Of a stretch of 64,000 nucleotides of DNA, positions 1 to 64,000 are shown piece after piece; positions within the stretch are counted from its first letter, which is position 1, and each line of letters opens with the position of its first letter. Under the pieces are notes generated by a model. The model made no database searches, was not told the origin of the DNA, and was given only the letters and a program-made list of their open reading frames with translations. The stretch comes from Omnitrophica bacterium GWA2_41_15. GTDB lineage: Bacteria; Omnitrophota; Gorgyraeia; Gygaellales; UBA12090. The stretch covers positions 12,000 to 75,999 of the forward strand of contig CAKKRH010000023.1 in NCBI GenBank assembly GCA_919902675.1, in the 5' to 3' direction. A program made the position numbers and the translations under genes.

Positions 1-927
1 TCCATAAATGATGTTTATATAATCTGTGTCACGTCCGACCATTATCCGGCCGTAATGTATCAGGCAAAAACGTTCCTCGAGAAAAATGATTCTGATCCCA
101 GTCCGATTGTAATAAACATTTTTGATTTAGATATATTAACCTATTACTTAAAATGCCCTTTCGAATTCTTATATTACCTCAGGCAAAGAGTATCCTTAAA
201 TGAACATTTTATGGGGCAATCAGAGATCGACCTTTTAGCCTATCATCTTAACCAAAAACTATTTCCCCTGAAGGATGAGAAATCGGGGAGGCCTATTGAT
301 TGGGCTTTGGTTGAAGGGATGGGGCAACTCATAGATGCACATTTTCCATCCGCGCGTGGACATGTTCCAAGGACAAGCGCGATGCAGAGGTTACATGCGA
401 AATGGTCAAATCCAGACTTTCAGGAAATGGTTGATCAATTAAAAAAATCAAAACAATCCGGTTTTACAGATGCTATTTTCTATTTATATGATTTGGCGGG
501 GAAAGGGGCCGATCAGTTTATTGCTGAGGTGAAGGCCTTGAAGGAGAGGTGCTTAAGAGAAAGAAAGAGCCTAAGATTTCATATGGCCACGAATGATGGT
601 AAGTCCGGCATTTGTTATGTTTGCGACTTTCAGAATCATGACAAATTATTTAGACATTTAACTGAATATTGCATGGTTAAGAAATATCAAATGAAGGCGA
701 GCTTATGGCTTGGTTTTGCCGCCATGGCAGATAATGCAAAGAATTTTGAATTAGTCATGTTTGGTAACGGCCCTTGGATGCATGACCCTGAGCTTGAACA
801 AATAGCAAATAAATATTACACAAAAAGCACACCGATTAATTTAAAGACACGAGAAAAGATAGGTAGAAATGACCCTTGCCCATGTGGCAGTGGAAAGAAA
901 TACAAAAAGTGCCACGGAGTATCTTGA
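1..927 (+). CDS. Uncharacterised protein with C-terminal SEC-C metal-binding motif (5' end probably outside window)
   Basis: Track ORF 55..927 ends ...[21 protein letters not shown], the classic [16 protein letters not shown] motif. Frame 1 has no stop between nt 1 and the ATG at 55 ([19 protein letters not shown]...), so the gene may continue leftwards. Its TGA directly abuts the ATG of the next gene (927/928). Confidence 0.6.
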
Positions 928-1494
928 ATGGATATAAAAAGGCAGACGCTGAAGGATAATCTTATGGCAAGCAATAATTCTTCTATCGATGAACGTGTCG
1001 ATAGGTATTTAGATATTGGTCACCATTGGATAATTGGCAACCATCATTTCGCCGCCGCATCATCCAAGTGTATCAATTTGTACCGCGACGGTCATTTTAT
1101 TGCCGCGGTGATGATGAGCCATAGCATCAATGAGGGCATTATTGTGTTTGTCGCAGATCGAGTCAAGTTGCATAGAGATAAGAGTGGCGGCGGGGCAAAA
1201 TCAATCGAAGATTTGATTGCCGACCTCGAGCAAAACAGGACAATATCAAAAACTTGTGCTGATGCCGTAAGAGGTATATACGAAAGCTACAGAAACGATG
1301 TGCATCACATGAACCCAAAAGTCGGCAGTATAGATTTTCCAGTGTTAGCCCGCAATAATCTGAAGCGATTGGCAATAATTGAAAGTGAAGTTTTTGGAGT
1401 AGATATAGTTGAGGGCAAGCTGAATCCGCATCATCCGGTTTTTTGGGATTTGAATTCTGATGGGACGGTTTCAGTATTCTTACGTCTAGAGTGA
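928..1494 (+). CDS. Hypothetical protein, possible HEPN-like fold
   Basis: 188-aa ORF starting on the nucleotide after the upstream stop. It contains ...GIYESYRNDVHHMNPK..., which fits the HEPN Rx4-6H (RNxxxH) signature. No other family recognised by eye. Confidence 0.45.
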   Translation: MDIKRQTLKDNLMASNNSSIDERVDRYLDIGHHWIIGNHHFAAASSKCINLYRDGHFIAAVMMSHSINEGIIVFVADRVKLHRDKSGGGAKSIEDLIADLEQNRTISKTCADAVRGIYESYRNDVHHMNPKVGSIDFPVLARNNLKRLAIIESEVFGVDIVEGKLNPHHPVFWDLNSDGTVSVFLRLE

Positions 1495-1501
1495 GGCCTC
1501 A

Positions 1502-2386
1502 ATGACTTATAGAAAAGTTTATCCTTCGCAATTGAATTTTAATCTTGAACAGCAGAGGCTTTGCGTTTGCGCATTTGGTGAAACAAAATATAATCCCGAT
1601 CTTTGGGGTATTAAGTATTTATTTGATAAAGGCCTCCATGGTAATAACGCGGAAATATGCGTGAACGGCGCTATACCCAATAGTCTTGCTTTGCGGATGT
1701 ATTTTTTACGCTACCTGTTTCCTGACATTAGATTCCATGATGACTATGGGGATAAGTTTAGTGCAGAGGCTGAGGAGATAATAAGAAATATCGGAACAAA
1801 ATATGTTACTTATTCAGTAAACGGCCATTTATTCGACGACAGAGGTACTAAGGACAAGTTGGAATCTTGCATCGAGAAAGAATTGGCCGATAACATTTCA
1901 CGATATATTCCGGACTTTGCTAATGGCGTTAAAATTATTCGACAATTTCCGGCCAATATGTTTCGAGATTGTATCAGCGAGGGCTCCAGAGTTACTGACA
2001 AACTTTGGATTGATATGGTTTCGGTGAATTGCGCGGGAGAGCTATCTCCCATTGAGCTGAAGGTAGGCGGGAATATTCCACTAGACTTGTTCGCGCAAGG
2101 GCTTGATTACGGTACTTATTGTCATCTTTTCAAAGGGCACGTAAAGGACAATTGGTTCAATGAGAAAACTGGTGCCAAAAAGGATAAGGTGACCATTTAT
2201 TATATTGGCGAAGAGTTCCATCCTGCTCTTGTCGGGAGAGGCAAGGAGAAAGGTATTATTTCGCTTATCAGGCAAAACGAGCTGTTTAATATCGTGTTTG
2301 TTAAAATTACCGTAGATAAAAAGAGACGATGTATAGTAGGTAAATTAGAAGTTATTTTTGATACGAGGAAACAATGCGAATTGTAA
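1502..2386 (+). CDS. Hypothetical protein, possible PD-(D/E)xK nuclease fold
   Basis: 294-aa ORF with a 7-nt gap after the upstream stop. ...KLWIDMVSVNCAGELSPIELKVGG... gives a D-x13-E-x-K arrangement like restriction-endonuclease-fold cores. The 3' end overlaps the next gene start by 13 nt. Confidence 0.45.
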   Translation: MTYRKVYPSQLNFNLEQQRLCVCAFGETKYNPDLWGIKYLFDKGLHGNNAEICVNGAIPNSLALRMYFLRYLFPDIRFHDDYGDKFSAEAEEIIRNIGTKYVTYSVNGHLFDDRGTKDKLESCIEKELADNISRYIPDFANGVKIIRQFPANMFRDCISEGSRVTDKLWIDMVSVNCAGELSPIELKVGGNIPLDLFAQGLDYGTYCHLFKGHVKDNWFNEKTGAKKDKVTIYYIGEEFHPALVGRGKEKGIISLIRQNELFNIVFVKITVDKKRRCIVGKLEVIFDTRKQCEL

Positions 2387-3710
2387 TCCATCGCGGCACT
2401 CATCAAATCGGTGGCAGTTGCGTTGAGCTTGAAACAGGCGATACCCGAATCCTGCTTGATTTCGGGATGCCGCTTCAGGATACCTCTGGAGCTGATTTTA
2501 ACGACCGTGCGCTTGATAGTAAATCATTGCAGGGCCTTATTGACGAGAAGGTTCTGTTTGATATTCCGGGGTTATATCGGGGCGCGGATCCCTCTGTAGA
2601 CGCCGTTCTTATTTCGCACTCCCATAAAGATCATTATGGTTTCCTGCCGTATATTAATCCTAAAGTACCAGTATATTTAAGCAAAGGCGCTTACGAGTTG
2701 GTGCGCGCGCTTAATGTTTTTTTGCCTGAGTCTAAGCGGACTACCATAAGTGCTCCAATCTTTCTGCGGCATAAGCGGCCGGTTAGAATAGGCGGGTTTT
2801 CTATCACACCATATCTGGTTGATCACTCCGGCTTTGATGCGATGGGATTTCTGATAAACGAAACGGCCACCGGAAAGACTATTTTGTACACTGGAGATTT
2901 TCGCGCAGGCGGATGGACGAAGAGGCGTTACGATGATTTTATTAACAAGCCTCCCGCACGGGTTGATTGTCTTTTGATGGAAGGCACTATGCTAGCGCGT
3001 GAGGGCGGTAAATATCCGGATGAGCCAGCCGTGGTTCAGGGTGTTATCGAGGCTATTCAAAAAAGCGCAAATACGGTTATACCTGTATATTGCTCCGGCC
3101 AAAACATTGACCGCATCGTTTCTTTATACAAAGCCGCGCGTAAAGCAAAGTCTGTACTTGTGGTAGACCGTATACCGCGTACATGCTCAAAGTGGCTGGT
3201 GATATATCAAAAAGTATCCCTCAGATCGAATGGGCCGATATTCGAGTCTTCGTAGCCAATTATGGTCGGGGTGATATTTATATCAGCAAAATAGCGAAGT
3301 CCGAACGTGAGAAAATGATGATTAGCCTCGGCAGGAAGAAAATAAAAGCATTTGATTTTACCAGCCTCAAACAAAAAGCTTTGCTTCTTATGCGTAATAC
3401 CATGATTCCGGTTGTGGAAAAAATACCTCAGATTAAGGGCTCATCGCTGATCTATTCTCAGTGGGAAGGATATATTAAAAGAGATACACCTGACGCGAGG
3501 AAATTTCGAGAGTTCATCAAACGCAATAATTTGAATATTGAGTATGTTCATACCAGCGGTCATGCAACACTTGAAAAGCTCAAGAAGTTTGCCGCGAAGA
3601 TGAACGCTCGGCAGATTGTTCCGATTCATACCGAGTATCCCGAAAGGTTCCGAAAATATTTCGGGGAGAATGTTATTCGATATGAGGACGGACAGCATTT
3701 CGAAGTATAA
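2374..3710 (+). pseudogene. MBL-fold (beta-CASP-like) metallo-hydrolase split by a frameshift
   Basis: ORF 2374..3255 starts MRIVIHRGTHQIGGSCVELE... and carries the HxHxDH motif (ISHSHKDHYGF). ORF 3183..3710, in another frame, carries the C-terminal MBL/beta-CASP-type motifs (HTSGHAT..., VPIHTEYPE). The second frame is open from 3144. Reading gac-cg near 3166-3170 as gac-ccg would give a continuous ...SVLVVDPYTAYMLKVAGD... protein of about 445 aa. Confidence 0.75.
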
Positions 3711-3856
3711 GACAAAATCCTCCCGATTTATCTTTAAAAGCCCTTTCCGAATTATTACCAATCCGTAGTAACGACCCCATTGTCAAAATAATTCGTTGTT
3801 GTAAGATCAAGACAGACTCGCGGGACAGCTGATCACTGTTGCCGTTTTGCAGAAAG

Positions 3857-3891
3857 CCATTTCCAGTCAACTGGCCGGAAATGGTTTTTTT
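3857..3891 (+). terminator. Intrinsic terminator after the four-gene operon
   Basis: Stem ccatttcc (3857-3864) pairs with ggaaatgg (3877-3884). It is followed by a T-run, ttttttt (3885-3891), and a further ttttt. Confidence 0.6.
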
Positions 3892-3927
3892 ATTTTTATG
3901 GGGTGGGACACTTTGGCAAAAAAGGCT

Positions 3928-4100
3928 GTATATACGCTTCAGGGTGAGACATTTTGACAAGAAATTCCGTATATACGCCTTGGAAAGAAAAACTACGGCA
4001 GGGTGCGAAACTTTGAGCCTAAAAACGTAATAACTACGGTGAGGGACAAAAAGTTCCGACACTTTTCGGAAAAATCCGGAATATACGCTTAGGGAGTGAA
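3928..4100 (+). repeat. Iteron-like direct repeats (TATATACGCYT cores plus AGGGTGnGA...TTTGA units)
   Basis: gtatatacgctt at 3928, gtatatacgcct at 3969 and gaatatacgctt at 4079. Interleaved similar units: cagggtgagacattttgac (3940-3958), cagggtgcgaaactttgag (3999-4017) and gtgagggacaaaaagttccgac (about 4039-4060). Confidence 0.55.
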
Positions 4101-4104
4101 AGTA

Positions 4105-4238
4105 GTGAAGAAAGTGAAAATATTTCCAGCAGTTTTACCAAAAACATCGTATGTAGCTAGTAGAGGGCTTGTGAAGTGAAAAAAGTAAAAATATTTCCGT
4201 CAGCTTTCCAATTCTTTGCGTATGTAGCTAGTAGGAGG
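4105..4238 (+). repeat. Two tandem direct repeats of about 66 bp immediately upstream of the DUF5659-like/primase genes
   Basis: Unit 1 is gtgaagaaagtgaaaatatttccagcagttttacc...cgtatgtagctagtagaggg (4105-4166). Unit 2 is gtgaagtgaaaaaagtaaaaatatttccgtcagctttcc...cgtatgtagctagtaggagg (4171-4238). Confidence 0.75.
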
Positions 4239-4248
4239 CAGTGAAACT

Positions 4249-4479
4249 ATGAAAGACAAGTGCTTTGAGGCAGGAAATCTCTATCTGGCTACGTATTTGC
4301 TCTATTGCGGGTTTGCTATGAAGGGCATTGAGGGATCGGGGCGGCTTAAAAGGATCCTGTTTGACGATATCCCGGCAGTCCATAAGGCATGTGAAGAATT
4401 TTACGCTGATTCGGAGGCGCGCAAGTTATTTGATTGTTACCGAAGGGTAAAGGATTACTTATTTCAAAACGGAGTTTAA
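4249..4479 (+). CDS. Small DUF5659-like protein
   Basis: 76 aa with a strong SD (aggagg) 9 nt upstream. The pattern ...NLYLATYLLYCGFAMKGIEGSGRLKRILFDD...EFY... resembles, from memory, the small DUF5659 proteins of phages and mobile elements. Confidence 0.5.
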   Translation: MKDKCFEAGNLYLATYLLYCGFAMKGIEGSGRLKRILFDDIPAVHKACEEFYADSEARKLFDCYRRVKDYLFQNGV

Positions 4480-4481
4480 AA

Positions 4482-6611
4482 ATGGAAGACGAGAGAAGAA
4501 AAGAGAAGAGAAAAATGGAAGATATCATACCGCAGGAATTGCTCAAGCTCCCGAGCTGGGTCGGATATCAGCTCAGGCGTAATAAAGACCGCATTGATAA
4601 AGTTCCCATGAACGTCCTGACCGGACGTCCTGCCAAAAGCAATGATCCAAGCACGTGGACAGATTTCGAGACCGCAGCTGATTTGGTGAGTCAGCGTGGA
4701 TACGCGGGTGTTGGCTTTATGTTTCAGCCGTCTTATGTGGGCGTGGACATCGACCATTGCGTTAAAGACGGAGCTATCGCGACGTATGCGGTAGAAATCT
4801 TAAAGGCGCTCAATTCATATTCGGAATATTCACCCAGCGGCACCGGCATTCATATTCTTTGTAAAGGCGAGATCGCCCGGGCCTGCAAGATTTCAAAGAT
4901 CGGTCTTGAGATTTATACCAAGGGCAGATTTTTTACCGTTACCGGCAATCGACTTGAAAATTATCCGGCTGAACTCAACGAGTGCACTGATGCACTTAAG
5001 ACGATATTCAGTCGGTTTGTAGATAAAGGGCCCGCGGACGATATTCTCGCCATAATCGCCAAGAGCCAAGACGCGGACAAGTTTCAGCGGCTATATTCCG
5101 GCCAATGGCAAAACGATTATCCATCACAGAGCGAAGCGGATTTGGCGTTAGGCAACAAGTTGGCTTTCTGGACAGGCAAGGACGCCGGGCGTATGGATTC
5201 GCTATTTCGTCAGTCCGGACTTATGCGGCCCAAGTGGGATGAGAAGCATTTTGGTGACGGCCGAACCTATGGACAGTCGGTTATCGAAAAGGCGGTTACG
5301 GATTGCCGGAAGGTGTATGCGTCAAACCGGCCCAATCTGCTGATAGCCAGAAAGGTTAACGCCAATGAAGTCGCTGACGAAATCCTCAAACATAATCGGC
5401 TTATCAACTTCGCTGACACCTATTACGAATACAGAGGCGGATGTTACCGGCCACTGTTTATCGAGGAGGTTCAGAAATGGATTAAAGATGCGTGCGGTGC
5501 TGGTTTCTCAGCAAGCAAGCTTCGCAATGTTCTGGTCGCGCTTAAGACCGAGACTTTCGTCAAGCCGGACATCATCAATGGCATTACGCTCTTTAATGTC
5601 AAAAACGGGCTTTATGACATCGACAAAATGACGCTCTTGCCGCATTCGGCGGATGTCTATTCCATCAACCAGCTTAATGTGACATACCGCGAGAACGCCG
5701 AGTGTTTGTTGTGGCAGAGGAGTCTTGATCAGATCTTTGAGAATGATGCGGTCCGGATCATGCTTCTTCAGGAGTATTTCGGGTATTGCTTGACCCGGGA
5801 CAATGATTATGAAAAGGCGCTTTTTCTGTTCGGCGAGGGGGCCAACGGCAAGAGCGTTGTTTTGTATGTGCTCGAGGAGCTTATCGGCAAGGACAACTGC
5901 TCATCCATTCCGCTTGAGAAGTTTAACGATTCCCACTATATCGCCCGGCTTCGGGACAAATTGGTCAATATCAGCCTTGAAACAAATGCCAAGACAAATG
6001 TCTATGACAATATGTTTAAGGCGATCGTGACCGGCGATACGATCTCCGCTGACGAAAAATACGGCCAGCCGTTTCAATTCAAACCATACTGCAAGCTTCT
6101 TGTCTCAACCAATAATATGCCGCGCGTGGGGGATAAAACCGAGGGATATTACCGCCGTATTTTAATCCTTCCATTTAACCGGCAGTTTTCAATTGAAGAG
6201 CGTGATCCAAAACTAAAGCAAAAGATCGCGGCCAGCGAGCTGGACGGGATCTTTTTGTGGTCGCTTAACGGCCTTACGCGATTAAGGAAACGCGGGTATT
6301 TCGAGGAGAGCGCTTCGATGCAGACCGTGAAGGACGCGTATCGTAAGAAAAATAATAACGTGATCATCTTTGTGGAGGAGCAGTGCGTTTTGGATGCTCA
6401 GGCGGACGTAGGCAGTGACGCCTTGTATGTGGCTTATCGGGACTGGTGTCTGGAGAACGAATACCGGCCGCTTAGCAAGATCCTGTTTGGCCGGGAGCTC
6501 TTGCGTCAATATCCCGCAATCAATAGAGGGCGGTGTGGCGCGTCGCGCCGATGGGACGGCATACGTGTCCGCAGGGAGGGTGAGGTTGATTATTCGGAGC
6601 GGCCGTTTTAG
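4482..6611 (+). CDS. Phage/plasmid primase-helicase (prim-pol N-domain, PriCT-like, D5/P4-family SF3 helicase)
   Basis: Prim-pol-like N-terminus (GVGFMFQPSYVGVDIDHC, SPSGTGIHILC). PriCT-type segment (SQSEADLALGNKLAFWTGKDAGRMDSLFRQSGLMRPKWDE). Walker A GEGANGKSV and a P4-family C-terminal helicase region. The track ORF starts at 4434; the ATG at 4482 has a ggag SD and avoids overlap with the upstream gene. Confidence 0.9.
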   Translation: MEDERRKEKRKMEDIIPQELLKLPSWVGYQLRRNKDRIDKVPMNVLTGRPAKSNDPSTWTDFETAADLVSQRGYAGVGFMFQPSYVGVDIDHCVKDGAIATYAVEILKALNSYSEYSPSGTGIHILCKGEIARACKISKIGLEIYTKGRFFTVTGNRLENYPAELNECTDALKTIFSRFVDKGPADDILAIIAKSQDADKFQRLYSGQWQNDYPSQSEADLALGNKLAFWTGKDAGRMDSLFRQSGLMRPKWDEKHFGDGRTYGQSVIEKAVTDCRKVYASNRPNLLIARKVNANEVADEILKHNRLINFADTYYEYRGGCYRPLFIEEVQKWIKDACGAGFSASKLRNVLVALKTETFVKPDIINGITLFNVKNGLYDIDKMTLLPHSADVYSINQLNVTYRENAECLLWQRSLDQIFENDAVRIMLLQEYFGYCLTRDNDYEKALFLFGEGANGKSVVLYVLEELIGKDNCSSIPLEKFNDSHYIARLRDKLVNISLETNAKTNVYDNMFKAIVTGDTISADEKYGQPFQFKPYCKLLVSTNNMPRVGDKTEGYYRRILILPFNRQFSIEERDPKLKQKIAASELDGIFLWSLNGLTRLRKRGYFEESASMQTVKDAYRKKNNNVIIFVEEQCVLDAQADVGSDALYVAYRDWCLENEYRPLSKILFGRELLRQYPAINRGRCGASRRWDGIRVRREGEVDYSERPF

Positions 6612-6830
6612 TGACGGCTATGACGATTATGACAGGAATTTTCATTAATTGTGTTCGTAGGTTAGGAGTAAGGATCAAGGGGGATTGAGCGTGGTAAGTA
6701 AAAAGATAACCATGAGAAAAAATGTCATTGCTGTCACTGGTAGCTCGATGCCGGTTCACCCCGCTGAGAGGTGCGGGGCTGGCGAGTCCTTGGAAGGGGG
6801 TGTCGGCCGAGGGTCGGGCGAGGCGCGGTC

Positions 6831-7050
6831 TGTCAGTGATACAAAATTTCAAAAATCGATGTCATGTCATATGGGGTCGGTGTCAGTGTGTCAGAATTGC
6901 CGAAAACGCGCTCAAAACAGGCGTTTTTGGAGTAAAAATGGGCATTTTAGGGCGATTTTGCGACTTTTCGAGTGACATCCACTGACATTTTGAATGTCAG
7001 TATGTCAGTAAAACCGGACACAACCGGACATAAAAAATGTCCGAATGTCC
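6831..7050. repeat. Dense array of paired short repeats with ATGTCA/TGACAT and CCGGACA/TGTCCG cores
   Basis: tgtcagtgat (6831), atgtcatgtcat (6859-6870), gtgtcagtgtgtcag (6880-6894), gtgacatccactgacat (6972-6988), aatgtcagtatgtcag (6993-7008), ccggacacaaccggacat (7014-7031), atgtccgaatgtcc (7037-7050). Nearly all occur as adjacent pairs and in both orientations. Confidence 0.65.
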
Positions 7051-7266
7051 TATTGGGCAGTTGGGAAAATGGACAAGGATGTAAGCACAAATAAAGATCA
7101 GGCGGTTACCCTGCGGGGCTGGGATGCTTTAGAGATAAAGCTCAAAAGCCGTGGCCTGTCTTGTGCTGAGATCCAAGAAGCCCGAAAGTCATTTTTTGAT
7201 GGAATTGAAACACTGGCGAAAATGTTTATGACGATTTATTCTGCAGAGAAGAAACCTCTTGTATAA
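7045..7266 (+). CDS. Hypothetical small protein
   Basis: 73-aa ORF between the repeat array and the excisionase-like gene. No recognisable motif. An alternative start at MDKDV (7069) is possible. Confidence 0.35.
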   Translation: MSYWAVGKMDKDVSTNKDQAVTLRGWDALEIKLKSRGLSCAEIQEARKSFFDGIETLAKMFMTIYSAEKKPLV

Positions 7267-7314
7267 GGTTGTATATTACGGTATACTGGGCACCATTAGA
7301 TGAGGGTGCCAAAT

Positions 7315-7491
7315 ATGAAAACATACTCCATGACAGAGACGGCAAAATTACTGGGCGTGCACCGGCAGACCATGATCAATTGGATCCGCAGGGGCTGGGT
7401 TAAGCCCAAGCGCGATTATAAGGATTGGCCGGTGTTTACGGACGAGTGTATCGCCAAGATTAAAGAATGGCGGGAGACGTTAAAAGGATAA
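7315..7491 (+). CDS. Excisionase/MerR-type helix-turn-helix DNA-binding protein
   Basis: MKTYSMTETAKLLGVHRQTMINWIRRGWVKPKRDYKDWPVFTD... is a typical excisionase-family HTH. It sits directly upstream of, and is translationally coupled to, the recombinase. The track ORF begins at 7300; the ATG at 7315 has a better SD. Confidence 0.75.
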   Translation: MKTYSMTETAKLLGVHRQTMINWIRRGWVKPKRDYKDWPVFTDECIAKIKEWRETLKG

Positions 7492-7493
7492 CA

Positions 7494-9173
7494 ATGAGAG
7501 TAGCGTTATATACGAGGGTAAGCACAGAGGATCAGGCGCGCGAAGGTTATTCGCTGGAGGTGCAGAGGACATATCTTTTGCAATACGCGAAAAATTTCGG
7601 CTGGGATGTTTTTTGCAGTATGTCGGGCCGGGATGTTTATATGGATGATGGTTATTCCGGCGGCAATATGGACAGACCGGCGTTGCAGAGACTTTTGTTT
7701 GACGCGCGCAATAAGCAGTTTGATCTGATCTTGGTATACAAGCAGGATCGCCTAAGCCGTCGGCTTAAGGATCTGTTGGGATTGCTTGAGGAGATTGATT
7801 CTTTGGGTATTGGCTATAAATCGGCGACCGAGCCATTCGATACCACATCCAGCGCCGGTAAGATGGCGATTCAGATGTTGGGCAGTTGCGCGGAGTTTGA
7901 ACGCAATCGTTTGGTCGAGAGGGTATTCCCGGGCATGGTTGTTGGCGTTAAAAGAGGCCACTGGCAAGGCGCGCGGTATGCGCCGTATGGGTATCGTTAC
8001 AATAAGGAAATCAAGAAGTTGGAAGTCCATCCGGAAGAGGCAAAAATCGTTAAAGAAATTTATGCGATGTACATAAGCGGCACGAGCACTTCGCGGATCG
8101 CAGGGCATTATTACAATCTCGGGATCCCCTCAAGGCAAGGCGGACGGTTTTATAATAAATTCATTTCCAGTATTCTGCAGAGTGAGGTCTATTTAGGGAT
8201 GCTGGTGTGGAATAGACGTCGCTATAACACAAAAGAAAAGACAAAGAACGGCGAAGGCAAAGGTTACAAGTACGTGAATAATGATCCGTCCAAGATCATT
8301 GAAGTACCGAATACTCACGAGCCGATAATTACGCAAAGAGATTTTGATGAGGCCAGAACGCTTCTCAAACGTAACCGCACCAATGGTGTGGTTAGATTCA
8401 GGAATAATGTTTATCAGCTTTCCGGTATTCTGAAATGCAATGAGTGCGGAGGCAATTACCGCGGAATCACCGCGACAGTTAATCATCGCACCAAAATGCG
8501 GCGGCCATGGTATCGTTGTTCTTCCAAAGGCATACCGCATATTAAATGTAGTAATAAATCTGTTACGGCTGACGCGATCAATAAGCAAGTTTGGGATATC
8601 GTAGAAGTCATCCGTCAGAATCTTCATGTGCTTGAGGAACTGGGTGACATGATCAAACTTAACGCATCCGAGCCGGAGCAGTTGTATGTCGAGCAGTTAG
8701 AGGATAAAGACGCGCTTCTTAAGAAGAATATCGAGAAGCAAAAGGGGATCTACGAGTTGTTTTCAGAGGATAAAATTAATCTCGCGCTTTATAAGGATAG
8801 GGCCGAGCTTTTGAGTAATGAGGAGAAAAAACTAAAGCAGGATATCAAGGCGATTCAGCTTAAGATTCTGGATAAGCGTAATTCCGTTAACCTTGTTAAG
8901 GCGACGCAGGATTTCCTTTTAAGGTTACGGAGCACGCCGGATGATCGTCAATTGGATTATCTGGTCAAAACCTTTATGCGGATCATTTTTAAATCGATCC
9001 ACATCCAGAATCAGGAGATCGTGAAGTTCGATCTGAACGAGCCTTGGAAGACTTGCTATGAAGAGGGGATGAAATGGTTGAAAACGAGCGAAAAGACGAC
9101 AATACAGGCGATTCCGGAGGCAAAAGCCCGAAGAAGTTACGTGTGCTTTTGCGCACCTTCGGATGCCAGATGA
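7494..9173 (+). CDS. Large serine recombinase (integrase)
   Basis: Resolvase-type catalytic N-terminus (VALYTRVSTEDQAREGYSLEVQ). Recombinase domain, then a Cys-rich zinc ribbon (CNECGGNY...WYRCSSKGIPHIKC) and a long coiled-coil segment. The last 100 nt overlap miaB in another frame. Confidence 0.9.
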   Translation: MRVALYTRVSTEDQAREGYSLEVQRTYLLQYAKNFGWDVFCSMSGRDVYMDDGYSGGNMDRPALQRLLFDARNKQFDLILVYKQDRLSRRLKDLLGLLEEIDSLGIGYKSATEPFDTTSSAGKMAIQMLGSCAEFERNRLVERVFPGMVVGVKRGHWQGARYAPYGYRYNKEIKKLEVHPEEAKIVKEIYAMYISGTSTSRIAGHYYNLGIPSRQGGRFYNKFISSILQSEVYLGMLVWNRRRYNTKEKTKNGEGKGYKYVNNDPSKIIEVPNTHEPIITQRDFDEARTLLKRNRTNGVVRFRNNVYQLSGILKCNECGGNYRGITATVNHRTKMRRPWYRCSSKGIPHIKCSNKSVTADAINKQVWDIVEVIRQNLHVLEELGDMIKLNASEPEQLYVEQLEDKDALLKKNIEKQKGIYELFSEDKINLALYKDRAELLSNEEKKLKQDIKAIQLKILDKRNSVNLVKATQDFLLRLRSTPDDRQLDYLVKTFMRIIFKSIHIQNQEIVKFDLNEPWKTCYEEGMKWLKTSEKTTIQAIPEAKARRSYVCFCAPSDAR

Positions 9174-10294
9174 ATATCCGAGATTCAGAGGCGATTGTGG
9201 GGATGCTTTTGGAAGGGGGATTTGGAGTAACGGAAGTTGAGGAAAAGGCTGATGCAGTGTTGTTCGTTACCTGTTCGGTGCGCCAGCACGCGGAGGATAA
9301 GGTCTGGTCGGAAATTGGGAGGATAGCTAAGGGGAAGGGGCGATCCTCCGGGATGGAGGGACAGTCCACTTCGGGGACATTCCCTATAATTGGCCTCATT
9401 GGCTGTATGGCGGAAAATTACAAGGAAGGCGCTTTTAAGAGGGCGCCGGGGGTGGATTTGGTGGTGGGGACGAATAATATCGGGGAAATTCCTCAATTGC
9501 TGAAAGAACTTCTTAAAGCCAAACCCAAAACCCAGAGCAGAGGACAAAAATTAGCCGTGGGTAAGGATAAGCGCGATGAATTCGTGTATCAACCCGAATT
9601 CCACCAGGAAGATAACCACAGCCTTGTGGTTATCTCTGAGGGTTGCGATAACTTTTGCTCTTACTGCATCGTGCCGCGGGTGCGGGGGCGCCTGCGCCAT
9701 CGGAAGCCGGAAGATATCTTAAAGGAAATAAAAAGAAATATTGAAAAAGGAGCCGCCTGCGTTACCCTTCTAGGGCAAAACGTAAACGCGTATAAGTATG
9801 ATAAAACGGATTTTATTGATCTACTTAAGCTGGTTAACGCGATTACAGGCCTGGCGGAGTTCGGTTTTGTTACTTCACATCCCAAAGACGCCTCGCTTAA
9901 GCTTTTCCAGGCCATGGCGGATTTGGAAAAATTAAAAAAATATTTACACTTGCCTTTTCAGTCCGCTTCAAATAGAATATTAGAGATAATGCGCCGGGGC
10001 TATAGCCCGGAGCATTATCTGGATTTGGCGCGGGCCTACCGAAAGATTGTGCCACAAGGCGAGCTTTCCACGGATGTAATTGTGGGGTTTCCGGGTGAGA
10101 CTGAGGAGGACTTTCTAAAGACCAAAGAGCTGATGGAGGAGGTCCGGTTTAATAACGCTTACATCTTTAAATACTCTCCACGGCCTAATACCAAGGCTGA
10201 AAAGCTCAAAGACGACGTGCCTAAGGAAGAAAAGGAGAGGCGGCATAAAATTTTGCTTGATCTTCAAAGGCAAATTTCCCGTGAACTAAAATAA
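9074..10294 (+). CDS. miaB: MiaB-like tRNA methylthiotransferase (no TRAM domain visible)
   Basis: UPF0004 N-domain (LRTFGCQMNIRDSEAIVG) and radical-SAM CxxxCxxC (CDNFCSYCIVP). miaA lies two genes downstream. The protein ends right after the radical-SAM core (...ERRHKILLDLQRQISRELK). Confidence 0.85.
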   Translation: MVENERKDDNTGDSGGKSPKKLRVLLRTFGCQMNIRDSEAIVGMLLEGGFGVTEVEEKADAVLFVTCSVRQHAEDKVWSEIGRIAKGKGRSSGMEGQSTSGTFPIIGLIGCMAENYKEGAFKRAPGVDLVVGTNNIGEIPQLLKELLKAKPKTQSRGQKLAVGKDKRDEFVYQPEFHQEDNHSLVVISEGCDNFCSYCIVPRVRGRLRHRKPEDILKEIKRNIEKGAACVTLLGQNVNAYKYDKTDFIDLLKLVNAITGLAEFGFVTSHPKDASLKLFQAMADLEKLKKYLHLPFQSASNRILEIMRRGYSPEHYLDLARAYRKIVPQGELSTDVIVGFPGETEEDFLKTKELMEEVRFNNAYIFKYSPRPNTKAEKLKDDVPKEEKERRHKILLDLQRQISRELK

Positions 10295-10299
10295 AAAAC

Positions 10300-11061
10300 A
10301 TGAGACCCAAAATACTTATATTTATTTTTTCTCTATGGACTGTGGACTGTGGACTATGGACTCATTCTCTCTGCGCCGAAACCATAAACAAAGCCGCCTC
10401 TTTATATCTTCAAGGCAGTTATAGCGAGAGTATTAATGAATGCGGAATTAATATCGCCAGGGATAATTCGCCGGATAGCGCGCTTTATTTAGCCGGCCTG
10501 AATTTCTTAAGAATAAAGGATACTGAGAGGGCCAGGGAAAAGCTTACCCGGGTGATGGATAATTTCAAGTCCAGCCGTTATCTTGATCCGGCAAAATTAG
10601 CTTATGCCGATACCTTTTTTATGGAGCAAGATTATGCTAAGGCCGGACAGCTCTATGAAGACGAGCTCAAGGCCGATTCCAAATTGGCCAGCGCCCTGCT
10701 CTTAAGATTAAGCCAATGCGCTTTAAAGTCCGGAAGTTGGTCCAAGGCCAAGGATTATATGGATACTCTAAAGCAAAGATATCCCTTAAGCCTAGAGGCG
10801 AATATCCCCGCCTCCATAACCCAGGCAATAAATAATCAATTCTTTACGGTCCAGGTCGGCTCTTTTGCTAGCTCCCAGAACGCCAAAAAACTTCTTGAGA
10901 AGCTAAAAAAGAATAACTTTGACGCCTATATCGAAGAAACAAGCTCAGACTTTAAGACCCTTTACCGGGTGCGCGCGGGAAAATTAGACACCCGGGCCCA
11001 GGCGGAAAGCCTGAAACAGATATTGGAAGAAAAAGGTTACCCCGCCAGAATCTATCCTTAA
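10300..11061 (+). CDS. Envelope protein with TPR-like region and C-terminal SPOR domain
   Basis: N-terminal hydrophobic signal-like segment. The C-terminus FFTVQVGSFASSQNAKKLLEKLKK...YRVRAGKLDTRAQAESLKQILEEKGYPARIY is a typical SPOR peptidoglycan-binding domain. Confidence 0.75.
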   Translation: MRPKILIFIFSLWTVDCGLWTHSLCAETINKAASLYLQGSYSESINECGINIARDNSPDSALYLAGLNFLRIKDTERAREKLTRVMDNFKSSRYLDPAKLAYADTFFMEQDYAKAGQLYEDELKADSKLASALLLRLSQCALKSGSWSKAKDYMDTLKQRYPLSLEANIPASITQAINNQFFTVQVGSFASSQNAKKLLEKLKKNNFDAYIEETSSDFKTLYRVRAGKLDTRAQAESLKQILEEKGYPARIYP

Positions 11062-12020
11062 TGACCCGCCGCCTTCTGCCCTGCGTAAAACAAAAGCCAA
11101 AGATACTCTTTCTCATCGGCCCTACCGCGGTGGGAAAAACCGCGCTCTCCTTAAAATTAGCCCGGAAAATCAATGCCCAAATAATCTCTTTAGACTCAAT
11201 GCAAGTCTATCAAGGGATTGATATCTTAAGCTCAAAGCCGGGCCTAAAACCACGCCAAGAAATCAAACATCATCTGATTGACATTCTAAGCCCGGATAAA
11301 GAGTTTGATGCCGCTTGCTACCGGAGATTAGCCGTCAGGGCAATTAAGGACATTCACCAAAAAGGTAAAATTCCCTTGTTTGTCGGCGGAACCGGACTTT
11401 ATCTAAAAGTGCTCCTGGAGGGAATCTTTACCGGAGCAAGCAAGGATGAGGACTTGCGCCAAGAACTTTACCGAGAGGCGGAAACTTCGGGAAGCGAGTA
11501 TCTCCATCAAAAACTAAAAGAAGTGGATGAAGAATCCGCCGCCAGGATCCATCCCAATGACACCAAGCGTATCATCCGGGCGCTTGAGGTCTATAAGCTC
11601 ACCGGAAAGCCGATCTCCGAACTGCGGAAAAAAATAAAAGGCCTTGAAGATAAATATGAGATTATTGTTTTTGGGTTAAATAAGGACCGGGAGATTTTAT
11701 ATAAAAGCATAGACCAACGGGTAGATGAAATGTTTGAGCGCGGCCTGGTAGATGAGGTAAAGAAACTGCTCTCCGGAAGCTTGAGCCTTACCTGCAAACA
11801 GGCAATCGGAATCCGGGAAATCCGGGACTACCTGGAAGGAAAACACGATTTAGAGCAAGCCAAGGGCCTGCTTAAGAAGAACACCCGTAATTACGCCAAA
11901 AGGCAGTTAACCTGGTTTAGGAAAGATAAAAAGATTATCTGGCTGGATGCCGATGACAAGCAAATTATAAACAGGATGACGCGCTATATCTTATCCGAGA
12001 AGGAAGGAAAAAGGGCTTAA
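11061..12020 (+). CDS. miaA: tRNA dimethylallyltransferase
   Basis: P-loop GPTAVGKTALSLKLA, then SLDSMQVYQGIDILSSKP, with full-length MiaA-like organisation. Confidence 0.9.
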   Translation: MTRRLLPCVKQKPKILFLIGPTAVGKTALSLKLARKINAQIISLDSMQVYQGIDILSSKPGLKPRQEIKHHLIDILSPDKEFDAACYRRLAVRAIKDIHQKGKIPLFVGGTGLYLKVLLEGIFTGASKDEDLRQELYREAETSGSEYLHQKLKEVDEESAARIHPNDTKRIIRALEVYKLTGKPISELRKKIKGLEDKYEIIVFGLNKDREILYKSIDQRVDEMFERGLVDEVKKLLSGSLSLTCKQAIGIREIRDYLEGKHDLEQAKGLLKKNTRNYAKRQLTWFRKDKKIIWLDADDKQIINRMTRYILSEKEGKRA

Positions 12021-12021
12021 G

Positions 12022-13290
12022 ATGATCGAACTGAATCAAAAAGAAAAGGCCTTATTGGTTACGATTGATGTATTCGCCTTCAGGGATAAGGCGCTTAAGA
12101 TTGAAGAAGAGGCCCGGGAATTAAAGGAATTAGCCATGACCTCCGGGGTTGAGGTTATTGAGGAATTAACCTGCCACTATGATAGTCCCGCGCCTAACCT
12201 CTTTATCGGTAAAGGCAAGGCCGAAGAATTAAGCCTGATTGCCGCTGAGCATAATGTTGATGTAGTCATATTCTCGGTAGACCTCTCCGGGACCCAGCAA
12301 AGAAACCTGGAGGAGGCGATTGGACGCAAGGTAATTGACCGCACCCAGCTTATTTTAGACATCTTCTCCCGACACGCTAAATCCCCGGAGGGGAAAACCC
12401 AGGTGGAGCTGGCCCAATTGGAATATCTTCTGCCCCGGCTGATTGGCAAAGGCATAATGCTTTCCCGCTTAGGAGGCGGCATCGGCACATCCGGCCCGGG
12501 AGAACAAAAACTTGAGCTTGACCGCCGGAGAATCCGCGGCCGGATTACCCGGCTAAGGGCGGATTTAGAAAAAATGCGCTCCCAAAGGCACCTAATCCGC
12601 AAAAAAAGAATAGCGCAAAAATTACCCCTGATTGCCCTGGTAGGCTACACCAATGCCGGAAAAACCACCCTACTTAACACCCTGGTCAACGAACACCAGT
12701 TAGCCGATAACCAGCTCTTTACCACCCTGGACCCCCTAAGCAGGACCCTGGTCCTGCCTGAGTGTCAAAAAGTGATAATCTCAGATACCGTGGGGTTCCT
12801 GCATAACCTGCCCCATCATCTGATTGAGGCCTTCAAGTCCACCCTAGAGGACGTTAAGGATGCGGATTTACTGCTGCATGTTCTGGATATATCCTCTACC
12901 TTGCGCTACGAGTATCATCAGGCAGTTGAGGCAGTACTAAAAGAATTAGCCTGCGCGGATAAACCGCTTATCACTGTTCTCAATAAAGCGGATAAATTAG
13001 AGGAGCAGAACTGGATTGAGAAATACAAGCTGGATTTTCCTGATTCTGTAGCCATCTCGGCCCTGAAGAAAGAAAATATAGAGAAACTTTTATCCCGGAT
13101 ATCCCAAAAGATCCCTAAAACCATCCATAAAATCTCCATATCCGTCCCCTTAGATAAAATGAGCCTGGTAGACCTGATTTACCGTGAAGGCAAGGTAGAA
13201 AAAATAAAATATACCAGCAAGTCCATTGCCATCATCGCTCAAATTCCGGACGCGCTAATCCATAAGTTTAACCAATACCTAAAAGAATAA
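12022..13290 (+). CDS. hflX: GTPase HflX
   Basis: HflX N-domain, then the G-domain motif GYTNAGKTTLLNTL, DTVGF and NKAD. This is the classic miaA-hflX neighbourhood. Confidence 0.9.
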   Translation: MIELNQKEKALLVTIDVFAFRDKALKIEEEARELKELAMTSGVEVIEELTCHYDSPAPNLFIGKGKAEELSLIAAEHNVDVVIFSVDLSGTQQRNLEEAIGRKVIDRTQLILDIFSRHAKSPEGKTQVELAQLEYLLPRLIGKGIMLSRLGGGIGTSGPGEQKLELDRRRIRGRITRLRADLEKMRSQRHLIRKKRIAQKLPLIALVGYTNAGKTTLLNTLVNEHQLADNQLFTTLDPLSRTLVLPECQKVIISDTVGFLHNLPHHLIEAFKSTLEDVKDADLLLHVLDISSTLRYEYHQAVEAVLKELACADKPLITVLNKADKLEEQNWIEKYKLDFPDSVAISALKKENIEKLLSRISQKIPKTIHKISISVPLDKMSLVDLIYREGKVEKIKYTSKSIAIIAQIPDALIHKFNQYLKE

Positions 13291-13365
13291 CCTCTTTTGG
13301 CGGTTAATGCTTAGTTTAAAATAATGGTAAGTGTTAGAATATCTAACTAAAATTATTAAAATATC

Positions 13366-13394
13366 TTGACAAATAAGTTAATTTAAAGTATTCT
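13366..13394 (+). promoter_or_regulatory. Sigma-70-type promoter (TTGACA-N17-TATTCT)
   Basis: ttgaca at 13366-13371, a 17-nt spacer, tattct at 13389-13394. It lies upstream of the long palindrome and the hspR-like gene. Confidence 0.55.
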
Positions 13395-13411
13395 ATTGTT
13401 AGAAATTTATA

Positions 13412-13573
13412 AACCCGGATTTTGCAATAGGAATGCGGCACCGAGACGCCAAAGAAGGATGCAGATTTGGCAGAAAAAAGTGCGCGCATACTTTTAGTAT
13501 GTAAGCGCTTTTTTCTGACGAAGATGCGCCCTTATTTGGCGGCGAATGCCATTACTATTGCAAATTCCGGGTT
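13412..13573 (+). other. Imperfect palindrome of about 160 nt (extended hairpin) in the hspR-like leader
   Basis: aacccgga (13412-13419) pairs with tccgggtt (13566-13573). Further complementary blocks are tttgcaatag/ctattgcaaa, cgccaaa/tttggcg, cagaaaaaag/cttttttctg and atac/gtat around the centre at about 13490-13500. Confidence 0.7.
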
Positions 13574-13585
13574 AAAGGTAGAGAT

Positions 13586-13849
13586 ATGACTTTATGCAAT
13601 ATCCAAATCAGTCCGGATGAACCGGTATATGTTATCAGCGTAGTGAGTAAACTGGTGGATTTGCCTGTCTGGACCTTACGCCAATTAGATAGAAAAGGCG
13701 TAGTCTGTCCTAAAAGAATCGGCAGAAAGAGCCGGCTTTATTCGCTTAAGGACATGCGAAGATTAGAACAAGTTCATTTCCTGATGATAGAAAAGCGGGT
13801 GAATATTAGCGGGATTAAGGTAATCCTGGAACAAGAACTTTTAAAATAA
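13586..13849 (+). CDS. hspR: MerR-family heat-shock regulator, HspR-like
   Basis: VYVISVVSKLVDLPVWTLRQLDRKGVVCPKRIGRKSRLYSLKDMRRLEQVHFLM..NISGIKVILE closely follows the HspR pattern (YVISV..L......LR.YDR.GLV.P.R..G..R.YS..D...L..V). It lies directly upstream of clpB. Confidence 0.75.
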   Translation: MTLCNIQISPDEPVYVISVVSKLVDLPVWTLRQLDRKGVVCPKRIGRKSRLYSLKDMRRLEQVHFLMIEKRVNISGIKVILEQELLK

Positions 13850-13866
13850 ATTTTTTTATATTTTTA

Positions 13867-13896
13867 TTGGCACTCTCACTAAAAGAGTGCTAAAAT
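13867..13896 (+). promoter_or_regulatory. CIRCE operator (HrcA site) embedded in a sigma-70-type promoter upstream of clpB
   Basis: ttggcactc-tcactaaaa-gagtgctaa (13867-13893) matches the CIRCE consensus TTAGCACTC-N9-GAGTGCTAA with one mismatch. TTGGCA (13867-13872) and TAAAAT (13891-13896), spaced 18 nt apart, form a plausible -35/-10 pair overlapping it. Confidence 0.85.
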
Positions 13897-14073
13897 AAAT
13901 TAAAAGTAAAGAGCAAAGAAATAGGAAGAATAAATAACCGGCAATCAGACTGTGTCATAATACCATTATAACCTTTAGGATAGGCGGGGTTTTCTAACCC
14001 CGCCACGACGATGCGGGACAAGAATGTCCCGCCTATCCGGAGAAAAAGTGTATTGCGGCACAGTCTCAATGTT

Positions 14074-16737
14074 ATGCGTTTAGAAAAATATACTTTAAAA
14101 TTACAGGAAGCCCTGCAGACGGCCCTGGAGTCGGCCCGGGAATTAAACCATCAACAGGTGGATACCGAGCATCTCTTAGCAGCCCTGCTTAAGCAGGAAG
14201 AGGGCCTGACTGCCGAACTCTTATCCGCCCTGGGTGTCAATACCGCTTCTTTAGCAAAACAACTCCGGGATGACCTAAACGCCCGGCCCAAGGTTTATTC
14301 TTCCTCAAACGAAGCCCATCTTTCTTCCCGATTGAATAACGCCCTGCAAGGCGCCGAGAGAGAAGCCCGGCAAATGGGCGATGAATATGTTTCCTGGGAA
14401 CACCTGTTGTTGGCTGTCCTTGACCACAAGGATACCCTGTTGGCCAAATATAACATCAACAGGGATAAATTTTTAGCGCAACTGGCTAAGATCAGGGGTA
14501 ACCAGCGGGTAAGCGATGCTGACCCTGAGGCAAAATACAAAGCCCTGGAGAAATACAGCCGCAATCTAACTGACTTAGCCCAGAAAGGAAAATTAGACCC
14601 GGTCATCGGCAGGGATGAAGAAATCCGGCGGCTGATTCAGGTTTTATCCCGCAGGACCAAAAATAATCCGGTGTTAATCGGCGAACCCGGAGTGGGCAAG
14701 ACCGCGATCGTGGAAGGGCTGGCCCAGAGGATAATCAATCAGGATATCCCGGAAGGCCTGAAAGATAAAGAGGTCCTCTCCTTAGATTTAGGGGCTTTGA
14801 TCGCCGGGGCAAAATTCCGGGGTGAATTTGAAGACAGGCTTAAGGCGGTATTAAAAGAGATCCATTCCCGGGAAGGCGAGATTATTCTTTTTATTGATGA
14901 ACTGCATACCGTGGTAGGCGCCGGCGCCGGTGAAGGAGCGGTGGATGCCGCGAATATGCTTAAGCCGGCCTTGGCCCGGGGAGAATTGCGCTGTATCGGA
15001 GCCACCACTCTGGATGAATACCGCAAATACATTGAAAAAGACGCGGCCCTGGAGCGCAGGTTTCAGCCGATTATGGTTGGTGAACCCACAGTTGAGGATA
15101 CCATTGCCATTCTGCGCGGCCTAAAAGAACGCTACGAAACCCATCATGGGGTGCGCATCAAGGATTCGGCGATTCTCGCCGCGGCCGGACTCTCCAGCCG
15201 CTACATCACTGAGAGGTTCCTGCCGGATAAGGCAATTGATTTAATTGATGAGGCGGCCTCGGGCCTGCGAATTGAAATTGACAGCAAACCCCAGGAGTTA
15301 GATGTTATTGAACGTAAAATAATGCAGATTGAGATTGAAAAACAGGCCTTAAAGAAAGAAAAAGACGAAAATTCTTTGGAGCGGCTTAAAAAAATAGAAA
15401 AGGAATTGGCCTCTCTAAAAGAAAAATCCAAGGAACTTTCCGGACACTGGAAATTAGAGAAAGAGGGAATCCAGGAAATCCGCGAACTTAAAAACAATAT
15501 CGAAGAGCTCAAGGCGCAAGAAAAGAAACACGAGCGCGCCGGTAATTTGGATAAGGTAGCCGAAATCCGTTACGGAAAATTATTAGACCTGGGCAAAAAA
15601 TTAGACGCGCGAAACCTGGCATTGCAAAAACTGCAAAGCTCAAAATCAATGCTCAAGGAAGAGGTAGATGAGGAGGATATAGCCGGGGTAGTCTCCCGCT
15701 GGACGCGCATCCCCTTAAGCAAGCTTTTAGAGGGAGAGAAAGAAAAACTGCTTAAGGCCGAAGAGCGGCTTAAAAGCCGGGTCATTGGCCAGGATGAGGC
15801 GGTAGAGGCGGTTTCAAATTGTATCCTGCGCTCGCGCTCCGGGTTGGGTGATCCGCATAAACCCCTGGGGTCTTTCATCTTTATGGGGCCCACCGGAGTT
15901 GGAAAAACCGAATTAGCCAAATCCCTGGCCTGGTTTTTGTTTGACGACGAACAAGCCTTAATCCGGATTGATATGTCCGAATATATGGAAAAACACACTA
16001 CCTCCAGGCTCTTGGGCGCGCCTCCCGGATATGTCGGCTATGACGAAGGCGGACAGCTTAGCGAAGCCGTCAGGCGCAAACCCTATTCAGTGGTGCTCTT
16101 TGATGAGATTGAAAAGGCCCACCCCGAGGTCCTGGATGTCTTATTGCAGATTTTGGATGACGGACGAGCCACTGACGGCCAGGGAAGAATAATTAATTTC
16201 AAAAATACCCTGATTATAATGACCTCGAACCTGCGCGACAGCCAAGAACTGAAAGAAAGGATGCGGCCGGAGTTTATTAACCGGATTGACGAAATAATCA
16301 TTTTTAAAAACTTAGGCCTGGATGAGATTAAGAAGATTATTGACATCCAGCTCAATCTGCTGCGGAAGAGATTAGAAGAGAAGAAAATAGGCCTCCAGCT
16401 AAGCGATAAAACCAAGGAGTTCTTTTCTAAAATCGGATTTGACCCTGTATACGGAGCCAGGCCCTTAAAGAGGATTATCCAGAGATACATCCAGAATCCC
16501 CTGTCTTTAAAAATCTTAGGCGGCGAAATAAAAGAGGGGGAGAATATAAAAATAATAACCGCTAAGGAAATTAATCCTTCAACTACTCTCAGGATTAATG
16601 GTGAGCGCGGTCGAACCATCAAAAATATAAACACCGATAAAATCATACATAGGATAAAACATCTCCCTGAAACAACCGAGCCTAAGACCGAAATAAGCCA
16701 AACCATTGACAATGAGATTATTTTTGTTAAAATATAG
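14074..16737 (+). CDS. clpB: Chaperone disaggregase ClpB
   Basis: Two AAA+ modules ([15 protein letters not shown]; [15 protein letters not shown]) with the long coiled-coil middle domain. The canonical N-terminus [14 protein letters not shown] starts at 14074. The track ORF starts at 14011, inside a leader hairpin. Confidence 0.92.
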
Positions 16738-16807
16738 CGTTAAGTCTTTTATTATCCTTAGGAATGCCCGCGAATTAAAATTCGCGTTAAGGCTGAATTT
16801 TTAAAAA

Positions 16808-17542
16808 ATGCGCTCAAGCGACCGTCAGAATAGAAACCGGGAAGTGCTTTCCGCGATAATTGAAAGCCATATCAAGACTTCCGATGCCATCAGCTCCGAA
16901 GATATCTGCCCGCATTTTGACTGTTCCTCGGCCACAGTCAGAAACACAATGTCTGAACTGGAGGAACTGGGATATCTTACCCATATACACACCTCAGGCG
17001 GACGCGTGCCCACGGACAAAGGCTACCGTTATTACGTGGATATGCTCTTGACCCAGATGAGGCTTTTGGAAGAAGAAAAAAAACGCCTCACCCGACACTA
17101 CCAGCTCCAGATTCGGGTGCTGGAGGACATTTTAGAAAAAACCTCGGAGGTACTTTCCGATTTTACCCACTGCACGGGAATAGTTTCTTTTTTAAATAAA
17201 GGCAATAAGATATATTACAACGGCGCCTCTTTTATGACCGAACACCCGGAATTCAGGAATATTGAAAAAATACGCAATGTCTTAAAAGTCTTAGAGGAGA
17301 AAAATAAGCTCATCGACATCCTCAACCGGAATTTAGAAAAAAAACTGAATGTCTATATCGGCAGAGAAATTGAGTGCGAAGAAATCTCCGGCTGTTCTTT
17401 AATCGTATCCACCTATGATGTGGAAGATAAGCCTTTGGGCAGGATAGCGGTCCTGGGTCCGCGAAGCATGAACTACAGCCAGGTGATTCCCACCATTGAA
17501 TATGTTTCAGGGCTGATCAGCAAGGCTTTGGAGAATTTATAA
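16808..17542 (+). CDS. hrcA: Heat-inducible transcription repressor HrcA
   Basis: The N-terminal winged helix ...SSATVRNTMSELEELGYLTHIHTSGGRVPTDKGYRYYVD is diagnostic of HrcA. It is followed by grpE-dnaK-dnaJ. Confidence 0.9.
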   Translation: MRSSDRQNRNREVLSAIIESHIKTSDAISSEDICPHFDCSSATVRNTMSELEELGYLTHIHTSGGRVPTDKGYRYYVDMLLTQMRLLEEEKKRLTRHYQLQIRVLEDILEKTSEVLSDFTHCTGIVSFLNKGNKIYYNGASFMTEHPEFRNIEKIRNVLKVLEEKNKLIDILNRNLEKKLNVYIGREIECEEISGCSLIVSTYDVEDKPLGRIAVLGPRSMNYSQVIPTIEYVSGLISKALENL

Positions 17543-17545
17543 GAA

Positions 17546-18130
17546 ATGACCAATAACCACAAAAAAGAAAAAGAAGAAAAGAAACCCCAGGCCCAGATAG
17601 AAGAGGAGGCCGTCCAGGAAAAATTAATAACTCTTAAAGAAGAAGAGTATAACCGGCTTAAGGAAGAAGTCTTAAAAAGCCAGGACCATCAGGAGAGGCT
17701 TCTGCGCATGCAGGCGGATTTTGACAACGCCCGCAAACGGATGGAGAAGCAGTTCCAGGACTTCACTAAATACGCCAATGAAGGCATCATCTCGGAATTA
17801 TTAGGCATCCTCGATGATTTAGAGAGAACCACCCAGAACGCCGAGAATAAATCCGCTAACCTGGAGACATTCCTAAAAGGGATAGAGATGATCCTGGCCC
17901 ATCTCTACGAGATGCTCAAGAAACACGGAATTAAACCTATTGAAGTTGAGGGAAGGCCTTTTGATCCACACACCTCCGAGGCCCTGATGCAGGTAGATTC
18001 AGAACTGCCTGAGCATACTGTGGTAGAGGAGCTGCAAAAAGGTTATTTTTTGAATGACAGGGTAATAAGGACAGCAAAAGTAAAGGTTGCGAAAAAAGAC
18101 TCTGATAATCAAAATGAACTTAAATCATAA
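17546..18130 (+). CDS. grpE: Nucleotide exchange factor GrpE
   Basis: RMQADFDNARKRMEK... and the C-terminal ...GYFLNDRVIRTAKVKV are typical GrpE. Position is between hrcA and dnaK. Confidence 0.9.
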   Translation: MTNNHKKEKEEKKPQAQIEEEAVQEKLITLKEEEYNRLKEEVLKSQDHQERLLRMQADFDNARKRMEKQFQDFTKYANEGIISELLGILDDLERTTQNAENKSANLETFLKGIEMILAHLYEMLKKHGIKPIEVEGRPFDPHTSEALMQVDSELPEHTVVEELQKGYFLNDRVIRTAKVKVAKKDSDNQNELKS

Positions 18131-18260
18131 ATCCGAAATTCTAAATCCTAAACAAATCCTAAACCCAAAATCCAAATGTTCAAAACGAACTTTGTTTTTG
18201 AGTTTTGTGTTTTGAATTTTGAGTTTGTTTAGAGTTTAGGATTTCGAGTTTAGAGTTTAA
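18131..18260. repeat. Long intergenic palindrome with C/A-rich versus G/T-rich heptamer-repeat arms (CTAAAYC / GTTTAGR), copy 1
   Basis: The left arm cgaaattctaaatcctaaacaaatcctaaacccaaaatcc... is the imperfect complement of the right arm ...gttttgaattttgagtttgtttagagtttaggatttcg. It fills the grpE-dnaK gap and is homologous to 33754-33879. Confidence 0.75.
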
Positions 18261-18297
18261 CTTTCAGATTAATGTTATAATAAATTGGAGGTATAAA

Positions 18298-20184
18298 ATG
18301 GCTAAAGTAATCGGTATTGATTTAGGAACATCTAATTCGGCGGCGGCAGTAATGGAAGGGGGAAGGCCGGTAATCATCCCTTCGGCTGAAGGAGCGGGGG
18401 TGGCTTCAGGCAAGGCCTTTCCATCGTATGTCGCTTTTACCAAAGACGGCCAGCGCTTAGTAGGCGAACCGGCCCGCCGGCAGGCGGCGATAAACGCCGA
18501 GGGAACAATCCAGGCGGCCAAGCGCAAGATGGGAACCGACTTTAAATTTAAGGTTATGGGCAAAGAATATACCCCTCAGCAGGTTTCCGCCTTTATTTTA
18601 CAAAAGATAAAACAGGATGCCGAAGCCTATCTGGGCGATAAAGTGGAAGAGGTAGTTATCACCTGCCCGGCCTATTTTGACGATAACCAAAGAACCGCCA
18701 CCAGGGATGCCGGCGAGATTGCCGGTTTAAAGGTCCTGCGCGTAATCAACGAACCTACCGCCGCCTGCCTGGCTTACGGCTTGGAAAAATCACATAAAGA
18801 GCAAAAGATTATGGTCTTTGATTTAGGCGGCGGCACTCTGGATGTTACCATCATGGAGATGGCCCAGGGTGTATTTGAGGTCAAGGCCACCTCCGGTGAC
18901 ACCCAATTAGGCGGAACCGATATGGATAACGCCATCATAGATTATATCACCCGGGAATTCAAAAAAGATACCGGTATTGACGTAAAGAATGATAAGATGG
19001 CCACCCAAAGGGTGCGCGAAGCCGGGGAAAAAGCCAAAATTGAGCTTTCCTCAACCGTAAGCACTGATATCAATCTGCCCTTTATTACCGCTGACGCCTC
19101 AGGGCCGAAACATTTGACCATGACTTTCACCCGGGCAAAATTAGAAGAATTGATCCAGCCGATTATTGACCGCTGCCATCACCCGATGGAACAGGCCCTA
19201 AGCGACGCCAAGCTTTCCTCCAAAGACATTGACCGCGTTATTATGGTCGGCGGGCCAACCCGGATGCCGATTGTCCAGAAATATGTTGAGGATTACGTGG
19301 GTAAAAAGATAGAACGCGGGGTTGACCCCATGGAATGCGTGGCTTTAGGGGCGGCTATTCAGGTAGCCATTATTAAAGGCGATATGAAGGATGTCCTGCT
19401 TTTAGACGTTACCCCACTGTCTTTAGGTATTGAAACCCTGGGCGGAGTCAATACTAAACTTATTGAAAGGAATACCACTATCCCCACGAAAAAAAGCCAG
19501 GTATTCTCTACCGCCGCCGATAACCAGACCGCGGTTACCATCCGCGTGCTCCAGGGTGAGCGGCAGATGGCTGATGACAATGTGGAATTAGGCAGGTTTG
19601 ATTTAGTCGGGCTGCCGGCGGCGCAGAGGGGCATTCCCCAGATTGAGGTAGCCTTTGATATTGACGCCAACGGAATTGTGCATGTCTCGGCAAAGGACCT
19701 GGGCACCGGCAAAGAACAGTCTATCCGCATTACCGCGCCCAAGAAGCTCTCTAAAGAAGAAATAGAAAAGATGGTCAAGGACGCGGATAAATTTGCCGCC
19801 GATGACGCCAAGAAAAAAGAAGAGGTTGAGATTAAGAATCAAGCGGACACCCTGGTGTATTCCACGGAAAAATCACTGAAGGAATTCGGGGATAAGGTAT
19901 CCGGCGAAGAAAAAGAAAACATCCAAAAGAAGCTTGATGAATTGAAAGAGGCGCTTAAGGGTAAGGATACCGCCCGGACCAAGAAGGCAACGGAAGAGCT
20001 GAACTCCGCCTCGCATAAATTAGCCGAAGAGATTTATAAGCAGTCCGCTGCCAAACAGCAAAAAACCGAAGAAAATAAACAGGGCCCGGAAGATAAAAAG
20101 TCAGAGGGCCAGGCAAAAGATAAAAATAAAAAAGACGATGATATTATCGACGCGGAATACAAGGCCGAAGACGATAACAAATAG
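18298..20184 (+). CDS. dnaK: Chaperone DnaK (Hsp70)
   Basis: [18 protein letters not shown]..., DLGGGTLDV and VGGPTRMP, with full-length Hsp70. Confidence 0.97.
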
Positions 20185-20295
20185 CTTTCAGCTGTCAGCT
20201 TTCGGCTTTCAGCTAAAAACATTAAACTAAAAACTATATAACTATTGATATTCTTTTGCTTTTTGCCGACAGCTGAAAGCTGACAGCCGTAAGCT
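20185..20295. repeat. Intergenic hairpin with tandem CAGCT-type repeat arms (dnaK-dnaJ spacer)
   Basis: agctttcagctgtcagctttcggctttcagct (20185-20215) against gccgacagctgaaagctgacagccgtaagct (20265-20295). An AT-rich loop of about 50 nt lies between them. Confidence 0.7.
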
Positions 20296-20303
20296 AATAA
20301 AAA

Positions 20304-21461
20304 ATGTCTACTAAACGCGACTATTACGAAATATTGGGGGTGAATAAGAATTCCTCCCTGGATGATATAAAGAAGGCCTACCGGGGCCTGGCTATGCAGC
20401 ATCATCCTGACCGGGTACCACAGGAGAAAAAGAAAGAGGCTGAGGAAAAATTTAAAGAAATCTCCGAGGCCTACGCGGTGCTCTCCGATACCCAGAAGAG
20501 GGCCCTCTACGACCAATACGGCCATTCCGGAATTGACCAGAAGTATGCCTACGAAGATATCTTTAAGGGCGCTGACTTCGGAAGCATCTTTGGAAATATG
20601 AAAGATTCCGGTTTTGGCGGCGGCATATTTGAGGAAATTTTCGGAGATTTAGGTTTTGATATATCCGGCTCCGCGGGAAGCAGGCAAAGACAGCGGAGTA
20701 AGCGGGGAAGAGATCTCCAGATTGAAATAGATATAACTTTAGAAGAGGCCTATTCCGGAGCAGAAAAACCAATAACTGTTCCCCGGTATGAACCCTGCTC
20801 GACCTGCCAGGGTTCAGGGGCAAAGCCCGGTTCCAAAAAAACCACCTGCGTCCAGTGTAAAGGCCAGGGCCAGGTGGTTATGTCCAGCGGCTTCTTCCAG
20901 ATAAGGCAAACCTGCCCTAAGTGCCGCGGCGAAGGATACACCATAGGCCAGGCCTGTCCTTCCTGTTATGGCGAAGGAAGGGCTAAGATTACCCGCAAAA
21001 TAGAAGTAAAAATCCCGGCCGGAGTAGATACCGGTTCATCCCTAAGGGTGCGCGGAGAAGGAGAAGCCGGAACCCAGGGACACGGCGACCTTTATGTGTT
21101 AATTAATATCAAGCCCGACAATAATTTTGAACGCCATAACAACGATATTTTGAGTGAAGTCACCATAAGCTTAGTCAAGGCTATTCTGGGAAGCGAGGTA
21201 GAAGTACCCACCTTAAGCGGAAAGGTTAAAATGAAGATACCTGCCGGAACCCAGGGAGGAAGAATCTTTCGCCTTAAAGAAAAAGGTATGCCGGATGTGC
21301 ACAGCTACACTAGGGGAGACCAGTTAGTAAGAATCAACGTGGAAATTCCCACTGAATTAAACAATCAGGAAAGAAAACTTATCGAGCAGTTCGCGGCCTT
21401 AAGAGGAGAAGATATTGAAAAAGAAGGTTTCGTGGATAAGCTAAAAAAAACATTTCGGTAA
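20304..21461 (+). CDS. dnaJ: Co-chaperone DnaJ
   Basis: J-domain (DYYEILGV...HPDR), a G/F region and four CxxCxGxG zinc-finger repeats. Confidence 0.95.
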
Positions 21462-21632
21462 GATAACAGCTCGCGATTAGCAACAGTTCAGCTCTTGGAA
21501 GTAAACGTGTCACTGCGAGGAGCGTCAACGACGAAGCAGTCTTTAAAAGATTGCTTCGCAAAAAACGCTCGCAATGACACATCCGTCGGAACGCTTCCGA
21601 ACGCTGAACTGTTACCGCGATTATCTGTTCTC
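21461..21632 (+). repeat. Nested inverted repeat containing a GTGTCAYTGCGAG...CTCGCAATGACAC hairpin element (copy 1)
   Basis: Inner element at 21507-21580: gtgtcactgcgaggagcgtcaacgacgaagcagtct-ttaaa-agattgcttcgcaaaaaacgctcgcaatgacac. Outer arms share aacagttcagc/gctgaactgtt (21482-21492 / 21603-21613). The inner element is about the reverse complement of 39731-39803. Confidence 0.75.
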
Positions 21633-21655
21633 TGACCGAACAAAGCGAGGTCAAA

Positions 21656-21934
21656 ATGCCAACATACGAATACGAATGTAAATCCTGCGGTCACCGTTTT
21701 GAAAAATCCCAGAGCATGCTGGATAAACCTTTGCGCAAATGCCCCGAGTGCTCTAAAGGCGTGCGCCGGGTTATCGGTAACGGCGCGGGAATCATCTTTA
21801 AAGGTTCCGGCTTCTACGCCACCGACTACCGCAAATCAGGTTACAGCGAAAAAGAAAAATCAGAAAAGTCCCCGGCGGCGGCGCCTTGCGCCAATGTCAA
21901 GCCTTCTTGTCAGGGATGCCCGTCAGCTTCATAA
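21656..21934 (+). CDS. FmdB-family zinc-ribbon protein
   Basis: MPTYEYECKSCGHRFEKSQSM.DKPLRKCPECSKG..RRV is the canonical CxxC...CxxC FmdB/zinc-ribbon N-terminus. Confidence 0.8.
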   Translation: MPTYEYECKSCGHRFEKSQSMLDKPLRKCPECSKGVRRVIGNGAGIIFKGSGFYATDYRKSGYSEKEKSEKSPAAAPCANVKPSCQGCPSAS

Positions 21935-21937
21935 ATC

Positions 21938-22339
21938 GTGCGCCTGAAAACATTTGCCTGGTATTGGCTTCCGGTGTATCTCTATATGGGGCTCATCTAC
22001 CACCTTTCCGCGCAGTCTGATCCAGGGGTACCTTCTTTTTTACTCTTAAACGATAAAATCACCCATTTTTTTGAATATGCCCTGCTGGGATTGCTTTTAA
22101 TCAGGGCCTTAAAAAAGGAATATTTTAACTTTAATCACACCGGATTAAAGTTAATCGCTCTCTTGATAGCGGCGGCTTATGGCGTAAGCGATGAGCTGCA
22201 TCAGGGGTTTATCATCGGAAGAAAAGCGGATTTTTATGATTGGCTGGTGGATCTTTACGGTTCAGCATTCGGTTCTTTTTGTTTGTTAATCCCAAAGGAT
22301 AGCTTTTCCCTTCTAATAAGGAAAAGCCAAAGAAAATAA
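21938..22339 (+). CDS. VanZ-family membrane protein
   Basis: Four hydrophobic segments. HFFEYALLGLLL and ...SDELHQGFIIGRKADFYDWLVDLYGSAFG are typical VanZ-like. Apparently a non-ATG start. Confidence 0.65.
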   Translation: MRLKTFAWYWLPVYLYMGLIYHLSAQSDPGVPSFLLLNDKITHFFEYALLGLLLIRALKKEYFNFNHTGLKLIALLIAAAYGVSDELHQGFIIGRKADFYDWLVDLYGSAFGSFCLLIPKDSFSLLIRKSQRK

Positions 22340-23658
22340 TGGCTGTCATAAAAGCATTCCCGGCTTTACGTTATAATTTAGAAAAAATCGAAGAAATCTC
22401 CTCGGTAGTAACCCCGCCCTACGATGTCATATCCAGATATCAGCAATCTCAATTCTACCGCGCCCATACGCGTAACCTGATCCGGATAATCCTGGGACAG
22501 GAAAAGAAGGGCGACAATCAGCAAAACAACAAATACACCCGGGCCGCGGCCTATCTGGATAAGTGGATTAAAGAAGGCGTATTTATACAGGATAAATCTC
22601 CCGCGATATATATTTACCAGCAATTGTTTGATTTTGAGGGGGAAGAAATATCCCGGATTGGCTTTATCGGCCTGCTTAAGCTTGAGCCCTCGGGAAAAGG
22701 AGTGGTTTTTCCTCACGAAAAGACATTCTGTAAACCCAAGGAAGACCGCCTCTCCCTTCTCAGGTCAACCCGGGCAAACCTAAGCCCGATATTCGGGCTA
22801 TACCGCGACCCCGATTCAAAGATAGAAAATATTATTAAAAGCGCCTGCCGCGGGGTGCCGCTTTTAGATTTTGAATTTGAGCAAGTCCGAAACAGGTTAT
22901 GGCTGATCAATAACCCTGAATTCATCACCAAACTTGAGAAATTTACCCGAGACAAGAAAATATTCATTGCCGATGGACATCACCGCTACGAGGTGGCCTG
23001 CCTCTATAATAAGCTTATCCGCAAGACTGCCAAGGCGGCAGAGCCGCACAGGCTAAACAGCGCTTATATAATGATGTATTTCTCCGCCCTGGAATCCAGG
23101 GGTTTAAAGGTCCTGCCCACTCACCGACTGATCAATAACCTGCCTGGCGTGAAACTCAGTTCTCTAAAGCAGGCCCTGGCTAAACATTTTATAATTGAGG
23201 ATTTTACAAACTACGCAAAACTATCCCGGAAGCTTAAATCCGCGAAAATTACTGAACACTTCTTTGGCTTATATTTAGGTAATAAAATTTTTTATCTACT
23301 CAAACTAAGGAAAATAACCGATAAAAACGCCAAACATCCTACCGGCTCGTATAAAGATTTAGATGTGGTTATCCTGCACAACCTTATTTTTAAAAGAATC
23401 CTGGGAATTAAAGAAGAAAACAGCAGGGATCAGCAAATCCTCTACACTAGAGAAGAAAATTTAGCGATACAACTGGTAGACTCAAAAAAATATCAAACCG
23501 CTTTTTTTATGAATCCACCCCGGCCGCGCCAAATAAGCGCTATTTCCGAAAGCCTCAAGAAAATGCCGCATAAATCCACCTACTTTTATCCTAAGCCTCT
23601 TTCAGGATTAGTGATTAATAAATTAGATATGGAAGGCGCCTCCCATGTCGCTTTTTAA
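22339..23658 (+). CDS. DUF1015 family protein
   Basis: N-terminus ...AFPALRYN......VVTPPYDVIS and ...FIADGHHRYE... are hallmarks of DUF1015. Confidence 0.8.
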   Translation: MAVIKAFPALRYNLEKIEEISSVVTPPYDVISRYQQSQFYRAHTRNLIRIILGQEKKGDNQQNNKYTRAAAYLDKWIKEGVFIQDKSPAIYIYQQLFDFEGEEISRIGFIGLLKLEPSGKGVVFPHEKTFCKPKEDRLSLLRSTRANLSPIFGLYRDPDSKIENIIKSACRGVPLLDFEFEQVRNRLWLINNPEFITKLEKFTRDKKIFIADGHHRYEVACLYNKLIRKTAKAAEPHRLNSAYIMMYFSALESRGLKVLPTHRLINNLPGVKLSSLKQALAKHFIIEDFTNYAKLSRKLKSAKITEHFFGLYLGNKIFYLLKLRKITDKNAKHPTGSYKDLDVVILHNLIFKRILGIKEENSRDQQILYTREENLAIQLVDSKKYQTAFFMNPPRPRQISAISESLKKMPHKSTYFYPKPLSGLVINKLDMEGASHVAF

Positions 23659-24481
23659 ACCCAAATATACCATAGTCAAGGTCCGAAAGAAGGAAATCCC
23701 TGAGGGGGTCTGGACAAAATGCGAGGAATGTTCAAATCCTATTTTCAATAAAACCCTGGAGGAGAATTCCAGGGTCTGCCCTAAATGCGGCTATCATTTT
23801 ACGCTTAGCGCCAAGGAAAGAATAAGCCTGCTCATTGATGAAGGGACATTTCAGGAAAGCGACGCGGATTTGACTTCAACCGACCCTTTAAACTTCAAAG
23901 GCCCTAAGACTTATCTGGATAAAATAAAGAGCGATCAAGAGGCCACGGGCTTAAAAGAAGCGGCAATATGCGGAGAAGGTGAAATTTTAAACAATAAAGC
24001 GGTAATCGCGGCTACCGATTCCCGCTTTATTATGGGATCAATGGGCTCAGTGGTAGGAGAAAAAATTACCCGGGCAATTGAAAGAGCCACAGCCGCGAAA
24101 ATCCCCATGGTCATCGTTTCCGGTTCAGGGGGAGGAGCCAGGATGTACGAAGGAGCCTTGAGCCTGATGCAGATGGCTAAAACCTCAAACGCCCTGGGCT
24201 TGCACCATAAAGCGGGCCTGCTTTATATATCAGTGCTGACTAATCCCACTATGGCCGGGATTATGGCCTCATTCGCCGGTTTAGGCGATATAATCATTGC
24301 CGAGCCGAAAGCCCTGATAGGCTTTACCGGCCCGCGGGTTATCGAACAAACCATAAGACAGAGACTGCCCAAAGGCTTTCAAAGCTCGGAGTTTCTCCTT
24401 GAGCACGGACTTATTGATATGATTACCCCGCGTAAAAATCTCAAAAAAACCATAAGTGATTTAATAGATTATTTGACATAA
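23645..24481 (+). CDS. accD: Acetyl-CoA carboxylase carboxyltransferase beta subunit
   Basis: Zinc ribbon WTKCEECSNPIF...RVCPKCGYHF, then the carboxyltransferase region (SGGARMYEGALSLMQMAKT). Confidence 0.9.
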   Translation: MSLFKPKYTIVKVRKKEIPEGVWTKCEECSNPIFNKTLEENSRVCPKCGYHFTLSAKERISLLIDEGTFQESDADLTSTDPLNFKGPKTYLDKIKSDQEATGLKEAAICGEGEILNNKAVIAATDSRFIMGSMGSVVGEKITRAIERATAAKIPMVIVSGSGGGARMYEGALSLMQMAKTSNALGLHHKAGLLYISVLTNPTMAGIMASFAGLGDIIIAEPKALIGFTGPRVIEQTIRQRLPKGFQSSEFLLEHGLIDMITPRKNLKKTISDLIDYLT

Positions 24482-24603
24482 TCTTAAAAATGGCTATAAT
24501 ATACAGCAAACAACATAATATATTGTAAACAAATTTAGTCCAAGATTTATTCAGAGTAGAGAACAATATTTTTTCCATAATCTACCGAACGAAGTGAGGG
24601 CAA

Positions 24604-25707
24604 ATGGCGCAGGTAAGCTTAAAAGACGTCTCTAAAATCTACGCTGACGGGATAGCCGCCGTAGACAAGATAAGCCTGGGGATAGAAAACCGGGAATTTA
24701 TGGTTTTGGTCGGGCCCTCCGGATGCGGAAAATCTACCACCCTAAGGATGGTTGCGGGCTTAGAAGAAATAAGCGAAGGCCGAATTTATATCGGAGATAA
24801 GCTGGTAAATGAGGTTCCGGCCAAAGACCGGGATATCGCTATGGTCTTCCAGAACTACGCCCTATATCCGCATATGACCGTCTTTGAGAATATGGCCTTC
24901 GGCTTAAAGTTAAGAAAATACCCAAAACAGGAGATAAGTAAAAGGGTAATTGATGCCGCCGGCATATTAGGCATAAAGGCCCTCCTGAACCGCAGGCCCA
25001 AAGAACTTTCCGGCGGCGAGCGCCAAAGAGTAGCGGTAGGAAGAGCGATAGTCAGAAAACCGCTGGTCTTTTTGTTTGACGAACCCTTGAGCAATCTCGA
25101 TGCCAAACTTCGGGTCCAGATGCGCACCGAAATCCATAAACTGCACCTGAGGCTGGCTACTACAATGATTTATGTTACCCACGACCAAACCGAAGCCATG
25201 ACCATGGGAGACCGCATCGCGGTAATGAAAGACGGGATAATTCAGCAGGCGGCAGACCCCATAACCATCTACGATTCTCCGGTAAATAAATTCGTGGCCA
25301 GCTTCATCGGCTCTCCCCCGATGAATTTTATGCTGGGCAGGATAATCAAAAAAGACGGCAAGCTGTATTTTGACGAAGGAAAAATTATCGTAAGAATAGC
25401 TGAAGAGATGTATAAAAAACTTAACCCCTACGCGGGAAAAGAAATTATTATGGGCCTGCGTTCTGAAGATATATACGATAAACTCTTTGTCTCAAGCGCC
25501 ACGGCGGAAAATGTAGTCAAGGTAACCTGCGAAGTGGTTGAACCTCTAGGCTCAGAGGTCTATCTATATCTCAACACCGGAAAGCACACCTTTATTGCCC
25601 GGGTAGGAGCCCACGACCGGCCGCCGATAAACCAGGATATGGACCTGGTTTTTGATATGAGCAAGGTGCACTTTTTTGATAAAGATACCGAAGTAACTAT
25701 TATTTAA
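24604..25707 (+). CDS. ABC transporter ATP-binding protein (MalK/UgpC/MsmX-type sugar importer ATPase)
   Basis: Walker A GPSGCGKST, signature LSGGERQRV, Walker B LFDEPLSNLD, plus a MalK-like C-terminal regulatory domain. No permease gene is adjacent. Confidence 0.85.
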   Translation: MAQVSLKDVSKIYADGIAAVDKISLGIENREFMVLVGPSGCGKSTTLRMVAGLEEISEGRIYIGDKLVNEVPAKDRDIAMVFQNYALYPHMTVFENMAFGLKLRKYPKQEISKRVIDAAGILGIKALLNRRPKELSGGERQRVAVGRAIVRKPLVFLFDEPLSNLDAKLRVQMRTEIHKLHLRLATTMIYVTHDQTEAMTMGDRIAVMKDGIIQQAADPITIYDSPVNKFVASFIGSPPMNFMLGRIIKKDGKLYFDEGKIIVRIAEEMYKKLNPYAGKEIIMGLRSEDIYDKLFVSSATAENVVKVTCEVVEPLGSEVYLYLNTGKHTFIARVGAHDRPPINQDMDLVFDMSKVHFFDKDTEVTII

Positions 25708-25748
25708 ACCCTTATCAAGCGCAGTCAAAACTCTACCCCCACGGCCGT

Positions 25749-27050
25749 ATGCGCTGCGTCAGCCCTACGCTATATCCCCCAAAAAAGAACAGACCTTTTC
25801 TGCTTATTTTACCTCTATTCACCCTTCTGCTAAGCTTATATCTGGGACCGCGAAATAATCCTTCCTTCTTATTGCCTTACCTGTCTATCCCGGTAGGGAC
25901 AATCGTTTTATTTTTTGTTTTTTTAGAGCAAAAAAATAAGAAGGAACAGGGGCTTAATTCTGAGATAGAAGACCTTCAGGGACGAATCAATATCCTCTAC
26001 GACCAGCTTCAGATAGAGGAAACCAAGAATAAGGCCTTACATCTAAAACTTAAGAAATATGATAATTTGGCCTTGCTCACCGAAAAATTCAACCAAAATC
26101 TTTCTTTAGACGACGCCTTGAAATTACTGGCTAAAGAATGCTTCCAATTGCTGGGGCAGGAAAAAAGCACCTGCCTGATTTATCTTAGCGATAGTTATTC
26201 GGAGCTGTCTTTAGCCGGTTCTTACGGGCCGGCGGCGGACGATTCTGTCATCAAAGATAAAAAGGGGGATATCTTCAGCCAGTGGGCCTTAGCGCATACC
26301 CAGCCGCTTTTAGTTGAAGACACATCTTCTGATTTCCGCTTTGATAAGCAGACGGTAAAGAAAACATCCCAGCGAAAAATCAGCTCCTTGATTTCAAGTT
26401 GTCTCATCAGTCAAAACAGGCCGCTGGGAATACTACGTTTAGACTCACCCGAAAAAAAGCTCTGGACACTGGAAGACTTAAGGCTCCTAAACACCATAGC
26501 GGATATAGCCAGCATAGCTATTGACAATGCCAAATGCTACCAAAACATAAAAGAACTGGCAATTAAAGATTCCCTCACCGGACTCTACACCCATACACAT
26601 ATACTAGAAAGATTAGACGAAGAATTTAAGCGCTGTTTAGCCGATGAGAATTCTTTGTCGGTATTGATGCTGGATATAGATTTCTTTAAAAAATATAATG
26701 ACCGCTACGGACATCTGGCCGGAGATATAGTTTTAAAAAATCTAAGCCTCTGGCTTAAAGACGCGCTTAAAACTCAGGACGCGATTATCGGCCGCTTTGG
26801 GGGAGAAGAGTTCCTAGTGATCCTGCCGGCGGCTTCTAAACAAGAGGCGTTTTCTTTAGCCGAAAATACGCGCGCCTTCATCCAGGCCAAAACCATAAAT
26901 CTACGCCGCAATAAAACCGGCATTACGGTTTCAATCGGCGCGGCCGGATTTCCTCAGGATACCGACATAGCGGGAGATTTGATTAATAAGGCCGATACGG
27001 CTCTTTATAAGGCAAAGCGCTTAGGGAGAAATCGGGTATGCCTATTTTAG
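25749..27050 (+). CDS. Membrane-anchored GAF-GGDEF diguanylate cyclase
   Basis: N-terminal TM segments, a coiled coil, a GAF-like region, then GGDEF (DSLTGLYTHTH..., RFGGEEF, ALYKAKRLGRNRV). Confidence 0.8.
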   Translation: MRCVSPTLYPPKKNRPFLLILPLFTLLLSLYLGPRNNPSFLLPYLSIPVGTIVLFFVFLEQKNKKEQGLNSEIEDLQGRINILYDQLQIEETKNKALHLKLKKYDNLALLTEKFNQNLSLDDALKLLAKECFQLLGQEKSTCLIYLSDSYSELSLAGSYGPAADDSVIKDKKGDIFSQWALAHTQPLLVEDTSSDFRFDKQTVKKTSQRKISSLISSCLISQNRPLGILRLDSPEKKLWTLEDLRLLNTIADIASIAIDNAKCYQNIKELAIKDSLTGLYTHTHILERLDEEFKRCLADENSLSVLMLDIDFFKKYNDRYGHLAGDIVLKNLSLWLKDALKTQDAIIGRFGGEEFLVILPAASKQEAFSLAENTRAFIQAKTINLRRNKTGITVSIGAAGFPQDTDIAGDLINKADTALYKAKRLGRNRVCLF

Positions 27051-28027
27051 GATTACTGCTGGCGGCGTTAAGCGCGTTTTTTATTCTCCGCCGGATTAAG
27101 AAAAACCTTGATCTGGACTTAAGTAATTTCTCTCTGCTTATTCAGGCCAGAAACGAGTTGTTTCAAACCATAGAAAACAGGCTTAAATATATCCAGGATC
27201 ACAATCAGGCGCTGGCTAACTCTATTGAAACCGAATCCTCCATATACGAAGTCAGCAAAGAATTATCTAAATCAACTGATGAGGCAAGTATCATGAGCGC
27301 CTTCAAAGAAAAGATATCCGGCATCTTCAGCACCACGGAATGTTTTTTTAGTGATGACCGGCTCATAAAAAATAATATAGACTACAGCCTGTTTAAGTTT
27401 AGCGCCCAAGAACAAAAAACGCGCTATTTGGCAATTAAGGATTCAGGAAAGATAGACCGGGCGAAGATGGCCGTCCTCTTAATCCAGCTCGAACTCTCCC
27501 TGAAACGCGCGAGGCTTTTTGCTGAAATTCAAGAAATTTCTATTACCGACGGCCTCACCGGGCTCTACGCGCGGGGATATTTCTTGGAAAGGCTAAAACA
27601 AGAACTGATCAGGTCAAAACACAACAATTACCCTTTATCGTTCCTGCTTATTGACGTTGATAACTTTAAGACCTATAACGATACCTATGGGCACATAACC
27701 GGAGACGCCATTTTAAAGGAAATCGCCAAAATCCTGAAATATTCCCTGCGTCAAATAGATATGTGCGCCAGATACGGAGGTGAGGAACTCTGTATCTTGC
27801 TTCCGGAAACAGACAAAGGAGGCTCGTTCCTGGTGGCCCAGCGCCTATGCCAGAGCGTGGAAGAGGCGCGAATCCATGTCTATAACGAAAATATCAGATG
27901 CACCATAAGTATAGGTGTGGCCGTGTATCCTGACGACTCCCAATCGCTTAACGGCTTAATTGATAAAGCGGATAAAGCCCTCTATCAAGCCAAGGCCCAA
28001 GGCCGAAACCGGGTCTGCTCAAATTAA
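27038..28027 (+). CDS. GGDEF-domain diguanylate cyclase
   Basis: TDGLTGLYARGYF..., FLLIDVDNFKTYND, RYGGEEL and ALYQAKAQGRNRV. Overlaps the upstream GGDEF gene by 13 nt. Confidence 0.8.
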   Translation: MPILGLLLAALSAFFILRRIKKNLDLDLSNFSLLIQARNELFQTIENRLKYIQDHNQALANSIETESSIYEVSKELSKSTDEASIMSAFKEKISGIFSTTECFFSDDRLIKNNIDYSLFKFSAQEQKTRYLAIKDSGKIDRAKMAVLLIQLELSLKRARLFAEIQEISITDGLTGLYARGYFLERLKQELIRSKHNNYPLSFLLIDVDNFKTYNDTYGHITGDAILKEIAKILKYSLRQIDMCARYGGEELCILLPETDKGGSFLVAQRLCQSVEEARIHVYNENIRCTISIGVAVYPDDSQSLNGLIDKADKALYQAKAQGRNRVCSN

Positions 28028-28084
28028 ACCACTGACTAAAATTCCCTTGCAAAAAAAGACGATTTAAGCTACAATGCCTTTTCT

Positions 28085-29017
28085 ATGGCGAGGAACGAAA
28101 AACATATAATTGGCATAGACTTAGGCGCGACTAATATCAAAGTTGGCTTAATATATAAAGGCAAAATTATCTCCAAGAAAAGCCTGCCTACCCAGGATTT
28201 CCCTTCCCGCGAAAATTTGATTTTTGCTCTTGGCCGGACAACAGAAGAAATTTTATCCGAAGTTAATGTCCTCAAAAAAGATGTCCTGGGAATCGGTATC
28301 GGCTTACCCGGACCAATTGATTCCCTTAAGGGAATTGTTCATTATTTCCCCAATATCCCGGGCTGGCGCAATGTCCATTTAAGGGATATCCTGAAAAAAA
28401 GAACCGGCTTACCGGTATTTATTGATAACGATGCCAACTTGATGGCTTTAGCTGAAGCCAGGATAGGTTCAGCTAAAGGAAAAACTAATGTGGTAGGCAT
28501 CACCTTGGGCACCGGAGTCGGAGGCGGCATCATTATCCAGGGAAAATTATACCGCGGCTCAAGCCTTACCGCGGGTGAAATCGGGCACATCCCGCTTAAC
28601 GAATCCGGGCCTAAATGTCCCTGTGGAGGAAGCGCCTGCCTGGAGCGCTATGTAGGCAACAACCGGATATTGGATCAGGCCAAAAAATCCTTCGGAGAAA
28701 CAATCTCTTTAGAGGAATTAAGCCGCCTGGCTAAGAGTGGAAATAAAGAAGCGCGAAAAATCTGGGAAAACGCGGCGCGCCATTTAGGAATAGCCCTTTG
28801 CGGAGTAGTCAACTTCTTCAACCCGGACACTATAGTAATCGGCGGGGGGGTTGCCAATGCCGGAGAAATAATCTTTGACACAGTAAGAAAAGTTATCCGG
28901 GCACGCTCAATGCCCACTTCAGCCAGAGCCGTCCGGATAGTTAGAGCGAAATTAGGCAATGACGCCGGAATGATTGGGGCGGGGTTATTAGTCAAGGAAG
29001 AACTTCATAAGAGATGA
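28085..29017 (+). CDS. ROK-family glucokinase
   Basis: IGIDLGATNIKVGL, the ROK signature with zinc-binding Cys (CPCGGSACLERY), and GGGVANAG. Confidence 0.8.
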   Translation: MARNEKHIIGIDLGATNIKVGLIYKGKIISKKSLPTQDFPSRENLIFALGRTTEEILSEVNVLKKDVLGIGIGLPGPIDSLKGIVHYFPNIPGWRNVHLRDILKKRTGLPVFIDNDANLMALAEARIGSAKGKTNVVGITLGTGVGGGIIIQGKLYRGSSLTAGEIGHIPLNESGPKCPCGGSACLERYVGNNRILDQAKKSFGETISLEELSRLAKSGNKEARKIWENAARHLGIALCGVVNFFNPDTIVIGGGVANAGEIIFDTVRKVIRARSMPTSARAVRIVRAKLGNDAGMIGAGLLVKEELHKR

Positions 29018-31227
29018 AATTAAAAATAATTTTAACCGCGCTGATTTTTCTCCTGGGAACCAACAAGGTTTTACCGGCTGAATCCTCAATCAACCCCTCT
29101 GCAACCGATATTCAAGACGCGCAAGAAACAGAGAAACTCCCCGATATAACCGACAGTTTCAAACTGGATTCTGATGCCCCGATAACAGTCAATGGCGATA
29201 AAATTGAGTACTCCAAAGATACCAATGTTGTCATAGTTGAAGGGAACGTTGTGGTAACCAAAGGAGAATCGGTCCTCACCTGCGATCGAGCTACCGTAAA
29301 CACCCTAACCAACGATGCCCACGCCGAAGGCAATGTAATCTTAAAAGATAAAAAAGGCACCATCAAGGCCAAATCCTGCGACTTTAATTTTAAAACTAAA
29401 ACCGGCCAGGCCTTTGACGCCACCTTAGCCTACCTACCATACTATGGACAAGGAAAAATCATCAAGAAGGTATCCGAGGACGAAATCCAGATAAAGAACG
29501 GATATTTTACCACCTGCGACCACGAAGGCCGCCCGCACTACCGCATTCAAAGCCGCCTGCTGGAATTGTTTCCCGAAGACAAGGTTACCACCCGGGCAAT
29601 GACCTTTCGGGTAGCCAATACCCCGATAATCTATATGCCCAAATATACCCAGAATCTAAAAGATGACCGGATGCATGTCCAGGTTACTCCGGGAAAGAGC
29701 AAGGATTGGGGGCTTTTTATTTTGACTGCCTGGAGGTATGATTTTCTGGCAAATTCCGGAGGCCGAATCCATCTTGACTACCGGGAGAAGAAGGAGCTGG
29801 CCTGGGGAATTGATAATTACTATGACACCAAGGTTGCCGGTAAAGGCTATTTCAAAACCTATTATATGAACGAAAGGAAGCTGGGAAGAAAACATCTCTA
29901 TAAATATCCCGTGACTCTTAAAGCTACCGATGATACCGAACGCTACCGTATCCAGTGGCGGCATAAATGGGAAGTGGATAAAAATACCTATTGGCTGGCT
30001 GAATATCACAAAATAAGAGATACCAAATTCATCAAGGATTATTTCTTCCGTGAATATGAAAAGGAGAGCCAGCCAACTTCGTATATCCTCTATAACAGGA
30101 TTCTTCCGGACTACTCCAATCTTAGCATACTCAACCAGAAACGCACCAACCGCATCTTCACCGAAACCGAGAAACTCCCGGAAATAAAACACGATAAGGC
30201 CAGCACCCAGATCTTTGAGACCCCGCTCTATTTCAGCAACAATGCCTCCTATGCCAGCTTTAACAAGAAATTCGCCACCTATCCCGCGCCCACCGACGAG
30301 GATGATTCCAACCAAAAATTAGATAATTACACCAGGCTATCCCTGCCTTTTAAACTGGCCTTTCTTGACCTTAATCCCTATACCGGAACCCGCGAGACCT
30401 ATTACCGCCGGATTGCCGGAAGGGAGGTGGGCGTATTCCGGGAAGTCTGGGACAGCGGAATTAATCTGACTACCAGATTTTACCGTATTTTTGACGTAGA
30501 CGCGGATATCTGGGGTATGGAGTTTAATAAACTCCGTCATATCATCAGCCCGAATATAGGCTGGGCCTATACTCACCCTCCCACGGTCAGCGCCTCAAAG
30601 TTGATTGACCTGGATTCCATCGGCGAAGCCAACCAGATAGATATGTCCCTGGAAAACAAACTCCAGACCAAACGCCGCAACAAAACCGTGGATTTTCTGC
30701 GCCTGCTCACCAGCAATAACTACTATTTCAATATTGAAGGCAGAAACCGCCGCTGGAACCATAATGTCGCTTTTGATCTGGAGGCCATTCCCTATGACTG
30801 GCTGAGGTTTGAGACTGACGCCAACCTGGACCGTAAAAAGAAGTATTTCACCTCCGCCAATTTTGACCTTAAGGCCTCCGGCAAGACCGTCTCCTGGGGG
30901 GGCGGATACCGCTATGAAAGAAAGTCCAGCAGTCAGATGACCGGAGAAATCTTATTTGACCTGATTAAAGGCTGGTCATTTAAAGTCTATCAAAGGCTTC
31001 AATTTAAAGGCAATAGTCTACTCAAAGAACAGAATTATGTCGTTTCCAAGGAACTGCACTGCTGGATTTTAGATGTGAATTATAACGTCTTAAGGGAGCG
31101 GGGAGAAACCATCTGGCTGGTTTTAAGGCTGAAGGCCTTCCCGGAGATGTCTATTGACTACAACCAAAACTATCACGACCCCAAACCTCTTTCCCAGGGG
31201 TATGCCGAAGGCAGGTCGTCAGATTAA
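29014..31227 (+). CDS. lptD: LPS-assembly outer-membrane protein LptD (OstA family)
   Basis: Signal peptide, then an OstA N-domain pattern (ITVNGDKIEY.....VIVEGNVVVTKGESVLTCDRATVN...AEGNVILKD), then a large aromatic-rich beta-barrel-like C-terminal region. Confidence 0.75.
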   Translation: MKLKIILTALIFLLGTNKVLPAESSINPSATDIQDAQETEKLPDITDSFKLDSDAPITVNGDKIEYSKDTNVVIVEGNVVVTKGESVLTCDRATVNTLTNDAHAEGNVILKDKKGTIKAKSCDFNFKTKTGQAFDATLAYLPYYGQGKIIKKVSEDEIQIKNGYFTTCDHEGRPHYRIQSRLLELFPEDKVTTRAMTFRVANTPIIYMPKYTQNLKDDRMHVQVTPGKSKDWGLFILTAWRYDFLANSGGRIHLDYREKKELAWGIDNYYDTKVAGKGYFKTYYMNERKLGRKHLYKYPVTLKATDDTERYRIQWRHKWEVDKNTYWLAEYHKIRDTKFIKDYFFREYEKESQPTSYILYNRILPDYSNLSILNQKRTNRIFTETEKLPEIKHDKASTQIFETPLYFSNNASYASFNKKFATYPAPTDEDDSNQKLDNYTRLSLPFKLAFLDLNPYTGTRETYYRRIAGREVGVFREVWDSGINLTTRFYRIFDVDADIWGMEFNKLRHIISPNIGWAYTHPPTVSASKLIDLDSIGEANQIDMSLENKLQTKRRNKTVDFLRLLTSNNYYFNIEGRNRRWNHNVAFDLEAIPYDWLRFETDANLDRKKKYFTSANFDLKASGKTVSWGGGYRYERKSSSQMTGEILFDLIKGWSFKVYQRLQFKGNSLLKEQNYVVSKELHCWILDVNYNVLRERGETIWLVLRLKAFPEMSIDYNQNYHDPKPLSQGYAEGRSSD

Positions 31228-31238
31228 AAAGGAGAAAA

Positions 31239-32552
31239 ATGAATATCACAATTATTGGAACCGGATACGTAGGCCTGGTTACCGGGGCATGTCTGGCGGA
31301 TTTAGGCAATAAGGTAACCTGCGCCGACAACGACAAGACAAAAATAGCCGCGCTCAAGAAAATGATAATACCTATCTATGAGCCCGGCCTGGAGGATGTG
31401 GTCAGGCGCAACGCCAGAGAGAAACGGCTCAATTTTACCTCGGATGTTAAAGAAGCGATTAAAAAGGCAGAGATTATCTTTATTGCCGTAGGCACCCCAT
31501 CCCTGGATAATGGAGAGGCGGATTTAACCGGAGTGGAGAATGTAGCCAAAACTATAGCCCAGAATATGAACGGCTATAAACTGATTGTGGAGAAATCTAC
31601 GGTTCCGGTTGAAACCGGTTCCTGGGTAGAACACACCATCAGGGTTAACCTGCCTAAAAGCAAAAAAGCTAAATTCAAATTTGATGTTGCCTCTAACCCG
31701 GAATTTTTACGGGAAGGCCAGGCCATAAACGATTTTATGAACCCGGACAGAATTGTCATAGGCGTAGAATCCGAAACCGCTAAAAATTTACTGCTTGAGC
31801 TTTACAGGCCGCTTAACACCACTATCATCGTAACTGATATAAAATCAGCGGAAATCATTAAACACGCCTCAAATTCGTTTTTGGCGGTTAAAATTTCATT
31901 TATCAACGCCATTTCCCGAGTCTGCGAATCTACCGGAGCGGATGTAGTCAAGGTGGCCGAAGGCATGGGCTTAGACAAAAGAATCGGCCGGGCATTCCTA
32001 GACGCCGGAATCGGCTACGGCGGCTCCTGTTTTCCTAAAGACCTGGATGCCTTTATCACCATAGCCAAGAAAAACGGATATGATTTTCAACTGCTTAAGG
32101 CAACAAGAGATGTTAACGATTCCCAAAAAAAACTCCTGGTTAAAAAGATCAAAGACGCGCTCTGGCTTTTAAAAGACAAACAGATAGGCGTATTAGGGCT
32201 TTCTTTTAAGCCCAACACCGATGACCTCCGTAGCGCCCCGGCTATAGAGATAATAAAACAATTGCAAGCCGAAGGCGCTAAGATAAAGGCCTTTGATCCC
32301 CAGAGCATGGATAAGGCCAAAAATATCCTGCCGGGAGTAAAGCTTTGTAAAGATGTATATGAAACCGCCCGGAACTCCGACTGCCTGGTTATTGCTACCG
32401 AGTGGAATGAGTTTAAAAAACTGGATTTACGGGCACTAAAGAAAATTATGCTCCAGCCGATAATCGTTGACGGAAGAAACATCTACGACCCTAAGGAGAT
32501 GCTCAATTCAGGCTTTCGTTACATCGGCATAGGAAGGACATTGGAAAAATGA
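31239..32552 (+). CDS. ugd: UDP-glucose 6-dehydrogenase
   Basis: MNITIIGTGYVGLVTGACLA.., catalytic GYGGSCFPKD, and the UDP-binding C-terminal domain. Confidence 0.9.
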   Translation: MNITIIGTGYVGLVTGACLADLGNKVTCADNDKTKIAALKKMIIPIYEPGLEDVVRRNAREKRLNFTSDVKEAIKKAEIIFIAVGTPSLDNGEADLTGVENVAKTIAQNMNGYKLIVEKSTVPVETGSWVEHTIRVNLPKSKKAKFKFDVASNPEFLREGQAINDFMNPDRIVIGVESETAKNLLLELYRPLNTTIIVTDIKSAEIIKHASNSFLAVKISFINAISRVCESTGADVVKVAEGMGLDKRIGRAFLDAGIGYGGSCFPKDLDAFITIAKKNGYDFQLLKATRDVNDSQKKLLVKKIKDALWLLKDKQIGVLGLSFKPNTDDLRSAPAIEIIKQLQAEGAKIKAFDPQSMDKAKNILPGVKLCKDVYETARNSDCLVIATEWNEFKKLDLRALKKIMLQPIIVDGRNIYDPKEMLNSGFRYIGIGRTLEK

Positions 32553-33004
32553 GCCAAATGATCAGCGGAGTAAAAATAAAAAAATTAAAATTAGTCTGTG
32601 ATGAACGCGGCCGGTTGATGGAAATTTTAAGACACGACGATGAAATCTTCGCCAAATTCGGCCAGGTTTATTTTACCACTGCCTTCCCGGGCGTGGTTAA
32701 GGCCTGGCACTACCATCGAAAACAGGACGATCATTTTACCTGTGTCAAGGGTAAAATAAGGCTTGTACTCTATGATGCCCGGCCAGGATCCAAAACCTAT
32801 AAAAAAATAAACGTCTTTGAGCTGAGCCTGGAGGAGCCGATTTTGGTAAAAATACCCAAAGAGGTATACCACGGCTTTAAATGCGTCAGTCCTGATGAGG
32901 CGATAGTAATCAACGTTCCCACCTTTGCCTATAACCGCGCAAAACCCGATGAATACCGTTTGGATGCCCTGGATAATGCTATACCATATGATTGGAGAAA
33001 ATAA
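32549..33004 (+). CDS. rmlC: Short-form dTDP-4-dehydrorhamnose 3,5-epimerase-like cupin
   Basis: 151-aa cupin (…VKAWHYHRKQDDHFTCVKGKIRLVLYDARPGS...). It is embedded in, and translationally coupled to, the rmlA/B/D-like genes. Confidence 0.6.
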   Translation: MSQMISGVKIKKLKLVCDERGRLMEILRHDDEIFAKFGQVYFTTAFPGVVKAWHYHRKQDDHFTCVKGKIRLVLYDARPGSKTYKKINVFELSLEEPILVKIPKEVYHGFKCVSPDEAIVINVPTFAYNRAKPDEYRLDALDNAIPYDWRK

Positions 33005-33769
33005 ATGACGGATGTCTCCGGGCTAAAAGGCGTAATCCTGGCCGGCGGATTAGGAAAGCGCCTTGAGCCCTTAACCCGAATTACCAACAAGCATTTGCTT
33101 CCGATTTATAACAAACCGATGGTTTACTATCCGCTGGAAACCCTGGTTGAGGCCGGGATAAAAGATATAATGATAGTCACCGGAGGAAACAACGCCGGAG
33201 ATTTCCTAAGGCTTATAGGTAACGGCCAGGAATTCGGCCTCAGGCACATTAACTATACCTACCAGAGAGGGGAAGGCGGAATTGCCGAGGCCTTGAGGCT
33301 GGCCGAACATTTTGTTGACGGCTCAAAAGTAGTGGTTATTCTGGGAGACAACTTAATCGGATGCTCAATAAAAAAATACGTGGAAAAATTCTTAAAGCAG
33401 GAAAATGGAGCCAGGGTCCTGCTTAAAGAAGTAAAAGACCCGGAAAGATTCGGGGTTGCTGAAATCAAGGACGGAAAGATTTTATCCATTGAGGAAAAAC
33501 CCAGGAAACCAAAATCCAAATACGCGGTTACCGGTATATATATGTATGATTACCGGGTATTTGATATCGCTAAAACCCTGAAACCCTCACAGCGCGGCGA
33601 ACTCGAAATCACCGACGTAAATAATTTTTACCTAAAGCGCGAAGAACTCTATTACGATACCTTAAGCGGCTGGTGGACCGACTGCGGCCTGCCGGAGACC
33701 CTGTATCGGGCGGCTACGCTGGCGAGAAAAAAAATACTACGAGAAAAATGTTTAAACTCTAAACCATAA
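33005..33769 (+). CDS. rmlA: Glucose-1-phosphate thymidylyltransferase-like sugar nucleotidyltransferase
   Basis: GVILAGGLGKRLEPLTRITNKHLLPIYNKPMVYYPL... and GGIAEAL..., the short RmlA-type form. Confidence 0.75.
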   Translation: MTDVSGLKGVILAGGLGKRLEPLTRITNKHLLPIYNKPMVYYPLETLVEAGIKDIMIVTGGNNAGDFLRLIGNGQEFGLRHINYTYQRGEGGIAEALRLAEHFVDGSKVVVILGDNLIGCSIKKYVEKFLKQENGARVLLKEVKDPERFGVAEIKDGKILSIEEKPRKPKSKYAVTGIYMYDYRVFDIAKTLKPSQRGELEITDVNNFYLKREELYYDTLSGWWTDCGLPETLYRAATLARKKILREKCLNSKP

Positions 33770-33879
33770 ACCCTAAATCCTAAATAAACCCAAAATCTAA
33801 AATCCTAAACCCAAAACACATGTTTTGAGTTTTAAGTTTGGTGTTTTGAGTTTGTTTAGGGTTTAGAGTTTAGGGTTTT
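33754..33879. repeat. Long intergenic palindrome with CCCTAAA / TTTAGGG-type heptamer arms, copy 2
   Basis: aaactctaaaccataaaccctaaatcctaaataaacccaaaatctaaaatcctaaacccaaaacacatg is mirrored by catgttttgagttttaagtttggtgttttgagtttgtttagggtttagagtttagggtttt. The left arm starts inside the last codons of the rmlA-like gene. It shares ttttgagtttgtttagRgtttag with copy 1. Confidence 0.75.
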
Positions 33880-33910
33880 AATGTTTTCTATTGGCTTAAC
33901 AAAGAATGAT

Positions 33911-34867
33911 ATGAGATTATTAATTACCGGAGGGGCGGGATTTATCGGCTCTAATTTCATCCGGCATATATTAACTAAATATCCGGATTACAAAATAATC
34001 AATCTGGATAAACTCACCTACGCCGGAAACCCGGAAAACCTAAGAGCTGTCGAGAAAAACAAAAACTATGCCTTCATAAAAGGAGATATCAACGATACAA
34101 AATTAGTTGAGAAGATACTCACCTCTTGCGACATTTTGATAAATTTTGCCGCCTCAACCCATGTTGACCGCTCAATCAAAGACGCCTCAGACTTTATCCG
34201 CGCTAATATCCAGGGAACCTATTCCCTGCTTGAGGCCGCCAGACACAAAAAATTAAAGCTCTTCCTGCAGATTTCCACAGATGAGGTTTATGGCAGTATT
34301 CTTGAGGGTAAATCCCGGGAAAAAGACCCGCTTGAACCAAACAGCCCTTACTCAGCCAGCAAGGCCTCAGCAGACCATTTAGTCAGGTCTTATCATATCA
34401 CCTATAAACTTCCGACTATAATCACCCGCTCTTCCAATAATTTCGGCCCCTATCAATATCCGGAGAAGGCCATTCCCTTGTTTGTGACCAACCTGCTGGA
34501 AGAAAAGAAAATCCCCCTTTACGGAGACGGATTAAATTGCCGAGACTGGATCTTTGTCCTGGATAATTGCCGGGCGATTGACACGGTTATGCATAAAGGA
34601 AAGACGGGCGAAATTTACAATATCGCAACCGAAAGCGAAATTCCCAACATTCTTCTGGTAAAGAAAATCCTTTCCTTGACGCGAAAACCCGCCAGTTTAA
34701 TTAAATATGTCCCGGACCGGCCCGGACACGACCGCAGGTACGCCCTTAATTGCGCTAAATTAAGAAACTTGGGCTGGCAAAAGGAATTTAAATTAGGGCC
34801 GGCGCTAAAAATAACCATAGACTGGTATAAAAATAACCAAAGCTGGTGGAAAAAGCTAAAAAAATAA
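33911..34867 (+). CDS. rmlB: dTDP-glucose 4,6-dehydratase
   Basis: MRLLITGGAGFIGSNF..., YSASKASADHL. The track ORF starts at 33881, but the ATG at 33911 gives the canonical N-terminus and clears the palindrome. Confidence 0.9.
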   Translation: MRLLITGGAGFIGSNFIRHILTKYPDYKIINLDKLTYAGNPENLRAVEKNKNYAFIKGDINDTKLVEKILTSCDILINFAASTHVDRSIKDASDFIRANIQGTYSLLEAARHKKLKLFLQISTDEVYGSILEGKSREKDPLEPNSPYSASKASADHLVRSYHITYKLPTIITRSSNNFGPYQYPEKAIPLFVTNLLEEKKIPLYGDGLNCRDWIFVLDNCRAIDTVMHKGKTGEIYNIATESEIPNILLVKKILSLTRKPASLIKYVPDRPGHDRRYALNCAKLRNLGWQKEFKLGPALKITIDWYKNNQSWWKKLKK

Positions 34868-35730
34868 TCCTGCTCCTGGGCGCCAGGGGAATGCTGGGCG
34901 CGGCCTTAGCCGAAAGATTAAACCGGGAATACAAAGTAATCGCCCTGGGGCATAATGAGTGCGATGTTACCGATTTTAAGCAGGTGGCGCGGATATTTGG
35001 CCGCTGGCGGCCATGGCTAGCGCTTAATGCCGCGGCTATGACTAATGTTGATACCTGCCAAGAGGATCCTAAAAAAGCCCGCGCGGTAAACGCGAAGGGG
35101 CCTTATAATATCGCGCAATCCGCCGCGAAATATAATTCAGTTGTAATTCATATCAGCACGGATTATGTCTTCAGCGGCAGAAAAAACAGGCCCTATCAGG
35201 AAAACGACCACGCGCACCCGGTAAATATCTACGGAGAAACTAAATTGGAAGGAGAAAAACTACTCCGGAAAACGCTTAAAAGACACATCATTATCCGGAC
35301 TTCCTGGCTTTTCGGAAAAGGAAAAGATAATTTTATCAGCAATATTATTAAGCGCGCGCGCAAGGAAAAAGTTCTAAGAATAGCCTGCGATAAATATTCC
35401 TCACCCACCTATACCCTGGATTTAGCCCGGGCAATAGCTAAAATCATCAATTTAATTAACAGTTGTGCTTATCAGGATACATCTTACGGGACATACCATA
35501 TCTCTAATTCCGGATACTGCTCTTGGTATGAGTATGCCAAGGTAATATTAAAATCCGCGAAGATAGCCCGAGTAAAATTAGAGCCGGTAAAAATGCGTCA
35601 AATCAATTTCAAGGCAAGGAGGCCGGTCTTTTCAGCTTTAGATAATACCAAATACCTAAGATTAACCGGAAAACCTCCCAGGAAATGGCAAACGGCAGTT
35701 AAAGATTATATCGAGCACGAATATATGTAA
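34846..35730 (+). CDS. rmlD: dTDP-4-dehydrorhamnose reductase
   Basis: ILLLGARGMLG..., a typical RmlD length, and the YGETKLEGE motif. Confidence 0.85.
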   Translation: MEKAKKIILLLGARGMLGAALAERLNREYKVIALGHNECDVTDFKQVARIFGRWRPWLALNAAAMTNVDTCQEDPKKARAVNAKGPYNIAQSAAKYNSVVIHISTDYVFSGRKNRPYQENDHAHPVNIYGETKLEGEKLLRKTLKRHIIIRTSWLFGKGKDNFISNIIKRARKEKVLRIACDKYSSPTYTLDLARAIAKIINLINSCAYQDTSYGTYHISNSGYCSWYEYAKVILKSAKIARVKLEPVKMRQINFKARRPVFSALDNTKYLRLTGKPPRKWQTAVKDYIEHEYM

Positions 35731-35768
35731 AAGGATGTAAGAGGATGTAAAAGGATGCTACTATTTAC

Positions 35769-35797
35769 TTGACATATTTTTCAAAAGATTGTATATT
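35769..35797 (+). promoter_or_regulatory. Sigma-70-type promoter (TTGACA-N17-TATATT)
   Basis: ttgaca at 35769-35774, a 17-nt spacer, tatatt at 35792-35797. A perfect palindrome follows immediately. Confidence 0.6.
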
Positions 35798-35832
35798 AAA
35801 ACTGTTGAAAAACCCTGTTTTTCAACAGTTTT
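35798..35832 (+). promoter_or_regulatory. Perfect 16-bp-arm palindrome at the predicted transcription start (operator or 5' hairpin)
   Basis: aaaactgttgaaaaac-cct-gtttttcaacagtttt. Confidence 0.6.
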
Positions 35833-35877
35833 ATCCTGAGGAGGGACGTAAGTCCCGACGAAGGATCTTATACAGAA

Positions 35878-36114
35878 ATGTTTCAAGATAAGAGTTTTTT
35901 AGGGATTTTGCAACAGTTTAATATTCTAACTATGGTCTCAGAGAACCTAATGACAATTGATGAATTAGCCGGATATTTAAAAGTAAAAAAACGCACAATT
36001 TATGAATGGCTGAAACTTAAGAAAGTTCCCGCTTCCAAGGTAATCGGACAATGGCGTTTCAGCCGGGATAAGATTGATAAATGGCTTAAGATAGATAGTG
36101 CGCTGTCAAATTAA
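35878..36114 (+). CDS. Excisionase-family helix-turn-helix DNA-binding protein (start uncertain)
   Basis: MTIDELAGYLKVKKRTIYEWLKLKKVPASKVIGQWRFSRDKIDKWL is a typical excisionase/MerR-type HTH. In-frame ATGs occur at 35878, 35932 and 35950. Confidence 0.6.
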   Translation: MFQDKSFLGILQQFNILTMVSENLMTIDELAGYLKVKKRTIYEWLKLKKVPASKVIGQWRFSRDKIDKWLKIDSALSN

Positions 36115-36124
36115 TTCTTAATAG

Positions 36125-36365
36125 ATAGCGCACAGAGCAATCGAGAATCGAGATTAGATCGTGGATAATTCTCGATTGCGGTCAAATTTCGATTTTCTAT
36201 TTTCGAATACTGAAAACTAATTTTACAGAATATTAGTGCATTGTTAAGTTAGTTTTTGAACATTAGAACAATAGAACATTAGAACAATAGAACATTAGAC
36301 CGCAATTGAGCTTTTGTTTGTCTATTGTTCTATTGTCTATTGCTCAATTGCTCTGTGCGCTGTAT
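36125..36365. repeat. Composite inverted/tandem repeat region upstream of smc
   Basis: Outer arms agcgcacagagcaatcgaga (about 36127) and tgctcaattgctctgtgcgct (about 36341-36363). Inner arms ctcgattgcggtc (about 36170) and gaccgcaattgag (36298-36310). Tandem gaacattagaacaatagaacattagaacaatagaacattagac (36258-36300), partly complementary to tctattgttctattgtctattg (36321-36342). Confidence 0.7.
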
Positions 36366-36404
36366 TATTAAAAATTAAATTAACAGCGCACTGGGAGGAA
36401 GTGA

Positions 36405-39400
36405 ATGTATTTTAAAAAATTGGAGCTCTTGGGATTTAAGTCTTTCGCCGAGAAGACCGCGCTTTATTTTGAGCCTGGAATAACCGCGGTTGTCGGGCCT
36501 AACGGCTGCGGCAAATCAAACATCTTTGACTCCATCCGCTGGGTCCTGGGGGAACAGTCGGTTAAATCCATGCGCGGCTCAAAAATGGAGGACGTGATAT
36601 TTAACGGAACAGAAAACATCCCCGCCTTAGGCTATGCCGAGGTATCTCTGACCTTTTCCAACGAAACCCGGGCCCTTCCGGTTGAATTTGATGAGGTGAC
36701 CGTTACCCGCAGGCTTTACCGCTCCGGTGAAAGCGAATACCTCCTCAATAAAACCCAGGTGCGCCTTAAAGATATCCTGGAAACATTTATGGGCACAGGA
36801 ATTGGCGCGGAAAGCTACTCCCTGATTGAGCAGGGTAAAATTGACCTCATCTTAAGCTCACGGCCCGAAGAACGGCGCATGGTATTTGACGAGGCCTCGG
36901 GAATCAGCCGCTATAAATCCCAAAAAAAAGAAACCCTGCGCAAACTTGAAGACACCGAAGCGAATCTTTTGCGCCTGACCGACATTATCGCCGAAGTCAG
37001 GCGCCAGATAAATTCCTTAGAACGCCAGGCGGCTAAAGCCAAACGTTATAAAGAAATATTTGAGAAGCTAAAAGAGCTTGAGTGTAAAGTATCCAGCTTT
37101 GAGTCTGCCGGGTGCGAGAAAGAACTGGACGGATTAAACGCGTCTTTACATGAGTTCATTACCCGGGAAGCAGAACGCGCGCGGCTGATCGCGGAACAAA
37201 ATAACGAATTCACCCAAAGACAAGACGAATTAAACCAAAAAGAAGAAATTTTGGATAAGGCGCGGGCTGAGTTGAATAATTTAGAAAACAACATTACCCG
37301 CGATAACCAGCAATTAGATTTTAACCGCGAGCGCGCCCAGGAACTTAATTCCCGGCTCCAGGGACTCAGCCGTCAAAAAGAAGAGCTGTCACTTAAGGCC
37401 GCGAAGGACCGGGAAAGAATAAATAATTTCAAGTCCGGCCTGGATGCTATGACCAAAGAGCTGAATGATAAAAAAGCGCTCGGGCTTACACTTGACAACA
37501 AACTAACGGAAATTACCCGCGCCATAGATATCCTCCAGGAAAATACCCATAAGGCCAAAAACCGCATCCTGGAATTTGCCGCTGAAGAAGCGGCTTCGCG
37601 CAACCAGCTCAACGATTTTGTGAGTGAGATTCAAGCCGCCTGTGCCCGCAAAAAAAGGCTGGACATCGAAAGGCTAAAGACACAAGAAGAGCTCTCCGGA
37701 GTGAATAGCGACTTAAAGACGGCCTCATCCGACCAGGATGAAGCCTTTAGAAAGTTCAACCTCAGTAAAGAGGAGTTTGAAAGTTTAAAAACCATATATG
37801 AAAATAGCCTGCGCGATAAAGATGAGCTGATTTCATCACTGCAGAGCTTGGAAATAGACAAGCTCACCCTGGAGTCACAAAAAGAATTCTTGGAGACCTT
37901 AAAACTTAAATATGAGAATATCTCCGAATCCGCCAATGCCACGGTCCTGCTTGACTCTTTCGCTTCGGAAAATATAGGCGGCATCATCATCAAAATAAAC
38001 GCGATGGAACCCGCCGCGCAAGGTGATCTCGCGGCCATGGCTTCGGCTAAATTTAAAGCCAGGGGAACGGCTAAGCCTATTTCTTTAGACCCAAGGCTGC
38101 TTGAAGAAAAATTAGAAAAACTTAGAAATCAAATAGCCGAAACCAATAATAACCTCGGGCAGAAGAATAAAAATATAGAAGAGCTCGCGGTGAAAATATC
38201 CTCCCTGGAAAAAGACTTAAGGGGGAGTGAGATAGAATATAATAACCGCAAGAACCATACCGAAAATATCCAAAAGCACTTTCTTAAGCTAAATGAAGAA
38301 TCCGAGATAATCTCCATTGAGTTAAATGAATCAGCTCAGGAATTAGATAAATTAAGCTTTAAGGAAAAAAACCTGAAGGAAAACCTACACAAGATAAAGG
38401 AAGAATCCGAAAACAACCGGAAAATAATAGACCAGGGGCAAGAGGAAGCCGCGGCTAAGAATATCCTAAGAGAAGAGATAGCTGTTTCCTTTGCTAAACT
38501 AAAAGCGGAAATCCAGGCCGGTGAGGAAAAAGTTTTAAAGGCCGATGAAACCTGCAGGATATTTGAGGAAGAATATCAGAAAGACAGATCTTCCTACGAA
38601 GACATCCTCAGCCAGGAATCGCAGATATGCGCGCGCATTAAGGAGCTGGAGGAAACCAGCGCGGAATTAACCCTGAATATCGAGGCGGACAAGAAACAGA
38701 AAGCCGCGTTAGAGAACGAAATTAAGTCAAGCGCCTGCGGGCTTGAGGAAGAAAAACACCGGCTCAAATCACTTGAAACAGACATTAGAAACAATAAGGA
38801 AAACCTGGATTCACTTAAAGGCGAAATCCATCAATTACAGATGCGTTCTCAGGAGCTTGCTTTTACGCGGAATTCTCTTTTTGAAAGGATATCCCAAGTC
38901 TATAAAATCAGTCCTGATGAACTTAAAAACTATTACCATCCAGAAACAAATCGCGAAGAGCTAGCCCCGGAAATAGAACTTCTTAAGCAGAAGATAAATT
39001 CCTACGGCCAGGTAAACCTGGTGGCAATTGAAGAATTTGAAGAATTAAAACAAAGATTCGACTTCTTAAGCAATCAGCAGGCGGACCTGATTAAGGCCAA
39101 AGAATCCCTGCATGAGGCCATACTTAAAATCAACCGCGTCACCAAAAAGATGTTTCTGGAAACCTTTGAAAAACTGGCAGTGGAATTCAAGAAGTATTTC
39201 CGCCTGCTCTTTGGGGGAGGAGACGCCCAATTGTTCCTGCTGGATGAGCAGGACGTCCTGGAAAGCGGGATAGAGATTGTCTGCCGCCCGCCGGGAAAAA
39301 AGCTCCAGAATGTCCTGCTTCTTTCAGGCGGAGAGAAATCAATGTCGGCAATAGCCCTTTTATTCGCCATTTTCAAGGTAAAGCCGTCGCCGTTTTGCGT

Positions 39401-39686
39401 CTTGGACGAGATAGACGCGGCCCTGGATGAGGCGAATGTGGACCGCTTTGCCCGGACACTGGTAGAATTTACCGCTCAATCGCAATTTATCGTAATTACC
39501 CACAATAAAAAGACTATTGCCAATGCCAATATTATGTATGGGATTACGATGGAAAAGGCGGGAATATCGAAGATTGTTTCGGTAAAATTAGCGGATAATG
39601 TTAATAATAAAAAACAGGAACAGGCCGCCGCGCAAGGGGAGCCTCAGGCAGAGGAACAGAAGGTCTTAGACCTTTCCCTTAAATAA
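36405..39686 (+). CDS. smc: Chromosome segregation protein SMC
   Basis: N-terminal Walker A GPNGCGKSNIFD, very long coiled coils with a hinge, and C-terminal LSGGEKSMSAIALLFA / VLDEIDAALD. Confidence 0.95.
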   Translation: MYFKKLELLGFKSFAEKTALYFEPGITAVVGPNGCGKSNIFDSIRWVLGEQSVKSMRGSKMEDVIFNGTENIPALGYAEVSLTFSNETRALPVEFDEVTVTRRLYRSGESEYLLNKTQVRLKDILETFMGTGIGAESYSLIEQGKIDLILSSRPEERRMVFDEASGISRYKSQKKETLRKLEDTEANLLRLTDIIAEVRRQINSLERQAAKAKRYKEIFEKLKELECKVSSFESAGCEKELDGLNASLHEFITREAERARLIAEQNNEFTQRQDELNQKEEILDKARAELNNLENNITRDNQQLDFNRERAQELNSRLQGLSRQKEELSLKAAKDRERINNFKSGLDAMTKELNDKKALGLTLDNKLTEITRAIDILQENTHKAKNRILEFAAEEAASRNQLNDFVSEIQAACARKKRLDIERLKTQEELSGVNSDLKTASSDQDEAFRKFNLSKEEFESLKTIYENSLRDKDELISSLQSLEIDKLTLESQKEFLETLKLKYENISESANATVLLDSFASENIGGIIIKINAMEPAAQGDLAAMASAKFKARGTAKPISLDPRLLEEKLEKLRNQIAETNNNLGQKNKNIEELAVKISSLEKDLRGSEIEYNNRKNHTENIQKHFLKLNEESEIISIELNESAQELDKLSFKEKNLKENLHKIKEESENNRKIIDQGQEEAAAKNILREEIAVSFAKLKAEIQAGEEKVLKADETCRIFEEEYQKDRSSYEDILSQESQICARIKELEETSAELTLNIEADKKQKAALENEIKSSACGLEEEKHRLKSLETDIRNNKENLDSLKGEIHQLQMRSQELAFTRNSLFERISQVYKISPDELKNYYHPETNREELAPEIELLKQKINSYGQVNLVAIEEFEELKQRFDFLSNQQADLIKAKESLHEAILKINRVTKKMFLETFEKLAVEFKKYFRLLFGGGDAQLFLLDEQDVLESGIEIVCRPPGKKLQNVLLLSGGEKSMSAIALLFAIFKVKPSPFCVLDEIDAALDEANVDRFARTLVEFTAQSQFIVITHNKKTIANANIMYGITMEKAGISKIVSVKLADNVNNKKQEQAAAQGEPQAEEQKVLDLSLK

Positions 39687-39730
39687 AAAAGTACTTAGTT
39701 TATGGTTGATATACACCTTTGCATAATTAA

Positions 39731-39803
39731 AGTGTCATTGCGAGCGAAGCGAAGCAATCTTAAAAGTAAGATTGCTTCGTCGCTGTCGCTCCTCGCAATG
39801 ACA
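39731..39803 (-). repeat. GTGTCATTGCGAG...CTCGCAATGACAC hairpin element (copy 2, inverted relative to copy 1)
   Basis: gtgtcattgcgagcgaagcgaagcaatcttaaaagtaagattgcttcgtcgctgtcgctcctcgcaatgacac. Its reverse complement aligns with 21507-21580 along the whole length. Confidence 0.75.
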
Positions 39804-39914
39804 CAGGATTATAAGTTCATATGTAGCGATATTTATGCAAGGCTATATAGCATATAGTTTATGGCTTTACACTTAACAGCTATACACTATCAACTGTGCA
39901 CTATTCTTTAGAGA

Positions 39915-40442
39915 CTATTTAGATTTTAGAATTATTTCCCTGTCCCCGTCAAACAACACCACAGAGCTATCCTCAATCCTCTCCACCTTAGCCCCCTCAA
40001 TAGTATCACCGGCTTTGATTATCTGGTCATTGACTAAGGCGATATTTCCCTCCGGGGAAATTACTATTCCGTTTACCACGAAATCCGGCTGACGCCTTTG
40101 GGGCTTCTTCACTTCCCCGAGAACATCCTGAGAAGAAAAAGGAGGAGAGGGGATTTGATCTTTCTCTGATTGAAGCGGGGATAGCCTGACACTCCGGGTG
40201 AGGCTATTTTCGGGCTGGCGGATAATAAGAGACTCGGCTATTTTTTGAGATTTTCCTAAGCGCGGGCGGACTGAAATAAAGAAAACAAGGCCCAGGCTGA
40301 TAATAATGCCCAAAACCGGCATATAGGGAAATTTTCCGGCTTTCTTGAGGCCTTGTTTTTGGCTAGTGTCGGGGATAATGCCGGCAGGCATACTTTTAGA
40401 GCTATTTTGGGTCTTTTTTAAGGCTTCGTAGATAATACTCAT
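39915..40442 (-). CDS. GspB-like single-pass membrane protein (partner of the ExeA-like ATPase)
   Basis: N-terminal MSIIYEALKK, one TM segment, and a C-terminal ...VVNGIVISPEGNIALVNDQIIKAGDTIEGAKVERIEDSSVVL pattern as in T2SS GspB-type proteins. Overlaps the upstream ATPase gene by 4 nt. Confidence 0.5.
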   Translation of the reverse strand: MSIIYEALKKTQNSSKSMPAGIIPDTSQKQGLKKAGKFPYMPVLGIIISLGLVFFISVRPRLGKSQKIAESLIIRQPENSLTRSVRLSPLQSEKDQIPSPPFSSQDVLGEVKKPQRRQPDFVVNGIVISPEGNIALVNDQIIKAGDTIEGAKVERIEDSSVVLFDGDREIILKSK

Positions 40443-41302
40443 CTTTGATTAGCGAGCACGGCCGAACCACCTGCGGTGAACGTAGTCGAACCATCAAACC
40501 GTATATCCTTAACACACTCCCGGACGATATCTTCACCGATAATATTTTTCTCTTTGATAAATCCTAAAAGTAACGCCCGGTCGCAGATCAAATTGATTAA
40601 ACGGGGAACCCGCTGGGAGAATTGACATATTTCTTTAACCGCTTCATCAGTAAATCCGATTGTCTTAGGATTATTTCCACAGGCTATGCCCAGGCGGTGG
40701 TTGATATAATCTCCCAGCTCAAGCTCATCCAGCGGCTCGATATGATAATCCACCATAACTCTTTGCTTTAACTGGCGCAGTTGAAAAAGATTAAGTTTAT
40801 CTCTTAATTCCGGCTGGCCCACCAATATAATCTGCAGAAGTTTTTCTTTATCCGTCTCCAGGTTTGACAAAAGCCGGACCTGCTCCAGCTGCCTACAGCT
40901 TAAGTTCTGGGCTTCATCAATGACGATTACCGCGTTATTTCCTAAGGCGGACTCCTCAAGCAGGAATTTGTTTAACTCATTCACAAAGCTCAAGCGCGAC
41001 CTCTTATGGACCTTGATTCCGAAATCCTGGACTATAAATTCAAGCAGTTGAACCTCGGAAAAATAGGGATTAAGCACCAGGGCCGTCTTGACGGATTTAT
41101 CCAACTGGCTAAGCAAACTGCGGCACATCGTGGTCTTACCGATGCCTATCTCGCCGGTAACCATGATTATGCCTTTACGCTCGTGTATCCCATAAGACAT
41201 ACAGGCAATAGCCTCTTTATGCCTACGGCTGAAGAAGAAAAAAGAAGGGTCGCACGTTACGTTAAAAGGCTTCTCGGTTAGTCCAAAATATTCCAAATAC
41301 AT
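40439..41302 (-). CDS. ExeA/GspA-like AAA ATPase
   Basis: Canonical N-terminus MYLEYFGLTEKPF, Walker A GEIGIGKTT and Walker B VIVIDEAQNL. Confidence 0.85.
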   Translation of the reverse strand: MYLEYFGLTEKPFNVTCDPSFFFFSRRHKEAIACMSYGIHERKGIIMVTGEIGIGKTTMCRSLLSQLDKSVKTALVLNPYFSEVQLLEFIVQDFGIKVHKRSRLSFVNELNKFLLEESALGNNAVIVIDEAQNLSCRQLEQVRLLSNLETDKEKLLQIILVGQPELRDKLNLFQLRQLKQRVMVDYHIEPLDELELGDYINHRLGIACGNNPKTIGFTDEAVKEICQFSQRVPRLINLICDRALLLGFIKEKNIIGEDIVRECVKDIRFDGSTTFTAGGSAVLANQR

Positions 41303-41308
41303 AATTGC

Positions 41309-41336
41309 ATTATAACAGGAAAAAAAAAATTGACAA
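41309..41336 (-). promoter_or_regulatory. Sigma-70-type promoter (TTGTCA-N16-TATAAT) placing the TSS at about the ATG of the ExeA-like gene
   Basis: On the minus strand: ttgtca (41336-41331), a 16-nt spacer, tataat (41314-41309). The ATG is at 41302-41300, leaving only 6 nt between the -10 box and the start codon. Confidence 0.5.
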
Positions 41337-41502
41337 GAGACAAAAAATGTGTTAACCTTTGTATGTAGAATAGTGATTTAAATGGGGAAAAACCTAATTT
41401 CTAAGGATGTATAGCCACGGCTCCTTAAAATCCCTTGTCGCCTGGATAAAGGGATGGATTCTCGCTGGGTATAAAGCGAAAATCCGATAAAAACTGGAGA
41501 AT

Positions 41503-41856
41503 GTGGCTGTGTATTATAGCGCGGCGCCGGACGACGATAGAAGAAGGGCCCAGCGGTTAAAGGCAAAATTGACCGCGCACTGCGAGCTAAGGGCGGAAAA
41601 AAAATACACCAATGTCCTAACCCAGGATATATCTGAGGGCGGGATAAGGATGCTCTCAGACGGATTTATTCCCCGTCTGTCCAGGGTTGCCGTACAAATA
41701 AATCTCTCCCCCCGTAAACTCATAGAGCTCAACGGTGAAATTAAGTGGTCCCAGCGGGTTGCCTATTCAAATTATTACCAAACGGGGTTGGAATTCAGAG
41801 ATGTCAGCCCGGATATTAAACGCAGCATATCCGAGCATATCGCCGCGCGCGGTTAG
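41503..41856 (+). CDS. PilZ-domain c-di-GMP-binding protein
   Basis: RRRAQR (RxxxR) followed by DISEGGIRM ((D/N)xSxxG). GTG start with a ggaga SD. Confidence 0.75.
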   Translation: MAVYYSAAPDDDRRRAQRLKAKLTAHCELRAEKKYTNVLTQDISEGGIRMLSDGFIPRLSRVAVQINLSPRKLIELNGEIKWSQRVAYSNYYQTGLEFRDVSPDIKRSISEHIAARG

Positions 41857-41976
41857 TTGAGCGGCGAATCTTAACCCATCTCTTGAGGTATAACCGGCAT
41901 ATAGCTACCCCGTAATTATAGCTTTACGAAATAATATACTCGCGTATAGACATAAATAGAAAGGAATAATAGTTAA

Positions 41977-42147
41977 ATGGCTGAAGAAAAGAAGGATAAG
42001 AAAGAAAAGTTTGGAAACTGTGGAGGATGCAATAAGCCAATAAAAAAAATAAGACGTTACTACCGTGAAGGAAAATATTTTTGCGCCAAAAAATGCCATA
42101 AAACCTATCTCGACAAATCCAAACAGTCAAAAGATGCTCCCCAATAA
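41977..42147 (+). CDS. Small Cys-rich TRASH/FCS-like zinc-ribbon protein (not in the ORF track)
   Basis: My own translation: MAEEKKDKKEKFGNCGGCNKPIKKIRRYYREGKYFCAKKCHKTYLDKSKQSKDAPQ*. The CxxC...YFCxxxC pattern resembles TRASH/YHS/FCS metal-binding modules. Confidence 0.45.
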   Translation: MAEEKKDKKEKFGNCGGCNKPIKKIRRYYREGKYFCAKKCHKTYLDKSKQSKDAPQ

Positions 42148-42562
42148 TAACCCGGCGAATGGCTCTGAAAGACGAAGACATCCCCGAATCTTCAAAAAAC
42201 TTCCCCTCAAGCTTAAAATTAATTCATTTGATTTGACCACAGAAACACTGAACATAAGCTCATCCGGTGTCTACTGTCAAGTAAATAAATACATAGAACC
42301 GATGACCAAGGTCAATATTGTCCTGCTTCTTCCCCTAAAGCTTAAAAACAATGCCGCGGTAACTAAAAAAGTAACCTGCGAAGGCGTAGTGGTAAGGTCA
42401 GAAAAAAACCCGGCAGGAGATAAATTCAATATTGCCATATTCTTTAGCGATGTCCCTGAGGCCGACGCGGAAAATATAAACCGCTACATCGAAACCCACC
42501 TCCAACCAAATCCTATCCATAACTCCGGAGAAATCCGGCGCTATTCACTTGGGGCAAATTAG
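42134..42562 (+). CDS. PilZ-domain protein
   Basis: ERRRHPR (RxxxR) and NISSSGVYC ((D/N)xSxxG). The track ORF starts at 42065, but that extension overlaps the small Cys-rich ORF. The ATG at 42134 (MLPNNNPANG...) is more plausible. Confidence 0.7.
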   Translation: MLPNNNPANGSERRRHPRIFKKLPLKLKINSFDLTTETLNISSSGVYCQVNKYIEPMTKVNIVLLLPLKLKNNAAVTKKVTCEGVVVRSEKNPAGDKFNIAIFFSDVPEADAENINRYIETHLQPNPIHNSGEIRRYSLGAN

Positions 42563-43136
42563 CGCGCTTCGCCCATCAAAGCTGATTATCGGATTAATCT
42601 ACCGCGATATCTTAATAAAAGATAAGGCCGTATACATTCTTAAAAAACGTTTCAGAAAAATAGATTTTCAAAGCCATGAGCTTGATTTTAACTATACCGA
42701 TTACTATTACCCGGAAATGGGCCGGCCATTGAAACGGCTGTTTATCGGCTTTGAAAAACTTATAAGCGAAGAAAAGCTGGCAGAGATAAAAATATACACT
42801 AATTCCCTGGAAGAGCGGCTCTCGGTAGAAGGAAAGCGCCGGATAAATATTGACCCCGGATTTCTTTCGGCCGGAAAACTGGTATTAGCCACCACCAAGA
42901 ATTACAACCACCGTATCTATCTTAAGAAAGGGATATTCGCCGAGGTAACCCTTTTTTATAAAAAAAACGGCTTCCACCCCTGGCCCTGGGGTTATCCCGA
43001 CTATCAATCCAAAGAATACCTGGATATCTTTAACGCTATCCGCCAAGTATACCTTAAACAAATAGAAAATGCCCCCCAGCTATCTCAAGGCCTACCAAGA
43101 AGGCTCCCTGCGAGAAAAGTCAGAAATACTGCGTAA
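42549..43136 (+). CDS. DUF4416 family protein
   Basis: KLIIGLIY..., DFNYTDYYYPEMG, RRINIDPGFLSAGKLVLATTKNYNHRIYL and WGYPDY match my recollection of DUF4416. Apparently a TTG start. Confidence 0.6.
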   Translation: MGQISALRPSKLIIGLIYRDILIKDKAVYILKKRFRKIDFQSHELDFNYTDYYYPEMGRPLKRLFIGFEKLISEEKLAEIKIYTNSLEERLSVEGKRRINIDPGFLSAGKLVLATTKNYNHRIYLKKGIFAEVTLFYKKNGFHPWPWGYPDYQSKEYLDIFNAIRQVYLKQIENAPQLSQGLPRRLPARKVRNTA

Positions 43137-44025
43137 GCGCTTAGGCTCCTGCGATATTTGCCCCAGGCTTTGCAAGGTAAACCGTTTAAATAATCAGCCT
43201 GGCTTCTGCAAAACCGGCAAAAAGGCCAAAGTTTACAGCTACTTTGCCCACCACGGGGAAGAGCCAGGGATATCCGGAGAAAAAGGTTCAGGGACCATCT
43301 TTTTTACCCACTGCAACTTAAAATGCGTATATTGCCAAAACTACGAATTCAGCCAGACAGATAAAGGAAGAGAGGTAAGTCCGGAGGAGTTGGCCTCTTT
43401 TATGCTGGAATTACAACAAGAAGGCTGCCATAACATCAACTTTGTCACTCCAACCCATAACATTCCCCAGATATTAAAAGCCCTTTGTTTAGCCATAGAA
43501 AAAGGCCTGAAAATACCCTTGGTCTATAACTCCAGCGGATATGATTCAGTAGAAACCTTGAGACTCTTAGAGGGCATTTTTGACATCTACCTGCCGGATG
43601 CCCGCTATGCCGACAACCAATCCGCCTTAAGACTCTCTCAGGCCAAAGATTACTGGGAAATAAACCAGCAAGCGCTTAAGGAAATGCGCCGCCAGGCTGG
43701 AATCGCCCAATTCGATCCCGATGAAATCATAGAAAAAGGCCTGATAATCCGGCATCTGGTTCTGCCCAATAAACTTTCCGGAACCGAAGAAATTATGGCC
43801 TTTATTGCCCGGGAATTAGGCCCGGACACCCATATCAGCCTGATGAGCCAATACTTTCCCTGCCACAAGGCCAAAGATTACCCGGAATTAACCCGCCGGA
43901 TCAGTAAGGAAGAATACCAGGAAGCTATGGATATCATGCATTCCCGCGGCCTGCACAACGGCTGGGTCCAGGATGAACAGGGCTTAGACCGCTTTGCCGG
44001 CGTAAACATTAAAACTAATCTTTAA
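43069..44025 (+). CDS. Radical SAM protein, PflX/PflA-like activase family
   Basis: N-terminal CDICPRLCKVNRLNNQPGFC cluster and the radical-SAM motif CNLKCVYCQNYEFS. Confidence 0.8.
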   Translation: MPPSYLKAYQEGSLREKSEILRKRLGSCDICPRLCKVNRLNNQPGFCKTGKKAKVYSYFAHHGEEPGISGEKGSGTIFFTHCNLKCVYCQNYEFSQTDKGREVSPEELASFMLELQQEGCHNINFVTPTHNIPQILKALCLAIEKGLKIPLVYNSSGYDSVETLRLLEGIFDIYLPDARYADNQSALRLSQAKDYWEINQQALKEMRRQAGIAQFDPDEIIEKGLIIRHLVLPNKLSGTEEIMAFIARELGPDTHISLMSQYFPCHKAKDYPELTRRISKEEYQEAMDIMHSRGLHNGWVQDEQGLDRFAGVNIKTNL

Positions 44026-44160
44026 TGTAGAATGTAGCGGCGGCATTTATGCCGCTGATGACTTCTGTCATTGCCCAGCTTGATTCCCCGGTCAAACCAG
44101 AAGACGCAATCCAGATGTAGCGGTGGAATTTATATCATTAATAACCAATTATAGACGCGA

Positions 44161-45729
44161 ATGGTATCTACTAACAATATAGAAATAAACGCGGAGTTTA
44201 AGAAAGCTCTGGAGGTAATGGAGCGCACCTCTAAGAATGTTTTTATAACCGGGAAAGCCGGCACAGGCAAATCCACGCTCTTGAATTATTTCAGAAGCCA
44301 TACGGGCAAAAAAGTGGTTGTCCTGGCTCCCACCGGAGTGGCCGCCCTTAATGTCCAGGGCGAGACTATACATTCCTTTTTCCGCTTCAAACCCGATATT
44401 ACCCTGCAAAAGATTAAAAAACTTAGCGGCAAGAGGACGCGTATCTTTAAGGAAATAGACGCCGTTATCATTGATGAGGTATCAATGGTCAGGGCGGACC
44501 TGCTTGATTGCGTGGATAAATTCCTAAGGCTTAATGCCGCGGACTCCAAACAGCCCTTTGGCGCAATCCAGATGATATTTATCGGCGATCTCTACCAATT
44601 GCCTCCGGTAGTAACCGCAAGTGAAAAAGAGATTTTTCGCTCCCACTACCAAAGCCAGTATTTTTTCGACGCGGCGGTATTTCAGGAATTTCCCATAGAG
44701 TTTATTGAACTGGAAAAAATCTACCGCCAGAAGGATAAAAAATTTATCGGACTTCTTAACGCCATTCGTAATAATTCCATCACTGATCAGGATTTATCGC
44801 TCTTAAACAGGCGGGTGGGCGCTGATTTAACAGCAGACAAAAATTCCGGATATACGGTGCACCTCTCTACTACCAATAAGACTGCCGCCGAGATTAACGC
44901 GGGGCATCTCAACAGGCTTAAAACCAGGATACACACCTATAGCGCGAAGATAGAGGGAGATTTTAAGGAATATTCTTATCCTACGGATTCCGCGTTGCGC
45001 CTGGCTGTTGGCGCGCAGGTGATGCTGCTTAACAATGATACCGCGGGAAGGTGGGTGAACGGCTCCCTGGGTGAAATTACACAGATAAAATTTAATCAGG
45101 AGGCAAACGCGGAATCGGTCTTTGTAAGGTTAGCAGAAGGGAATATTGAAGAAGTCTTACCCTTTAGCTGGGAGATATTTCATTTTAGCTTTGATGAAAC
45201 CACTTCTATGATTAAGACCGAAACCGTAGGTTCCTTTACCCAATACCCCATAAAACTTGCCTGGGCAATTACCATTCATAAGAGCCAGGGCAAGACCTTT
45301 GACCGGGTGATTGTTGATATGGGCCGAGGCGCTTTTGCCCACGGCCAGACCTATGTAGCATTAAGCCGCTGCCGTTCCTTTGAAGGAATATCGCTTGTCC
45401 GTCCCTTAAGAAAATCTGATATCCTTATGGACAGGCGCATTGTCCAATTCGTTACCAATCATCAGTATGCTATTTCCGAACGGAATATGCCTTTTGAGGA
45501 CAAACTGGAAATGATTAAAGAAGCTATAGACAACAATACCGGCCTTGAGATATTATACCTGAAGGCAAGCGATGAAAAATCCCGCCGCTTGATTAAGCCG
45601 CGGCGCGTCGGAAATATGATTTATCAGGATAAAGAGTTTATCGGCCTTGAGGCATTCTGCCTAAAGCGCCGGGAAGACAGGGTATTCCGGGTAGATAGGA
45701 TACTGGAGATGAAAACGGTAAAAGAGTAA
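44161..45729 (+). CDS. PIF1/RecD-like SF1 helicase with WYL-like C-terminal domain
   Basis: Walker A GKAGTGKST, Walker B IIDEVSM, GDLYQLPPV and AITIHKSQG. The C-terminal ...ILYLKASDEKSRRLIKPRRVG....FRVDRILEM resembles a WYL domain. Confidence 0.85.
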   Translation: MVSTNNIEINAEFKKALEVMERTSKNVFITGKAGTGKSTLLNYFRSHTGKKVVVLAPTGVAALNVQGETIHSFFRFKPDITLQKIKKLSGKRTRIFKEIDAVIIDEVSMVRADLLDCVDKFLRLNAADSKQPFGAIQMIFIGDLYQLPPVVTASEKEIFRSHYQSQYFFDAAVFQEFPIEFIELEKIYRQKDKKFIGLLNAIRNNSITDQDLSLLNRRVGADLTADKNSGYTVHLSTTNKTAAEINAGHLNRLKTRIHTYSAKIEGDFKEYSYPTDSALRLAVGAQVMLLNNDTAGRWVNGSLGEITQIKFNQEANAESVFVRLAEGNIEEVLPFSWEIFHFSFDETTSMIKTETVGSFTQYPIKLAWAITIHKSQGKTFDRVIVDMGRGAFAHGQTYVALSRCRSFEGISLVRPLRKSDILMDRRIVQFVTNHQYAISERNMPFEDKLEMIKEAIDNNTGLEILYLKASDEKSRRLIKPRRVGNMIYQDKEFIGLEAFCLKRREDRVFRVDRILEMKTVKE

Positions 45730-46073
45730 GCTCCTTGCCGGAAGGGGCATGAATTGAAACCTTGAGAGAGCGTAGATAATTACGCTTTACTATTTTATGA
45801 TAAAATAGTAAACTATACCTTACTATGACAGAAGAGATACTCTAAAAGGAGGGCTGTTATGGAGCTAAAGGATTATGAAATCGCGCGGGTGAGGGTATGA
45901 GCGACAAAGATACCCTTTGTTTATACCGTCACAAGCAGGCGGAAGAAACTCTAATTTCACCTTAAGTGCATTTTTGGCACAATATTCTTTTGACGCAGTA
46001 TAGAGGTTTACAAAAAATTCCTTGCGCCCGGCTGATTTCCGTGGTATAAATCGATATCTAAGAAGACCCACAC

Positions 46074-46158
46074 AGTGCTATGTTAGGAGGGGCAAATCTG
46101 GCACTTTAAAATAATCAAAACCTTCGCCGGCCGTACTTTTGGCTGGCGAAGGTTTTTT
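46074..46158 (+). ncRNA. Unassigned RNA-like element, copy A (5' stem-loop plus intrinsic terminator)
   Basis: agtgc-tatgttaggaggggcaaatctg-gcact, a linker, then ccttcgccggcc-gtactttt-ggctggcgaagg-tttttt (46121-46158). Homologous to 46779-46902. Ends 49 nt before the MNT start codon. Confidence 0.5.
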
Positions 46159-46207
46159 AGTTTCTGAGATTTTATATATCATTATTCTGGAGGAAGGAGA
46201 ATAGTAT

Positions 46208-46516
46208 ATGAGAGAGGCAAAACGCTCAAGTCTTAAAAAGATAAAGGAAATCCTTAATGAACACAAAAATGAATTAAAAGAAAGACATGAAATATCCGAG
46301 ATCGGCATATTTGGCTCTTATGTAAGAGGAGAGCAGAAAAAGAACAGCGATATTGATATTTTGGTTGAATTTGGAAGGCCAGTAGATTTCTTTGAGTATC
46401 TAGAATTGGAAGAGTATCTTTCGAAGCTTCTAAAGGTAAATGTGGATTTAGTGATGAAAAAAGCCCTGAGGCCTATTATAGGAAAGCATATTCTGAGGGA
46501 GGCTGTTTATGTCTAA
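46208..46516 (+). CDS. Nucleotidyltransferase (MNT-type antitoxin of HEPN/MNT modules)
   Basis: GIFGSYVRGEQKKNSDIDILVEF is the minimal NTase GS...DxD motif. 102 aa. Overlaps the downstream DUF86-like reading frame (ATGTCTAA). Confidence 0.85.
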   Translation: MREAKRSSLKKIKEILNEHKNELKERHEISEIGIFGSYVRGEQKKNSDIDILVEFGRPVDFFEYLELEEYLSKLLKVNVDLVMKKALRPIIGKHILREAVYV

Positions 46517-46741
46517 AAAAAGGATTTACATTGACTATGCACAAGACATAATAAACGAGTTAAAGCGCGAGCCAAATATCAGCAAGTCCCATGGAGGAGG
46601 ATCGCCGGGATGAGAGATAAGTTAATACACGAATATTTTGGCGTCGATTATGAAACACTATGGGAAACAATTAAGAAAAGGACCGTAGAAATTAAACCTG
46701 CTATTGAAAAGATGGCAAAAGATTTAAAAAAAGAAAAATAG
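46509..46741 (+). pseudogene. Decayed HEPN (DUF86-type) toxin gene
   Basis: Frame 1 gives MSKKRIYIDYAQDIINELKREPNISKSHGGGSPG* (46509-46613). A second frame, open from 46535, gives ...AKYQQVPWRRIAGMRDKLIHEYFGVDYETLWETIKK...* (to 46741). That is the DUF86 C-terminal half with the Rx4H motif RDKLIH. The central part of a normal DUF86 protein appears to be missing and the halves are out of frame. Confidence 0.65.
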
Positions 46742-46778
46742 CTTTCAATGGTATAAAAGCCTTATAAAGAAAGGTTAT

Positions 46779-46902
46779 AGTGCTATGTTAAGAAGGGGTA
46801 AATCTGGCACTTTCCGCCAAAGGCGGATCCGCCAAGCAATGTGGCGGAAAAACAATCAAAACCTTCGCTGGCCATACTTTTGGCTGGCGGGGGTTTTATT
46901 TT
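46779..46902 (+). ncRNA. Unassigned RNA-like element, copy B (with a 40-nt hairpin-forming insertion)
   Basis: It has the same 5' stem-loop (agtgc...gcact) and terminator (ccttcgctggcc-atactttt-ggctggcggggg-ttttatttt) as copy A. An extra ccgccaaaggcggatccgccaagcaatgtggcggaaaaac lies at 46814-46853. Ends 30 nt before a small ORF. Confidence 0.5.
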
Positions 46903-46932
46903 ATATGAAAGGTAATACTGACAGGTGAAAAC

Positions 46933-47097
46933 ATGGTAAAAAAGCGGGCTAAAAAGATTATTCCATGCCGGCACGATTATAAAAACGCAATTAAAGTTGG
47001 AAATGTTGATTACGCGTGTCCATTATGTAAAGAGCTCTTAGACCCTTTGGAGTGGTTTTTTATGAATAGCTTTGAGTTTGTTGATTTAGTAACATAA
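46933..47097 (+). CDS. Hypothetical small Cys/His-containing protein (not in the ORF track)
   Basis: My own translation: MVKKRAKKIIPCRHDYKNAIKVGNVDYACPLCKELLDPLEWFFMNSFEFVDLVT*. SD aggtga lies 5 nt upstream. Confidence 0.3.
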   Translation: MVKKRAKKIIPCRHDYKNAIKVGNVDYACPLCKELLDPLEWFFMNSFEFVDLVT

Positions 47098-47139
47098 ATA
47101 CCTTGCCTGATTGCTGAGGCTAATTGAGTGTAGTTTAAG

Positions 47140-47421
47140 ATGACAGACTATTTTTGGGCAAAAACAACACAAGATGGCAGGCCGGGAAAATCGGTAGCTG
47201 CGCATAAGCGCGATGTTCAATCCGTAGCCAATATAATGCTGGATGGAAAAGAAAGCCTATTGGTTCGATATGGTTTGAAAAGAGAATTTGTCGCCGCATT
47301 TACCGGTTTGCATGATATAGGCAAAGTTTCGCCTGGTTTTCAATCAAAATGCAAAGAATGGTTAAGGAAAAGCGGTCTTGAGCGAACCGCACGGAACAAT
47401 GCGTGGGATGAACCGGTTTAA
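47140..47421 (+). pseudogene. cas3: cas3 fragment (N-terminal HD domain only), truncated at a CRISPR repeat
   Basis: MTDYFWAKTTQDGRPG...AAHKRDVQSVA...FTGLHDIGKVSPGFQ matches the type I Cas3 HD N-terminus (YWAKS...H..DV...LHDIGK). The ORF ends by reading into repeat-derived sequence gcgtgggatgaaccg (47401-47415). Confidence 0.8.
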
Positions 47422-47537
47422 TAGGATTTCAGAAGGGGCATCCAAGAATGTTCCCCACACGCGTGGGGATGAACCGTTACGATAAATGGCGAAATGCAAA
47501 ACTTAAAGATGTTCCCCGTGAAGCCATCAGATTTGTG
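47401..47537 (+). CRISPR. Remnant type I-E-like CRISPR array (partial repeat, spacer, full repeat, spacer, degenerate repeat)
   Basis: Full 29-nt repeat atgttccccacacgcgtggggatgaaccg at 47448-47476 (compare the E. coli I-E repeat GAGTTCCCCGCGCCAGCGGGGATAAACCG). The 3' part of a repeat lies at 47401-47415. Two 32-nt spacers lie at 47416-47447 and 47477-47508. A degenerate terminal repeat atgttccccgtgaagcc... starts at 47509. Confidence 0.8.
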
Positions 47538-47585
47538 TGGACAAGGTGTGTACAATATGGTATTCTTTATGTGAGAGAAAGGAGG

Positions 47586-47870
47586 ATGAAAATGGCACAT
47601 ACTCTTCAGAAGAATCATCGCATGGATTTGCGCGTTAAGGCTGATAAAAAAGAACTCTTGAATTACGCGGCTTCTCTTCAGAATTTGAGCCTTTCAGCGT
47701 TTGTATTGGCGAGCGCCTTGAAAGAGGCACAGGCGGTCGTAACCGAAAAGGCGCATTTTTCACTACCCGCCAAGGAGTGGAAGTCTTTTTGCGCCAGGCT
47801 TGATCAACCGGCGCAATCAATTCCTAAATTAAAAAAGCTTTTTTCACAACTAAGCGTATTTAATGAGTGA
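47586..47870 (+). CDS. tacA: DUF1778 (TacA-type, RHH) antitoxin
   Basis: ...RMDLRVKADKKELLNYAASLQNLSLSAFVLASALKEAQAVV is a typical DUF1778. SD aaggagg precedes the ATG at 47586. The track ORF's 5' extension (47448-47585) is a translation of the CRISPR remnant. Confidence 0.8.
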   Translation: MKMAHTLQKNHRMDLRVKADKKELLNYAASLQNLSLSAFVLASALKEAQAVVTEKAHFSLPAKEWKSFCARLDQPAQSIPKLKKLFSQLSVFNE

Positions 47871-48375
47871 AAAACTTTCGCTGACATCTCCTGTTTTGCT
47901 TGAATCATCTCATTGCGTTGATGATTTTGATTGCGGCAATCCGGAGCTCAATCATTACATTCAACGTTTCGCGTTCATCAACAATCAGCACGGCGCCGCG
48001 CGTACTTTTGTGGCTGTAAGGAATAACAAAATCGCGGGATATCACACTTTAACGATCGGATCGGTCAGTAAGGATGAAGCTCCTCAGCGTATTTCTCAAG
48101 GATTGGCAAAACATCCCGTACCGGTTGTTATTGTTGCCCGGTTAGCAGTTGATAAGCGTTTTCATGGAAAAGGAATCGGCCAAGCCTTGCTAAAAAACGC
48201 GCTTCTGCGAATTGCGCGCGCGGCTGATGAAATCGGGGGGCGGGCTGTTTTGGTTCACGCAAAGAATGATGAGGCCAAAGCCTTTTATCTAAAATTTGGA
48301 TTTGAGCCTTCACCAACGGATCGATTTCATTTGTACTTACTTATGAAAGATATTAAGAAAACCATTCAGAATTAA
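47863..48375 (+). CDS. tacT: GNAT acetyltransferase toxin (TacT-type)
   Basis: 170-aa GNAT (…RLAVDKRFHGKGIGQALLKNAL…) with the TacT-like N-terminus DDFDCGNPELNHYIQRFA. Overlaps tacA by 8 nt. Confidence 0.8.
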   Translation: MSEKLSLTSPVLLESSHCVDDFDCGNPELNHYIQRFAFINNQHGAARTFVAVRNNKIAGYHTLTIGSVSKDEAPQRISQGLAKHPVPVVIVARLAVDKRFHGKGIGQALLKNALLRIARAADEIGGRAVLVHAKNDEAKAFYLKFGFEPSPTDRFHLYLLMKDIKKTIQN

Positions 48376-48630
48376 AATGGAAAAAGAGGCCATATTTCAT
48401 CGGTTCTCCCGGGAAAGAAGGGATATTCGAATAATCATAATTCTAAACCAATCGAATTCAGGCGTTTCCTGTTTTAGCCTATAGATACGGAGCTATTATA
48501 GGAGCGATACTTATTTGATTCTTTAGCGGCCCATAATACCAGAATATACGATAAGCACCAGGGACGTTCTGCATTGTGTCATTGTTGTCAAGTGGGTATT
48601 GTTACATGGGGGATGTGAGAGGAAAGCGCC

Positions 48631-49155
48631 ATGCCGATAACATTTAATCGTTTTGCGGCGATAGATTTTGAGACCGCTGATTACGGGCGCGACAGCGCCT
48701 GCGCGGTATCGGTGGTTATTGTTGAGAAAAGCAAGATCACCAAGAAAACATCCGTCCTTATCCGGCCTCCGAGACGGGATTTTGTTTTTTCGTATCTGCA
48801 TGGAATTACCTGGCCGGATGTGGCCGCGAAACCTGATTTTGGTGAACTCTGGCCGGAAATTAACAGCCTATTAAAGCGGGTAGAATTTATTGCCGCGCAC
48901 AACGCGTCCTTTGACCGCGGGGTCCTGCGTGCCTGCTGCGCCATGGCAGGAGTTAGCGCGCCGGACATTAGGTATCTATGCACCGTGAAACTGGCGCGCC
49001 ATTTGTGGGGGTTGTATCCGACTAAATTACCGGATGTGTCGCGACATCTTGGCATAACGCTTAATCATCATAACGCGCAGTCCGATGCTATGGCATGCGC
49101 CAAAATTGTACTTAAGGCTTCGAAAGAAGAAATTCCGGCAAGCGCGTTTTTATAG
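48631..49155 (+). CDS. DEDDh 3'-5' exonuclease (DnaQ/epsilon-like)
   Basis: Exo I FAAIDFETAD, Exo II AHNASFDRGVL, Exo III HHNAQSDAMACAKI. Confidence 0.8.
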   Translation: MPITFNRFAAIDFETADYGRDSACAVSVVIVEKSKITKKTSVLIRPPRRDFVFSYLHGITWPDVAAKPDFGELWPEINSLLKRVEFIAAHNASFDRGVLRACCAMAGVSAPDIRYLCTVKLARHLWGLYPTKLPDVSRHLGITLNHHNAQSDAMACAKIVLKASKEEIPASAFL

Positions 49156-49224
49156 AAAAAGGCAGTTGTTAGTAAAATACGCGGGCTTAAGGTAATAGTA
49201 TATAAATAGTAGGATATAAAATAT

Positions 49225-49253
49225 TTGACATACCATATTCAATATGGTATACT
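49225..49253 (+). promoter_or_regulatory. Sigma-70 promoter (TTGACA-N17-TATACT) with an embedded perfect palindrome (probable VapB operator)
   Basis: ttgaca at 49225-49230 and tatact at 49248-49253. The palindrome ataccatatt-c-aatatggtat spans 49230-49250. Confidence 0.65.
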
Positions 49254-49277
49254 TTTTGTTAAAGGGGGTAAATCATA

Positions 49278-49514
49278 ATGACTACCGCAATCGTAACTTC
49301 AAAGGGACAGATCGTCATACCTTCCAAAATACGCCGCAGGCTCAATATCAAGAGAGGAACAAAGCTATATATTGAGGAAAAGGGAGACGAACTTATTCTT
49401 AAGACAGTTACACCGGCTTATTTTGAAAAAATTGCCGGTGTTTTACTCACAAAGGGAAAGCTGTCAAAAGCGCTTATTCAAGAGCGGGAAAAAGATAAGA
49501 AAATAGAGGGTTAA
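49278..49514 (+). CDS. vapB: AbrB/SpoVT-type antitoxin (VapB-like)
   Basis: MTTAIVTSKGQIVIPSKIRRRLNIKRGTKLYIEEKGDELILK is a typical SpoVT/AbrB swapped-hairpin domain. Confidence 0.8.
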   Translation: MTTAIVTSKGQIVIPSKIRRRLNIKRGTKLYIEEKGDELILKTVTPAYFEKIAGVLLTKGKLSKALIQEREKDKKIEG

Positions 49515-49517
49515 CGG

Positions 49518-49916
49518 ATGATAATGGTATTAGACGCGCATGGCCTCCTGGTTTTCCTGGAAAAAGAGGCCGGATATGGAAAAGTTGAAGAATCTTTTAT
49601 CGCGGCGGTAGAAAAAAATGAGCATATATTAATGGCATCGGTAAATTTCGGGGAAGTCTATTATATTGTTTTACGTGAGTGCGGACAAGACAAAGCCCAC
49701 GAAATAGAGAAAATAATCAAAACTTTGCCTATCGAGATAATTGATGTAGATATCCGGCTTGCCAAAGAAGCCGCCCGGTTTAAAGCCAATCACAAAATGT
49801 CATATGCCGACTGTTTTGCCGCGGCCTTAGCAAGGTTGCATAAAGGAGAAATTATAACCGGAGATAAAGAGTTCAAAACCGTTGAAAGTGAGATTAAGAT
49901 TGCCTGGCTTCCTTAA
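49518..49916 (+). CDS. vapC: PIN-domain toxin (VapC-like)
   Basis: 132 aa with N-terminal ...VLDAHGL..., acidic residues spaced as in PIN domains, and C-terminal ITGDKEF. Lies 3 nt after vapB. Confidence 0.8.
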   Translation: MIMVLDAHGLLVFLEKEAGYGKVEESFIAAVEKNEHILMASVNFGEVYYIVLRECGQDKAHEIEKIIKTLPIEIIDVDIRLAKEAARFKANHKMSYADCFAAALARLHKGEIITGDKEFKTVESEIKIAWLP

Positions 49917-50137
49917 AAAACCCTTCAAATACTCCTGCCAAATGAGGAATTTCCGATTTCCCCACAAAATAACACGAAATAGCAAGAAAAGGATATAAAC
50001 CAGGCAGAGCCTAAATATCCAACATAGGAATTATGTGAATAAACAACAAAAAGTAAGCTTTCCCAGATTGCGTAGTTAACATAAGATATATTATAGGCAC
50101 AAGAGCGACATTTCATAGTAAATAAATAAGTTTATTT

Positions 50138-50335
50138 TCAAGTGGTTTTTATAGATTCTAGATACATTTTAATTTTGGCCAATTGCTCTTTCTTGGGCCT
50201 ATTCTTCTCTTTAATCCATCTTTCAATGGTTTTAGAAGTAACCCCTAAATAATCAGCCAGGTCTTTGGTTTCATATCTTCCACTATAAATGTAGAAATTA
50301 TGCAGATTAAACCACTCTTGTAATTCCTTATCCAT
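50138..50335 (-). CDS. Small helix-turn-helix protein
   Basis: ...YETKDLADYLGVTSKTIERWIKEKNRPKKEQL is an HTH of the excisionase/terminase-small/sigma region 4 type. It sits at the island edge and is divergent from rpoN. Confidence 0.5.
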   Translation of the reverse strand: MDKELQEWFNLHNFYIYSGRYETKDLADYLGVTSKTIERWIKEKNRPKKEQLAKIKMYLESIKTT

Positions 50336-50423
50336 TCCGCAGCCTCTCTTTAGAAAAACTTATCATAGGCCAAATATACCTTGAAATTTGACTTTGTCAA
50401 GGCTGGCTTAGGAAAATAAAATC

Positions 50424-50452
50424 TTGTCTAAAACAGTAAATTGGCATATAAT
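50424..50452 (+). promoter_or_regulatory. Sigma-70-type promoter upstream of rpoN (TTGTCT-N17-TATAAT)
   Basis: ttgtct at 50424-50429, a 17-nt spacer, tataat at 50447-50452. Confidence 0.5.
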
Positions 50453-50515
50453 ACGCTCATTATAGAGTCAGCGAACGCTGATCCTATGCGCTGATCCCTA
50501 CACTAAAAAACACTA

Positions 50516-51895
50516 ATGAAAATTCAATTATCACAAAAATTAGCCCAAAAAATGGCTTTGACCCCTCAGATGAGGCAATCTATTCATATCCTGCAGCTGC
50601 CTTTATTTGAGTTAAAGGCCTATCTAGAGCAGCAAATAGAAGAAAATCCGGCCATAGAAGACATACCGCATGAATCTGAGCTTAAGGAGCGCGCGCAGGA
50701 CCTGGAAATTGAGCGGTTGACAGAATTAATTGACCAGGACCGGAAAGATTTTGAAGACGGCTTTGACTCGGGGCACAGTCAGCTGGAGCTAAGAAAAAAA
50801 CAAGGCTATCAGGAAAGCTTAATTATTAAACAGCAGACCCTGCATGAGCATCTCCTCAGGCAGTTAAGGCTGCAATCGCTTAACAAGACTGATTATAAGA
50901 TAGGCGAGCTTCTTATCGGTGAGATAGATGAAAATGGCTACTTTCAGGGCAGCTTAGAAATAATAACTGAGAATTTAAAAGTCAGCCCCCAGAATGCTCA
51001 AAGCATACTTTCCCTGATTCAGACATTCGAGCCTCCTGGGGTAGGGTCAAGGAATTTAAAGGAATGCCTACTCATCCAGCTCAATTCCAAAGGAAAACGT
51101 AATTCCTTAGCCTACAAGGTTGTGGAAAACCATCTGGTTGATTTAGCTAAAAATAAGGTTGAGTTAATTGCCCGGCAACTTAAGGTTACTCCTGAATTAA
51201 TAAAAACGGCTTTAAAGGAAATCTCCGCTTTAGAGCCTAAACCAGGACGGGCCTTTCACCAATCAGCAACCAGACGGATTCTGCCCGATGTAATCGTAGA
51301 AAAAAGAAACAATGACTACGAAATAACCGTTAATGGCCAGGACCTTCCTTCCCTTAAGATAAGCTCACAGTATAAGGATCTGCTCAAGAAAAAAGATACC
51401 ACCGAGGAAGTCAGGAAATATTTAAAAGAGCGCTTAGGCTCCGCGATGTGGTTAGCCAAGGCGGTGAGCCAGAGACAAGAAACCATCAGCCGGGTCGCGG
51501 AATACATAGTCAAAAAACAAAGGGATTTCTTTGAATACGGATACGGCCACCTTAAGCCCCTAACCATGAAAGAAGTCGCCCAAGAAGTGGAGAGAAACGA
51601 ATCTACCATCAGCCGGGTTGTCAACAGCAAGTATATCCAGACTCCTTATGGCGTATTTGGATTAAGTTATTTTTTCAGCGGATCGTTTAAGACTGACCAG
51701 GAAGGCGACATATCCGCGAATACGGTAAAGACGCAAATAGCCTCGCTTATTGACAGCGAAGACGGGCAGCATCCTTTAAGCGATGCTAAAGTCGTAAGTA
51801 TCTTACGCGGCCAAGGCCTGCGCCTGGCCCGGAGAACAATCGCTAAATATCGGGAAGAATTAAAGATCCTCCCCTCCTATCTAAGGAAAAAATAA
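50516..51895 (+). CDS. rpoN: RNA polymerase sigma-54 factor
   Basis: N-terminal region I (LSQKLAQKMALTPQMRQSIHILQLP), a core-binding region, and the C-terminal RpoN box ARRTIAKYRE. Confidence 0.95.
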   Translation: MKIQLSQKLAQKMALTPQMRQSIHILQLPLFELKAYLEQQIEENPAIEDIPHESELKERAQDLEIERLTELIDQDRKDFEDGFDSGHSQLELRKKQGYQESLIIKQQTLHEHLLRQLRLQSLNKTDYKIGELLIGEIDENGYFQGSLEIITENLKVSPQNAQSILSLIQTFEPPGVGSRNLKECLLIQLNSKGKRNSLAYKVVENHLVDLAKNKVELIARQLKVTPELIKTALKEISALEPKPGRAFHQSATRRILPDVIVEKRNNDYEITVNGQDLPSLKISSQYKDLLKKKDTTEEVRKYLKERLGSAMWLAKAVSQRQETISRVAEYIVKKQRDFFEYGYGHLKPLTMKEVAQEVERNESTISRVVNSKYIQTPYGVFGLSYFFSGSFKTDQEGDISANTVKTQIASLIDSEDGQHPLSDAKVVSILRGQGLRLARRTIAKYREELKILPSYLRKK

Positions 51896-51917
51896 AATAT
51901 TACGAAACAATCTCGTT

Positions 51918-52934
51918 TTACGCGGCGGGAATATCCTGGAAGGAAACTGCGGTTAACTTTACTAATTGGCGCAAAACCTCAACATTTTTTAAATCAAATT
52001 TGTTTGGAGCATAGCGGGTCCCGATATTCATAACCCCCAGAAGCTTGCCCTCTGTTCGGATTGGAGCCACGACCGCTGATTGTATCTCCGGCCGCTGAAA
52101 CCGCCCCTTAATTCGTTCATCCGCGATTTTATCGTTAACCAATAAAATCTTTCCCTCCTGGGCCGCTAAACCGGCAATTCCCTCGCCTATTTTAAGGCGC
52201 GTATTTTTAATTATATCTTTCTTTATACCCCGGCTTATCTTGATGAACAACTCGCCGGTTTCCTCATTCAATAACATAATCGAGCCAAGTTCACCGCCTA
52301 ACACACCGCAAGAAACATCTAAAAGCGCGTTCAGCAGTTTATCAGTGTAAAATTTATACACCATTTTGCTTAAGCTGGGCAGAGGAATGGTTTTTCCGAG
52401 TTTAAACCTGTGATAGTCTACCTCCACAATGTATGAAACAACATCCCGCAGTAATTCAAGCACCGACTGAATCGCGGAGAAAGAAAAGTCCTTGATTTCT
52501 ATAAAGGCATCGGCAAATTTATCAAAATCTATGCCTAATTCCGCCGCTTTCTCGCGATATTTTTCCGGCTTCTGACGTTCACCCAAAACCACAGGGCCAA
52601 CCATGATATAAGCGATTAGCTGATTCTCAGGCAAGCTGACCGGGATGGCAAAATTATATAAACCAAGATGGCACTGCCTACCGTCCTTCCACATCTCATT
52701 TGTTACTAAATTAACTAAAGAAGGCGAAAAGCACTCCACGCATTTAGCCATACCCGCGGCAGAAGCGTTAATAATCTCCGCGCAGAGCCCGACAGGCCTG
52801 CTGATGGCGGTAAGCGGATTGCCGAATGGGTCTATAGTGCGAATAGCAGCTCCTATAACCTCGGCAAAATGTTCCTGTATCTCCTGCCATTGTTTAATAT
52901 CAACAAGCTCCTCGAAGGAGTTAGTCTTCTTCAT
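51918..52934 (-). CDS. PocR-GAF sensory protein
   Basis: N-terminal PocR-like domain (...IQEHFAEVIGAAIRTIDPFGNPL......CAEII.......C.EC....CHLGLYNFAIPV...) followed by a GAF-like C-terminal half. Overlaps the upstream response-regulator gene by 4 nt. Confidence 0.65.
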   Translation of the reverse strand: MKKTNSFEELVDIKQWQEIQEHFAEVIGAAIRTIDPFGNPLTAISRPVGLCAEIINASAAGMAKCVECFSPSLVNLVTNEMWKDGRQCHLGLYNFAIPVSLPENQLIAYIMVGPVVLGERQKPEKYREKAAELGIDFDKFADAFIEIKDFSFSAIQSVLELLRDVVSYIVEVDYHRFKLGKTIPLPSLSKMVYKFYTDKLLNALLDVSCGVLGGELGSIMLLNEETGELFIKISRGIKKDIIKNTRLKIGEGIAGLAAQEGKILLVNDKIADERIKGRFQRPEIQSAVVAPIRTEGKLLGVMNIGTRYAPNKFDLKNVEVLRQLVKLTAVSFQDIPAA

Positions 52935-54361
52935 TCCGATTCCTTAACCGCGGTTCTTCTTTTCAATAAACCATACTCCTTCATTTTATTATATAATGTG
53001 GTGCGATTTATACCTAATCTAGCCGCGGTATCCTTACGGTTGCCTCCGGACTGTTCTAAGGCAGCCTGAATAACCTGTCTCTCCGGGCTCTTAAGCGCCT
53101 GGCGCAGTGATTTCGCGTGCGGCCTGGCTGAAACGCCTATTGACAGAGCTTCCTCGGACGGGATGTCCGTTTTATGAAAAAATTCGGGCAGGTCCTGCAT
53201 TCCCACAATGTTTCCTCTGGCAAGAATAACCGAACGCTCAACAATATTTTCCAGTTCCCTGACATTACCCGGCCAATTATACTGCGATAAAGCCAACATT
53301 GCCTCTTTGGAGATGCCGGTTACCTTCTTATTATTCTTATTAACCTCATTATTTTTCTTTTCCAGAAAATATTCTAATAACAGCGGGATATCGTTTCTTC
53401 TTTCTCTTAAAGGCGGAATTTTGATGGAAATCACGTTTAAACGATAATACAAATCCTCCCGGAACTTTCCTTTTTTTATGGCTTCGTTTAAGTCCTGGTT
53501 AGTGGCGGCAATAACCCGCACATCAACCTTTACGGTCTTAGTATCTCCCACTCTTTCGAACTCTCCGCTCTGAAGTATACGCAGCAGCTTAACCTGCAGA
53601 TTGGGGCTGAAGGCGTCTATTTCATCCAGAAATATGGAGCCTTTCTCAGCCAGTTCAAACCTTCCGATCCTGTCTTTTATGGCTCCGGTAAAAGCGCCTC
53701 TCACATGGCCAAACAATTCGGTTTCTAACAGCGTCTCAGGTAAAGCTCCGCAGCTTACCTCAACTAACGGCTTATCCCTGCGGGCAGGGTCGCTCTGATG
53801 AATAGCATAAGCAATCAGACTCTTGCCGGTTCCGCTTTCTCCGTGAAGTAAAATAGTGGCATTAGAGTCGGCCACCATCTCAATCAAGGCGTAAATCTTT
53901 TGCATCTGGGGGTCTTGTCCGACTATATTCTGGAAACTTTTCCTGGTGGTATCCTTAAGGGCCTCCCGTAAGCAACGATTTTCCTCAATTAATTTCTGCT
54001 GTTTTATTATCTTCTCAATAACTACCTTTATTTCACTGTCCACTATGGGCTTAGTGACATAATCAAACGCGCCCTCCCGCATTGCCTCTACCGCGGCTTC
54101 AATAGAACCATATCCGGTAATTAATATCACCGGGATCTCCAGGCCCCTGGCCTTCATCTCTTTAACTAACTGCAACCCCTCCATCCTGGGCATTTTCATA
54201 TCGGAAATCACTATCTCCGGCAGCAGCTTTTCTATCAAGCCCAACGCTTCCAGCCCGTCCTTGGCGGTAGTAACCCGGTATCCTTCAAATTTTAAAATCT
54301 CATATAGAGATTGCCTGGTCAACGGCTCATCATCCGCTATAAGGATATGATTATCAGCCAT
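52931..54361 (-). CDS. Sigma-54-dependent response regulator (NtrC family bEBP)
   Basis: Receiver domain (ILIADDEPL...DMKMP), AAA+ sigma-54 interaction domain ([19 protein letters not shown]) and a C-terminal Fis-type HTH. Confidence 0.9.
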
Positions 54362-55604
54362 TGTTTTTGCCTCTTGGTGAATTCAACCCATCAACAGGCA
54401 GCTCTATGACAAAATGTGCCCCCCTACTCTTACCTTGTTCCAAATATATTTTGCCGTTGTACCTTTGCACAATATCACGGCAGATGGCCAGGCCTAAGCC
54501 TGAACCGCTTCCCAATTCTTTAGTGGTGAAAAATGGTTCAAATATCTTTTTCTGGATTTCCTCCGGTATGCCGTGGCCGGTATCCCTAAACTTGATTTCA
54601 ATACGTCTATTTTTTATTCCGGTTGAAACCTTTATGGTGCCGCCACCCGCGCCGATAGCATCGCAGGCATTCTTTATAATATTAATAAATACTAATTTTA
54701 ATCCGTTGTCGCAGGCCGCGGGTAAGCGCGGGTTGAGCTGTTTAACCACTTTAATATTATTAATCAGGATATGATGGCTGGTCATAAGAAGAGAGTCTTC
54801 AATCGTCTTATTTATGTCAATTGGCCTGTTGAATACCGGGGAATACACCTGCGCGAAATCCAAAAGAGACCTTATGGTTCCGGCAATCCGGCTCAACCCT
54901 TTCTTGGCGTTGAGCAGGTATTCGCGGACAATACCGTCTTCATTCAGGTGGCCCAGTGAAATGTTAACATACCTCATAACTCCATCAAGTGGGTTGTTTA
55001 ACTCATGGGCAATCCCGGCAACGAGTTTACCGATAGAGGCGAATTTTTTCAGCTGATCCAGCTCACTGTCTTCAACGTCTTTAGCCGCGCTTAATGCCTG
55101 GTTAAGTTCCCTGGTTTTTTCATAGAGTTGGTTCTTGTGTATCGCTACCGCGATATAATTAGAAATAAGGAAAAGAATCTGTAGGTCTTTTGAAGTAAAG
55201 GGCTTCCCTGAAATCCTCTCGCTGATATTAATAACACCGATGAGCTTATCCGCCGCCACTAAAGGCACGGAAAGAAATGAATTTGTCCGATAATGGCTGA
55301 ACCTTTTCATATTCCTAAAACGAGGATCAATCCTGATATCTCTCACCAGGATTGGCTCCCTCTTAGAGGCAACCACTCCAGAAACACCCTGTCCTAATCT
55401 TTCCCTTATCCCGCTTAAGCGCCGACTGCTGGAACTGCGGTATATCTTGAGCGCTAAATCCTGTTTCTCGTTATCAAATAGAAAAACCGACCCTCCTTTT
55501 GATTTCAAAAGATGCATACAATTCTTCAGGGTTAATTTCAAGAAATCTTTCATATTGGCTTCGGGAATAATGTTTTTGACCTGATTAACCATTTTAATTG
55601 TCAT
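54354..55604 (-). CDS. GAF-domain sensor histidine kinase
   Basis: GAF region, H-box [12 protein letters not shown], and HATPase_c motifs ([23 protein letters not shown]). Confidence 0.85.
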
Positions 55605-55732
55605 TAGGGTGATAGGCTAGATGGCCAGCATTGCGAGGCGAGGCCGGAATGGTTACATTCTTGAACCGCCCCGGCCTCTGGTATGCTAGAATTTACTTAT
55701 TAGCTCAGCAAATTTTATCTTAAATATTTAAA

Positions 55733-55761
55733 AGTATACCATACTATTCAGGCCATGTCAA
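55733..55761 (-). promoter_or_regulatory. Sigma-70-type promoter (TTGACA-N17-TATACT) for the kinase/regulator/PocR operon
   Basis: On the minus strand: ttgaca (55761-55756), a 17-nt spacer, tatact (55738-55733). The leader of about 120 nt contains the hairpin gaggccgg...ccggcctc. Confidence 0.6.
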
Positions 55762-55784
55762 GGCCGGTTAAGATCAAGCAGGGA

Positions 55785-56450
55785 TCAAGCAGGGATTTTC
55801 TTGCCGGGAATGATATATTCTGCCAATAAAGGCGCCAACTGCTTGATAAAGTCTTTTCCCGAGGCATCGGCCTGCGAAAGGTCGTCACCGGCTGTTCGCG
55901 CGGAAACACGAATCAGGCTCCCGCCGCCGGCGGAATTACGGCTTAGCTCATTCCAGGTAAAATAACACTGCTGAAGGTAATAGTTTTCCGTAACCTTATT
56001 TCCCGCGGTAAACCAATACCAGGCAATCTCCTGGCCGTATTTATCTTTCATCAAAAGCTTGTTTGTCCGCAGGCCCTGGCTTCCAAGCGATCCGCTAGTT
56101 TCCACTGTTTCCTGATTCTTAAATAGCAGTTCCCGGCCATCGCCCAGATAACATATCTCCGGAGGGTGAAAAGCGGCCCGGCTGGCTCCGGAATAAACAA
56201 TTGCCAGGCTCACTTTCTCACCTTGAGGGTTGGTATATTCGCGCATAAGGACATCCTCTGTTTCTAATATTTTATATACCCTTTTGGTGATCGGCAGGTC
56301 CTTACCCTTCCAACCCCCCAGCTCCATAGGAATATTCTCTAACCTAACCTGAGATGGCGCTATATTTTTTAACTGCCAGAGATAAATTAATCCCAGCAAA
56401 GTTAAAACCAAAAGGCTGATTACGGTTAATCCGGTTTTATTATTTGACAT
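55785..56450 (-). CDS. EpsI-family exosortase-associated protein
   Basis: 221 aa with an N-terminal TM segment. It overlaps, and lies immediately downstream of, the exosortase gene, the standard EpsH/EpsI arrangement. Confidence 0.65.
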   Translation of the reverse strand: MSNNKTGLTVISLLVLTLLGLIYLWQLKNIAPSQVRLENIPMELGGWKGKDLPITKRVYKILETEDVLMREYTNPQGEKVSLAIVYSGASRAAFHPPEICYLGDGRELLFKNQETVETSGSLGSQGLRTNKLLMKDKYGQEIAWYWFTAGNKVTENYYLQQCYFTWNELSRNSAGGGSLIRVSARTAGDDLSQADASGKDFIKQLAPLLAEYIIPGKKIPA

Positions 56451-57253
56451 TTTAACAACCTCGCCGCGCCTACAAGCCCGATAAAGGCAAAAACAAATAC
56501 CAGCATTCCGGTAAAATCATGGAAAAAACCTAAAGCCGCCTTTTCTCCATAAATATAGGCGACCAGAATAAGCATAATTATTCTCAACACATTGGAAATC
56601 ATAGCAATGGGGATTGCCGATAGGCAAAGAATTCTTTTTTTGAGCCTCGAGGCATTTGTGAATTGGGTAAAGACCACACCCAGAGCCAAAAGCGAAATTA
56701 GCGATTTTAATCCGCTGCAAGGGTCACCAACAACCAAAGAACCGGCAGGTAAATAAATCGTTGAGCCATCCCTAGTGATGGGTATTCCGGCCAGACTCAC
56801 TATCCCGGAGGCCATCTGGGCGGCCAGCATCTTCATTTTAAAACTGATAGCGATGATTATGACATTGGGCAGAGGAATCATAAAAATCAGGAAAGCCAGA
56901 GGGAAAAACAAGAGGGGAAAAACAGCTTTTCCACAAAGATAAAGCCCTAATCCCGCCAAAACAAGCGGCAATGAAAAATAAGAGCCGAAGTTTAACCGTA
57001 GAGCCGCGCTTATTATATGCAGGAACAATCCTGAGGCCAATAAAATCAGCCCAAACTTGGAGGGTTGAGCTGCCGGCAAAAGAGCCTTAATTCTCTTTCT
57101 CTTAGTCCAGATAAGGTAAGCGCTGACCAGGGGCACCAAAAATCCATGGGAATAATACGAATCCGCGGCCAGATATTTGCGCCCCAGGCTTATGAAGGTA
57201 GGCGCGTAGATGACTGTTAGTAAACTGATTATGGCGGCGGTTTTATAAAACAA
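56426..57253 (-). CDS. Exosortase (EpsH/Xrt family)
   Basis: Polytopic membrane protein with the exosortase catalytic-Cys context ...VVGDPCSGLKSLISLL... and a downstream ...NVLRI... Neighbours are EpsI and PEP-CTERM proteins. Confidence 0.8.
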   Translation of the reverse strand: MFYKTAAIISLLTVIYAPTFISLGRKYLAADSYYSHGFLVPLVSAYLIWTKRKRIKALLPAAQPSKFGLILLASGLFLHIISAALRLNFGSYFSLPLVLAGLGLYLCGKAVFPLLFFPLAFLIFMIPLPNVIIIAISFKMKMLAAQMASGIVSLAGIPITRDGSTIYLPAGSLVVGDPCSGLKSLISLLALGVVFTQFTNASRLKKRILCLSAIPIAMISNVLRIIMLILVAYIYGEKAALGFFHDFTGMLVFVFAFIGLVGAARLLKCQIIKPD

Positions 57254-57265
57254 CTTTTGAGGGGT

Positions 57266-58723
57266 TTAGGAAGAGGCAGGGCTACCCTGCAAAGATTCAA
57301 TCTCAGACTTAGCCAAACCGGCTAATTCATGTCCAGGATACTGCTGGATAAACCTTTCGAATGTTTCTTTTGCCTTCCTTGTATCGCGCAGCTGCCTGCG
57401 ATAAATAATCGCCATGGTAAACATAGCTTTAGGAGCCCTGATATCTTCGGGATAAGCCTCGGTTAATACCTGCAGAGAATCAACGGCCTTATCCCATTTT
57501 TGTTGGCTCAAATAACCCAGGCTGATTAAATCCCAGGCCTGAGGCGCAAGCGAACCGTGAGGATCCCGCTTGATTATCTTTTCGTATCCTAAAATCGCTT
57601 CCTTAAAAGCGCTTTCAGCCTCAGCGGGCCGATTCTCTTTCTGGTAATGCTGGGCAATAAACAGCGGTATGGACAAAGCCGCGGAGGTATCCGGGTAGGC
57701 GGCTTTTATCTCGGCATAAACCCGCATTACCCCTTCCCAGTCGCCCTGCTTTTCATAACAGGCGGCAATAGCCAGCTTGGCATCGGTGCAGAGTTTAGTT
57801 TCCTTAGGGTAGTTCTTTATTATTTCATTAAAAATCTTTATTGCTCCGGAAAAATCCCCCTTAATGAGATAGAGCCGGCCAATCTGAAACTTAGCGTGCT
57901 TGATTATCTTGCTGTTAGGGTTCTTGCTTACAAAATCCTCGTAAGTGTCTATAGCCTTCTGGAGGTCCTTTATCTGCCTTAAATATGTTTCCCCCAGGGT
58001 AAACAGCAGACCCTCGCCCACCTGGTCTTGAGGGTTTTCATCAACTATTCTCTGCCAGATGTCTACCGCCTTATCCCAACTCCCCTGGCTCACATAAGCT
58101 AAGGCCAAATAATCCTTCAAGACCGCGGCAAAGCTAGTTCCGGAATACTCCTTAACCAGGCCCTTGTAGTATTTTATCGCCTTTTCATAAGCTTTTGCCG
58201 CCTCAAGCTCGTTTTTATCGCGCTGATAATATTCGGCGATATACACCGGCATCTTAAGCCCGATCCGGCTTAAAGGGTAAAGATCGCTGATTTTATCATA
58301 TTCCTGAACAGCCTTTTTCTGTTTGCCCTGGCGTTCGTAAATACTGCCAATCATAAATTGAGCCTGAGAGGCCAATTCCGTGTTGTTGGAAAAATTCTGG
58401 ATTACCTTAACCATCTCTTCCTCGGCTTCGCGGTATTGCTTTCGCAAAACATAGACCTGAGTAACGATAAATTGGGATTGAGCGGATATGGATTCTAAGG
58501 GAAATCTTTCCGTCAGCCTGCGGTAGCCGAAAATTATCTTTTCATAGTCCTGATCATTAAGCTTGTCTAAAGGCTGGCCTTTGGCAATATCCTTAGCCGC
58601 CTGATTGGCCTGCCAATAAAGCCTCTCCGCCGAATATTGGCTCCCGCATCCGGACAACGATGCCGCAAGAACAAAAAAAGACAGCATATAACGCATGGCG
58701 CATAGCGTATGGCTTTTTTTCAT
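57266..58723 (-). CDS. TPR-repeat lipoprotein of the PEP-CTERM locus
   Basis: The likely start MKKSHTLCAMRYMLSFFVLAASLSGC (lipobox LSGC) at 58723 overlaps the upstream stop as ATGA. TPR-like repeats run throughout. Confidence 0.8.
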   Translation of the reverse strand: MKKSHTLCAMRYMLSFFVLAASLSGCGSQYSAERLYWQANQAAKDIAKGQPLDKLNDQDYEKIIFGYRRLTERFPLESISAQSQFIVTQVYVLRKQYREAEEEMVKVIQNFSNNTELASQAQFMIGSIYERQGKQKKAVQEYDKISDLYPLSRIGLKMPVYIAEYYQRDKNELEAAKAYEKAIKYYKGLVKEYSGTSFAAVLKDYLALAYVSQGSWDKAVDIWQRIVDENPQDQVGEGLLFTLGETYLRQIKDLQKAIDTYEDFVSKNPNSKIIKHAKFQIGRLYLIKGDFSGAIKIFNEIIKNYPKETKLCTDAKLAIAACYEKQGDWEGVMRVYAEIKAAYPDTSAALSIPLFIAQHYQKENRPAEAESAFKEAILGYEKIIKRDPHGSLAPQAWDLISLGYLSQQKWDKAVDSLQVLTEAYPEDIRAPKAMFTMAIIYRRQLRDTRKAKETFERFIQQYPGHELAGLAKSEIESLQGSPASS

Positions 58724-59535
58724 TCGCCTTCCTTTTTGTTTAAAAATAGTATTGTGGTTGAACTGGTAACCAGGCAATCTATAATTACCGAAATAACAAT
58801 ACCCGAGACTATAAAGATCAATACCGCTTCGGGAAAAATCTTGCTCATTAAGAAAGACAGTTTACTTTTTAAAATCAACATTGGGATATAGATAATCGTG
58901 GGCAAGGCCACCAGGACTAAAGTCGGCAGTAAGGCGCCCAGGCAAAAAGACACGCTCCTTTTAATTGCTGGAAATATTTTCCTTTCCTCGATAATTACCG
59001 CCGGTATGGCATATATGAAAAGCGCTTGAATTAGAGTACTAATCAAAAAACCAGCCCCTAATACCATAAATGAAGCGGCGCGCTGCTTAAAATGAAAGAT
59101 AACAGGTAATATCTTAAAGACCGCGCTCACCAAGCCAAACATCACCAACCATATTACCAGTAATTTCAGATATACCCGTAAAGATTTAGCTATGCCCCGG
59201 CCTAAACCCGGCCTTAGCCCGCCATGGGCTTCTTCGAGCATCTTCACGGCCGCTCCGGTCATCAAGACCCCAATCAAAGCGGTAGAAATTATATGGGCAA
59301 TATCGAATAATCGCGGGATTAAGAAGAGATTTAAGGGATAGTGCAAGAAACGCTCTCCCCAGAAGACTTTAATCGGCGGCCCCAGGAGAGCGGATAAGGG
59401 CGGCTGAGGGGCCAGGTAAATTATTAAAAGCAGGAATACGTCTACTAAGCCGACAAGAATAAAAGGCAGTAATATGCCGCGGTTTTGCCCAAATACCCTT
59501 ATGGTTTCCTTCCAAGTCTTTATCGCTGATTGCAT
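58720..59535 (-). CDS. Polytopic membrane protein of unknown function
   Basis: 271 aa with about 6-7 hydrophobic helices. It lies in the operon between the sugar transferase and the TPR lipoprotein. No family recognised. Confidence 0.5.
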   Translation of the reverse strand: MQSAIKTWKETIRVFGQNRGILLPFILVGLVDVFLLLIIYLAPQPPLSALLGPPIKVFWGERFLHYPLNLFLIPRLFDIAHIISTALIGVLMTGAAVKMLEEAHGGLRPGLGRGIAKSLRVYLKLLVIWLVMFGLVSAVFKILPVIFHFKQRAASFMVLGAGFLISTLIQALFIYAIPAVIIEERKIFPAIKRSVSFCLGALLPTLVLVALPTIIYIPMLILKSKLSFLMSKIFPEAVLIFIVSGIVISVIIDCLVTSSTTILFLNKKEGE

Positions 59536-59580
59536 AATGTTTTACTGTCTACCAGAAAGCCGAAAGGCTAAGAAACTAAG

Positions 59581-60477
59581 CTATCTGGCCCCTTCTCCGG
59601 TCAGTGCCCGGCCTACAGTCCAGTATATTATCCTAAAATCAAGCAACCAGCACATCTTTTTAATATACAATATATCGTATTCTAATTTCCTGGCCGCGTC
59701 TTTAAATGATGCTCCATAGTTATAGCGCACCTGGGCCAGGCCGGTTATCCCCGGCTTTATTTTTAGCCGCTGATTAAAATTAGGGATACGGCTATTAATC
59801 TCTTTTATCATTTCCGGACGCTCCGGGCGCGGTCCGACCAGGCTCATTTCCCCTTTAAAGACATTGATCAGCTGAGGGATCTCGTCAATATGGGATTTTC
59901 TTAAAAACCGGCCTAATCTGGTTATCCTGGGGTCGTCCTCTCCGGCCCAAACCGGGCCTGTACCCACCTCGGCATCCAAGCGCATAGTCCTGAACTTCCA
60001 AATCAGGAATATTTTCCCATCCTTGCCGGCTCGTCTTTGCTTATTAAAAAAGGCCGGTCCTGGGGAATCTATTTTAATCAATACGGAAACTATAAGAAAT
60101 AAAGGAGAAAGTATAATCAAACCTATACTAGCAACCACAAGGTCTAAGGCCCGCTTAAAGGTAATAAACTTCTTGCGCAAAAAATGAACAAAAACGCTCA
60201 TGAAACTGCAACTTATTGCCCAGGGAAAAAGTCCGCTCAGGTTAACCAGCCAATTAACTTCAACTAAAGAGAGTTTTTCTATGGCATAAAGCTTATTGCT
60301 AATTAGCCAAGATACGCTCATTATTATAATAAAGATAAGCACTGCCGCAATCGGAAATTTACTAGGCCCTGCCTTCTTTATTCGGCGCAATCGGCGCTTA
60401 GAATAAATATTATTCCGGAGATAACCTCTCCAGGCATATAATAGGTTGTAAAGTTCTTTCATCCTTGTTTGTTCCAT
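59581..60477 (-). CDS. Polyprenyl-phosphate glycosyl-phosphotransferase (bacterial sugar transferase, EpsB/WbaP-like)
   Basis: C-terminal catalytic domain ...DEIPQLINVFKGEMSLVGPRPERP... The start may be the internal ATG at 60462 (MKELYN...), given the sigma-54 promoter at 60492-60506. Confidence 0.85.
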   Translation of the reverse strand: MEQTRMKELYNLLYAWRGYLRNNIYSKRRLRRIKKAGPSKFPIAAVLIFIIIMSVSWLISNKLYAIEKLSLVEVNWLVNLSGLFPWAISCSFMSVFVHFLRKKFITFKRALDLVVASIGLIILSPLFLIVSVLIKIDSPGPAFFNKQRRAGKDGKIFLIWKFRTMRLDAEVGTGPVWAGEDDPRITRLGRFLRKSHIDEIPQLINVFKGEMSLVGPRPERPEMIKEINSRIPNFNQRLKIKPGITGLAQVRYNYGASFKDAARKLEYDILYIKKMCWLLDFRIIYWTVGRALTGEGAR

Positions 60478-60491
60478 AGAGATTTAAATGA

Positions 60492-60506
60492 GCAAGTTCT
60501 ATGCCA
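60492..60506 (-). promoter_or_regulatory. Sigma-54 promoter (TGGCAT-N5-TTGCT) upstream of the sugar-transferase/exosortase operon
   Basis: The minus strand reads tggcat-agaac-ttgct (plus strand gcaagttctatgcca at 60492-60506), with canonical GG/GC spacing. Confidence 0.65.
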
Positions 60507-60773
60507 TCTTTCTGCTTTATCATAAGAATAAAAAAGTTTTTATTCTTAACGCAACCTTTTATTTTACAGAATGTTATGCTAATACTTAAATATATTTATC
60601 TACCTTGCATCCGCGCGTAATCTTTTATATATTCTCTTAGCCGCAAGAAAATGTCTATCCAATTCAACCGTGCGCCCTCTCAGAAAAAGATAAATTATAA
60701 GACTAATTATTACAAAGTGTTATGACTTGCTTTCCTTGTCGAGTTAGTTAACAGACTGTCTATATTTATAAAC

Positions 60774-60806
60774 AAAAAGGGACAGTTTCTGGAAACCGTC
60801 CCTTTT
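60774..60806 (-). terminator. Intrinsic terminator after the PEP-CTERM protein gene
   Basis: The minus strand reads gggac-g-gttt-ccag-aaac-t-gtccc followed by ttttt. It lies about 45 nt after the stop at 60848. Confidence 0.6.
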
Positions 60807-60847
60807 GCTTTAATATAAGCTAAGAACAAACAACTAAAGATGCCGGC

Positions 60848-61504
60848 TTAAGCCTTAACTGCTTTTTTTCTACCGCGGCTAAACACCTTCAAACCAAACA
60901 GCCCAGAAGCTAAGAGAAATAAGCTGCCGGGTTCGGGAATAGGGTTGCCAGGGTTGCCGGTTTCGGCATCATGAGAAAACGGGGCAAAGACGTATTTAAT
61001 TTTACTTTTAGATAAAATATGGTCATAGGCGTCAAAATGGGCCCAGGAATAACCGGAAATTGAGATACTCACTGTCTTTATCTCACCCATGGCACTACCG
61101 GTCTCACCAGGCTGCATATTATAGACTGTCTGTACTAAACCGAAATCACCCATAAAATATGTCGCGAAATCCGCGGGGTATATGCCGTGAGATGGCAAAG
61201 AACTACCGTCGCCGGTAATAGGGGTCCCATAGGTAAATGACCCGATGGCGGTTGAATTGACCGTAATCGTGCCGGTTTCTCCGGTAGGAACCGCGATAGC
61301 TAAATAGACATCCTCAATAACATTATTCGCGCCAATCACCTGCAGGTCAAAATCGGTAAGAGACGAGGAAACCCAAGTTTCAGTCAGGATATCAAAAACG
61401 GCCCCTTCTACATATAACTGCAGTGCCGGGACAGCCTCTGCCGGCTTTACTATGCCACAAAAAGTGGCTAAAATGAAGAGCATAATTCCTAGGTATTTTT
61501 TCAT
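60848..61504 (-). CDS. PEP-CTERM sorting-domain protein
   Basis: Signal peptide. The C-terminus ...IPEPGSLFLLASGLFGLKVFSRGRKK is a PEP motif, a TM helix and a basic tail. Confidence 0.85.
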   Translation of the reverse strand: MKKYLGIMLFILATFCGIVKPAEAVPALQLYVEGAVFDILTETWVSSSLTDFDLQVIGANNVIEDVYLAIAVPTGETGTITVNSTAIGSFTYGTPITGDGSSLPSHGIYPADFATYFMGDFGLVQTVYNMQPGETGSAMGEIKTVSISISGYSWAHFDAYDHILSKSKIKYVFAPFSHDAETGNPGNPIPEPGSLFLLASGLFGLKVFSRGRKKAVKA

Positions 61505-61607
61505 TTTCTAATTCCTTTTTGCTATATTTAATCAGGAGGAGGAGCTAAGGCTGCCCTTGCTCCTCCTCCCGTCAAACAAGCTATTTCACCCTAAACCACA
61601 CACCAAA

Positions 61608-62273
61608 CTATTTCTTTCTCCTCACTCTTAACAAGGCCGCGCTCAATAATCCGCTGCCTAATAAAAGCAAGCTGCTTGGCTCTGGGATAGGAGCGGTATC
61701 ATGCTTAACCTTGGTCCCTGAGAAATTCGTAGCAAAGCTTCCGGTGAAGCTGCTATGCTCGCTGCTCATGCTATCTCCGCCCTTATAACTATAAGGAGCG
61801 TAATATGAACTCAAGGCCCCTCCGGTAAAATCAAAGGTATAGTTAAACAAATCAAATTGGGTTCCAGTATCCAACCAACCAAATCTGGTAACTTCTCCTC
61901 TGATTAAATCTCCGGAATAATCTATCACGCTATCACCGTCAACATCAATATTACCGCTAATAACTAAATCATCCCCGGCGATTCCACTAACGAAATTCCC
62001 TGAGGAGTTAACATAAAAACCAACGCTGTAACTCTTGGGTCCGATAATGGATAAATGACTTCCGGGTAATCCGGTAAAGGTGATGGTTAAAGGCGTAGCG
62101 GTGCTGCTAAATAGGTCTGTAGCGGCATCATAATTGTATACTCCTGTGGAATTTGAAAGTATGTCCGGCAGTAGTATATCTATATTCAACAAGGCTGCGT
62201 CAGCCCTTGCTGTAGCCAGCGTTAATCCTATAAGCGCTGCTCCTAAAATCAATCCTAATTTTTTATTTCTCAT
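61608..62273 (-). CDS. PEP-CTERM sorting-domain protein
   Basis: Signal peptide. The C-terminus ...APIPEPSSLLLLGSGLLSAALLRVRRKK is a PEP motif, a TM helix and a basic tail. Confidence 0.85.
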   Translation of the reverse strand: MRNKKLGLILGAALIGLTLATARADAALLNIDILLPDILSNSTGVYNYDAATDLFSSTATPLTITFTGLPGSHLSIIGPKSYSVGFYVNSSGNFVSGIAGDDLVISGNIDVDGDSVIDYSGDLIRGEVTRFGWLDTGTQFDLFNYTFDFTGGALSSYYAPYSYKGGDSMSSEHSSFTGSFATNFSGTKVKHDTAPIPEPSSLLLLGSGLLSAALLRVRRKK

Positions 62274-62329
62274 TATTCTTTCCTCCTTTCTTCTAAAATT
62301 TTACTTCTTTTTTACTATAAGTATAACTA

Positions 62330-62344
62330 GCAACTGTTATGCCA
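62330..62344 (-). promoter_or_regulatory. Sigma-54 promoter (TGGCAT-N5-TTGCT) upstream of the PEP-CTERM protein genes
   Basis: The minus strand reads ttggcat-aacag-ttgcta (plus strand gcaactgttatgcca at 62330-62344). It lies 57-71 nt upstream of the ATG at 62273. Confidence 0.7.
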
Positions 62345-62545
62345 ATAAGGGTATTTTTCAAAATAATCTTACTTGCCACTCAGTAACATACTACAATATA
62401 TTAGGTTACAGAAATTAAATAAATTAAGTCCGACTTCTTTAATTGAGGAGTTGAATCGGATGACTGATAAAGAGTGTTAGGATTTCCTACGGGGATAATC
62501 TAAGTGGTGGGAATATAACTATCTAACTAACTGAAGATAATTAGG

Positions 62546-63916
62546 TTATAAACTGTAAGTTTTTTCAACAGCTATTTTATATTTCCGAATCAAGTCGTAA
62601 AAGGAAACCCGGCTAATGCCAATCTCTTTGGCCGCCTCGCTAACACTTCCCTTGCTTTTGACTAAGGCCTCTTGAATGAACTTGATATCCAATTCTTCTC
62701 TGGCTTTTTTCAAAGACTTTATTTGATTTTCTTTATTGAGCCTTAAGCCTAAATCCTCAGGGACAATCTGAGAATGATTAGCCAGGATTACCGCTCTTTT
62801 AATCTTATTTTCCAATTCCCGGATATTGCCCGGCCAGGAATATTCACTCATTGCTTTCGCGGCCTCCCGGTTAAAGCCCCTTACCGGTTTATTATTTTCC
62901 TGGGCAAACCTGTTCAGGTAATACTCGGCCAAAAGCAGGATATCCTCTTCTCGCTCTCTTAGGGGCGGCAATAAAATAGTAACCACGCTTAAACGATAAT
63001 ACAAGTCCTCCCTGAAGGTTCCCTCCAGAATCTTCTTTTTTAAATCGCTGTTGGTGGCGGCAACAATCCTCACATCCAATACTATATGCTCGCTGGACCC
63101 CACCCTCTCTATCGTCCTTTCCTGTAGAAATCTAAGCATCTTGACCTGCAGGCCCAAGCTCATCTCGCCTATTTCATCCAGAAAAACTGTTCCCTTATTA
63201 GCCATCTCTAATTTACCTATCTTTTTGGTATAGGCATCAGTGAAAGAACCTCTTTCATGGCCAAAAAGCTCGCTCTCCAGAAGATTTTCCGGTATCGCGC
63301 CGCAATTTATCACCCCCAGCGGCTCGTCCTTGCGCGGACTGCAATAATGGACCGCCCTGGCCGCCAACTCCTTACCGGTGCCGCTTTCACCGTTAATCAG
63401 TACGGTAACATCGGTAGGCGATACCCTTCTGATAATATTAAACACATCCCGCATCCCGGGGCAGGAACCGATGATGTTTTCAAACTTATGCCTCTCTCCT
63501 AATTCCTGTGTCAGCCTTTCATTTTCCCGTTCCAATTTCTGGATGCAAAGGGCCCGTTTAAGAATTACCTTTATCTCCTCCAGGTTAATAGGCTTCTCAT
63601 AATAATCATAGGCCCCCAGCTTAATCGCCCTCAAGGCAAGCTCCCGGTTATTATTCCCGGTAATCATTATTACCTTCAATTTAGGGTCAATATTGAGCGC
63701 CTCTACCAATATATTCATCCCTTCCTGGGTATCGGCTAAAGAGGCGTCTAAACAGATATCCAAGGTTAATAGCTGGGGTTTTTTCTCCCGGATTAAATCT
63801 ATAGCCTTGGCTTTACCGGAGGCCTCGATAACCTCATAATCTCCGGAGAGGGCCCACCTTAGCTGCCTCCTTATTTCGTCTTCATCATCAACAATCAATA
63901 TCTTATCTTTTTCCAT
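62546..63916 (-). CDS. Sigma-54-dependent response regulator (PEP-CTERM-locus bEBP, PrsR-like)
   Basis: Receiver domain (ILIVDDEDE...), AAA+ domain (GESGTGKE, GSFTDA, ELFGHE) and a Fis-type HTH. The track ORF starts at a GTG at 63919; the ATG at 63916 overlaps the upstream kinase stop. Confidence 0.9.
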   Translation of the reverse strand: MEKDKILIVDDEDEIRRQLRWALSGDYEVIEASGKAKAIDLIREKKPQLLTLDICLDASLADTQEGMNILVEALNIDPKLKVIMITGNNNRELALRAIKLGAYDYYEKPINLEEIKVILKRALCIQKLERENERLTQELGERHKFENIIGSCPGMRDVFNIIRRVSPTDVTVLINGESGTGKELAARAVHYCSPRKDEPLGVINCGAIPENLLESELFGHERGSFTDAYTKKIGKLEMANKGTVFLDEIGEMSLGLQVKMLRFLQERTIERVGSSEHIVLDVRIVAATNSDLKKKILEGTFREDLYYRLSVVTILLPPLREREEDILLLAEYYLNRFAQENNKPVRGFNREAAKAMSEYSWPGNIRELENKIKRAVILANHSQIVPEDLGLRLNKENQIKSLKKAREELDIKFIQEALVKSKGSVSEAAKEIGISRVSFYDLIRKYKIAVEKTYSL

Positions 63917-64000
63917 CACCTATCCCGGTTGACCGGAAATCTTAGAGTAAAAGTCGTCCCCTCGCCCGGTTTTGACTGAACATCTATCTTACCTTTATGC
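63916..64000 (-). CDS. Sensor histidine kinase, C-terminal end only (rest outside window)
   Basis: My own translation of the minus strand: ...HKGKIDVQSKPGEGTTFTLRFPVNRDR*, a typical HATPase_c C-terminus. The stop overlaps the regulator start codon. Confidence 0.7.
   Translation of the reverse strand, partial: HKGKIDVQSKPGEGTTFTLRFPVNRDR

Follow-up and report, generated by a model that had tools for sequence, protein, structure and literature searches.

A serine-recombinase element in an Omnitrophota genome appears to rebuild the start of MiaB from the tail of its own integrase gene

Introduction

The Omnitrophota are known almost only from metagenomes. In one of them, Omnitrophica bacterium GWA2_41_15, the reading frame of a large serine recombinase runs into the 5' end of miaB, which raises the question of which DNA supplies the ends of the two overlapping genes and what becomes of miaB at such a junction. 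Here, we analyze a 64,000-nt stretch of this genome (the window; contig CAKKRH010000023.1, forward strand, positions 12,000 to 75,999) by comparison with related loci, which are designated by L numbers. In our main reading, to which we assign a probability of about 0.85, an integrated serine-integrase element has recombined inside the 5' end of miaB and the MiaB start has been rebuilt from the tail of the integrase gene. No published description of Omnitrophota miaB elements was found in the searchable literature.

The integrated element

From its start to position 9165, the window contains the right-hand portion of an integrated mobile element. With the stretch that lies left of the window, the element measures at least 18 kb, and its genes include those for restriction-modification and other cargo, for a primase-helicase, for a small HTH protein and for a large serine recombinase. 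The recombinase gene comes last in the element, as a preliminary description of this DNA had proposed. The genes and motifs of this part are as follows.

1..927, + strand: SEC-C-motif cargo gene, 3' part (Pfam SEC-C; 717 aa, starts left of the window)
928..2386, + strand: two cargo genes of 188 aa and 294 aa (ORFs; no Pfam match)
2374..3710, + strand: metallo-beta-lactamase-fold (MBL)/RMMBL gene (Pfam Lactamase_B_2, RMMBL)
4249..4479, + strand: small DUF5659 gene (Pfam PF18903)
4482..6611, + strand: primase-polymerase/D5-type helicase (Pfam NrS1-1_pol-like_HBD, D5_N, DUF5906, Pox_D5)
6783..7040, no strand: GC-rich 55-nt motif, then TGTCAGT/CCGGACA repeats (motif recurs in most related elements)
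7045..7266, + strand: small element gene, 73 aa (ORF conserved in L001-L006)
7315..7491, + strand: HTH_17/MerR-type small DNA-binding protein (Pfam HTH_17, MerR_1)
7494..9173, + strand: large serine recombinase (integrase), 559 aa in the integrated state (Resolvase, Recombinase, Zn_ribbon_recom)

The full SEC-C-motif gene can be read in L004 (7847-10000), the 188-aa and 294-aa cargo genes keep the same order in L001-L013, and the MBL gene, split in the window into ORFs 2374-3255 and 3318-3710, is a single 430-aa ORF in L036. The primase-polymerase/helicase, which also has the NCBIfam P4-family primase C-terminal domain, is the predicted replication protein of the element. The motif and repeats at 6783-7040 are possibly an origin or regulator-binding sites; an Rfam search of positions 1-14000 gave no match, this region included. 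A 94-aa ORF call overlaps the same region. The HTH_17/MerR gene lies directly upstream of the integrase gene (int) in all relatives, which makes its product a candidate excisionase or directionality factor.

No type IV secretion system (T4SS), coupling-protein or relaxase genes were found in the 18 kb seen of the window's copy. Among relatives with 93-99% identical integrases, the left ends begin with a TraG_N gene, and the left end of L084 (95%-identical P' DNA) also has TraG-D_C. Distant subfamilies carry Replic_Relax, and L036 carries phage-like genes instead of conjugation genes.

The integrase and its overlap with miaB

The integrase ORF (7467/7494..9173, + strand) has the Pfam domains Resolvase, Recombinase and Zn_ribbon_recom, and its start fits the ATG at 7494, homologues beginning MRVALYTRVST. 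The catalytic domain PF00239 is matched at residues 3-157 (E = 1e-33), R8 and S10 are invariant across 52 relatives, with S10 in the place of the resolvase-type nucleophile, and the protein also has PF07508 and PF13408 with the invariant cysteines C315, C318, C342 and C352. In NCBIfam it comes closest to CcrB, CcrC and XisF, with scores that lie far under the cut-off for each. By its domains the protein is a large serine recombinase; catalysis between attP and attB is putative. In an AF2 model, long coiled-coil helices occupy residues 395-478, the folded core ends near residue 530, and the miaB-overlapping segment (residues 532-564) is predicted to be disordered, with a pLDDT below 50.

The miaB ORF (9074..10294, + strand) has UPF0004 and Radical_SAM domains and shares 100 nt (9074-9173) with int (7494-9173), the miaB frame being +1 relative to the integrase frame in the P arm. 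This overlap, to which the preliminary description had drawn attention, is real and not an accident of a single sequence; 15 loci from GTDB species genomes and 24 metagenome loci are arranged in the same way and have a near-identical 130-nt left side. Automatic gene callers place the miaB start at the ATG at 9170, giving a 374-aa product and an ATGA overlap with the integrase. Read from 9074, MiaB has all three N-domain cysteines (C31, C67 and C111); read from 9170, C31 is missing. Exact look-up of the window's 406-aa MiaB returned no record, and the contexts found by exact look-up of the gene after miaB were all element-bearing or ended inside miaB.

The crossover and the origin of each side

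Comparison of about 60 related loci places the crossover at the TG at 9164-9165, inside the Cys codon of the MiaB motif T-F-G-C-Q-M-N. Element-bearing loci are near-identical through ...ACCTTCGGA and this TG, and the third base of the Cys codon is where they begin to differ; the TG is the last position common to all element ends, and host variation begins at 9166. We infer that TG is the crossover dinucleotide, with AT at 9163-9164 as the alternative. An interval of about 9040-9173, at or inside the miaB 5' end, had been proposed for the crossover, and the relatives narrow it to 9163-9165. The features of the junction are listed below.

9063..9068, + strand: Shine-Dalgarno-like GAGGGG, 5 nt before the replacement miaB ATG (from the sequence)
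9074..9163, + strand: replacement MiaB N-terminus MVENERKDDNTGDSGGKSPKKLRVLLRTFG, element-encoded; near-identical in hosts with divergent MiaB
9164..9165, no strand: crossover dinucleotide TG (inferred), where attP-type, attL, attR and attB sequences all meet
9166..10294, + strand: host-derived miaB part, beginning at base 3 of the Cys-31 codon and ending with the stop (TIGR01574); diverges between hosts
9171..9173, + strand: integrase stop TGA, made by the host Met-Asn codons (ATGAAY) of CQMN

The segment 9035-9165 is almost invariant across the element-bearing loci. The MiaB proteins of the hosts are 41-61% identical to that of the window, in a genome survey that is skewed to element carriers because one of its search peptides, MVENERKD, is itself element-encoded, and their integrases are 84-99% identical. 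Judged by this comparison, all DNA left of the crossover, including the Shine-Dalgarno sequence, the ATG at 9074 and the 30 codons MVENERK...KKLRVLLRTFG, can be assigned to the element, in line with what had been suspected of the MiaB N-terminus and its ribosome-binding site, and the present miaB start (MVENERKDDNTG...) reads as element-supplied, not native. The stretch 9074-9163 has two further roles, as P arm of the attachment site and as coding DNA for the disordered C-terminal linker of the integrase, and it occurs at junctions without miaB as well (L075, L036). Read in the integrase frame, GAGGGG (9063-9068) is part of a conserved C-Y-E-E-G motif; equivalent purine-rich motifs precede an in-frame ATG in the distant subfamilies L078 and L079.

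The host DNA at the end of the integrase gene consists of the miaB codons Q-M-N. Since the last two integrase codons and the TGA alone are host DNA, the "read-through into host sequence" that the preliminary description had seen in the tail KWLKTSEK...CAPSDAR shrinks to two of its 33 quoted residues: all but AR and the stop is element-encoded, and the same residues occur where no miaB follows. Between the attP-type (L075), attL (L084), attR (window) and attB (L021) sites, only TTYGGN-TG and a weak flanking similarity are common; these sites have a short core round the central dinucleotide, and the ends of the element lack long direct repeats.

Site states in related loci

At the level of sequence, the relatives demonstrate four site configurations and show where the junction lies, from which DNA each of its sides comes and how far the family has spread. 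The empty sites L021 and L030 have ordinary miaB starts, MSKESKAYKNLPKKVYIRTFGCQMN and MKFHIRTYGCQMN; identical miaB 5' ends in such element-free relatives would have placed the junction elsewhere, and theirs differ from that of the window. L017 was not accepted as a clean example of an empty site, since it has a fragment of an integrase upstream and its scaffold contains a gap; it was kept for cautious use only. The left junction of L084 reads AAGGAATT-ATG AAA AAA GTT TTT CTG AAG ACT TTT GGA-TG-ACGAATGGG, that is, a native miaB start (MKKVFLKTFG) fused to element DNA, and its element side is 95% identical to L075 over 352 nt. In L081-L083, MKQEVTAKKIFIRTYG is encoded ahead of the left junction, and no integrase remnant was found upstream of the left junctions in L081 and L084. 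At the attP-type junction L075, the integrase (P0001) is 99% identical to that of the window and has 601 aa versus 559 aa; at element-to-element junctions, such a 99%-identical integrase gains 44 residues, after which terminators follow. Excision would hence change both proteins, as had been anticipated, giving MiaB its native start (MKKVFLKTFG in L084) and the integrase 44 further residues (P0001 in L075).

For attL and attP we rely on relatives, albeit close ones, as the window element's own left end was not reached; L004-L006 extend 9-10 kb left of the window and stop in or near radC. The DNA expected at this left end is TGACGAATGGGT, or GGNTG with a FLKELF-coding hairpin. In a long-read contig (2.15 Mb) HsdS differs, and a TraG_N homologue in the long-read genome, considered as the window element's left end, belongs to a different element, inserted in dprA. 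Left junctions were sought in all fetched loci with P' DNA, regular expressions and tail peptides; the sole match, position 5028 of L061, was rejected as an attL, its left side being a decayed integrase remnant (RLYPPFQQ...LQPTAG) of the P0110-type subfamily. A scan of IMG/VR for P' sequences gave no match. Terminal overlap, sought in 16 full-length contigs, among them most of those with element-to-element junctions, was found in none (0/16), so that circularity is not shown by these contigs. L061 is a tandem array of elements. L045 and L067, from one sample, have the same marked P arm at coverages of 43 and 44, and this equal coverage suggests a chromosomal tandem array, not necessarily a free circle.

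Integrase ends across the family

In 101 of the 120 best cluster representatives of the integrase, the reading frame closes exactly two codons beyond the miaB junction. These 101, down to 43% identity, end in x[S/T][D/A/V/G][A/V][R/K] and the stop, which corresponds to the host codons TGY CAR ATGA, the last two residues tracking TGY CAR. In another 15 of the 120, the frame continues into tails, and tails from unrelated P' DNA types have W/C-x3-Y/W-x3-L/M in common. The tail of the long integrase form is predicted by AF2 to be helical, at low confidence only and with no confident structure. The first tail residues, x-R-W, are explicable by similarity of P' and B' DNA (AGATGG vs AGATGA). Distant subfamilies, represented by L079 (MQDKTNSDSHKGRLVYIATYG; integrase 46% identical), L078 (MDKTSGKQRENSQNREENPKKLRILLRTFG) and L036 (MAENRPNTGSSGGKTQKKPRVLLRTFG), retain the in-frame ATG, the purine-rich motif and the strand mimic, their sequence being otherwise different.

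Identity and expression of miaB

The miaB product scores 367.6 bits against the MiaB equivalog TIGR01574 (curated cut-off 355.3) over profile positions 3-371 of 437, and its radical-SAM motif CxxxCxxC is present as CDNFCSYC. A C-terminal TRAM domain was not found in Pfam; MiaB relatives in Omnitrophota are of similar length, 397-415 aa. The gene ends 5 nt before the next one, and miaA lies two genes downstream. The rebuilt MiaB is presumably active. Substitutions in the overlap are synonymous in 7/21 cases in the miaB frame and in 6/21 in the integrase frame, so that an early impression of a bias favoring the miaB frame was not upheld on counting.

From the primase gene to the end of miaB no terminator-like sites were found, where 3.6 were expected; element left ends have 5-6, where 0.5-0.6 were expected. 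It had also been suggested that the element may supply or reshape the promoter of miaB. The upstream signals are indeed all element DNA, and a promoter scan found no sigma-70-like promoter on the + strand upstream of miaB, so that an element promoter is a logical necessity only. Transcription of miaB would start from element promoters, probably with read-through from the integrase operon, and the integrase tail or the terminators may be of importance in their turn.

Proposed mechanism and alternatives

We propose that the recombinase joins attP, within the 3' end of its own gene, to attB within miaB, the DNA coding for the conserved motif T-F/Y-G-C-Q-M-N. On integration, the promoter, the start codon and the first 10-16 codons of native miaB would end up at the left end of the element, and the remaining miaB would be joined to the P arm with its ribosome-binding site, ATG and 30 codons ending LRVLLRTFG. 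This ending would imitate the native first beta-strand and restore the context of the first cluster-binding cysteine. Because the P arm supplies both a start and a strand mimic, MiaB would be rebuilt and not destroyed. The integrase frame crosses the site: in the integrated state it meets TGA two codons on, from the host Met-Asn codons, and with the P arm joined to an element left end, in a circle or a tandem, it runs on for 14-45 codons more, followed by terminators.

Much more tentatively, and with considerable doubt on our part, the att site might be a state-dependent integrase switch besides a repair patch for miaB. The excised integrase would then have a C-terminal amphipathic tail with terminators after it; in the integrated form the host stop would cut the tail, and the integrase transcript would drive miaB-miaA-hflX. 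The two isoforms could differ in activity, stability or directionality (compare IntP/IntX of Mx8), and, serine-integrase chemistry being one-way, the integrase could be co-expressed constitutively with a housekeeping gene without risk. The design would apparently have spread over a large recombinase family, with FGCQMN-coding DNA as a near-universal landing pad.

The insertion might instead simply have disrupted miaB, leaving a truncated gene that starts at 9170 and an upstream ORF from 9074 that is an integrase by-product with no coding role. The gene callers' choice of the 374-aa form with its ATGA overlap fits such a case, as does the substitution test, which gives no preference to the miaB frame. 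We nevertheless consider it quite unlikely. A start at 9170 would drop the first of three conserved N-domain cysteines, and each of five subfamilies that differ in their DNA still has an ATG in frame 21-30 codons upstream, preceded by a purine-rich motif, as well as a frame free of stops and a hydrophobic strand ending T-F/Y-G; moreover, the site is occupied in most sampled relatives, which is hard to square with loss of miaB, and miaA is retained. That nearly all sampled relatives have the same arrangement could also be explained if the recombinase and miaB were ancestral neighbors, or if the crossover lay upstream of 9074 and MVENERK... were native. This is highly improbable given that 9035-9165 is near-invariant while the adjoining MiaB sequences diverge as described above, that the same segment is joined to non-miaB DNA as well, and that ordinary, different miaB starts stand at empty sites and left junctions.

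The tailed junctions could be secondary chromosomal insertions whose tails are chance frames, in which case the integrase would naturally end no later than the junction. The DNA past the junction in L035 and L061 resembles host or cargo metabolic genes, the contigs checked are not circular, the tail is predicted with low confidence, and x-R-W can be derived from P'/B' similarity. This account is unlikely all the same, because the DNA past the junction in L075, L049 and L069 opens with the same TraG_N-type gene that lies directly beside native miaB 5' fragments in L081 and L084, a position that marks it as the element left end. The L041 junction is followed by an AbiEi gene that is inside the element in L061, the L036 junction by a homologue of the window's MBL cargo gene, and tails of unrelated P' types share the spaced motif given above.

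Comparison with known systems

In many bacteria, elements with dusA-specific integrases enter a tRNA-modification gene at a single site in its 5' end, which they replace by sequence of their own that preserves a structural beta-strand; rimO, not miaB, is listed there as a mobile-element target (Farrugia et al., 2015; PMC4482086). Like the element described here, dusA islands replace the 5' end of a tRNA-modification gene and have cargo with type I restriction-modification. They differ in having tyrosine integrases, versus a large serine recombinase here; moreover, the new 5' end of the target, which in the present case is miaB, is encoded by the integrase gene itself in another of its frames. 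With its serine recombinase and miaB target, the window element is an analogue and not a member of the dusA islands.

In Mx8 (intP/intX), attP lies inside the integrase ORF, so that integration gives a recombinant gene with a new 3' end (PMC6070905). The two systems are alike in that attP is within int and the C-terminus is altered by integration, which is here seen in relatives; they differ in that Mx8 Int is a tyrosine recombinase acting at a tRNA locus, whereas the window integrase has serine recombinase domains only. About 100 C-terminal residues of Mx8 Int are exchanged, with a functional change shown experimentally, versus 14-45 residues here, where tail function is putative.

Islands in tRNA and tmRNA genes (Islander) keep their target intact by bringing along a replacement for the part that they displace; the fragment pushed aside lies at the far end of the island and marks it, and tandem arrays occur at one site (PMC4383910). 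Regeneration of the target, the far-end fragment and tandem arrays (L061 here) are shared, whereas the islands of that kind enter genes for RNAs, mostly at the 3' end, and use tyrosine recombinases. The target here is a protein-coding 5' end, which needs a start codon and a ribosome-binding site too.

Large serine recombinase elements in protein-coding genes include A118 in comK, SPbeta in spsM, skin in sigK, Bxb1 in groEL1 and SCCmec (Ccr) at rlmH. These share with the window element the recombinase class, site-specific insertion inside a conserved gene or at its end and a small accessory protein gene beside int. Most of them interrupt the gene until excision or use a 3'-end site; in the present case it is the 5' end of the gene that is rebuilt, and the integrase ORF extends across the site.

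Implications

Related elements are present at the same miaB site in many Omnitrophota genomes. The start of miaB is probably mis-called in many of these genomes, and the integrases are annotated without a link to the site. The landing DNA codes for a motif that is among the most conserved in the methylthiotransferase family, which helps to explain how near-identical elements come to reside in very different hosts. One 100-nt stretch would be put to triple use, as recombination half-site, as C-terminal linker of the integrase and as ribosome-binding site plus 30 codons of a host enzyme, with the integrase borrowing its stop codon from the host, and the C-terminus of the integrase may depend on the integration state. 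These recombinases form a natural serine-integrase family whose attB is conserved and well defined and whose attP exists in many variants, and they have potential as tools. Finally, since restriction-modification, toxin-antitoxin and conjugation genes are found on the elements, genes could flow through the Omnitrophota by way of this single site.

The integrase–miaB overlap

The coordinates and protein sequences quoted in the preliminary description were correct on re-check: the integrase gene and miaB overlap by 100 nt in different reading frames, within the following arrangement.

Features of the window from its left edge to miaB
Leftmost gene: SEC-C protein, end of gene only (domain match)
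Left of the MBL-fold gene: two genes with no function assigned
2374-3710: MBL-fold/RMMBL cargo gene, split into two overlapping ORFs
Left of the primase-helicase gene: DUF5659 protein (domain match)
4482-6611: primase-helicase (domain match)
6783-7040: conserved stretch, apparently non-coding, with word repeats; right of the primase gene and before the small ORFs
Next gene leftward from the HTH_17/MerR gene: 73-aa ORF
7315-7491: HTH_17/MerR small protein (domain match), directly upstream of the recombinase
7494-9173 (alternative ATG 7467), + strand: large serine recombinase (integrase), 559 aa, Resolvase, Recombinase and Zn_ribbon_recom domains
9063-9068: Shine-Dalgarno-like GAGGGG, element DNA
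9074: predicted replacement miaB start ATG, element DNA
9074-10294, + strand: miaB, UPF0004 and Radical_SAM domains

The miaB product scores 367.6 bits against the MiaB equivalog model TIGR01574 (cut-off 355.3), miaA lies two genes downstream of miaB and the next gene begins 5 nt past the miaB stop. Automatic gene callers start miaB at ATG 9170, which yields a 374-aa product and an ATGA overlap instead of the long one; of the three conserved cysteines in the N-domain (C31, C67 and C111), only the last two are present in this form. The C-terminal TRAM RNA-binding domain is absent from MiaB of the window (9074-10294) and of the related loci L023 (10001-11248) and L079 (11632-12825). Omnitrophota MiaB relatives without TRAM are 397-415 aa long, and the TIGR01574 match to the window's MiaB ends at profile position 371 of 437.

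The crossover site and its four states

A survey of one genome per GTDB species gave 19 miaB loci, almost all of them from records labelled Omnitrophota; because one of the search peptides (MVENERKD) is element-encoded, this sample is enriched in carriers and is no measure of Omnitrophota occupancy. At 15 of the 19, MiaB is only 41-57% identical to the window's, yet the first 30 codons and ~40 nt upstream are nearly identical. Element-bearing loci all read ...ACCTTCGGA TG, where identity stops abruptly, host variation beginning at the third base of the Cys codon (TGC/TGT) and continuing from CAG/CAA onward; Candidatus Velamenicoccus archaeovorus LiM (L023) has the same arrangement as the window. 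A metagenome scan with a 25-nt pattern from the P arm (element DNA left of the crossover, carrying the integrase 3' end) added 35 loci, in which diverse miaB genes (24) or other DNA (10) follow the P arm, or the contig ends exactly at TG (1). The abrupt loss of identity past TG across both sets therefore places the crossover, as judged from these alignments, at TG 9164-9165. AT 9163-9164 is an alternative, since all members of the window's subfamily use GGA for this Gly.

With TG as the crossover dinucleotide, the empty site (attB) is represented by ordinary miaB starts in three loci, clean in L021 (MSKESKAYKNLPKKVYIRTFGCQMN, AT-rich upstream) and L030 (MKFHIRTYGCQMN); L017, the third, counts for little, given its scaffold gap and upstream integrase fragment. 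The attP-type state was met through P0001, a 601-aa protein from the integrase search that is 99% identical to the window integrase. On its contig, L075, the P arm runs into TG ACGAATGGGTGCAGTCC..., the integrase frame continues as DDEWVQSYRTTLLFLKELFEYEASRSTSIKQTEGCSSTLLESKDS, and past this tail lie terminator-like hairpins and a gene for a TraG_N-type membrane protein. Relatives of that membrane protein led to left junctions (attL), in which a native miaB start meets P', the left-end DNA of the element. L084 reads AAGGAATT ATG AAA AAA GTT TTT CTG AAG ACT TTT GGA/TG and then P' DNA that is 95% identical to L075 over 352 nt, so that the native start MKKVFLKTFG now enters a TGA stop directly past the junction; upstream is a 4HB_MCP-domain (chemoreceptor-type) gene, probably of the host, with no integrase remnant upstream of the junction. 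L081-L083 encode MKQEVTAKKIFIRTYG, with the junction GGC/TG followed by AAGAATGGC. All four site states are documented at one dinucleotide: attB, attP-type and attL in relatives, and attR (P arm plus miaB) in the window and ~40 other loci. What the preliminary description had called for, the far end and the empty site, was found in relatives (L084, L081-L083; L021, L030), not in the element's own genome.

Replacement MiaB N-terminus and integrase C-terminus

MiaB through Gly-30 is encoded by element DNA, as a low-complexity stretch followed by KKLRVLLRTFG, which resembles the native K-V-Y/F-I-R-T-F-G. Five subfamilies with differing DNA retain the same replacement-start design, and this is the main argument, a comparative one, that the replacement start is probably under selection. 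A codon test of the overlap within the closest subfamily favoured neither frame: of 21 substitutions, 7 were synonymous when read as miaB and 6 when read as integrase.

Replacement MiaB N-termini at related loci
L036: MAENRPNTGSSGGKTQKKPRVLLRTFG
L052: MVENAGNGAKNGNSGGKSEKKLRVLLRTFG
L078: MDKTSGKQRENSQNREENPKKLRILLRTFG
L077: MATPSTSRSCSKWKPVLYIKTYG
L079 (integrase only 46% identical): MQDKTNSDSHKGRLVYIATYG

The integrase linker/replacement MiaB N-terminus accepts in-frame insertions (P arms of L020, L045, L067 and L068; C-termini of the related integrases P0008 and P0019-P0021), such as a 27-nt GC-rich palindromic insert (CCCGCTTCGCCGAGAGCGAAGCGAGGCGAGC) and 'MDARFRGNDS'-type segments, which resemble small inserted repeats.

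The integrase tail had been described as read-through into host sequence; host DNA contributes no more than the final two codons and the stop, so this holds for the last two residues, the remainder of the quoted tail being element-encoded. Among the 120 best integrase cluster representatives, 101 end in x-[S/T]-[D/A/V/G]-[A/V]-[R/K]-stop, where the two C-terminal residues follow the host codons TGY and CAR; 15 have tails of 14-45 residues with the common pattern W/C-x3-Y/W-x3-L/M, and 4 are partial sequences. In the AlphaFold model of the long form, the folded core extends to about residue 530; pLDDT is <50 over residues 532-564, the part shared with the miaB start, and the tail is a helix of low confidence.

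Transcription signals

No terminator-like hairpin was found from the primase gene to the miaB end (3.6 expected), and a + strand scan gave no sigma-70-like promoter upstream of miaB. P' has 5-6 terminator-like sites per 700 nt versus 0.5-0.6 expected, one of them within the conserved FLKELF-coding part of the integrase tail. We infer that element promoters would drive miaB, probably together with the integrase gene. In an excised element, integrase transcription would stop at the P' terminators; in an integrated one, the same terminators would keep out transcription from the orphaned native promoter of miaB.

Tandem arrays and unusual junctions

P-TG-P' junctions are not proof of free circles, P' being the element left end in either case, and terminal overlap was seen in 0 of 16 full-length contigs checked, most P-TG-P' contigs among them. 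In one sample, L045 (P arm to miaB) and L067 (P arm to P') carry an identical 27-nt insertion in the P arm, and this shared mark, with coverage of 43 versus 44, points to a tandem array. In L061 (reverse complement, 5028-9088), one site carries a tandem array, each unit joined via TG-P': a decayed integrase remnant, a 4-kb degenerate element (N-terminally truncated integrase, AbiEi, RhuM, phosphoesterase) and the left end of a third element. One possibility for such serine-integrase arrays is attR serving as a pseudo-attB. Many contigs break within ~250 nt of the site, which fits alternative junctions, or one element in several hosts, within a sample.

L068 (reverse complement, 5.1 kb) has P arms at 1740 and 4257, 2.5 kb apart. 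The P'-like sequences to which they are joined differ, the interval holds AbiEi/AbiEii-like genes alone, and the integrase upstream of each P arm is apparently cut down to its last codons. In L035, from 769 onward, the P arm is joined to TGGCCATTGGCCCCGCG and a Schlafen/AlbA_2-type regulator gene, beyond which lie ordinary metabolic genes (hcp, TetR, TolC, HlyD, ABC transporter); either a very large element or a secondary-site insertion would fit. L076 (9301-11221; ERZ1286166 contig_28) is a second conjugative-type element (TraG_N, TraG-D_C, TraL, TraE) ~745 kb from the miaB locus of the same 2.15-Mb genome. Its left end interrupts dprA, whose frame enters ~34 foreign codons and a terminator, and the design looks like that at miaB with another target.

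Element content, class and spread

Contigs with an identical recombinase extend leftward through type I restriction-modification genes (hsdR, hsdS, hsdM) and end at radC; element-like DNA therefore covers at least 18 kb left of miaB, with the element left end outside the window. The split MBL-fold/RMMBL gene, which may be a frameshifted pseudogene or reflect programmed frameshifting, recurs in L001-L006; its L036 homologue (12401-13693) is one 430-aa ORF. At 6783-7040, a GC-rich motif of ~55 nt (GGGTCCTTGGAAGGGGGTGTCGG..GGGTCGGGCGAGGCG) is followed by TGTCAGT and CCGGACA word repeats. This region is overlapped by a 94-aa ORF call and has no Rfam match. In most related elements the motif likewise separates the primase gene from the small ORFs; in L041, L067 and L068 its position is 140-200 nt inside the element left end. 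Motif and repeats could be an origin or regulator-binding sites.

A TraG_N gene opens the left ends of relatives with 93-99% identical integrases, and the L084 left end (P' DNA 95% identical) also has TraG-D_C and Imm_superinfect genes; Replic_Relax and ArdA are carried by distant subfamilies, and one IMG/VR contig with the same integrase type has a terminase small subunit and virion-like genes. From these gene sets, the integrase and att module therefore seems common to conjugative, mobilisable and phage-like backbones; no type IV secretion, coupling-protein or relaxase gene lies in the 18 kb seen of the window copy. The identical 559-aa integrase recurs in samples of several studies, Hainich groundwater included. 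Integrases 84-99% identical occur in hosts with MiaB only 41-61% identical to the window's, which implies recent spread between distantly related hosts; labels outside Omnitrophota (Smithella bin, Planctomycetia, Victivallaceae) are record titles and may reflect mis-binning.

Comparison with known systems

The closest functional analogues are the dusA-specific integrase elements, which likewise enter a tRNA-modification gene at its start and bring a replacement 5' end in which a beta-strand is kept (PMC4482086). Their integrases are tyrosine enzymes and their target is dusA, whereas the present element uses a serine integrase and targets miaB. The same paper names rimO, not miaB, as a mobile-element target (PMC4482086). 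Myxophage Mx8 likewise has attP within the integrase ORF, with a C-terminus altered upon integration (PMC6070905), but its integrase is a tyrosine enzyme. The literature found on miaB with serine recombinases or integrases, or on Omnitrophota with integrases or mobile elements, did not describe the system. The recombinase class is standard; what is new is that a serine integrase, a 100-nt segment in triple use, a stop codon donated by the host and a target coding for a very conserved protein motif are combined.

Follow-up and report, generated by a model that had tools for sequence, protein, structure and literature searches.

Two homologous elements in a decaying island

The window, a 64-kb stretch of an Omnitrophota genome, contains two homologous repeats on the plus strand, copy A (46074-46158) and copy B (46779-46902, with its U-tract running to 46903). 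Both lie where the first-pass annotation had placed them and share, as it had described, a 5' hairpin, an A-rich linker and an intrinsic terminator, copy B carrying an extra insert. A pattern describing the linker and terminator common to A and B matches exactly twice in the 64-kb window, against an expectation from shuffled sequence of 0.00 (likewise 0.00 for the hairpin pattern), and neither pattern nor model searches found a third copy there. Structure prediction reproduced the folds proposed for both copies, with folding z-scores of -5.4 (A) and -5.75 (B) on the plus strand, the minus-strand folds being less stable by about 10-14 kcal/mol.

Hairpin 1 of copy A (46074..46105, plus strand) comprises an outer stem GUGCUA/UGGCAC with an additional weak A-U pair, an inner helix GUU/AAU and the loop AGGAGGGGC, and bears the motif GUU-N-GRAGG-N3-AAAUC that is invariant in the family described below. 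The A-rich linker UUAAAAUAAUC (46106..46116, plus strand) continues into the A-tract of the terminator (46117..46158, plus strand), which a terminator scan and the predicted fold define as a 17-bp stem, AAAACCUUCGCCGGCCG / UGGCUGGCGAAGGUUUU, with the loop UACUUU and a U-tract ending at 46158. Hairpin 1 of copy B (46779..46811, plus strand; loop AAGAAGGGGU) is 1 nt longer than that of A, and its linker, AAAACAAUC, and terminator occupy 46849..46903 on the same strand, the stem at 46858-46897 being followed by an interrupted U-tract that extends to 46903. With 17-bp stems, 8-9 GC pairs and T-runs (46117-46158, 46858-46903), both have the form of intrinsic terminators, as do the terminators of the sister-genome locus L007 and of every aligned copy. 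In full the stem measures 17 bp rather than the 12 bp first described. The three substitutions by which the two 12-bp stems had been reported to differ are present, one turning C-G into U-G and two turning U-A into U-G; in the full stem a fourth, which replaces G-U with A-U at the pair that closes the loop, also keeps pairing. Copy B represents a long form, in which an insert (46814..46848, plus strand) is predicted to fold into two GC-rich hairpins, CCGCC/GGCGG at 46814-46826 and CCGCCA/UGGCGG at 46829-46847. Both hairpins had been recognised previously, although the insert measures 35 nt by alignment rather than 40 nt. Its suggested behaviour as a variable structured domain is reinforced by a second long-form copy (L017/L020), in which both hairpins recur but differ in stem sequence, stem length and loops.

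Each copy ends, as first described, some 30-50 nt before a small gene. The gene for an MNT nucleotidyltransferase antitoxin (46208..46516, plus strand; Pfam NTP_transf_2, 1e-18) starts 49 nt after the U-tract of copy A, and a promoter scan of this gap found nothing promoter-like. The HepT-like HEPN toxin gene that follows (46509..46741, plus strand) is broken, leaving two ORFs of 34 aa and 43 aa that do not share a frame, its Pfam HepT-like match covering profile positions 86-120 only. The U-tract of copy B lies 35 nt before a 54-codon ORF (46933..47097, plus strand) with a weak match to DUF7830, and beyond this is an N-terminal fragment of a Cas3 HD-domain protein (47140..47421, plus strand; Pfam Cas3_HD, 1.7e-11), which shows a decayed type I CRISPR-Cas locus to be part of this island. 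Cas3 N-terminal remnants also lie downstream of the element in L024 and L007, the latter identified by its sequence alone with no Pfam match.

An RNA family absent from Rfam

The element is an RNA family of at least 18 copies, absent from Rfam, that occurs in a Candidatus Omnitrophota clade and in uncultivated phage-like contigs. The 18 copies recovered lie in 17 distinct sequence neighbourhoods and include representatives from a sister Omnitrophota MAG (L007), groundwater and other metagenome contigs, and IMG/VR phage-like contigs; the sister MAG likewise has two copies, flanking toxin-antitoxin cassettes. The first-pass annotation could assign the element to no known RNA family, and the Rfam 15 scan bears this out: the whole window has no match at gathering thresholds, and permissive searches around the element and four related loci returned sub-threshold matches only (E at least 0.3), among which Fibrobacter-1, CRISPR-DR46, Esr41 and L10-leader were rejected as not recurrent. 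No tRNA or tmRNA was found by scanning, and a resemblance to a T-loop (GUUCGAA) fails at the C position, which varies among copies.

Homology between loci is limited to about 150 nt, from the promoter through the U-tract. Two loci (L019 and L023) have the upstream flank and the element in common and differ in their cargo, the breakpoint being the U-tract. The rpoN-upstream islands of the relatives L009, L013/L014 and L015 (RpoN 67-79% identical) contain toxin-antitoxin genes and no copy of the element; a metagenome search with a first pattern that demanded GGGG in the loop, and BLAST against annotated phage and plasmid collections, gave no match. Two further candidates (L008, L022) were judged chance matches, as apparently were 105 of the 106 viral stretches with the 16-nt linker pattern, 80 of which were screened with the model, only L042 scoring.

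A promoter-like site appears, from its sequence, to be part of the conserved element in most copies. Upstream of copy A a sigma70-like promoter is predicted at 46022..46050 (plus strand), with the -35 hexamer TTGCGC at 46022-46027, a 17-nt spacer containing TG at 46042-46043, the -10 hexamer TATAAA at 46045-46050 and a transcription start near 46057, and the homology between A and the first copy of the sister MAG (L007-1) takes in this promoter. Copy B is preceded by a putative extended -10, TGgTATAAA (46749..46757, plus strand), identified from sequence and by alignment with A and L007-1; its -35, located in the terminal part of the broken HEPN gene, is poor. A promoter-like arrangement at the same spacing, with the -10 ending 20-25 nt before the hairpin, was found in 12/18 copies, the match to the sigma70 consensus being at least 9/12 in 12/18 copies compared with 15% of shuffles.

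Evidence for a structured plus-strand RNA

Covariation was counted on 16 aligned copies of the 18. In these 95% of pair cells are paired, and ten pairs are changed on both sides (four in the hairpin, six in the upper terminator), a level that 0/500 shuffles reach, whilst slid controls show 2-4 such pairs. Within the hairpin both sides vary at alignment columns 8/34, 9/33 and 11/31, and columns 13/29 change from G-U to G-C, these compensatory changes deriving from about three independent events. Six copies (L042, L148, L138, L154, L146 and L158) were retrieved by linker or terminator patterns alone, so that their hairpin covariation was not imposed by the search. In the terminator the upper stem covaries and the base of the left arm, AAAACCUUCG, is invariant in all 16 aligned copies; together with the hairpin loop, the terminator base makes up the conserved sequence of the element. 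The A-rich linker is kept in 17/18 copies and is almost missing in L021. The stem substitutions of the further copies keep pairing rather than break it.

The aligned copies contain 66 G-U cells and only two A-C cells, and the RNA is therefore read from the plus strand, for which the summed minimum free energy is -567 kcal/mol compared with -417 kcal/mol on the minus strand. The initial argument for a transcribed plus-strand RNA, as against a DNA site or a minus-strand gene, is accordingly strengthened, both by this excess of G-U and by the compensatory changes in both helices.

A proposed leader in front of exchangeable defence genes

Downstream of every resolved copy there is a co-oriented defence, toxin-antitoxin or mobile-element gene, the types encountered being restriction-modification (RM) methylases, type I-C cas, MNT, ORF6N/Bro-N, Schlafen-AlbA_2 and DUF2188. 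These genes are of one functional class and not one family, which would be unusual for a ligand-sensing leader. The gap to the downstream gene is 58 nt or less in 11 neighbourhoods (values of 49, 35, 41, 42, 20, 44, 1, 58, 31 and about 29 nt), and such gaps do not leave enough room for a separate promoter and 5' UTR. A promoter scan of the gaps behind A, B and L007-1 was negative, and in the others, assessed visually and from their length, no promoter was seen. In L042 the U-tract is followed immediately by the ATG of the methylase, whose GGAGG Shine-Dalgarno sequence lies inside the 3' arm of the terminator, and the weakest U-tracts belong to the two copies with the shortest gaps.

The first-pass annotation had compared the architecture to a terminator-based cis-regulatory leader. 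This agrees with the short-gap neighbourhoods, where the element stands between a promoter and a co-oriented, promoterless ORF, but not with the second copy of L007 or four phage-like contigs (L148, L138, L154, L158), in which the downstream gene has a clear promoter of its own (TTGACA-17-TATACT, or one accompanied by a palindromic operator). Because of these downstream promoters the unit looks, at those loci, like a stand-alone RNA gene. We nevertheless consider the cis-leader a plausible leading model. The best reading, to which we would give a probability of roughly one half, takes the element for a promoter-proximal attenuator leader, from which a small RNA would arise as well.

According to this model each copy would be a self-contained transcription unit that borders, on the 5' side, exchangeable cargo of the defence, toxin-antitoxin or mobile kind. 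Its sigma70-type promoter would direct a plus-strand transcript, about 100 nt long from A and 140 nt from B, with, in order, a short variable 5' end, the conserved hairpin, the A-rich linker (optionally with the two hairpins) and the strong intrinsic terminator. The majority of transcripts would end at the terminator to give a small RNA, and the downstream gene (MNT/HEPN after A, the 54-codon ORF after B) would be transcribed by read-through only. The level of read-through may depend on two partners that compete to pair with the invariant CCUUC in the terminator 5' arm, namely GRAGG of the hairpin loop, which would form a pseudoknot-type antiterminator, and GRRGG of the terminator 3' arm.

Several features of the alignment bear on this competition. 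The left-arm CCUUCG is invariant in 16/16 aligned copies, whilst the right-arm partner of CCUUC drifts (GAAGG, GGAGG, GGGGG, GAGGG); the hairpin loop reads GAAGG in 14/16 and GGAGG in 2/16, each an exact or wobble complement of CCUUC. In truncated transcripts of several copies the loop is predicted to pair with the left arm, at a fold energy equal to that of hairpin 1. This helix is only 5-6 bp long and, both partners being invariant, gives no covariation signal, and the geometry of the pseudoknot is strained in L021 because the linker there is nearly absent. The predicted terminators are moreover very strong (17 bp, about -25 kcal/mol) compared with the 5-6-bp competitor, and the terminator always wins thermodynamically; the output may thus be mostly small RNA, which counts against a leader.

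The main rival, itself compatible with the leader model, is that the roughly 100-nt terminated transcript is a functional product acting in trans, through protein binding to the invariant hairpin or through base-pairing, and that its adjacency to defence genes reflects fluid islands and mobile elements rather than control of the neighbour. We regard this proposal as possible, at lower odds than the leader. The element has a promoter-like site and, in all copies, a very efficient-looking terminator of its own, the homologous unit coincides exactly with the stretch from promoter to U-tract, and in L148, L138, L154, L158 and L007 copy 2 a separate promoter and operator serve the operon behind it. 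The A-rich stretch, terminator and U-tail also resemble the 3' module of chaperone-dependent small RNAs. Against a base-pairing RNA, the single-stranded 5' end, the usual seed, varies between copies, and neither a conserved single-stranded seed with targets nor any target in the flanks was found; in L042 a stretch of 11 nt within the methylase gene is exactly complementary to the terminator arm, which was judged chance. Action independent of the neighbour is also difficult to square with resolved neighbours that are all co-oriented and mostly begin less than 60 nt away, where a promoter is neither visible nor fits, or with the location of the L042 Shine-Dalgarno sequence within the terminator.

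A more ambitious version of the leader model, which we put forward tentatively and think rather unlikely, is a portable antiterminator leader, common to Omnitrophota chromosomes and phage-like elements, that would gate any defence gene behind it in response to a common cue. The cargo so gated would include restriction-modification, toxin-antitoxin, type I-C Cas and Schlafen-AlbA_2 genes, and the cue might be infection, a signalling nucleotide, or a protein of host or phage origin bound to the invariant GUU-N-GRAGG-N3-AAAUC loop.

Less probable origins: recombination, CRISPR and coding sequence

Direct repeats around a cassette might alternatively be att- or attC-like sites, or homology arms, for the swapping of defence and toxin-antitoxin cassettes, the pair in the window then being scars of MNT/HEPN insertion. 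Same-orientation pairs do flank toxin-antitoxin cassettes in the window and in L007, variable cargo always borders the element, and the L019/L023 swap falls exactly at its 3' end. Selection has, however, acted on plus-strand RNA pairing (the G-U excess and compensatory changes given above) and not on a DNA palindrome, and the unit includes a conserved promoter. Partial or 3'-only copies were searched for and none was found, no recombinase was recognised among the ORFs at 43-52 kb or beside other copies, and the phage-like group swaps after the RHH gene rather than at the element. Integron attC sites and Vibrio cholerae repeats are likewise hairpin-bearing direct repeats, about 100 nt long, that flank small, often toxin-antitoxin, cassettes; the element differs in having its own promoter and no R''/R' cores, bulged bases or integrase, direct reading showing TCAAAAC/GTTTTTT in a perfect stem in place of RYYYAAC/GTTRRRY cores and extrahelical bases. 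Mobilisation of the MNT/HEPN cassette by the repeats, one of the options raised at first, is not borne out either: the 18 copies are all full-length units with a promoter-like site of their own, the search for partial att-like ones was negative, and elsewhere the unit precedes many unrelated genes. We consider a recombination site improbable.

Still less probable is a CRISPR-derived, crRNA-like regulator (CreR/CreA or a mini-array), in which degenerate type I-C repeat tails resembling ATTGAAAC would flank a spacer-like segment and the RNA would guide Cascade in repressing a promoter. The copy in L024 lies immediately 5' of a type I-C-like operon (cas5d, cas8c, cas7, cas3), Cas3 N-terminal remnants lie downstream of copy B and L007-1, some 5' leaders finish in ATTGAAAC or ATTGAGAC, the linker reads AATYAAAAC, and a genuine solo I-C-like repeat (45742-45760) is located 315 nt upstream of copy A. 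Stand-alone repeats are, moreover, common at I-C loci (PMC10120712). Whilst the solo repeat matches the real repeat GTCGCCCCTCGCACAGGGGCGTGGATTGAAAC at p < 0.002, however, alignments of that repeat to the elements score no higher than those to shuffled sequence (p = 0.06 to 0.97). The AAAAC of the linker is explained by the A-tract of the palindromic terminator, no PAM-flanked seed match for either candidate spacer was found nearby, and close relatives of the cas operon do not have the element. Adjacency to a cas locus is seen in L024, confined to cas3 remnants at copy B and L007-1, and absent for the other copies; most have non-cas neighbours. The element shares with published CRISPR cr-like RNAs (CreR, CreA and mini-arrays; PMC10120712, bioRxiv 10.1101/2023.03.10.532045) a small, promoter-driven, terminator-ended RNA and, in one copy, a place at the head of a type I-C cas operon, with others beside cas3 remnants, and differs from them in having neither significant repeat similarity nor a PAM/seed target and in being missing from related cas operons.

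The least probable origin, either a coding 3'-end remnant or a promoter-terminator segment duplicated locally and devoid of function, could account for only two copies in the window, in an island that is decaying (broken HEPN gene, cas3 fragment), and for the minus-strand ORFs that span each copy, but not for 18 copies with unrelated flanks and covariation; the minus-strand ORFs and a plus-strand mini-ORF or leader peptide were rejected on account of frames that are not conserved (a 1-nt loop indel and the 35-nt insert between A and B) and of a phage-like subgroup without AUG (CGAGUU).

Relation to known systems and significance

Terminator-type attenuator and riboswitch leaders include pseudoknot aptamers with an A-rich 3' tail, such as those of the preQ1-I and fluoride classes. 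The element resembles these in the order of promoter, conserved hairpin, A-rich tail and terminator right before the ORF that would be controlled, in a loop segment complementary to the terminator 5' arm, and in the L042 Shine-Dalgarno sequence inside the terminator. It is unlike them in that it has no Rfam match or known ligand, its conserved part is one small hairpin, its terminator is unusually long, and its downstream genes are mixed (restriction-modification, toxin-antitoxin, cas, Schlafen) rather than of one pathway.

A second comparison is with the CI RNA of phage P4 and the c4 RNA of phages P1 and P7, immunity RNAs derived from the 5' leader of their own operon, pairing of which causes termination in P4 and blocks a ribosome-binding site in the case of c4. 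Common to these and the element are a small leader RNA with a hairpin loop complementary to a later site in the same transcript, the occurrence in phage-like DNA, and antirepressor-type (Bro-N, ORF6N) genes downstream of some copies. In contrast, the element has a Shine-Dalgarno-like loop complementary to part of a terminator arm, and pairing would therefore prevent termination; the Rfam C4 model does not match the element. Copy B can also be aligned to the Rfam Fibrobacter-1 RNA (RF02983), the alignment taking in two small hairpins and a hairpin with the loop CCAUACUUUUGG, but it scores only 18.9 bits where the gathering threshold is 77.9 (E = 0.75), and this match, found for neither the other long-form copy nor any other, was treated as chance.

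To our knowledge the RNA regulators of the Omnitrophota, which are uncultivated, are almost entirely undescribed. The element adds a covariation-supported RNA family, new to Rfam, that is strictly tied to defence, toxin-antitoxin and mobile cargo both in chromosomes and in phage-like contigs, and its covariance model and pattern set are directly applicable to metagenomes and metatranscriptomes. Should it prove to be a small RNA only, it would still be new as a conserved RNA shared by a candidate phylum and its viruses. If it acts as a conditional terminator, immune systems of very different kinds would share one control point, and the 5' edges of defence islands in Omnitrophota would have a ready marker.

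Copies in the window and their relatives

Copies A (46074-46158) and B (46779-46902) on the plus strand match their first-pass description, each comprising a 5' hairpin (AGUGCUA ... UGGCACU) with a purine-rich loop, an A-rich linker with AAUCAAAA at its 3' end, and a terminator with a full stem of 17 bp followed by a U-tract. The differences between their terminator stems all keep plus-strand pairing, through G-U, as had been noted; the insert reported in copy B does form two hairpins, but measures 35 nt (46814-46848) rather than 40. Degenerate and exact patterns for either half of the element found only these two sites in the 64-kb window (shuffle expectation 0.00); both copies are far more stably folded than their shuffles (z = -5.4 for A and -5.75 for B), and folding is better on the plus strand than on the minus.

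In a sister Omnitrophota MAG (L007, RpoN 93% identical) one copy was found by the hairpin pattern, and a covariance model trained on three copies then revealed another, co-oriented and 2.4 kb from the first; as in the window, the two lie around toxin-antitoxin (TA)-type cassettes. Homologous islands in more distant relatives yielded no copy. A second metagenome pattern returned eight real loci (L016-L021, L023 and L024), six of them distinct as L016 duplicates L018 and L017 duplicates L020, together with a chance match, L022, which was rejected. Since this pattern fixed both hairpin arms, copies so retrieved cannot test the hairpin; accordingly, the viral collection was searched with linker-only and terminator-only patterns and the matches screened with models, giving L042, L148, L138, L154, L146 and L158, with L160 and L161 added by a subgroup hairpin pattern. 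The resulting 18 copies occupy 17 different sequence neighbourhoods, L019 and L023 having a common upstream flank, and homology between loci covers only ~150 nt, from the -35 region to the U-tract.

The host is a Candidatus Omnitrophota genome, its best RpoN relatives being Omnitrophota; the MNT protein occurs on a 2.15-Mb groundwater contig, and the single match among species-representative genomes is an Omnitrophota MAG. Copies A and B lie within a TA/defence island bounded by a radical-SAM gene and rpoN, in the order PIF1-WYL helicase, copy A, MNT with a broken HepT/HEPN, copy B, 54-codon ORF, Cas3-HD fragment, TacA/TacT, RNase_T exonuclease, MazE/PIN and rpoN. The HepT/HEPN toxin gene (46509-46741) is split into two ORFs of 34 and 43 codons in different frames, with the middle of the domain missing, so that the cassette seems to be in decay, with MNT still intact. 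When window 44033-46011 is compared with the sister MAG (L007:6544-6518), the 27 nt that follow the radical-SAM gene (44033-44059) prove to lie there next to the copy A promoter region (from 46012), so the helicase gene was either inserted in the lineage of the window or deleted in that of the sister. The listed TacA antitoxin ORF carries a ~48-codon N-terminal extension (47448-47594) without a domain match; its true start is probably near 47595, leaving ~170 nt without an assigned gene after the Cas3 fragment. Elsewhere in the window, two intergenic regions (18121-18258 and 33759-33816) hold AT-rich short tandem repeats with units of 7, 14, 25 and 32 nt (TAAATCC, GTTTAGAGTTTAGAATTTCGAGTTT and similar).

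Evidence for a structured RNA

Across a 16-copy alignment, standard pairs fill 95% of pair cells and two-sided changes occur at 10 pairs, values reached by none of 500 shuffles (a control with slid partners gave 2-4 two-sided pairs); the stem substitutions of the further copies keep the pairing first proposed from A and B. The hairpin of the phage-like subgroup reads GUCCCGA/UCCCGGAC in place of GUGCUAU/AUCUGGCAC, with G-C to C-G and A-U to G-C exchanges and one C-C mismatch; L042 shows C-G to G-C at another pair, and the inner G-U has twice become G-C. These hairpin changes amount to some three independent events, so that covariation lends genuine but modest support; the upper terminator stem covaries freely. 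There are 66 G-U cells to 2 A-C cells, and summed stability is better on the plus strand by 150 kcal/mol, indicating an RNA transcribed in the same direction as the genes downstream and excluding a DNA palindrome or a product of the minus strand. L017/L020 again show the long form, with the same two hairpins but other stem lengths and loops; it is therefore an optional domain rather than a random insertion. The element is very probably a genuine plus-strand structured RNA family.

Promoter and downstream genes

Most copies carry a sigma70-like promoter (TTGCCn or TTGACn, a 16-17 nt spacer often with TG, and TATAAn) whose -10 ends 20-25 nt before the hairpin; its score is at least 9/12 in 12 of the 18 copies, versus 15% of shuffles. 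A co-oriented ORF follows every resolved copy: MNT, the 54-codon ORF, ORF6N, MazE/PIN, Bro-N, Schlafen-AlbA_2, DUF5677 with an SNF2-like helicase, HsdM (two copies), an N4/N6 methylase with a presumed nuclease, a type I-C-like cas operon, DUF2188 then RM genes (two copies), or an RHH gene then variable RM systems (four copies). The U-tract lies at most 58 nt from the start codon in 11 neighbourhoods, too short for a separate promoter and 5' UTR, and a promoter scan of the window and L007 detected no site in the gaps that follow A, B and the first L007 copy. At L042 only 1 nt separates the U-tract from the methylase start codon, and the GGAGG of this gene falls inside the terminator 3' arm, so that the methylase can be expressed only through the element. 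Within the same methylase gene (L042:4134-4144) there is an exact 11-nt complement of the terminator 5' arm (CTTCGCTTGAA; chance expectation ~0.002 per locus), which does not recur at other loci.

On phage-like contigs (L148:4850-4912 in oriented coordinates, L138, L154 and L158) interchangeable RM systems (Dcm, type I HsdMS and others) are preceded by a conserved promoter, whose operator ATTGCTATAAATATAGCAAT is a perfect palindrome, and by an RHH-like gene of 52-65 codons; this arrangement resembles a controller-protein module whose cargo can be exchanged.

Proposed attenuation and its alternatives

The best-supported reading, to which we assign a probability of about one half, is that the element would act as a promoter-proximal attenuator leader; read-through of the terminator would feed the downstream defence or TA gene, and the leader may also release a small RNA. 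Invariant in the hairpin is GU..(stem)..GUU-N-GRAGG-N3-AAAUC..AC, the A-rich linker is also conserved, and the left base of the terminator, AAAACCUUCG, is present in 16/16 copies, with a right arm that varies (GAAGG, GGAGG, GGGGG or GAGGG). The loop (GAAGG in 14 of 16 copies, GGAGG in two) is an exact or wobble complement of CCUUC in the left arm, rather than the optimal Shine-Dalgarno sequence. Two segments could therefore pair with CCUUC, as in an antiterminator/terminator pair, and in truncated transcripts of several copies the predicted fold pairs the loop with the left arm at an energy equal to that of hairpin 1. The putative loop-CCUUC helix is short, and L021 has next to no linker; as both partners are invariant, covariation cannot test this pairing.

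A purely trans-acting or protein-binding small RNA is the main rival, less probable but compatible with the leader: after the terminator of the second L007 copy and of those in the RHH-RM group there is a clear independent promoter, and at these loci the unit resembles a small-RNA gene in its own right. A recombination site finds weak support in the tandem copies and in L019 and L023, in which upstream flank and element are common and the cargo differs from the U-tract onward; it conflicts with RNA-level selection and the promoter built into the unit, and no partial copies were found, nor any recombinase in the 43-52 kb ORFs or beside the other copies. Derivation from a CRISPR repeat, to which the cas5d-cas8c-cas7-cas3 operon headed by the L024 copy, Cas3 N-terminal remnants after other copies and ATTGAAAC at the end of some leaders had pointed, gave negative results, as the elements resemble the cognate repeat (GTCGCCCCTCGCACAGGGGCGTGGATTGAAAC, from a close Cas7 relative) no more than shuffles do, no PAM-plus-seed targets were found, and related cas operons occur without the element.

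Remains of a type I-C locus

The same repeat-similarity test identified a true solo I-C-like repeat, GCTCCTTGCCGGAAGGGGCATGAATTGAAAC (45730-45760, p < 0.002; 45730-45795 including the hairpin), on the plus strand immediately behind the stop codon of the PIF1-WYL gene. The repeat contains a 7-bp stem, matches the 3' portion of a real I-C repeat at 16 of 18 aligned bases, and is followed by a small hairpin and T-tract (45767-45795). The island thus holds remains of a type I-C locus, a finding separate from the element; the repeat, for which no target was found, could be an array relic or a cr-like RNA gene.

The type I-C-like operons related to that of L024 all start with a short ORF of 50-64 codons, a Cas3 HD N-terminal stub (MKKFYAHS...), with intact cas3 after cas7. 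Stubs lie at L024:481-654, L007:5551-5703 (minus strand; no Pfam match, recognised by sequence only), L027:6981-7175 and L028:5913-6083; the window has only a different Cas3_HD fragment of 93 codons (47140-47421). The conserved stub may have been kept as a 5' piece for regulation or translational coupling.

Relation to known RNAs

The element, which the first-pass annotation could not match to a known RNA family, is a member of no described family. Its layout may be likened to that of a terminator-type leader, and its closest analogues are pseudoknot riboswitch platforms and the immunity RNAs that P4 and P1 produce from leaders. The family is new but of a general kind already known, and its interest lies in how strictly it is associated with immune and toxic cargo, both in a candidate phylum and in the phage-like elements of that phylum.

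Follow-up and report, generated by a model that had tools for sequence, protein, structure and literature searches.

A probable relic of a type I-E CRISPR-Cas locus in an uncultured Omnitrophota bacterium, with cas3 joined to a repeat at a 9-nt microhomology

How does the beginning of a cas3 gene come to run directly into the last repeats of a CRISPR array? This question is raised by positions 47140-47537 of a 64-kb stretch of DNA (the window, i.e., the whole stretch that was analyzed) from an uncultured groundwater Omnitrophota bacterium. A preliminary description had read this segment as the scar of a lost type I-E locus, and all parts named in it (a cas3 stub, a partial repeat, spacers, an intact repeat, and a terminal element) were found at the positions given. 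Our analysis supports this reading through a match to the Cas3_HD profile, the identity of the repeat with that of real arrays, synteny with a related locus (L001; L numbers refer to the 159 loci that were fetched), and the absence of a leader and of further I-E cas genes. Thus, the segment is very likely what remains of a type I-E CRISPR-Cas locus formerly situated between a 54-aa ORF and a DEDDh exonuclease gene; this relic is in all likelihood inert now and would have originated by microhomology-guided recombination. The elements concerned are the following:

46933..47097, + strand: zinc-ribbon-like ORF of 54 aa at the left edge of the variable slot, part of the flank and outside the relic
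47140..47409, + strand: 5' remnant of cas3, codons 1-90, corresponding to the N-terminal HD nuclease part through LHDIGK and NNAWD
47140..47421, + strand: fusion ORF of 93 aa, comprising the 90 cas3 codons plus E-P-V from repeat/spacer, with a TAA stop within spacer 1
47401..47409, + strand: putative recombination joint GCGTGGGAT, 9 nt, assignable to cas3 and to the repeat
47401..47415, + strand: partial CRISPR repeat gcgtgggatgaaccg, i.e., the 3' 15 nt, with the ATGAACCG handle kept and the hairpin lost
47416..47447, + strand: spacer 1, 32 nt
47448..47476, + strand: the sole intact 29-nt type I-E repeat, ATGTTCCCCACACGCGTGGGGATGAACCG
47477..47508, + strand: spacer 2, 32 nt
47509..47537, + strand: terminal repeat stump, its repeat match limited to ATGTTCCCC, without hairpin
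48631..49155, + strand: intact gene for a DEDDh (RNase_T) 3'-5' exonuclease (Pfam RNase_T, E 4.4e-16)

The protein encoded by the fusion ORF starts with MTDYFWAKT, includes AAHKRDV and LHDIGK, and ends with NNAWDEPV, its final codons traversing gcgtgggatgaaccg (47401-47415). That the ORF derives from cas3 was borne out by a profile search, in which residues 6-79 covered positions 1-88 of the 207 positions of PF18019 (Cas3_HD) with an E-value of 1.7e-11 and 45 bits (cutoff 23.1). Furthermore, the stub aligns to residues 16-90 of the Cas3 HD protein TTHB187 (PDB 3SK9), its best solved relative, and also matches 4Q2C around LHDIGK. It encodes less than half of an HD domain, with only the first HD motifs and an incomplete set of metal-binding motifs. 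The SF2 helicase domains (DEAD/ResIII, Helicase_C, and the Cas3 C-terminal domain), all of which are present in the 872-aa Cas3 of L158, are absent from the stub, and tblastn of the Cas3 proteins of relatives against the window returned the stub as the sole match. Compared with the start of L001 cas3, the stub shows 70% identity at the amino acid and 74% at the nucleotide level, stopping exactly at 47409. While the earlier recognition of an HD stub therefore stands, its length has to be corrected from roughly 87 residues to 90 codons.

In public data, the identical protein (P0001) is labelled 'HD domain-containing protein' from a Candidatus Omnitrophota bacterium. In a set of 5.8 billion proteins, just four, each of them short, have words in common with the stub. 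The closest of these, P0002, shows 70% identity and represents the opening fragment of a cas3 gene broken by a frameshift; it lies on contig_3895, which comes from the same sample (L001; also L002 and L003). We considered a stand-alone family of mini-HD proteins and rejected it: the homologues consist of this frameshift fragment, a truncated cas3 beside a resolvase (P0003/L149), and P0004 (123 aa and possibly incomplete, no contig being recorded for it), and do not form a conserved short family. Across the 90 codons, dN/dS relative to L001 is about 0.15, at a dS of about 1.4 that is near saturation, which argues that cas3 was under purifying selection for most of its divergence from L001. Together with the surviving repeat, which has not diverged at all from that of intact loci, this makes the loss of cas3 look comparatively recent in relation to the split between the lineages of the window and L001.

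The array part of the remnant keeps an exact 61-nt register, with 3' ends of repeat elements at 47415 and 47476 and starts at 47448 and 47509, and contains 2 unique 32-nt spacers, 1 complete repeat, a 15-nt 3' piece, and a 9- to 12-nt 5' stump. The intact repeat ATGTTCCCCACACGCGTGGGGATGAACCG occurs once in the window (0 matches in 100 shuffles) and folds into a stem of 7 bp with a 4-nt loop, as expected for type I-E (-12.8 kcal/mol); the partial 5' copy and the terminal stump were found to form no such hairpin. With its 29 nt, its stem-loop, and its AUGAACCG-type 3' handle, the repeat is of the kind found beside I-E cas genes. It is, moreover, identical to the array repeats of L156 and L158, which adjoin cse1, cse2, cas7, cas5, cas6e, cas1, and cas2. 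Since the identical repeat builds arrays of 30 repeats beside I-E operons in these loci, we regard it as a bona fide I-E repeat, and the preliminary description's proviso that it might be a non-CRISPR repeat occurring elsewhere does not hold. The repeat pattern is widespread, with at least 120 stretches from many phyla in a GTDB scan; among the matches listed, none came from this genome and none showed flank homology. No Rfam family matched, whether at gathering or at permissive thresholds.

The terminal element, which takes the form ATGTTCCCCGTG, shares only its first 9 nt with the repeat (12 with a gap) and continues as unrelated sequence. It had been described as a degenerate terminal repeat; given the extent of this match, it is better termed a stump. 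Comparable stumps close 3-4 of the approximately 30 arrays of this repeat family that were examined. A homology between the stump of the window and an I-E-like relic in L014 is suggestive at most and was not retained, as 17 of 2000 shuffles scored equally well.

Among the relatives with cas loci, L001 (contig_3895, read to 19.7 kb) shares left-hand synteny with the window, which extends over the 41.6-44.1 kb region, a PIF1-WYL helicase (87% nucleotide identity), toxin-antitoxin genes, and the 54-aa ORF. After this ORF, L001 continues in the order cas3-cse1-cse2-cas6e-cas7-cas5-cas1-cas2, where cas6e is a PF08798 (Cas6e-type) gene, followed by an 80-nt exonuclease piece, a leader of about 75 nt, and at least 30 repeats of ATGTTCCCCACGCACGTGGGGATGAACCG in an array that runs to the end of the stretch read. 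The locus is itself being lost, by frameshifts in cas3, cse1, cas6e, cas7, and cas5 of L001-L003; these frameshifts persist in the majority consensus of 1 long-read and 2 short-read assemblies. Two more distant genomes, L156/L157 (GCA_964423185.1) and L158 (GCA_041643215.1), have intact I-E operons with arrays of 30 repeats bearing the exact repeat of the window. The cas3 gene is full-length in L158, and in L156 the contig begins within it; the spacers are 32 nt long throughout L156 and predominantly in L158. L001, L154, L156, and L158 have mutually homologous leaders, and Cas1 of L001 is 86-92% identical to Cas1 of L156/L158, whereas cas3, cas5, cas6e, and cas7 are 25-37% identical between L001 and L156/L158 and differ in gene order. 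This indicates that what appears to be a common adaptation cassette is combined with different effector modules in L001, L156, and L158.

In the window itself, tblastn with translations of the L001 cas operon and with the Cas proteins of L156/L158 returned the stub only; no intact cas operon that could use the repeats as a mini-array thus lies within these 64 kb, the genome being at least 2.15 Mb in size. A homologue of the leaders of L001, L154, L156, and L158 was likewise sought in the window and not found.

An alignment to relatives had been proposed for mapping the breakpoints; with L001 it covers the left one and places it within a 9-nt joint. The window and L001 cas3 align through ...AA(C/T)AATGCGTGGGAT (N-N-A-W-D). 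Past the joint, L001 goes on as cas3 with ACACTTGAATCAGACCAT (ACACTT; T-L-E-S-D-H, as in other Cas3 proteins), and past GAT the window reads GAACCG, the final nucleotides of the repeat in the correct register. The sequence GCGTGGGAT (47401-47409) is identical in L001 cas3, where it encodes A-W-D, and the repeat has GCGTGGGGAT, with one G more. Since the cas3 side and the repeat side both match 47401-47409, the crossover falls inside this 9-nt microhomology. The orthologous cas3 codons of L158, TGGGATGAA (W-D-E), share 8 nt with the repeat. Stretches of 7 nt common to the repeat and a cas operon are frequent (11 in 8.4 kb of L001), and the site of the joint was therefore opportunistic rather than special.

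Taken together, the joint points to illegitimate recombination at short homology, for which microhomology is typical rather than proof; the mechanism itself is inferred from what is known of such events. Guided by the microhomology, such an event would have joined cas3 codons 88-90 (GCG TGG GAT) to GCGTGGGGAT inside a repeat, and the remainder of cas3, the Cascade genes, cas1, cas2, and the leader would thereby have been lost, with two spacers left of the array. Repeats and short homologies mark breakpoints elsewhere in the clade as well: L156 has an I-E/I-C hybrid terminal repeat, a solitary I-C repeat bounds two haplotypes in L014-L023, and the joint between the exonuclease piece and the leader in L001 lies at a GGTAT microhomology.

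As CRISPR arrays often break or mis-join assemblies, a chimeric contig in which a cas3 fragment was artificially joined to array reads had to be considered. We regard the chance of this as practically negligible, since 10 contigs, which come from different samples and assemblers and from short as well as long reads, carry the 521 nt from 47100 to 47620 across the joint with 100% identity to the window. Furthermore, the stub protein is present on 14 contigs, among them a 2.15-Mb long-read contig and short-read contigs from Hainich aquifer well H52 with coverage of up to 96x. All contigs encoding the exact TacT bear the deletion allele, and when the stub protein and TacT were looked up by exact sequence, by which a pre-deletion allele could have been found, all contigs returned had the deletion allele. 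The allele therefore appears to be fixed in the sampled population.

How many events led to the present arrangement depends on the exonuclease gene. In the window, the order is remnant, tacAT, exonuclease, i.e., the exonuclease gene lies downstream of the relic. Homologues that are 72% identical to it lie straight after cas2 in L156, L157, and L158, separated from cas2 by a 3-nt gap in L156 and overlapping it by 4 nt in L158. In L001, only the first 80 nt of the gene are left, located between cas2 and the leader; this piece is 85-87% identical to the gene of the window, and 87% is the level of the flanking synteny. L154 shows the exonuclease gene and a leader followed by one I-E repeat. Hence, the gene is found between cas2 and the leader in 4 of 4 related loci that show the end of cas2 or the leader (L001, L154, L156, and L158), and the ancestral order of the clade appears, as far as these sequences can tell, to have been cas1-cas2-exonuclease-leader-array. 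Searches with the exonuclease and with a 65-aa HTH protein returned no protein from contig_3895.

The preliminary description had proposed that one deletion, starting from the usual order of cas3, Cascade genes, cas1-2, leader, and array, produced the remnant. The orientation and the register of the repeats and the remnant do fit as claimed; however, the proposal is not supported in the form given, because the exonuclease gene sits on the cas2 side in relatives and downstream of the remnant here. A single deletion from cas3 to the array in a cas2-exonuclease-leader-array locus would have removed the exonuclease gene, so that the present arrangement needs more. A single intrachromosomal deletion with one end at cas3 codon 90 and the other at the third-from-last repeat could still account for it if the locus had the order cas3-Cascade-cas1-2-leader-array-(tacAT)-exonuclease. 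Such a deletion would explain the left side by one novel joint, with fitting orientation and register, and trailers that abut the exonuclease gene do occur in the clade, next to I-C arrays in L018, L151, and L154 and next to I-E-like relics in L014 and L150. Against it, all loci seen with I-E cas genes or an I-E leader have the exonuclease gene between cas2 and the leader, the piece beside cas2 in L001 is as close to the exonuclease gene of the window as the flanking synteny is, and a contraction of the array by recombination between repeats could have occurred separately. We therefore consider this single-step history possible and, on balance, rather unlikely. Apart from an ancestor of different order, with the array upstream of the exonuclease gene, the arrangement could have come about from an ancestor with two copies of this gene or through an additional rearrangement, and thus more than one event. 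Alternatively, donor DNA consisting of an array end, tacAT, and the exonuclease gene may have replaced the locus in one step, anchored by homology at the exonuclease gene and joined at the cas3 microhomology.

The exonuclease of the window is probably the ancillary enzyme that belonged to the former adaptation module; less likely, its gene was a resident beside which the locus lay. DEDDh exonucleases occur widely as stand-alone ancillary components of CRISPR systems, and in some I-E systems DEDDh is fused to Cas2, such Cas2/DEDDh fusions trimming prespacers (PMC10284694). The related intact loci resemble this trimmer-integrase in encoding a DEDDh/RNase_T protein directly after cas2 and before the leader. 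In contrast to the fusion, the exonuclease here is a separate gene, which has outlived the cas genes in the window, and its role in adaptation is putative. Its retention hints that ancillary genes linked to cas2 can outlive their system.

Based on what is known of I-E crRNA biogenesis, the relic looks inert as an immunity locus. With one hairpin-forming repeat only, spacer 1 would lack a processed 5' handle and spacer 2 a 3' hairpin, and from a single cleavable hairpin neither spacer could obtain both. From their orientation, it is plausible that the two surviving spacers are the oldest of the array. They had been suggested to record ancient invaders, which found no backing in the searches: neither spacer had a protospacer in IMG/VR (searched with N at every sixth position) or in JGI metagenomes, matches to GenBank phages were not significant (the sole ones at E of about 0.9), and no match was found in the window with up to 10 mismatches or in all 159 fetched loci with up to 9 mismatches allowed.

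These data also bear on whether the relic could still work as an orphan mini-array, as a source of crRNAs for an I-E system encoded elsewhere in the genome. Its full repeat is identical to that of the active-looking arrays in L156 and L158, and of a genome of at least 2.15 Mb the analysis covered 64 kb, with about 10 kb of flanks on the 2.15-Mb contig read in addition. Nevertheless, we judge this to be very improbable, as the relic has no leader, no spacer between two Cas6e sites (one repeat alone forming a hairpin), no protospacer that could be found, and no I-E cas homologue within the 64 kb. The CRISPR2 of Enterococcus faecalis, which likewise has no cas genes beside its repeats and spacers, is complete, has a leader, and is usable in trans; the relic described here, by contrast, has no leader and one complete repeat.

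The position of the relic directly upstream of tacA calls for a closer look at tacAT. The only promoter-like site, at 47538-47566, comes after the stump and fits tacA, and the relic has none of its own; any transcription of the relic would thus be read-through from the cas3 promoter into tacAT. The ORF 47448-47870, of which it had been said that it partly translates the remnant, does so as a spurious 5' extension of tacA from the ATG of the repeat. The true tacA is the 92-aa version that starts at ATG 47592 after AGGAGG, and the TacA1 profile begins at its residue 10. Correct annotation of this region is therefore a cas3 pseudogene plus a CRISPR relic, neither an 'HD domain-containing protein' nor a 140-aa TacA.

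Regulation in the manner of CreTA, in which Cascade, directed by the degenerate repeats together with a spacer, would repress tacAT, is suggested by the location next to the promoter-like site and by 12 of 15 nt that spacer 1 shares with the start of tacA. This match lies mid-spacer, however, with no PAM-proximal seed (1/12), and two-copy matches of this length occur at chance level; in addition, the window has no Cascade genes and TacAT has a protein antitoxin of its own. Lacking seed match and Cascade, CreTA-like regulation of tacAT was rejected as extremely improbable.

Losses of this kind are known from other type I-E systems. In Salmonella enterica, numerous documented cas-deletion alleles (structures C-E, deltaA1-A10) run from a CRISPR1 repeat into cas3 and leave a 5' remnant of cas3 (Fabre et al. 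2012, PMC3356390). As in the window, the deletions affect a I-E locus, end at a direct repeat and inside cas3, remove the other cas genes, and leave the 5' cas3 remnant in its original orientation beside array repeats. The Salmonella alleles differ in that they retain most of the array and have cas3 remnants of about 1.3-2.6 kb, compared with 270 nt of cas3 and two spacers in the window, where furthermore cas3 meets the repeat at a microhomology within it and the host is an uncultured member of the Omnitrophota. For the I-E loci of E. coli, Shigella, and Salmonella, repeated loss has been described, with lone cas3 pseudogenes and, in cases of old erosion, with relic arrays that are short (Touchon and Rocha 2010, PMC2886076). 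The frameshift-ridden cas operon of L001-L003 resembles the Shigella pattern (PMC2886076); unlike in the degraded loci of these enterobacteria, no IS elements are involved here, and decay proceeds by microhomology joints and frameshifts. The relic is a further example of a known process of CRISPR loss, in a poorly studied phylum, and not a new kind of system. Its value lies in recording the loss of CRISPR immunity at nucleotide resolution in an uncultured, slow-growing groundwater phylum, to which the base-level breakpoint and the informative sister alleles, with the same locus decaying by frameshifts in a sister lineage, are added.

A broader and distinctly speculative reading, which we hold to be improbable as it stands, is that the slot at the exonuclease gene is a clade-wide hotspot of CRISPR turnover, in which repeats would be the preferred sites of illegitimate recombination, the adaptation cassette (cas1-cas2-exonuclease-leader-repeat) would be swapped among very different I-E effector modules, and the exonuclease, in origin an ancillary CRISPR gene, would have become indispensable. 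If this were true, the exonuclease would survive each loss of a system and dictate which deletions can be fixed. The examples behind this reading are the cas3::repeat joint of the window, the hybrid repeat of L156, and the solitary I-C repeat of L014-L023.

The 54-aa ORF at the left edge of the slot is kept upstream of cas3 in L001; it is likewise conserved in L014 and L019, where CRISPR relics and vapBC lie downstream of it. Further lineages carry, at the same slot, single-repeat relics of two CRISPR types.

In sister lineages, different CRISPR material occupies the slot between the 54-aa ORF and the RNase_T/DEDDh 3'-5' exonuclease gene, which in the window lies downstream of the cas3 relic and tacAT. 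It comprises genuine type I-C arrays, one 32-nt I-C repeat standing alone and an I-E-like repeat that has degenerated and has the sequence GTCTTCCCCGCGCGAG(T/C)GGGGG.... The point at which two haplotypes diverge is exactly the solitary I-C repeat (GTCGCGCCCCGCGCGGGCGCGCGGATTGAAAC), and the slot looks like a hotspot of CRISPR turnover.

CRISPR material in the slot and exonuclease genes
L014 2059-2126; L019 379-446; L016 51-607; L018 28-850; L150 about 1690-1720; L151 3-160; L154 125-288: other CRISPR material upstream of the exonuclease gene
Window 48631-49155; L156 9448-10011; L158 10001-10591; L001 17776-17855; L154 606-1181: RNase_T/DEDDh exonuclease gene and homologues

In three cas-bearing loci, cas2 is translationally coupled to homologues of the exonuclease gene, with the I-E leader following next, and lineages that no longer carry cas genes still keep this gene intact. 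It may represent an ancillary CRISPR gene that persists after the system itself is gone.

The syntenic relative (L001) that carries an I-E operon and an array of at least 30 spacers harbors many frameshifts in cas3, cse1, cas6e, cas7 and cas5, which are common to independent assemblies (L001, L002 and L003), while cse2, cas1 and cas2 are apparently intact. Point indels appear to be eroding this locus.

I-E loci of relatives
L001 9382-17763; also L002 and L003: frameshifted I-E operon
L156 11955-11987: hybrid terminal repeat of the I-E array

Between the cas operons of L001 and two more distant intact loci, L156 (GCA_964423185.1) and L158 (GCA_041643215.1), Cas1 (86-92% identity) and Cas2 (80-82%) are nearly identical, whereas Cas3, Cas5, Cas6e and Cas7 share only 25-37% identity and gene order differs. 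This discrepancy suggests that the adaptation module, together with the exonuclease gene, leader and repeat, was swapped between two I-E effector variants. The operons of L156 and L158 also contain embedded KilA-N and Bro-N genes; in L001, a fragment of KilA-N is located upstream of cas3 (8939-9199). Furthermore, the last repeat of the I-E array in the intact L156 locus is an I-E/I-C hybrid, which starts with 12 nt of I-E repeat (ATGTTCCCCACA) and continues directly into the 3'-terminal 21 nt of an I-C repeat (TGCGGGTGCGTGGATTGAAAC); it is a further repeat-to-repeat illegitimate joint.

To the left of the relic, the MNT-HepT cassette is flanked by two copies of a conserved element, which contains a -10-like box (TGGTATAAA), a segment GTGCTATGTTAGGAGGGGCAAATCTGGCAC and a strong terminator hairpin; copy B carries a 35-nt insert. 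The element had no match in Rfam and resembles either a gene for a small RNA or the boundary of a cassette.

TA-rich stretch and a second cas3 stub
Window 46036-46163 and 46745-46905; also L001 8433-8585, L014 1448-1601, L150 about 1580-1670: conserved element of about 120 nt
Window 46208-46516: intact MNT nucleotidyltransferase gene, adjoining HepT
Window 46509-46741: truncated, split HepT toxin gene
L149 1185-1598 (JGI 3300035660): N-terminal Cas3_HD stub

HepT is split into two ORFs of 34 and 43 aa and lacks the first ~40 codons present in its 120-aa L024 homologue; it is a further decayed module of the same TA-rich stretch as the relic.

Another N-terminal Cas3_HD stub was found on L149, an unrelated high-GC contig. 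It has no repeat nearby, its homology ends no more than a few codons from the breakpoint in the window (47401-47409), and a serine resolvase gene adjoins it.
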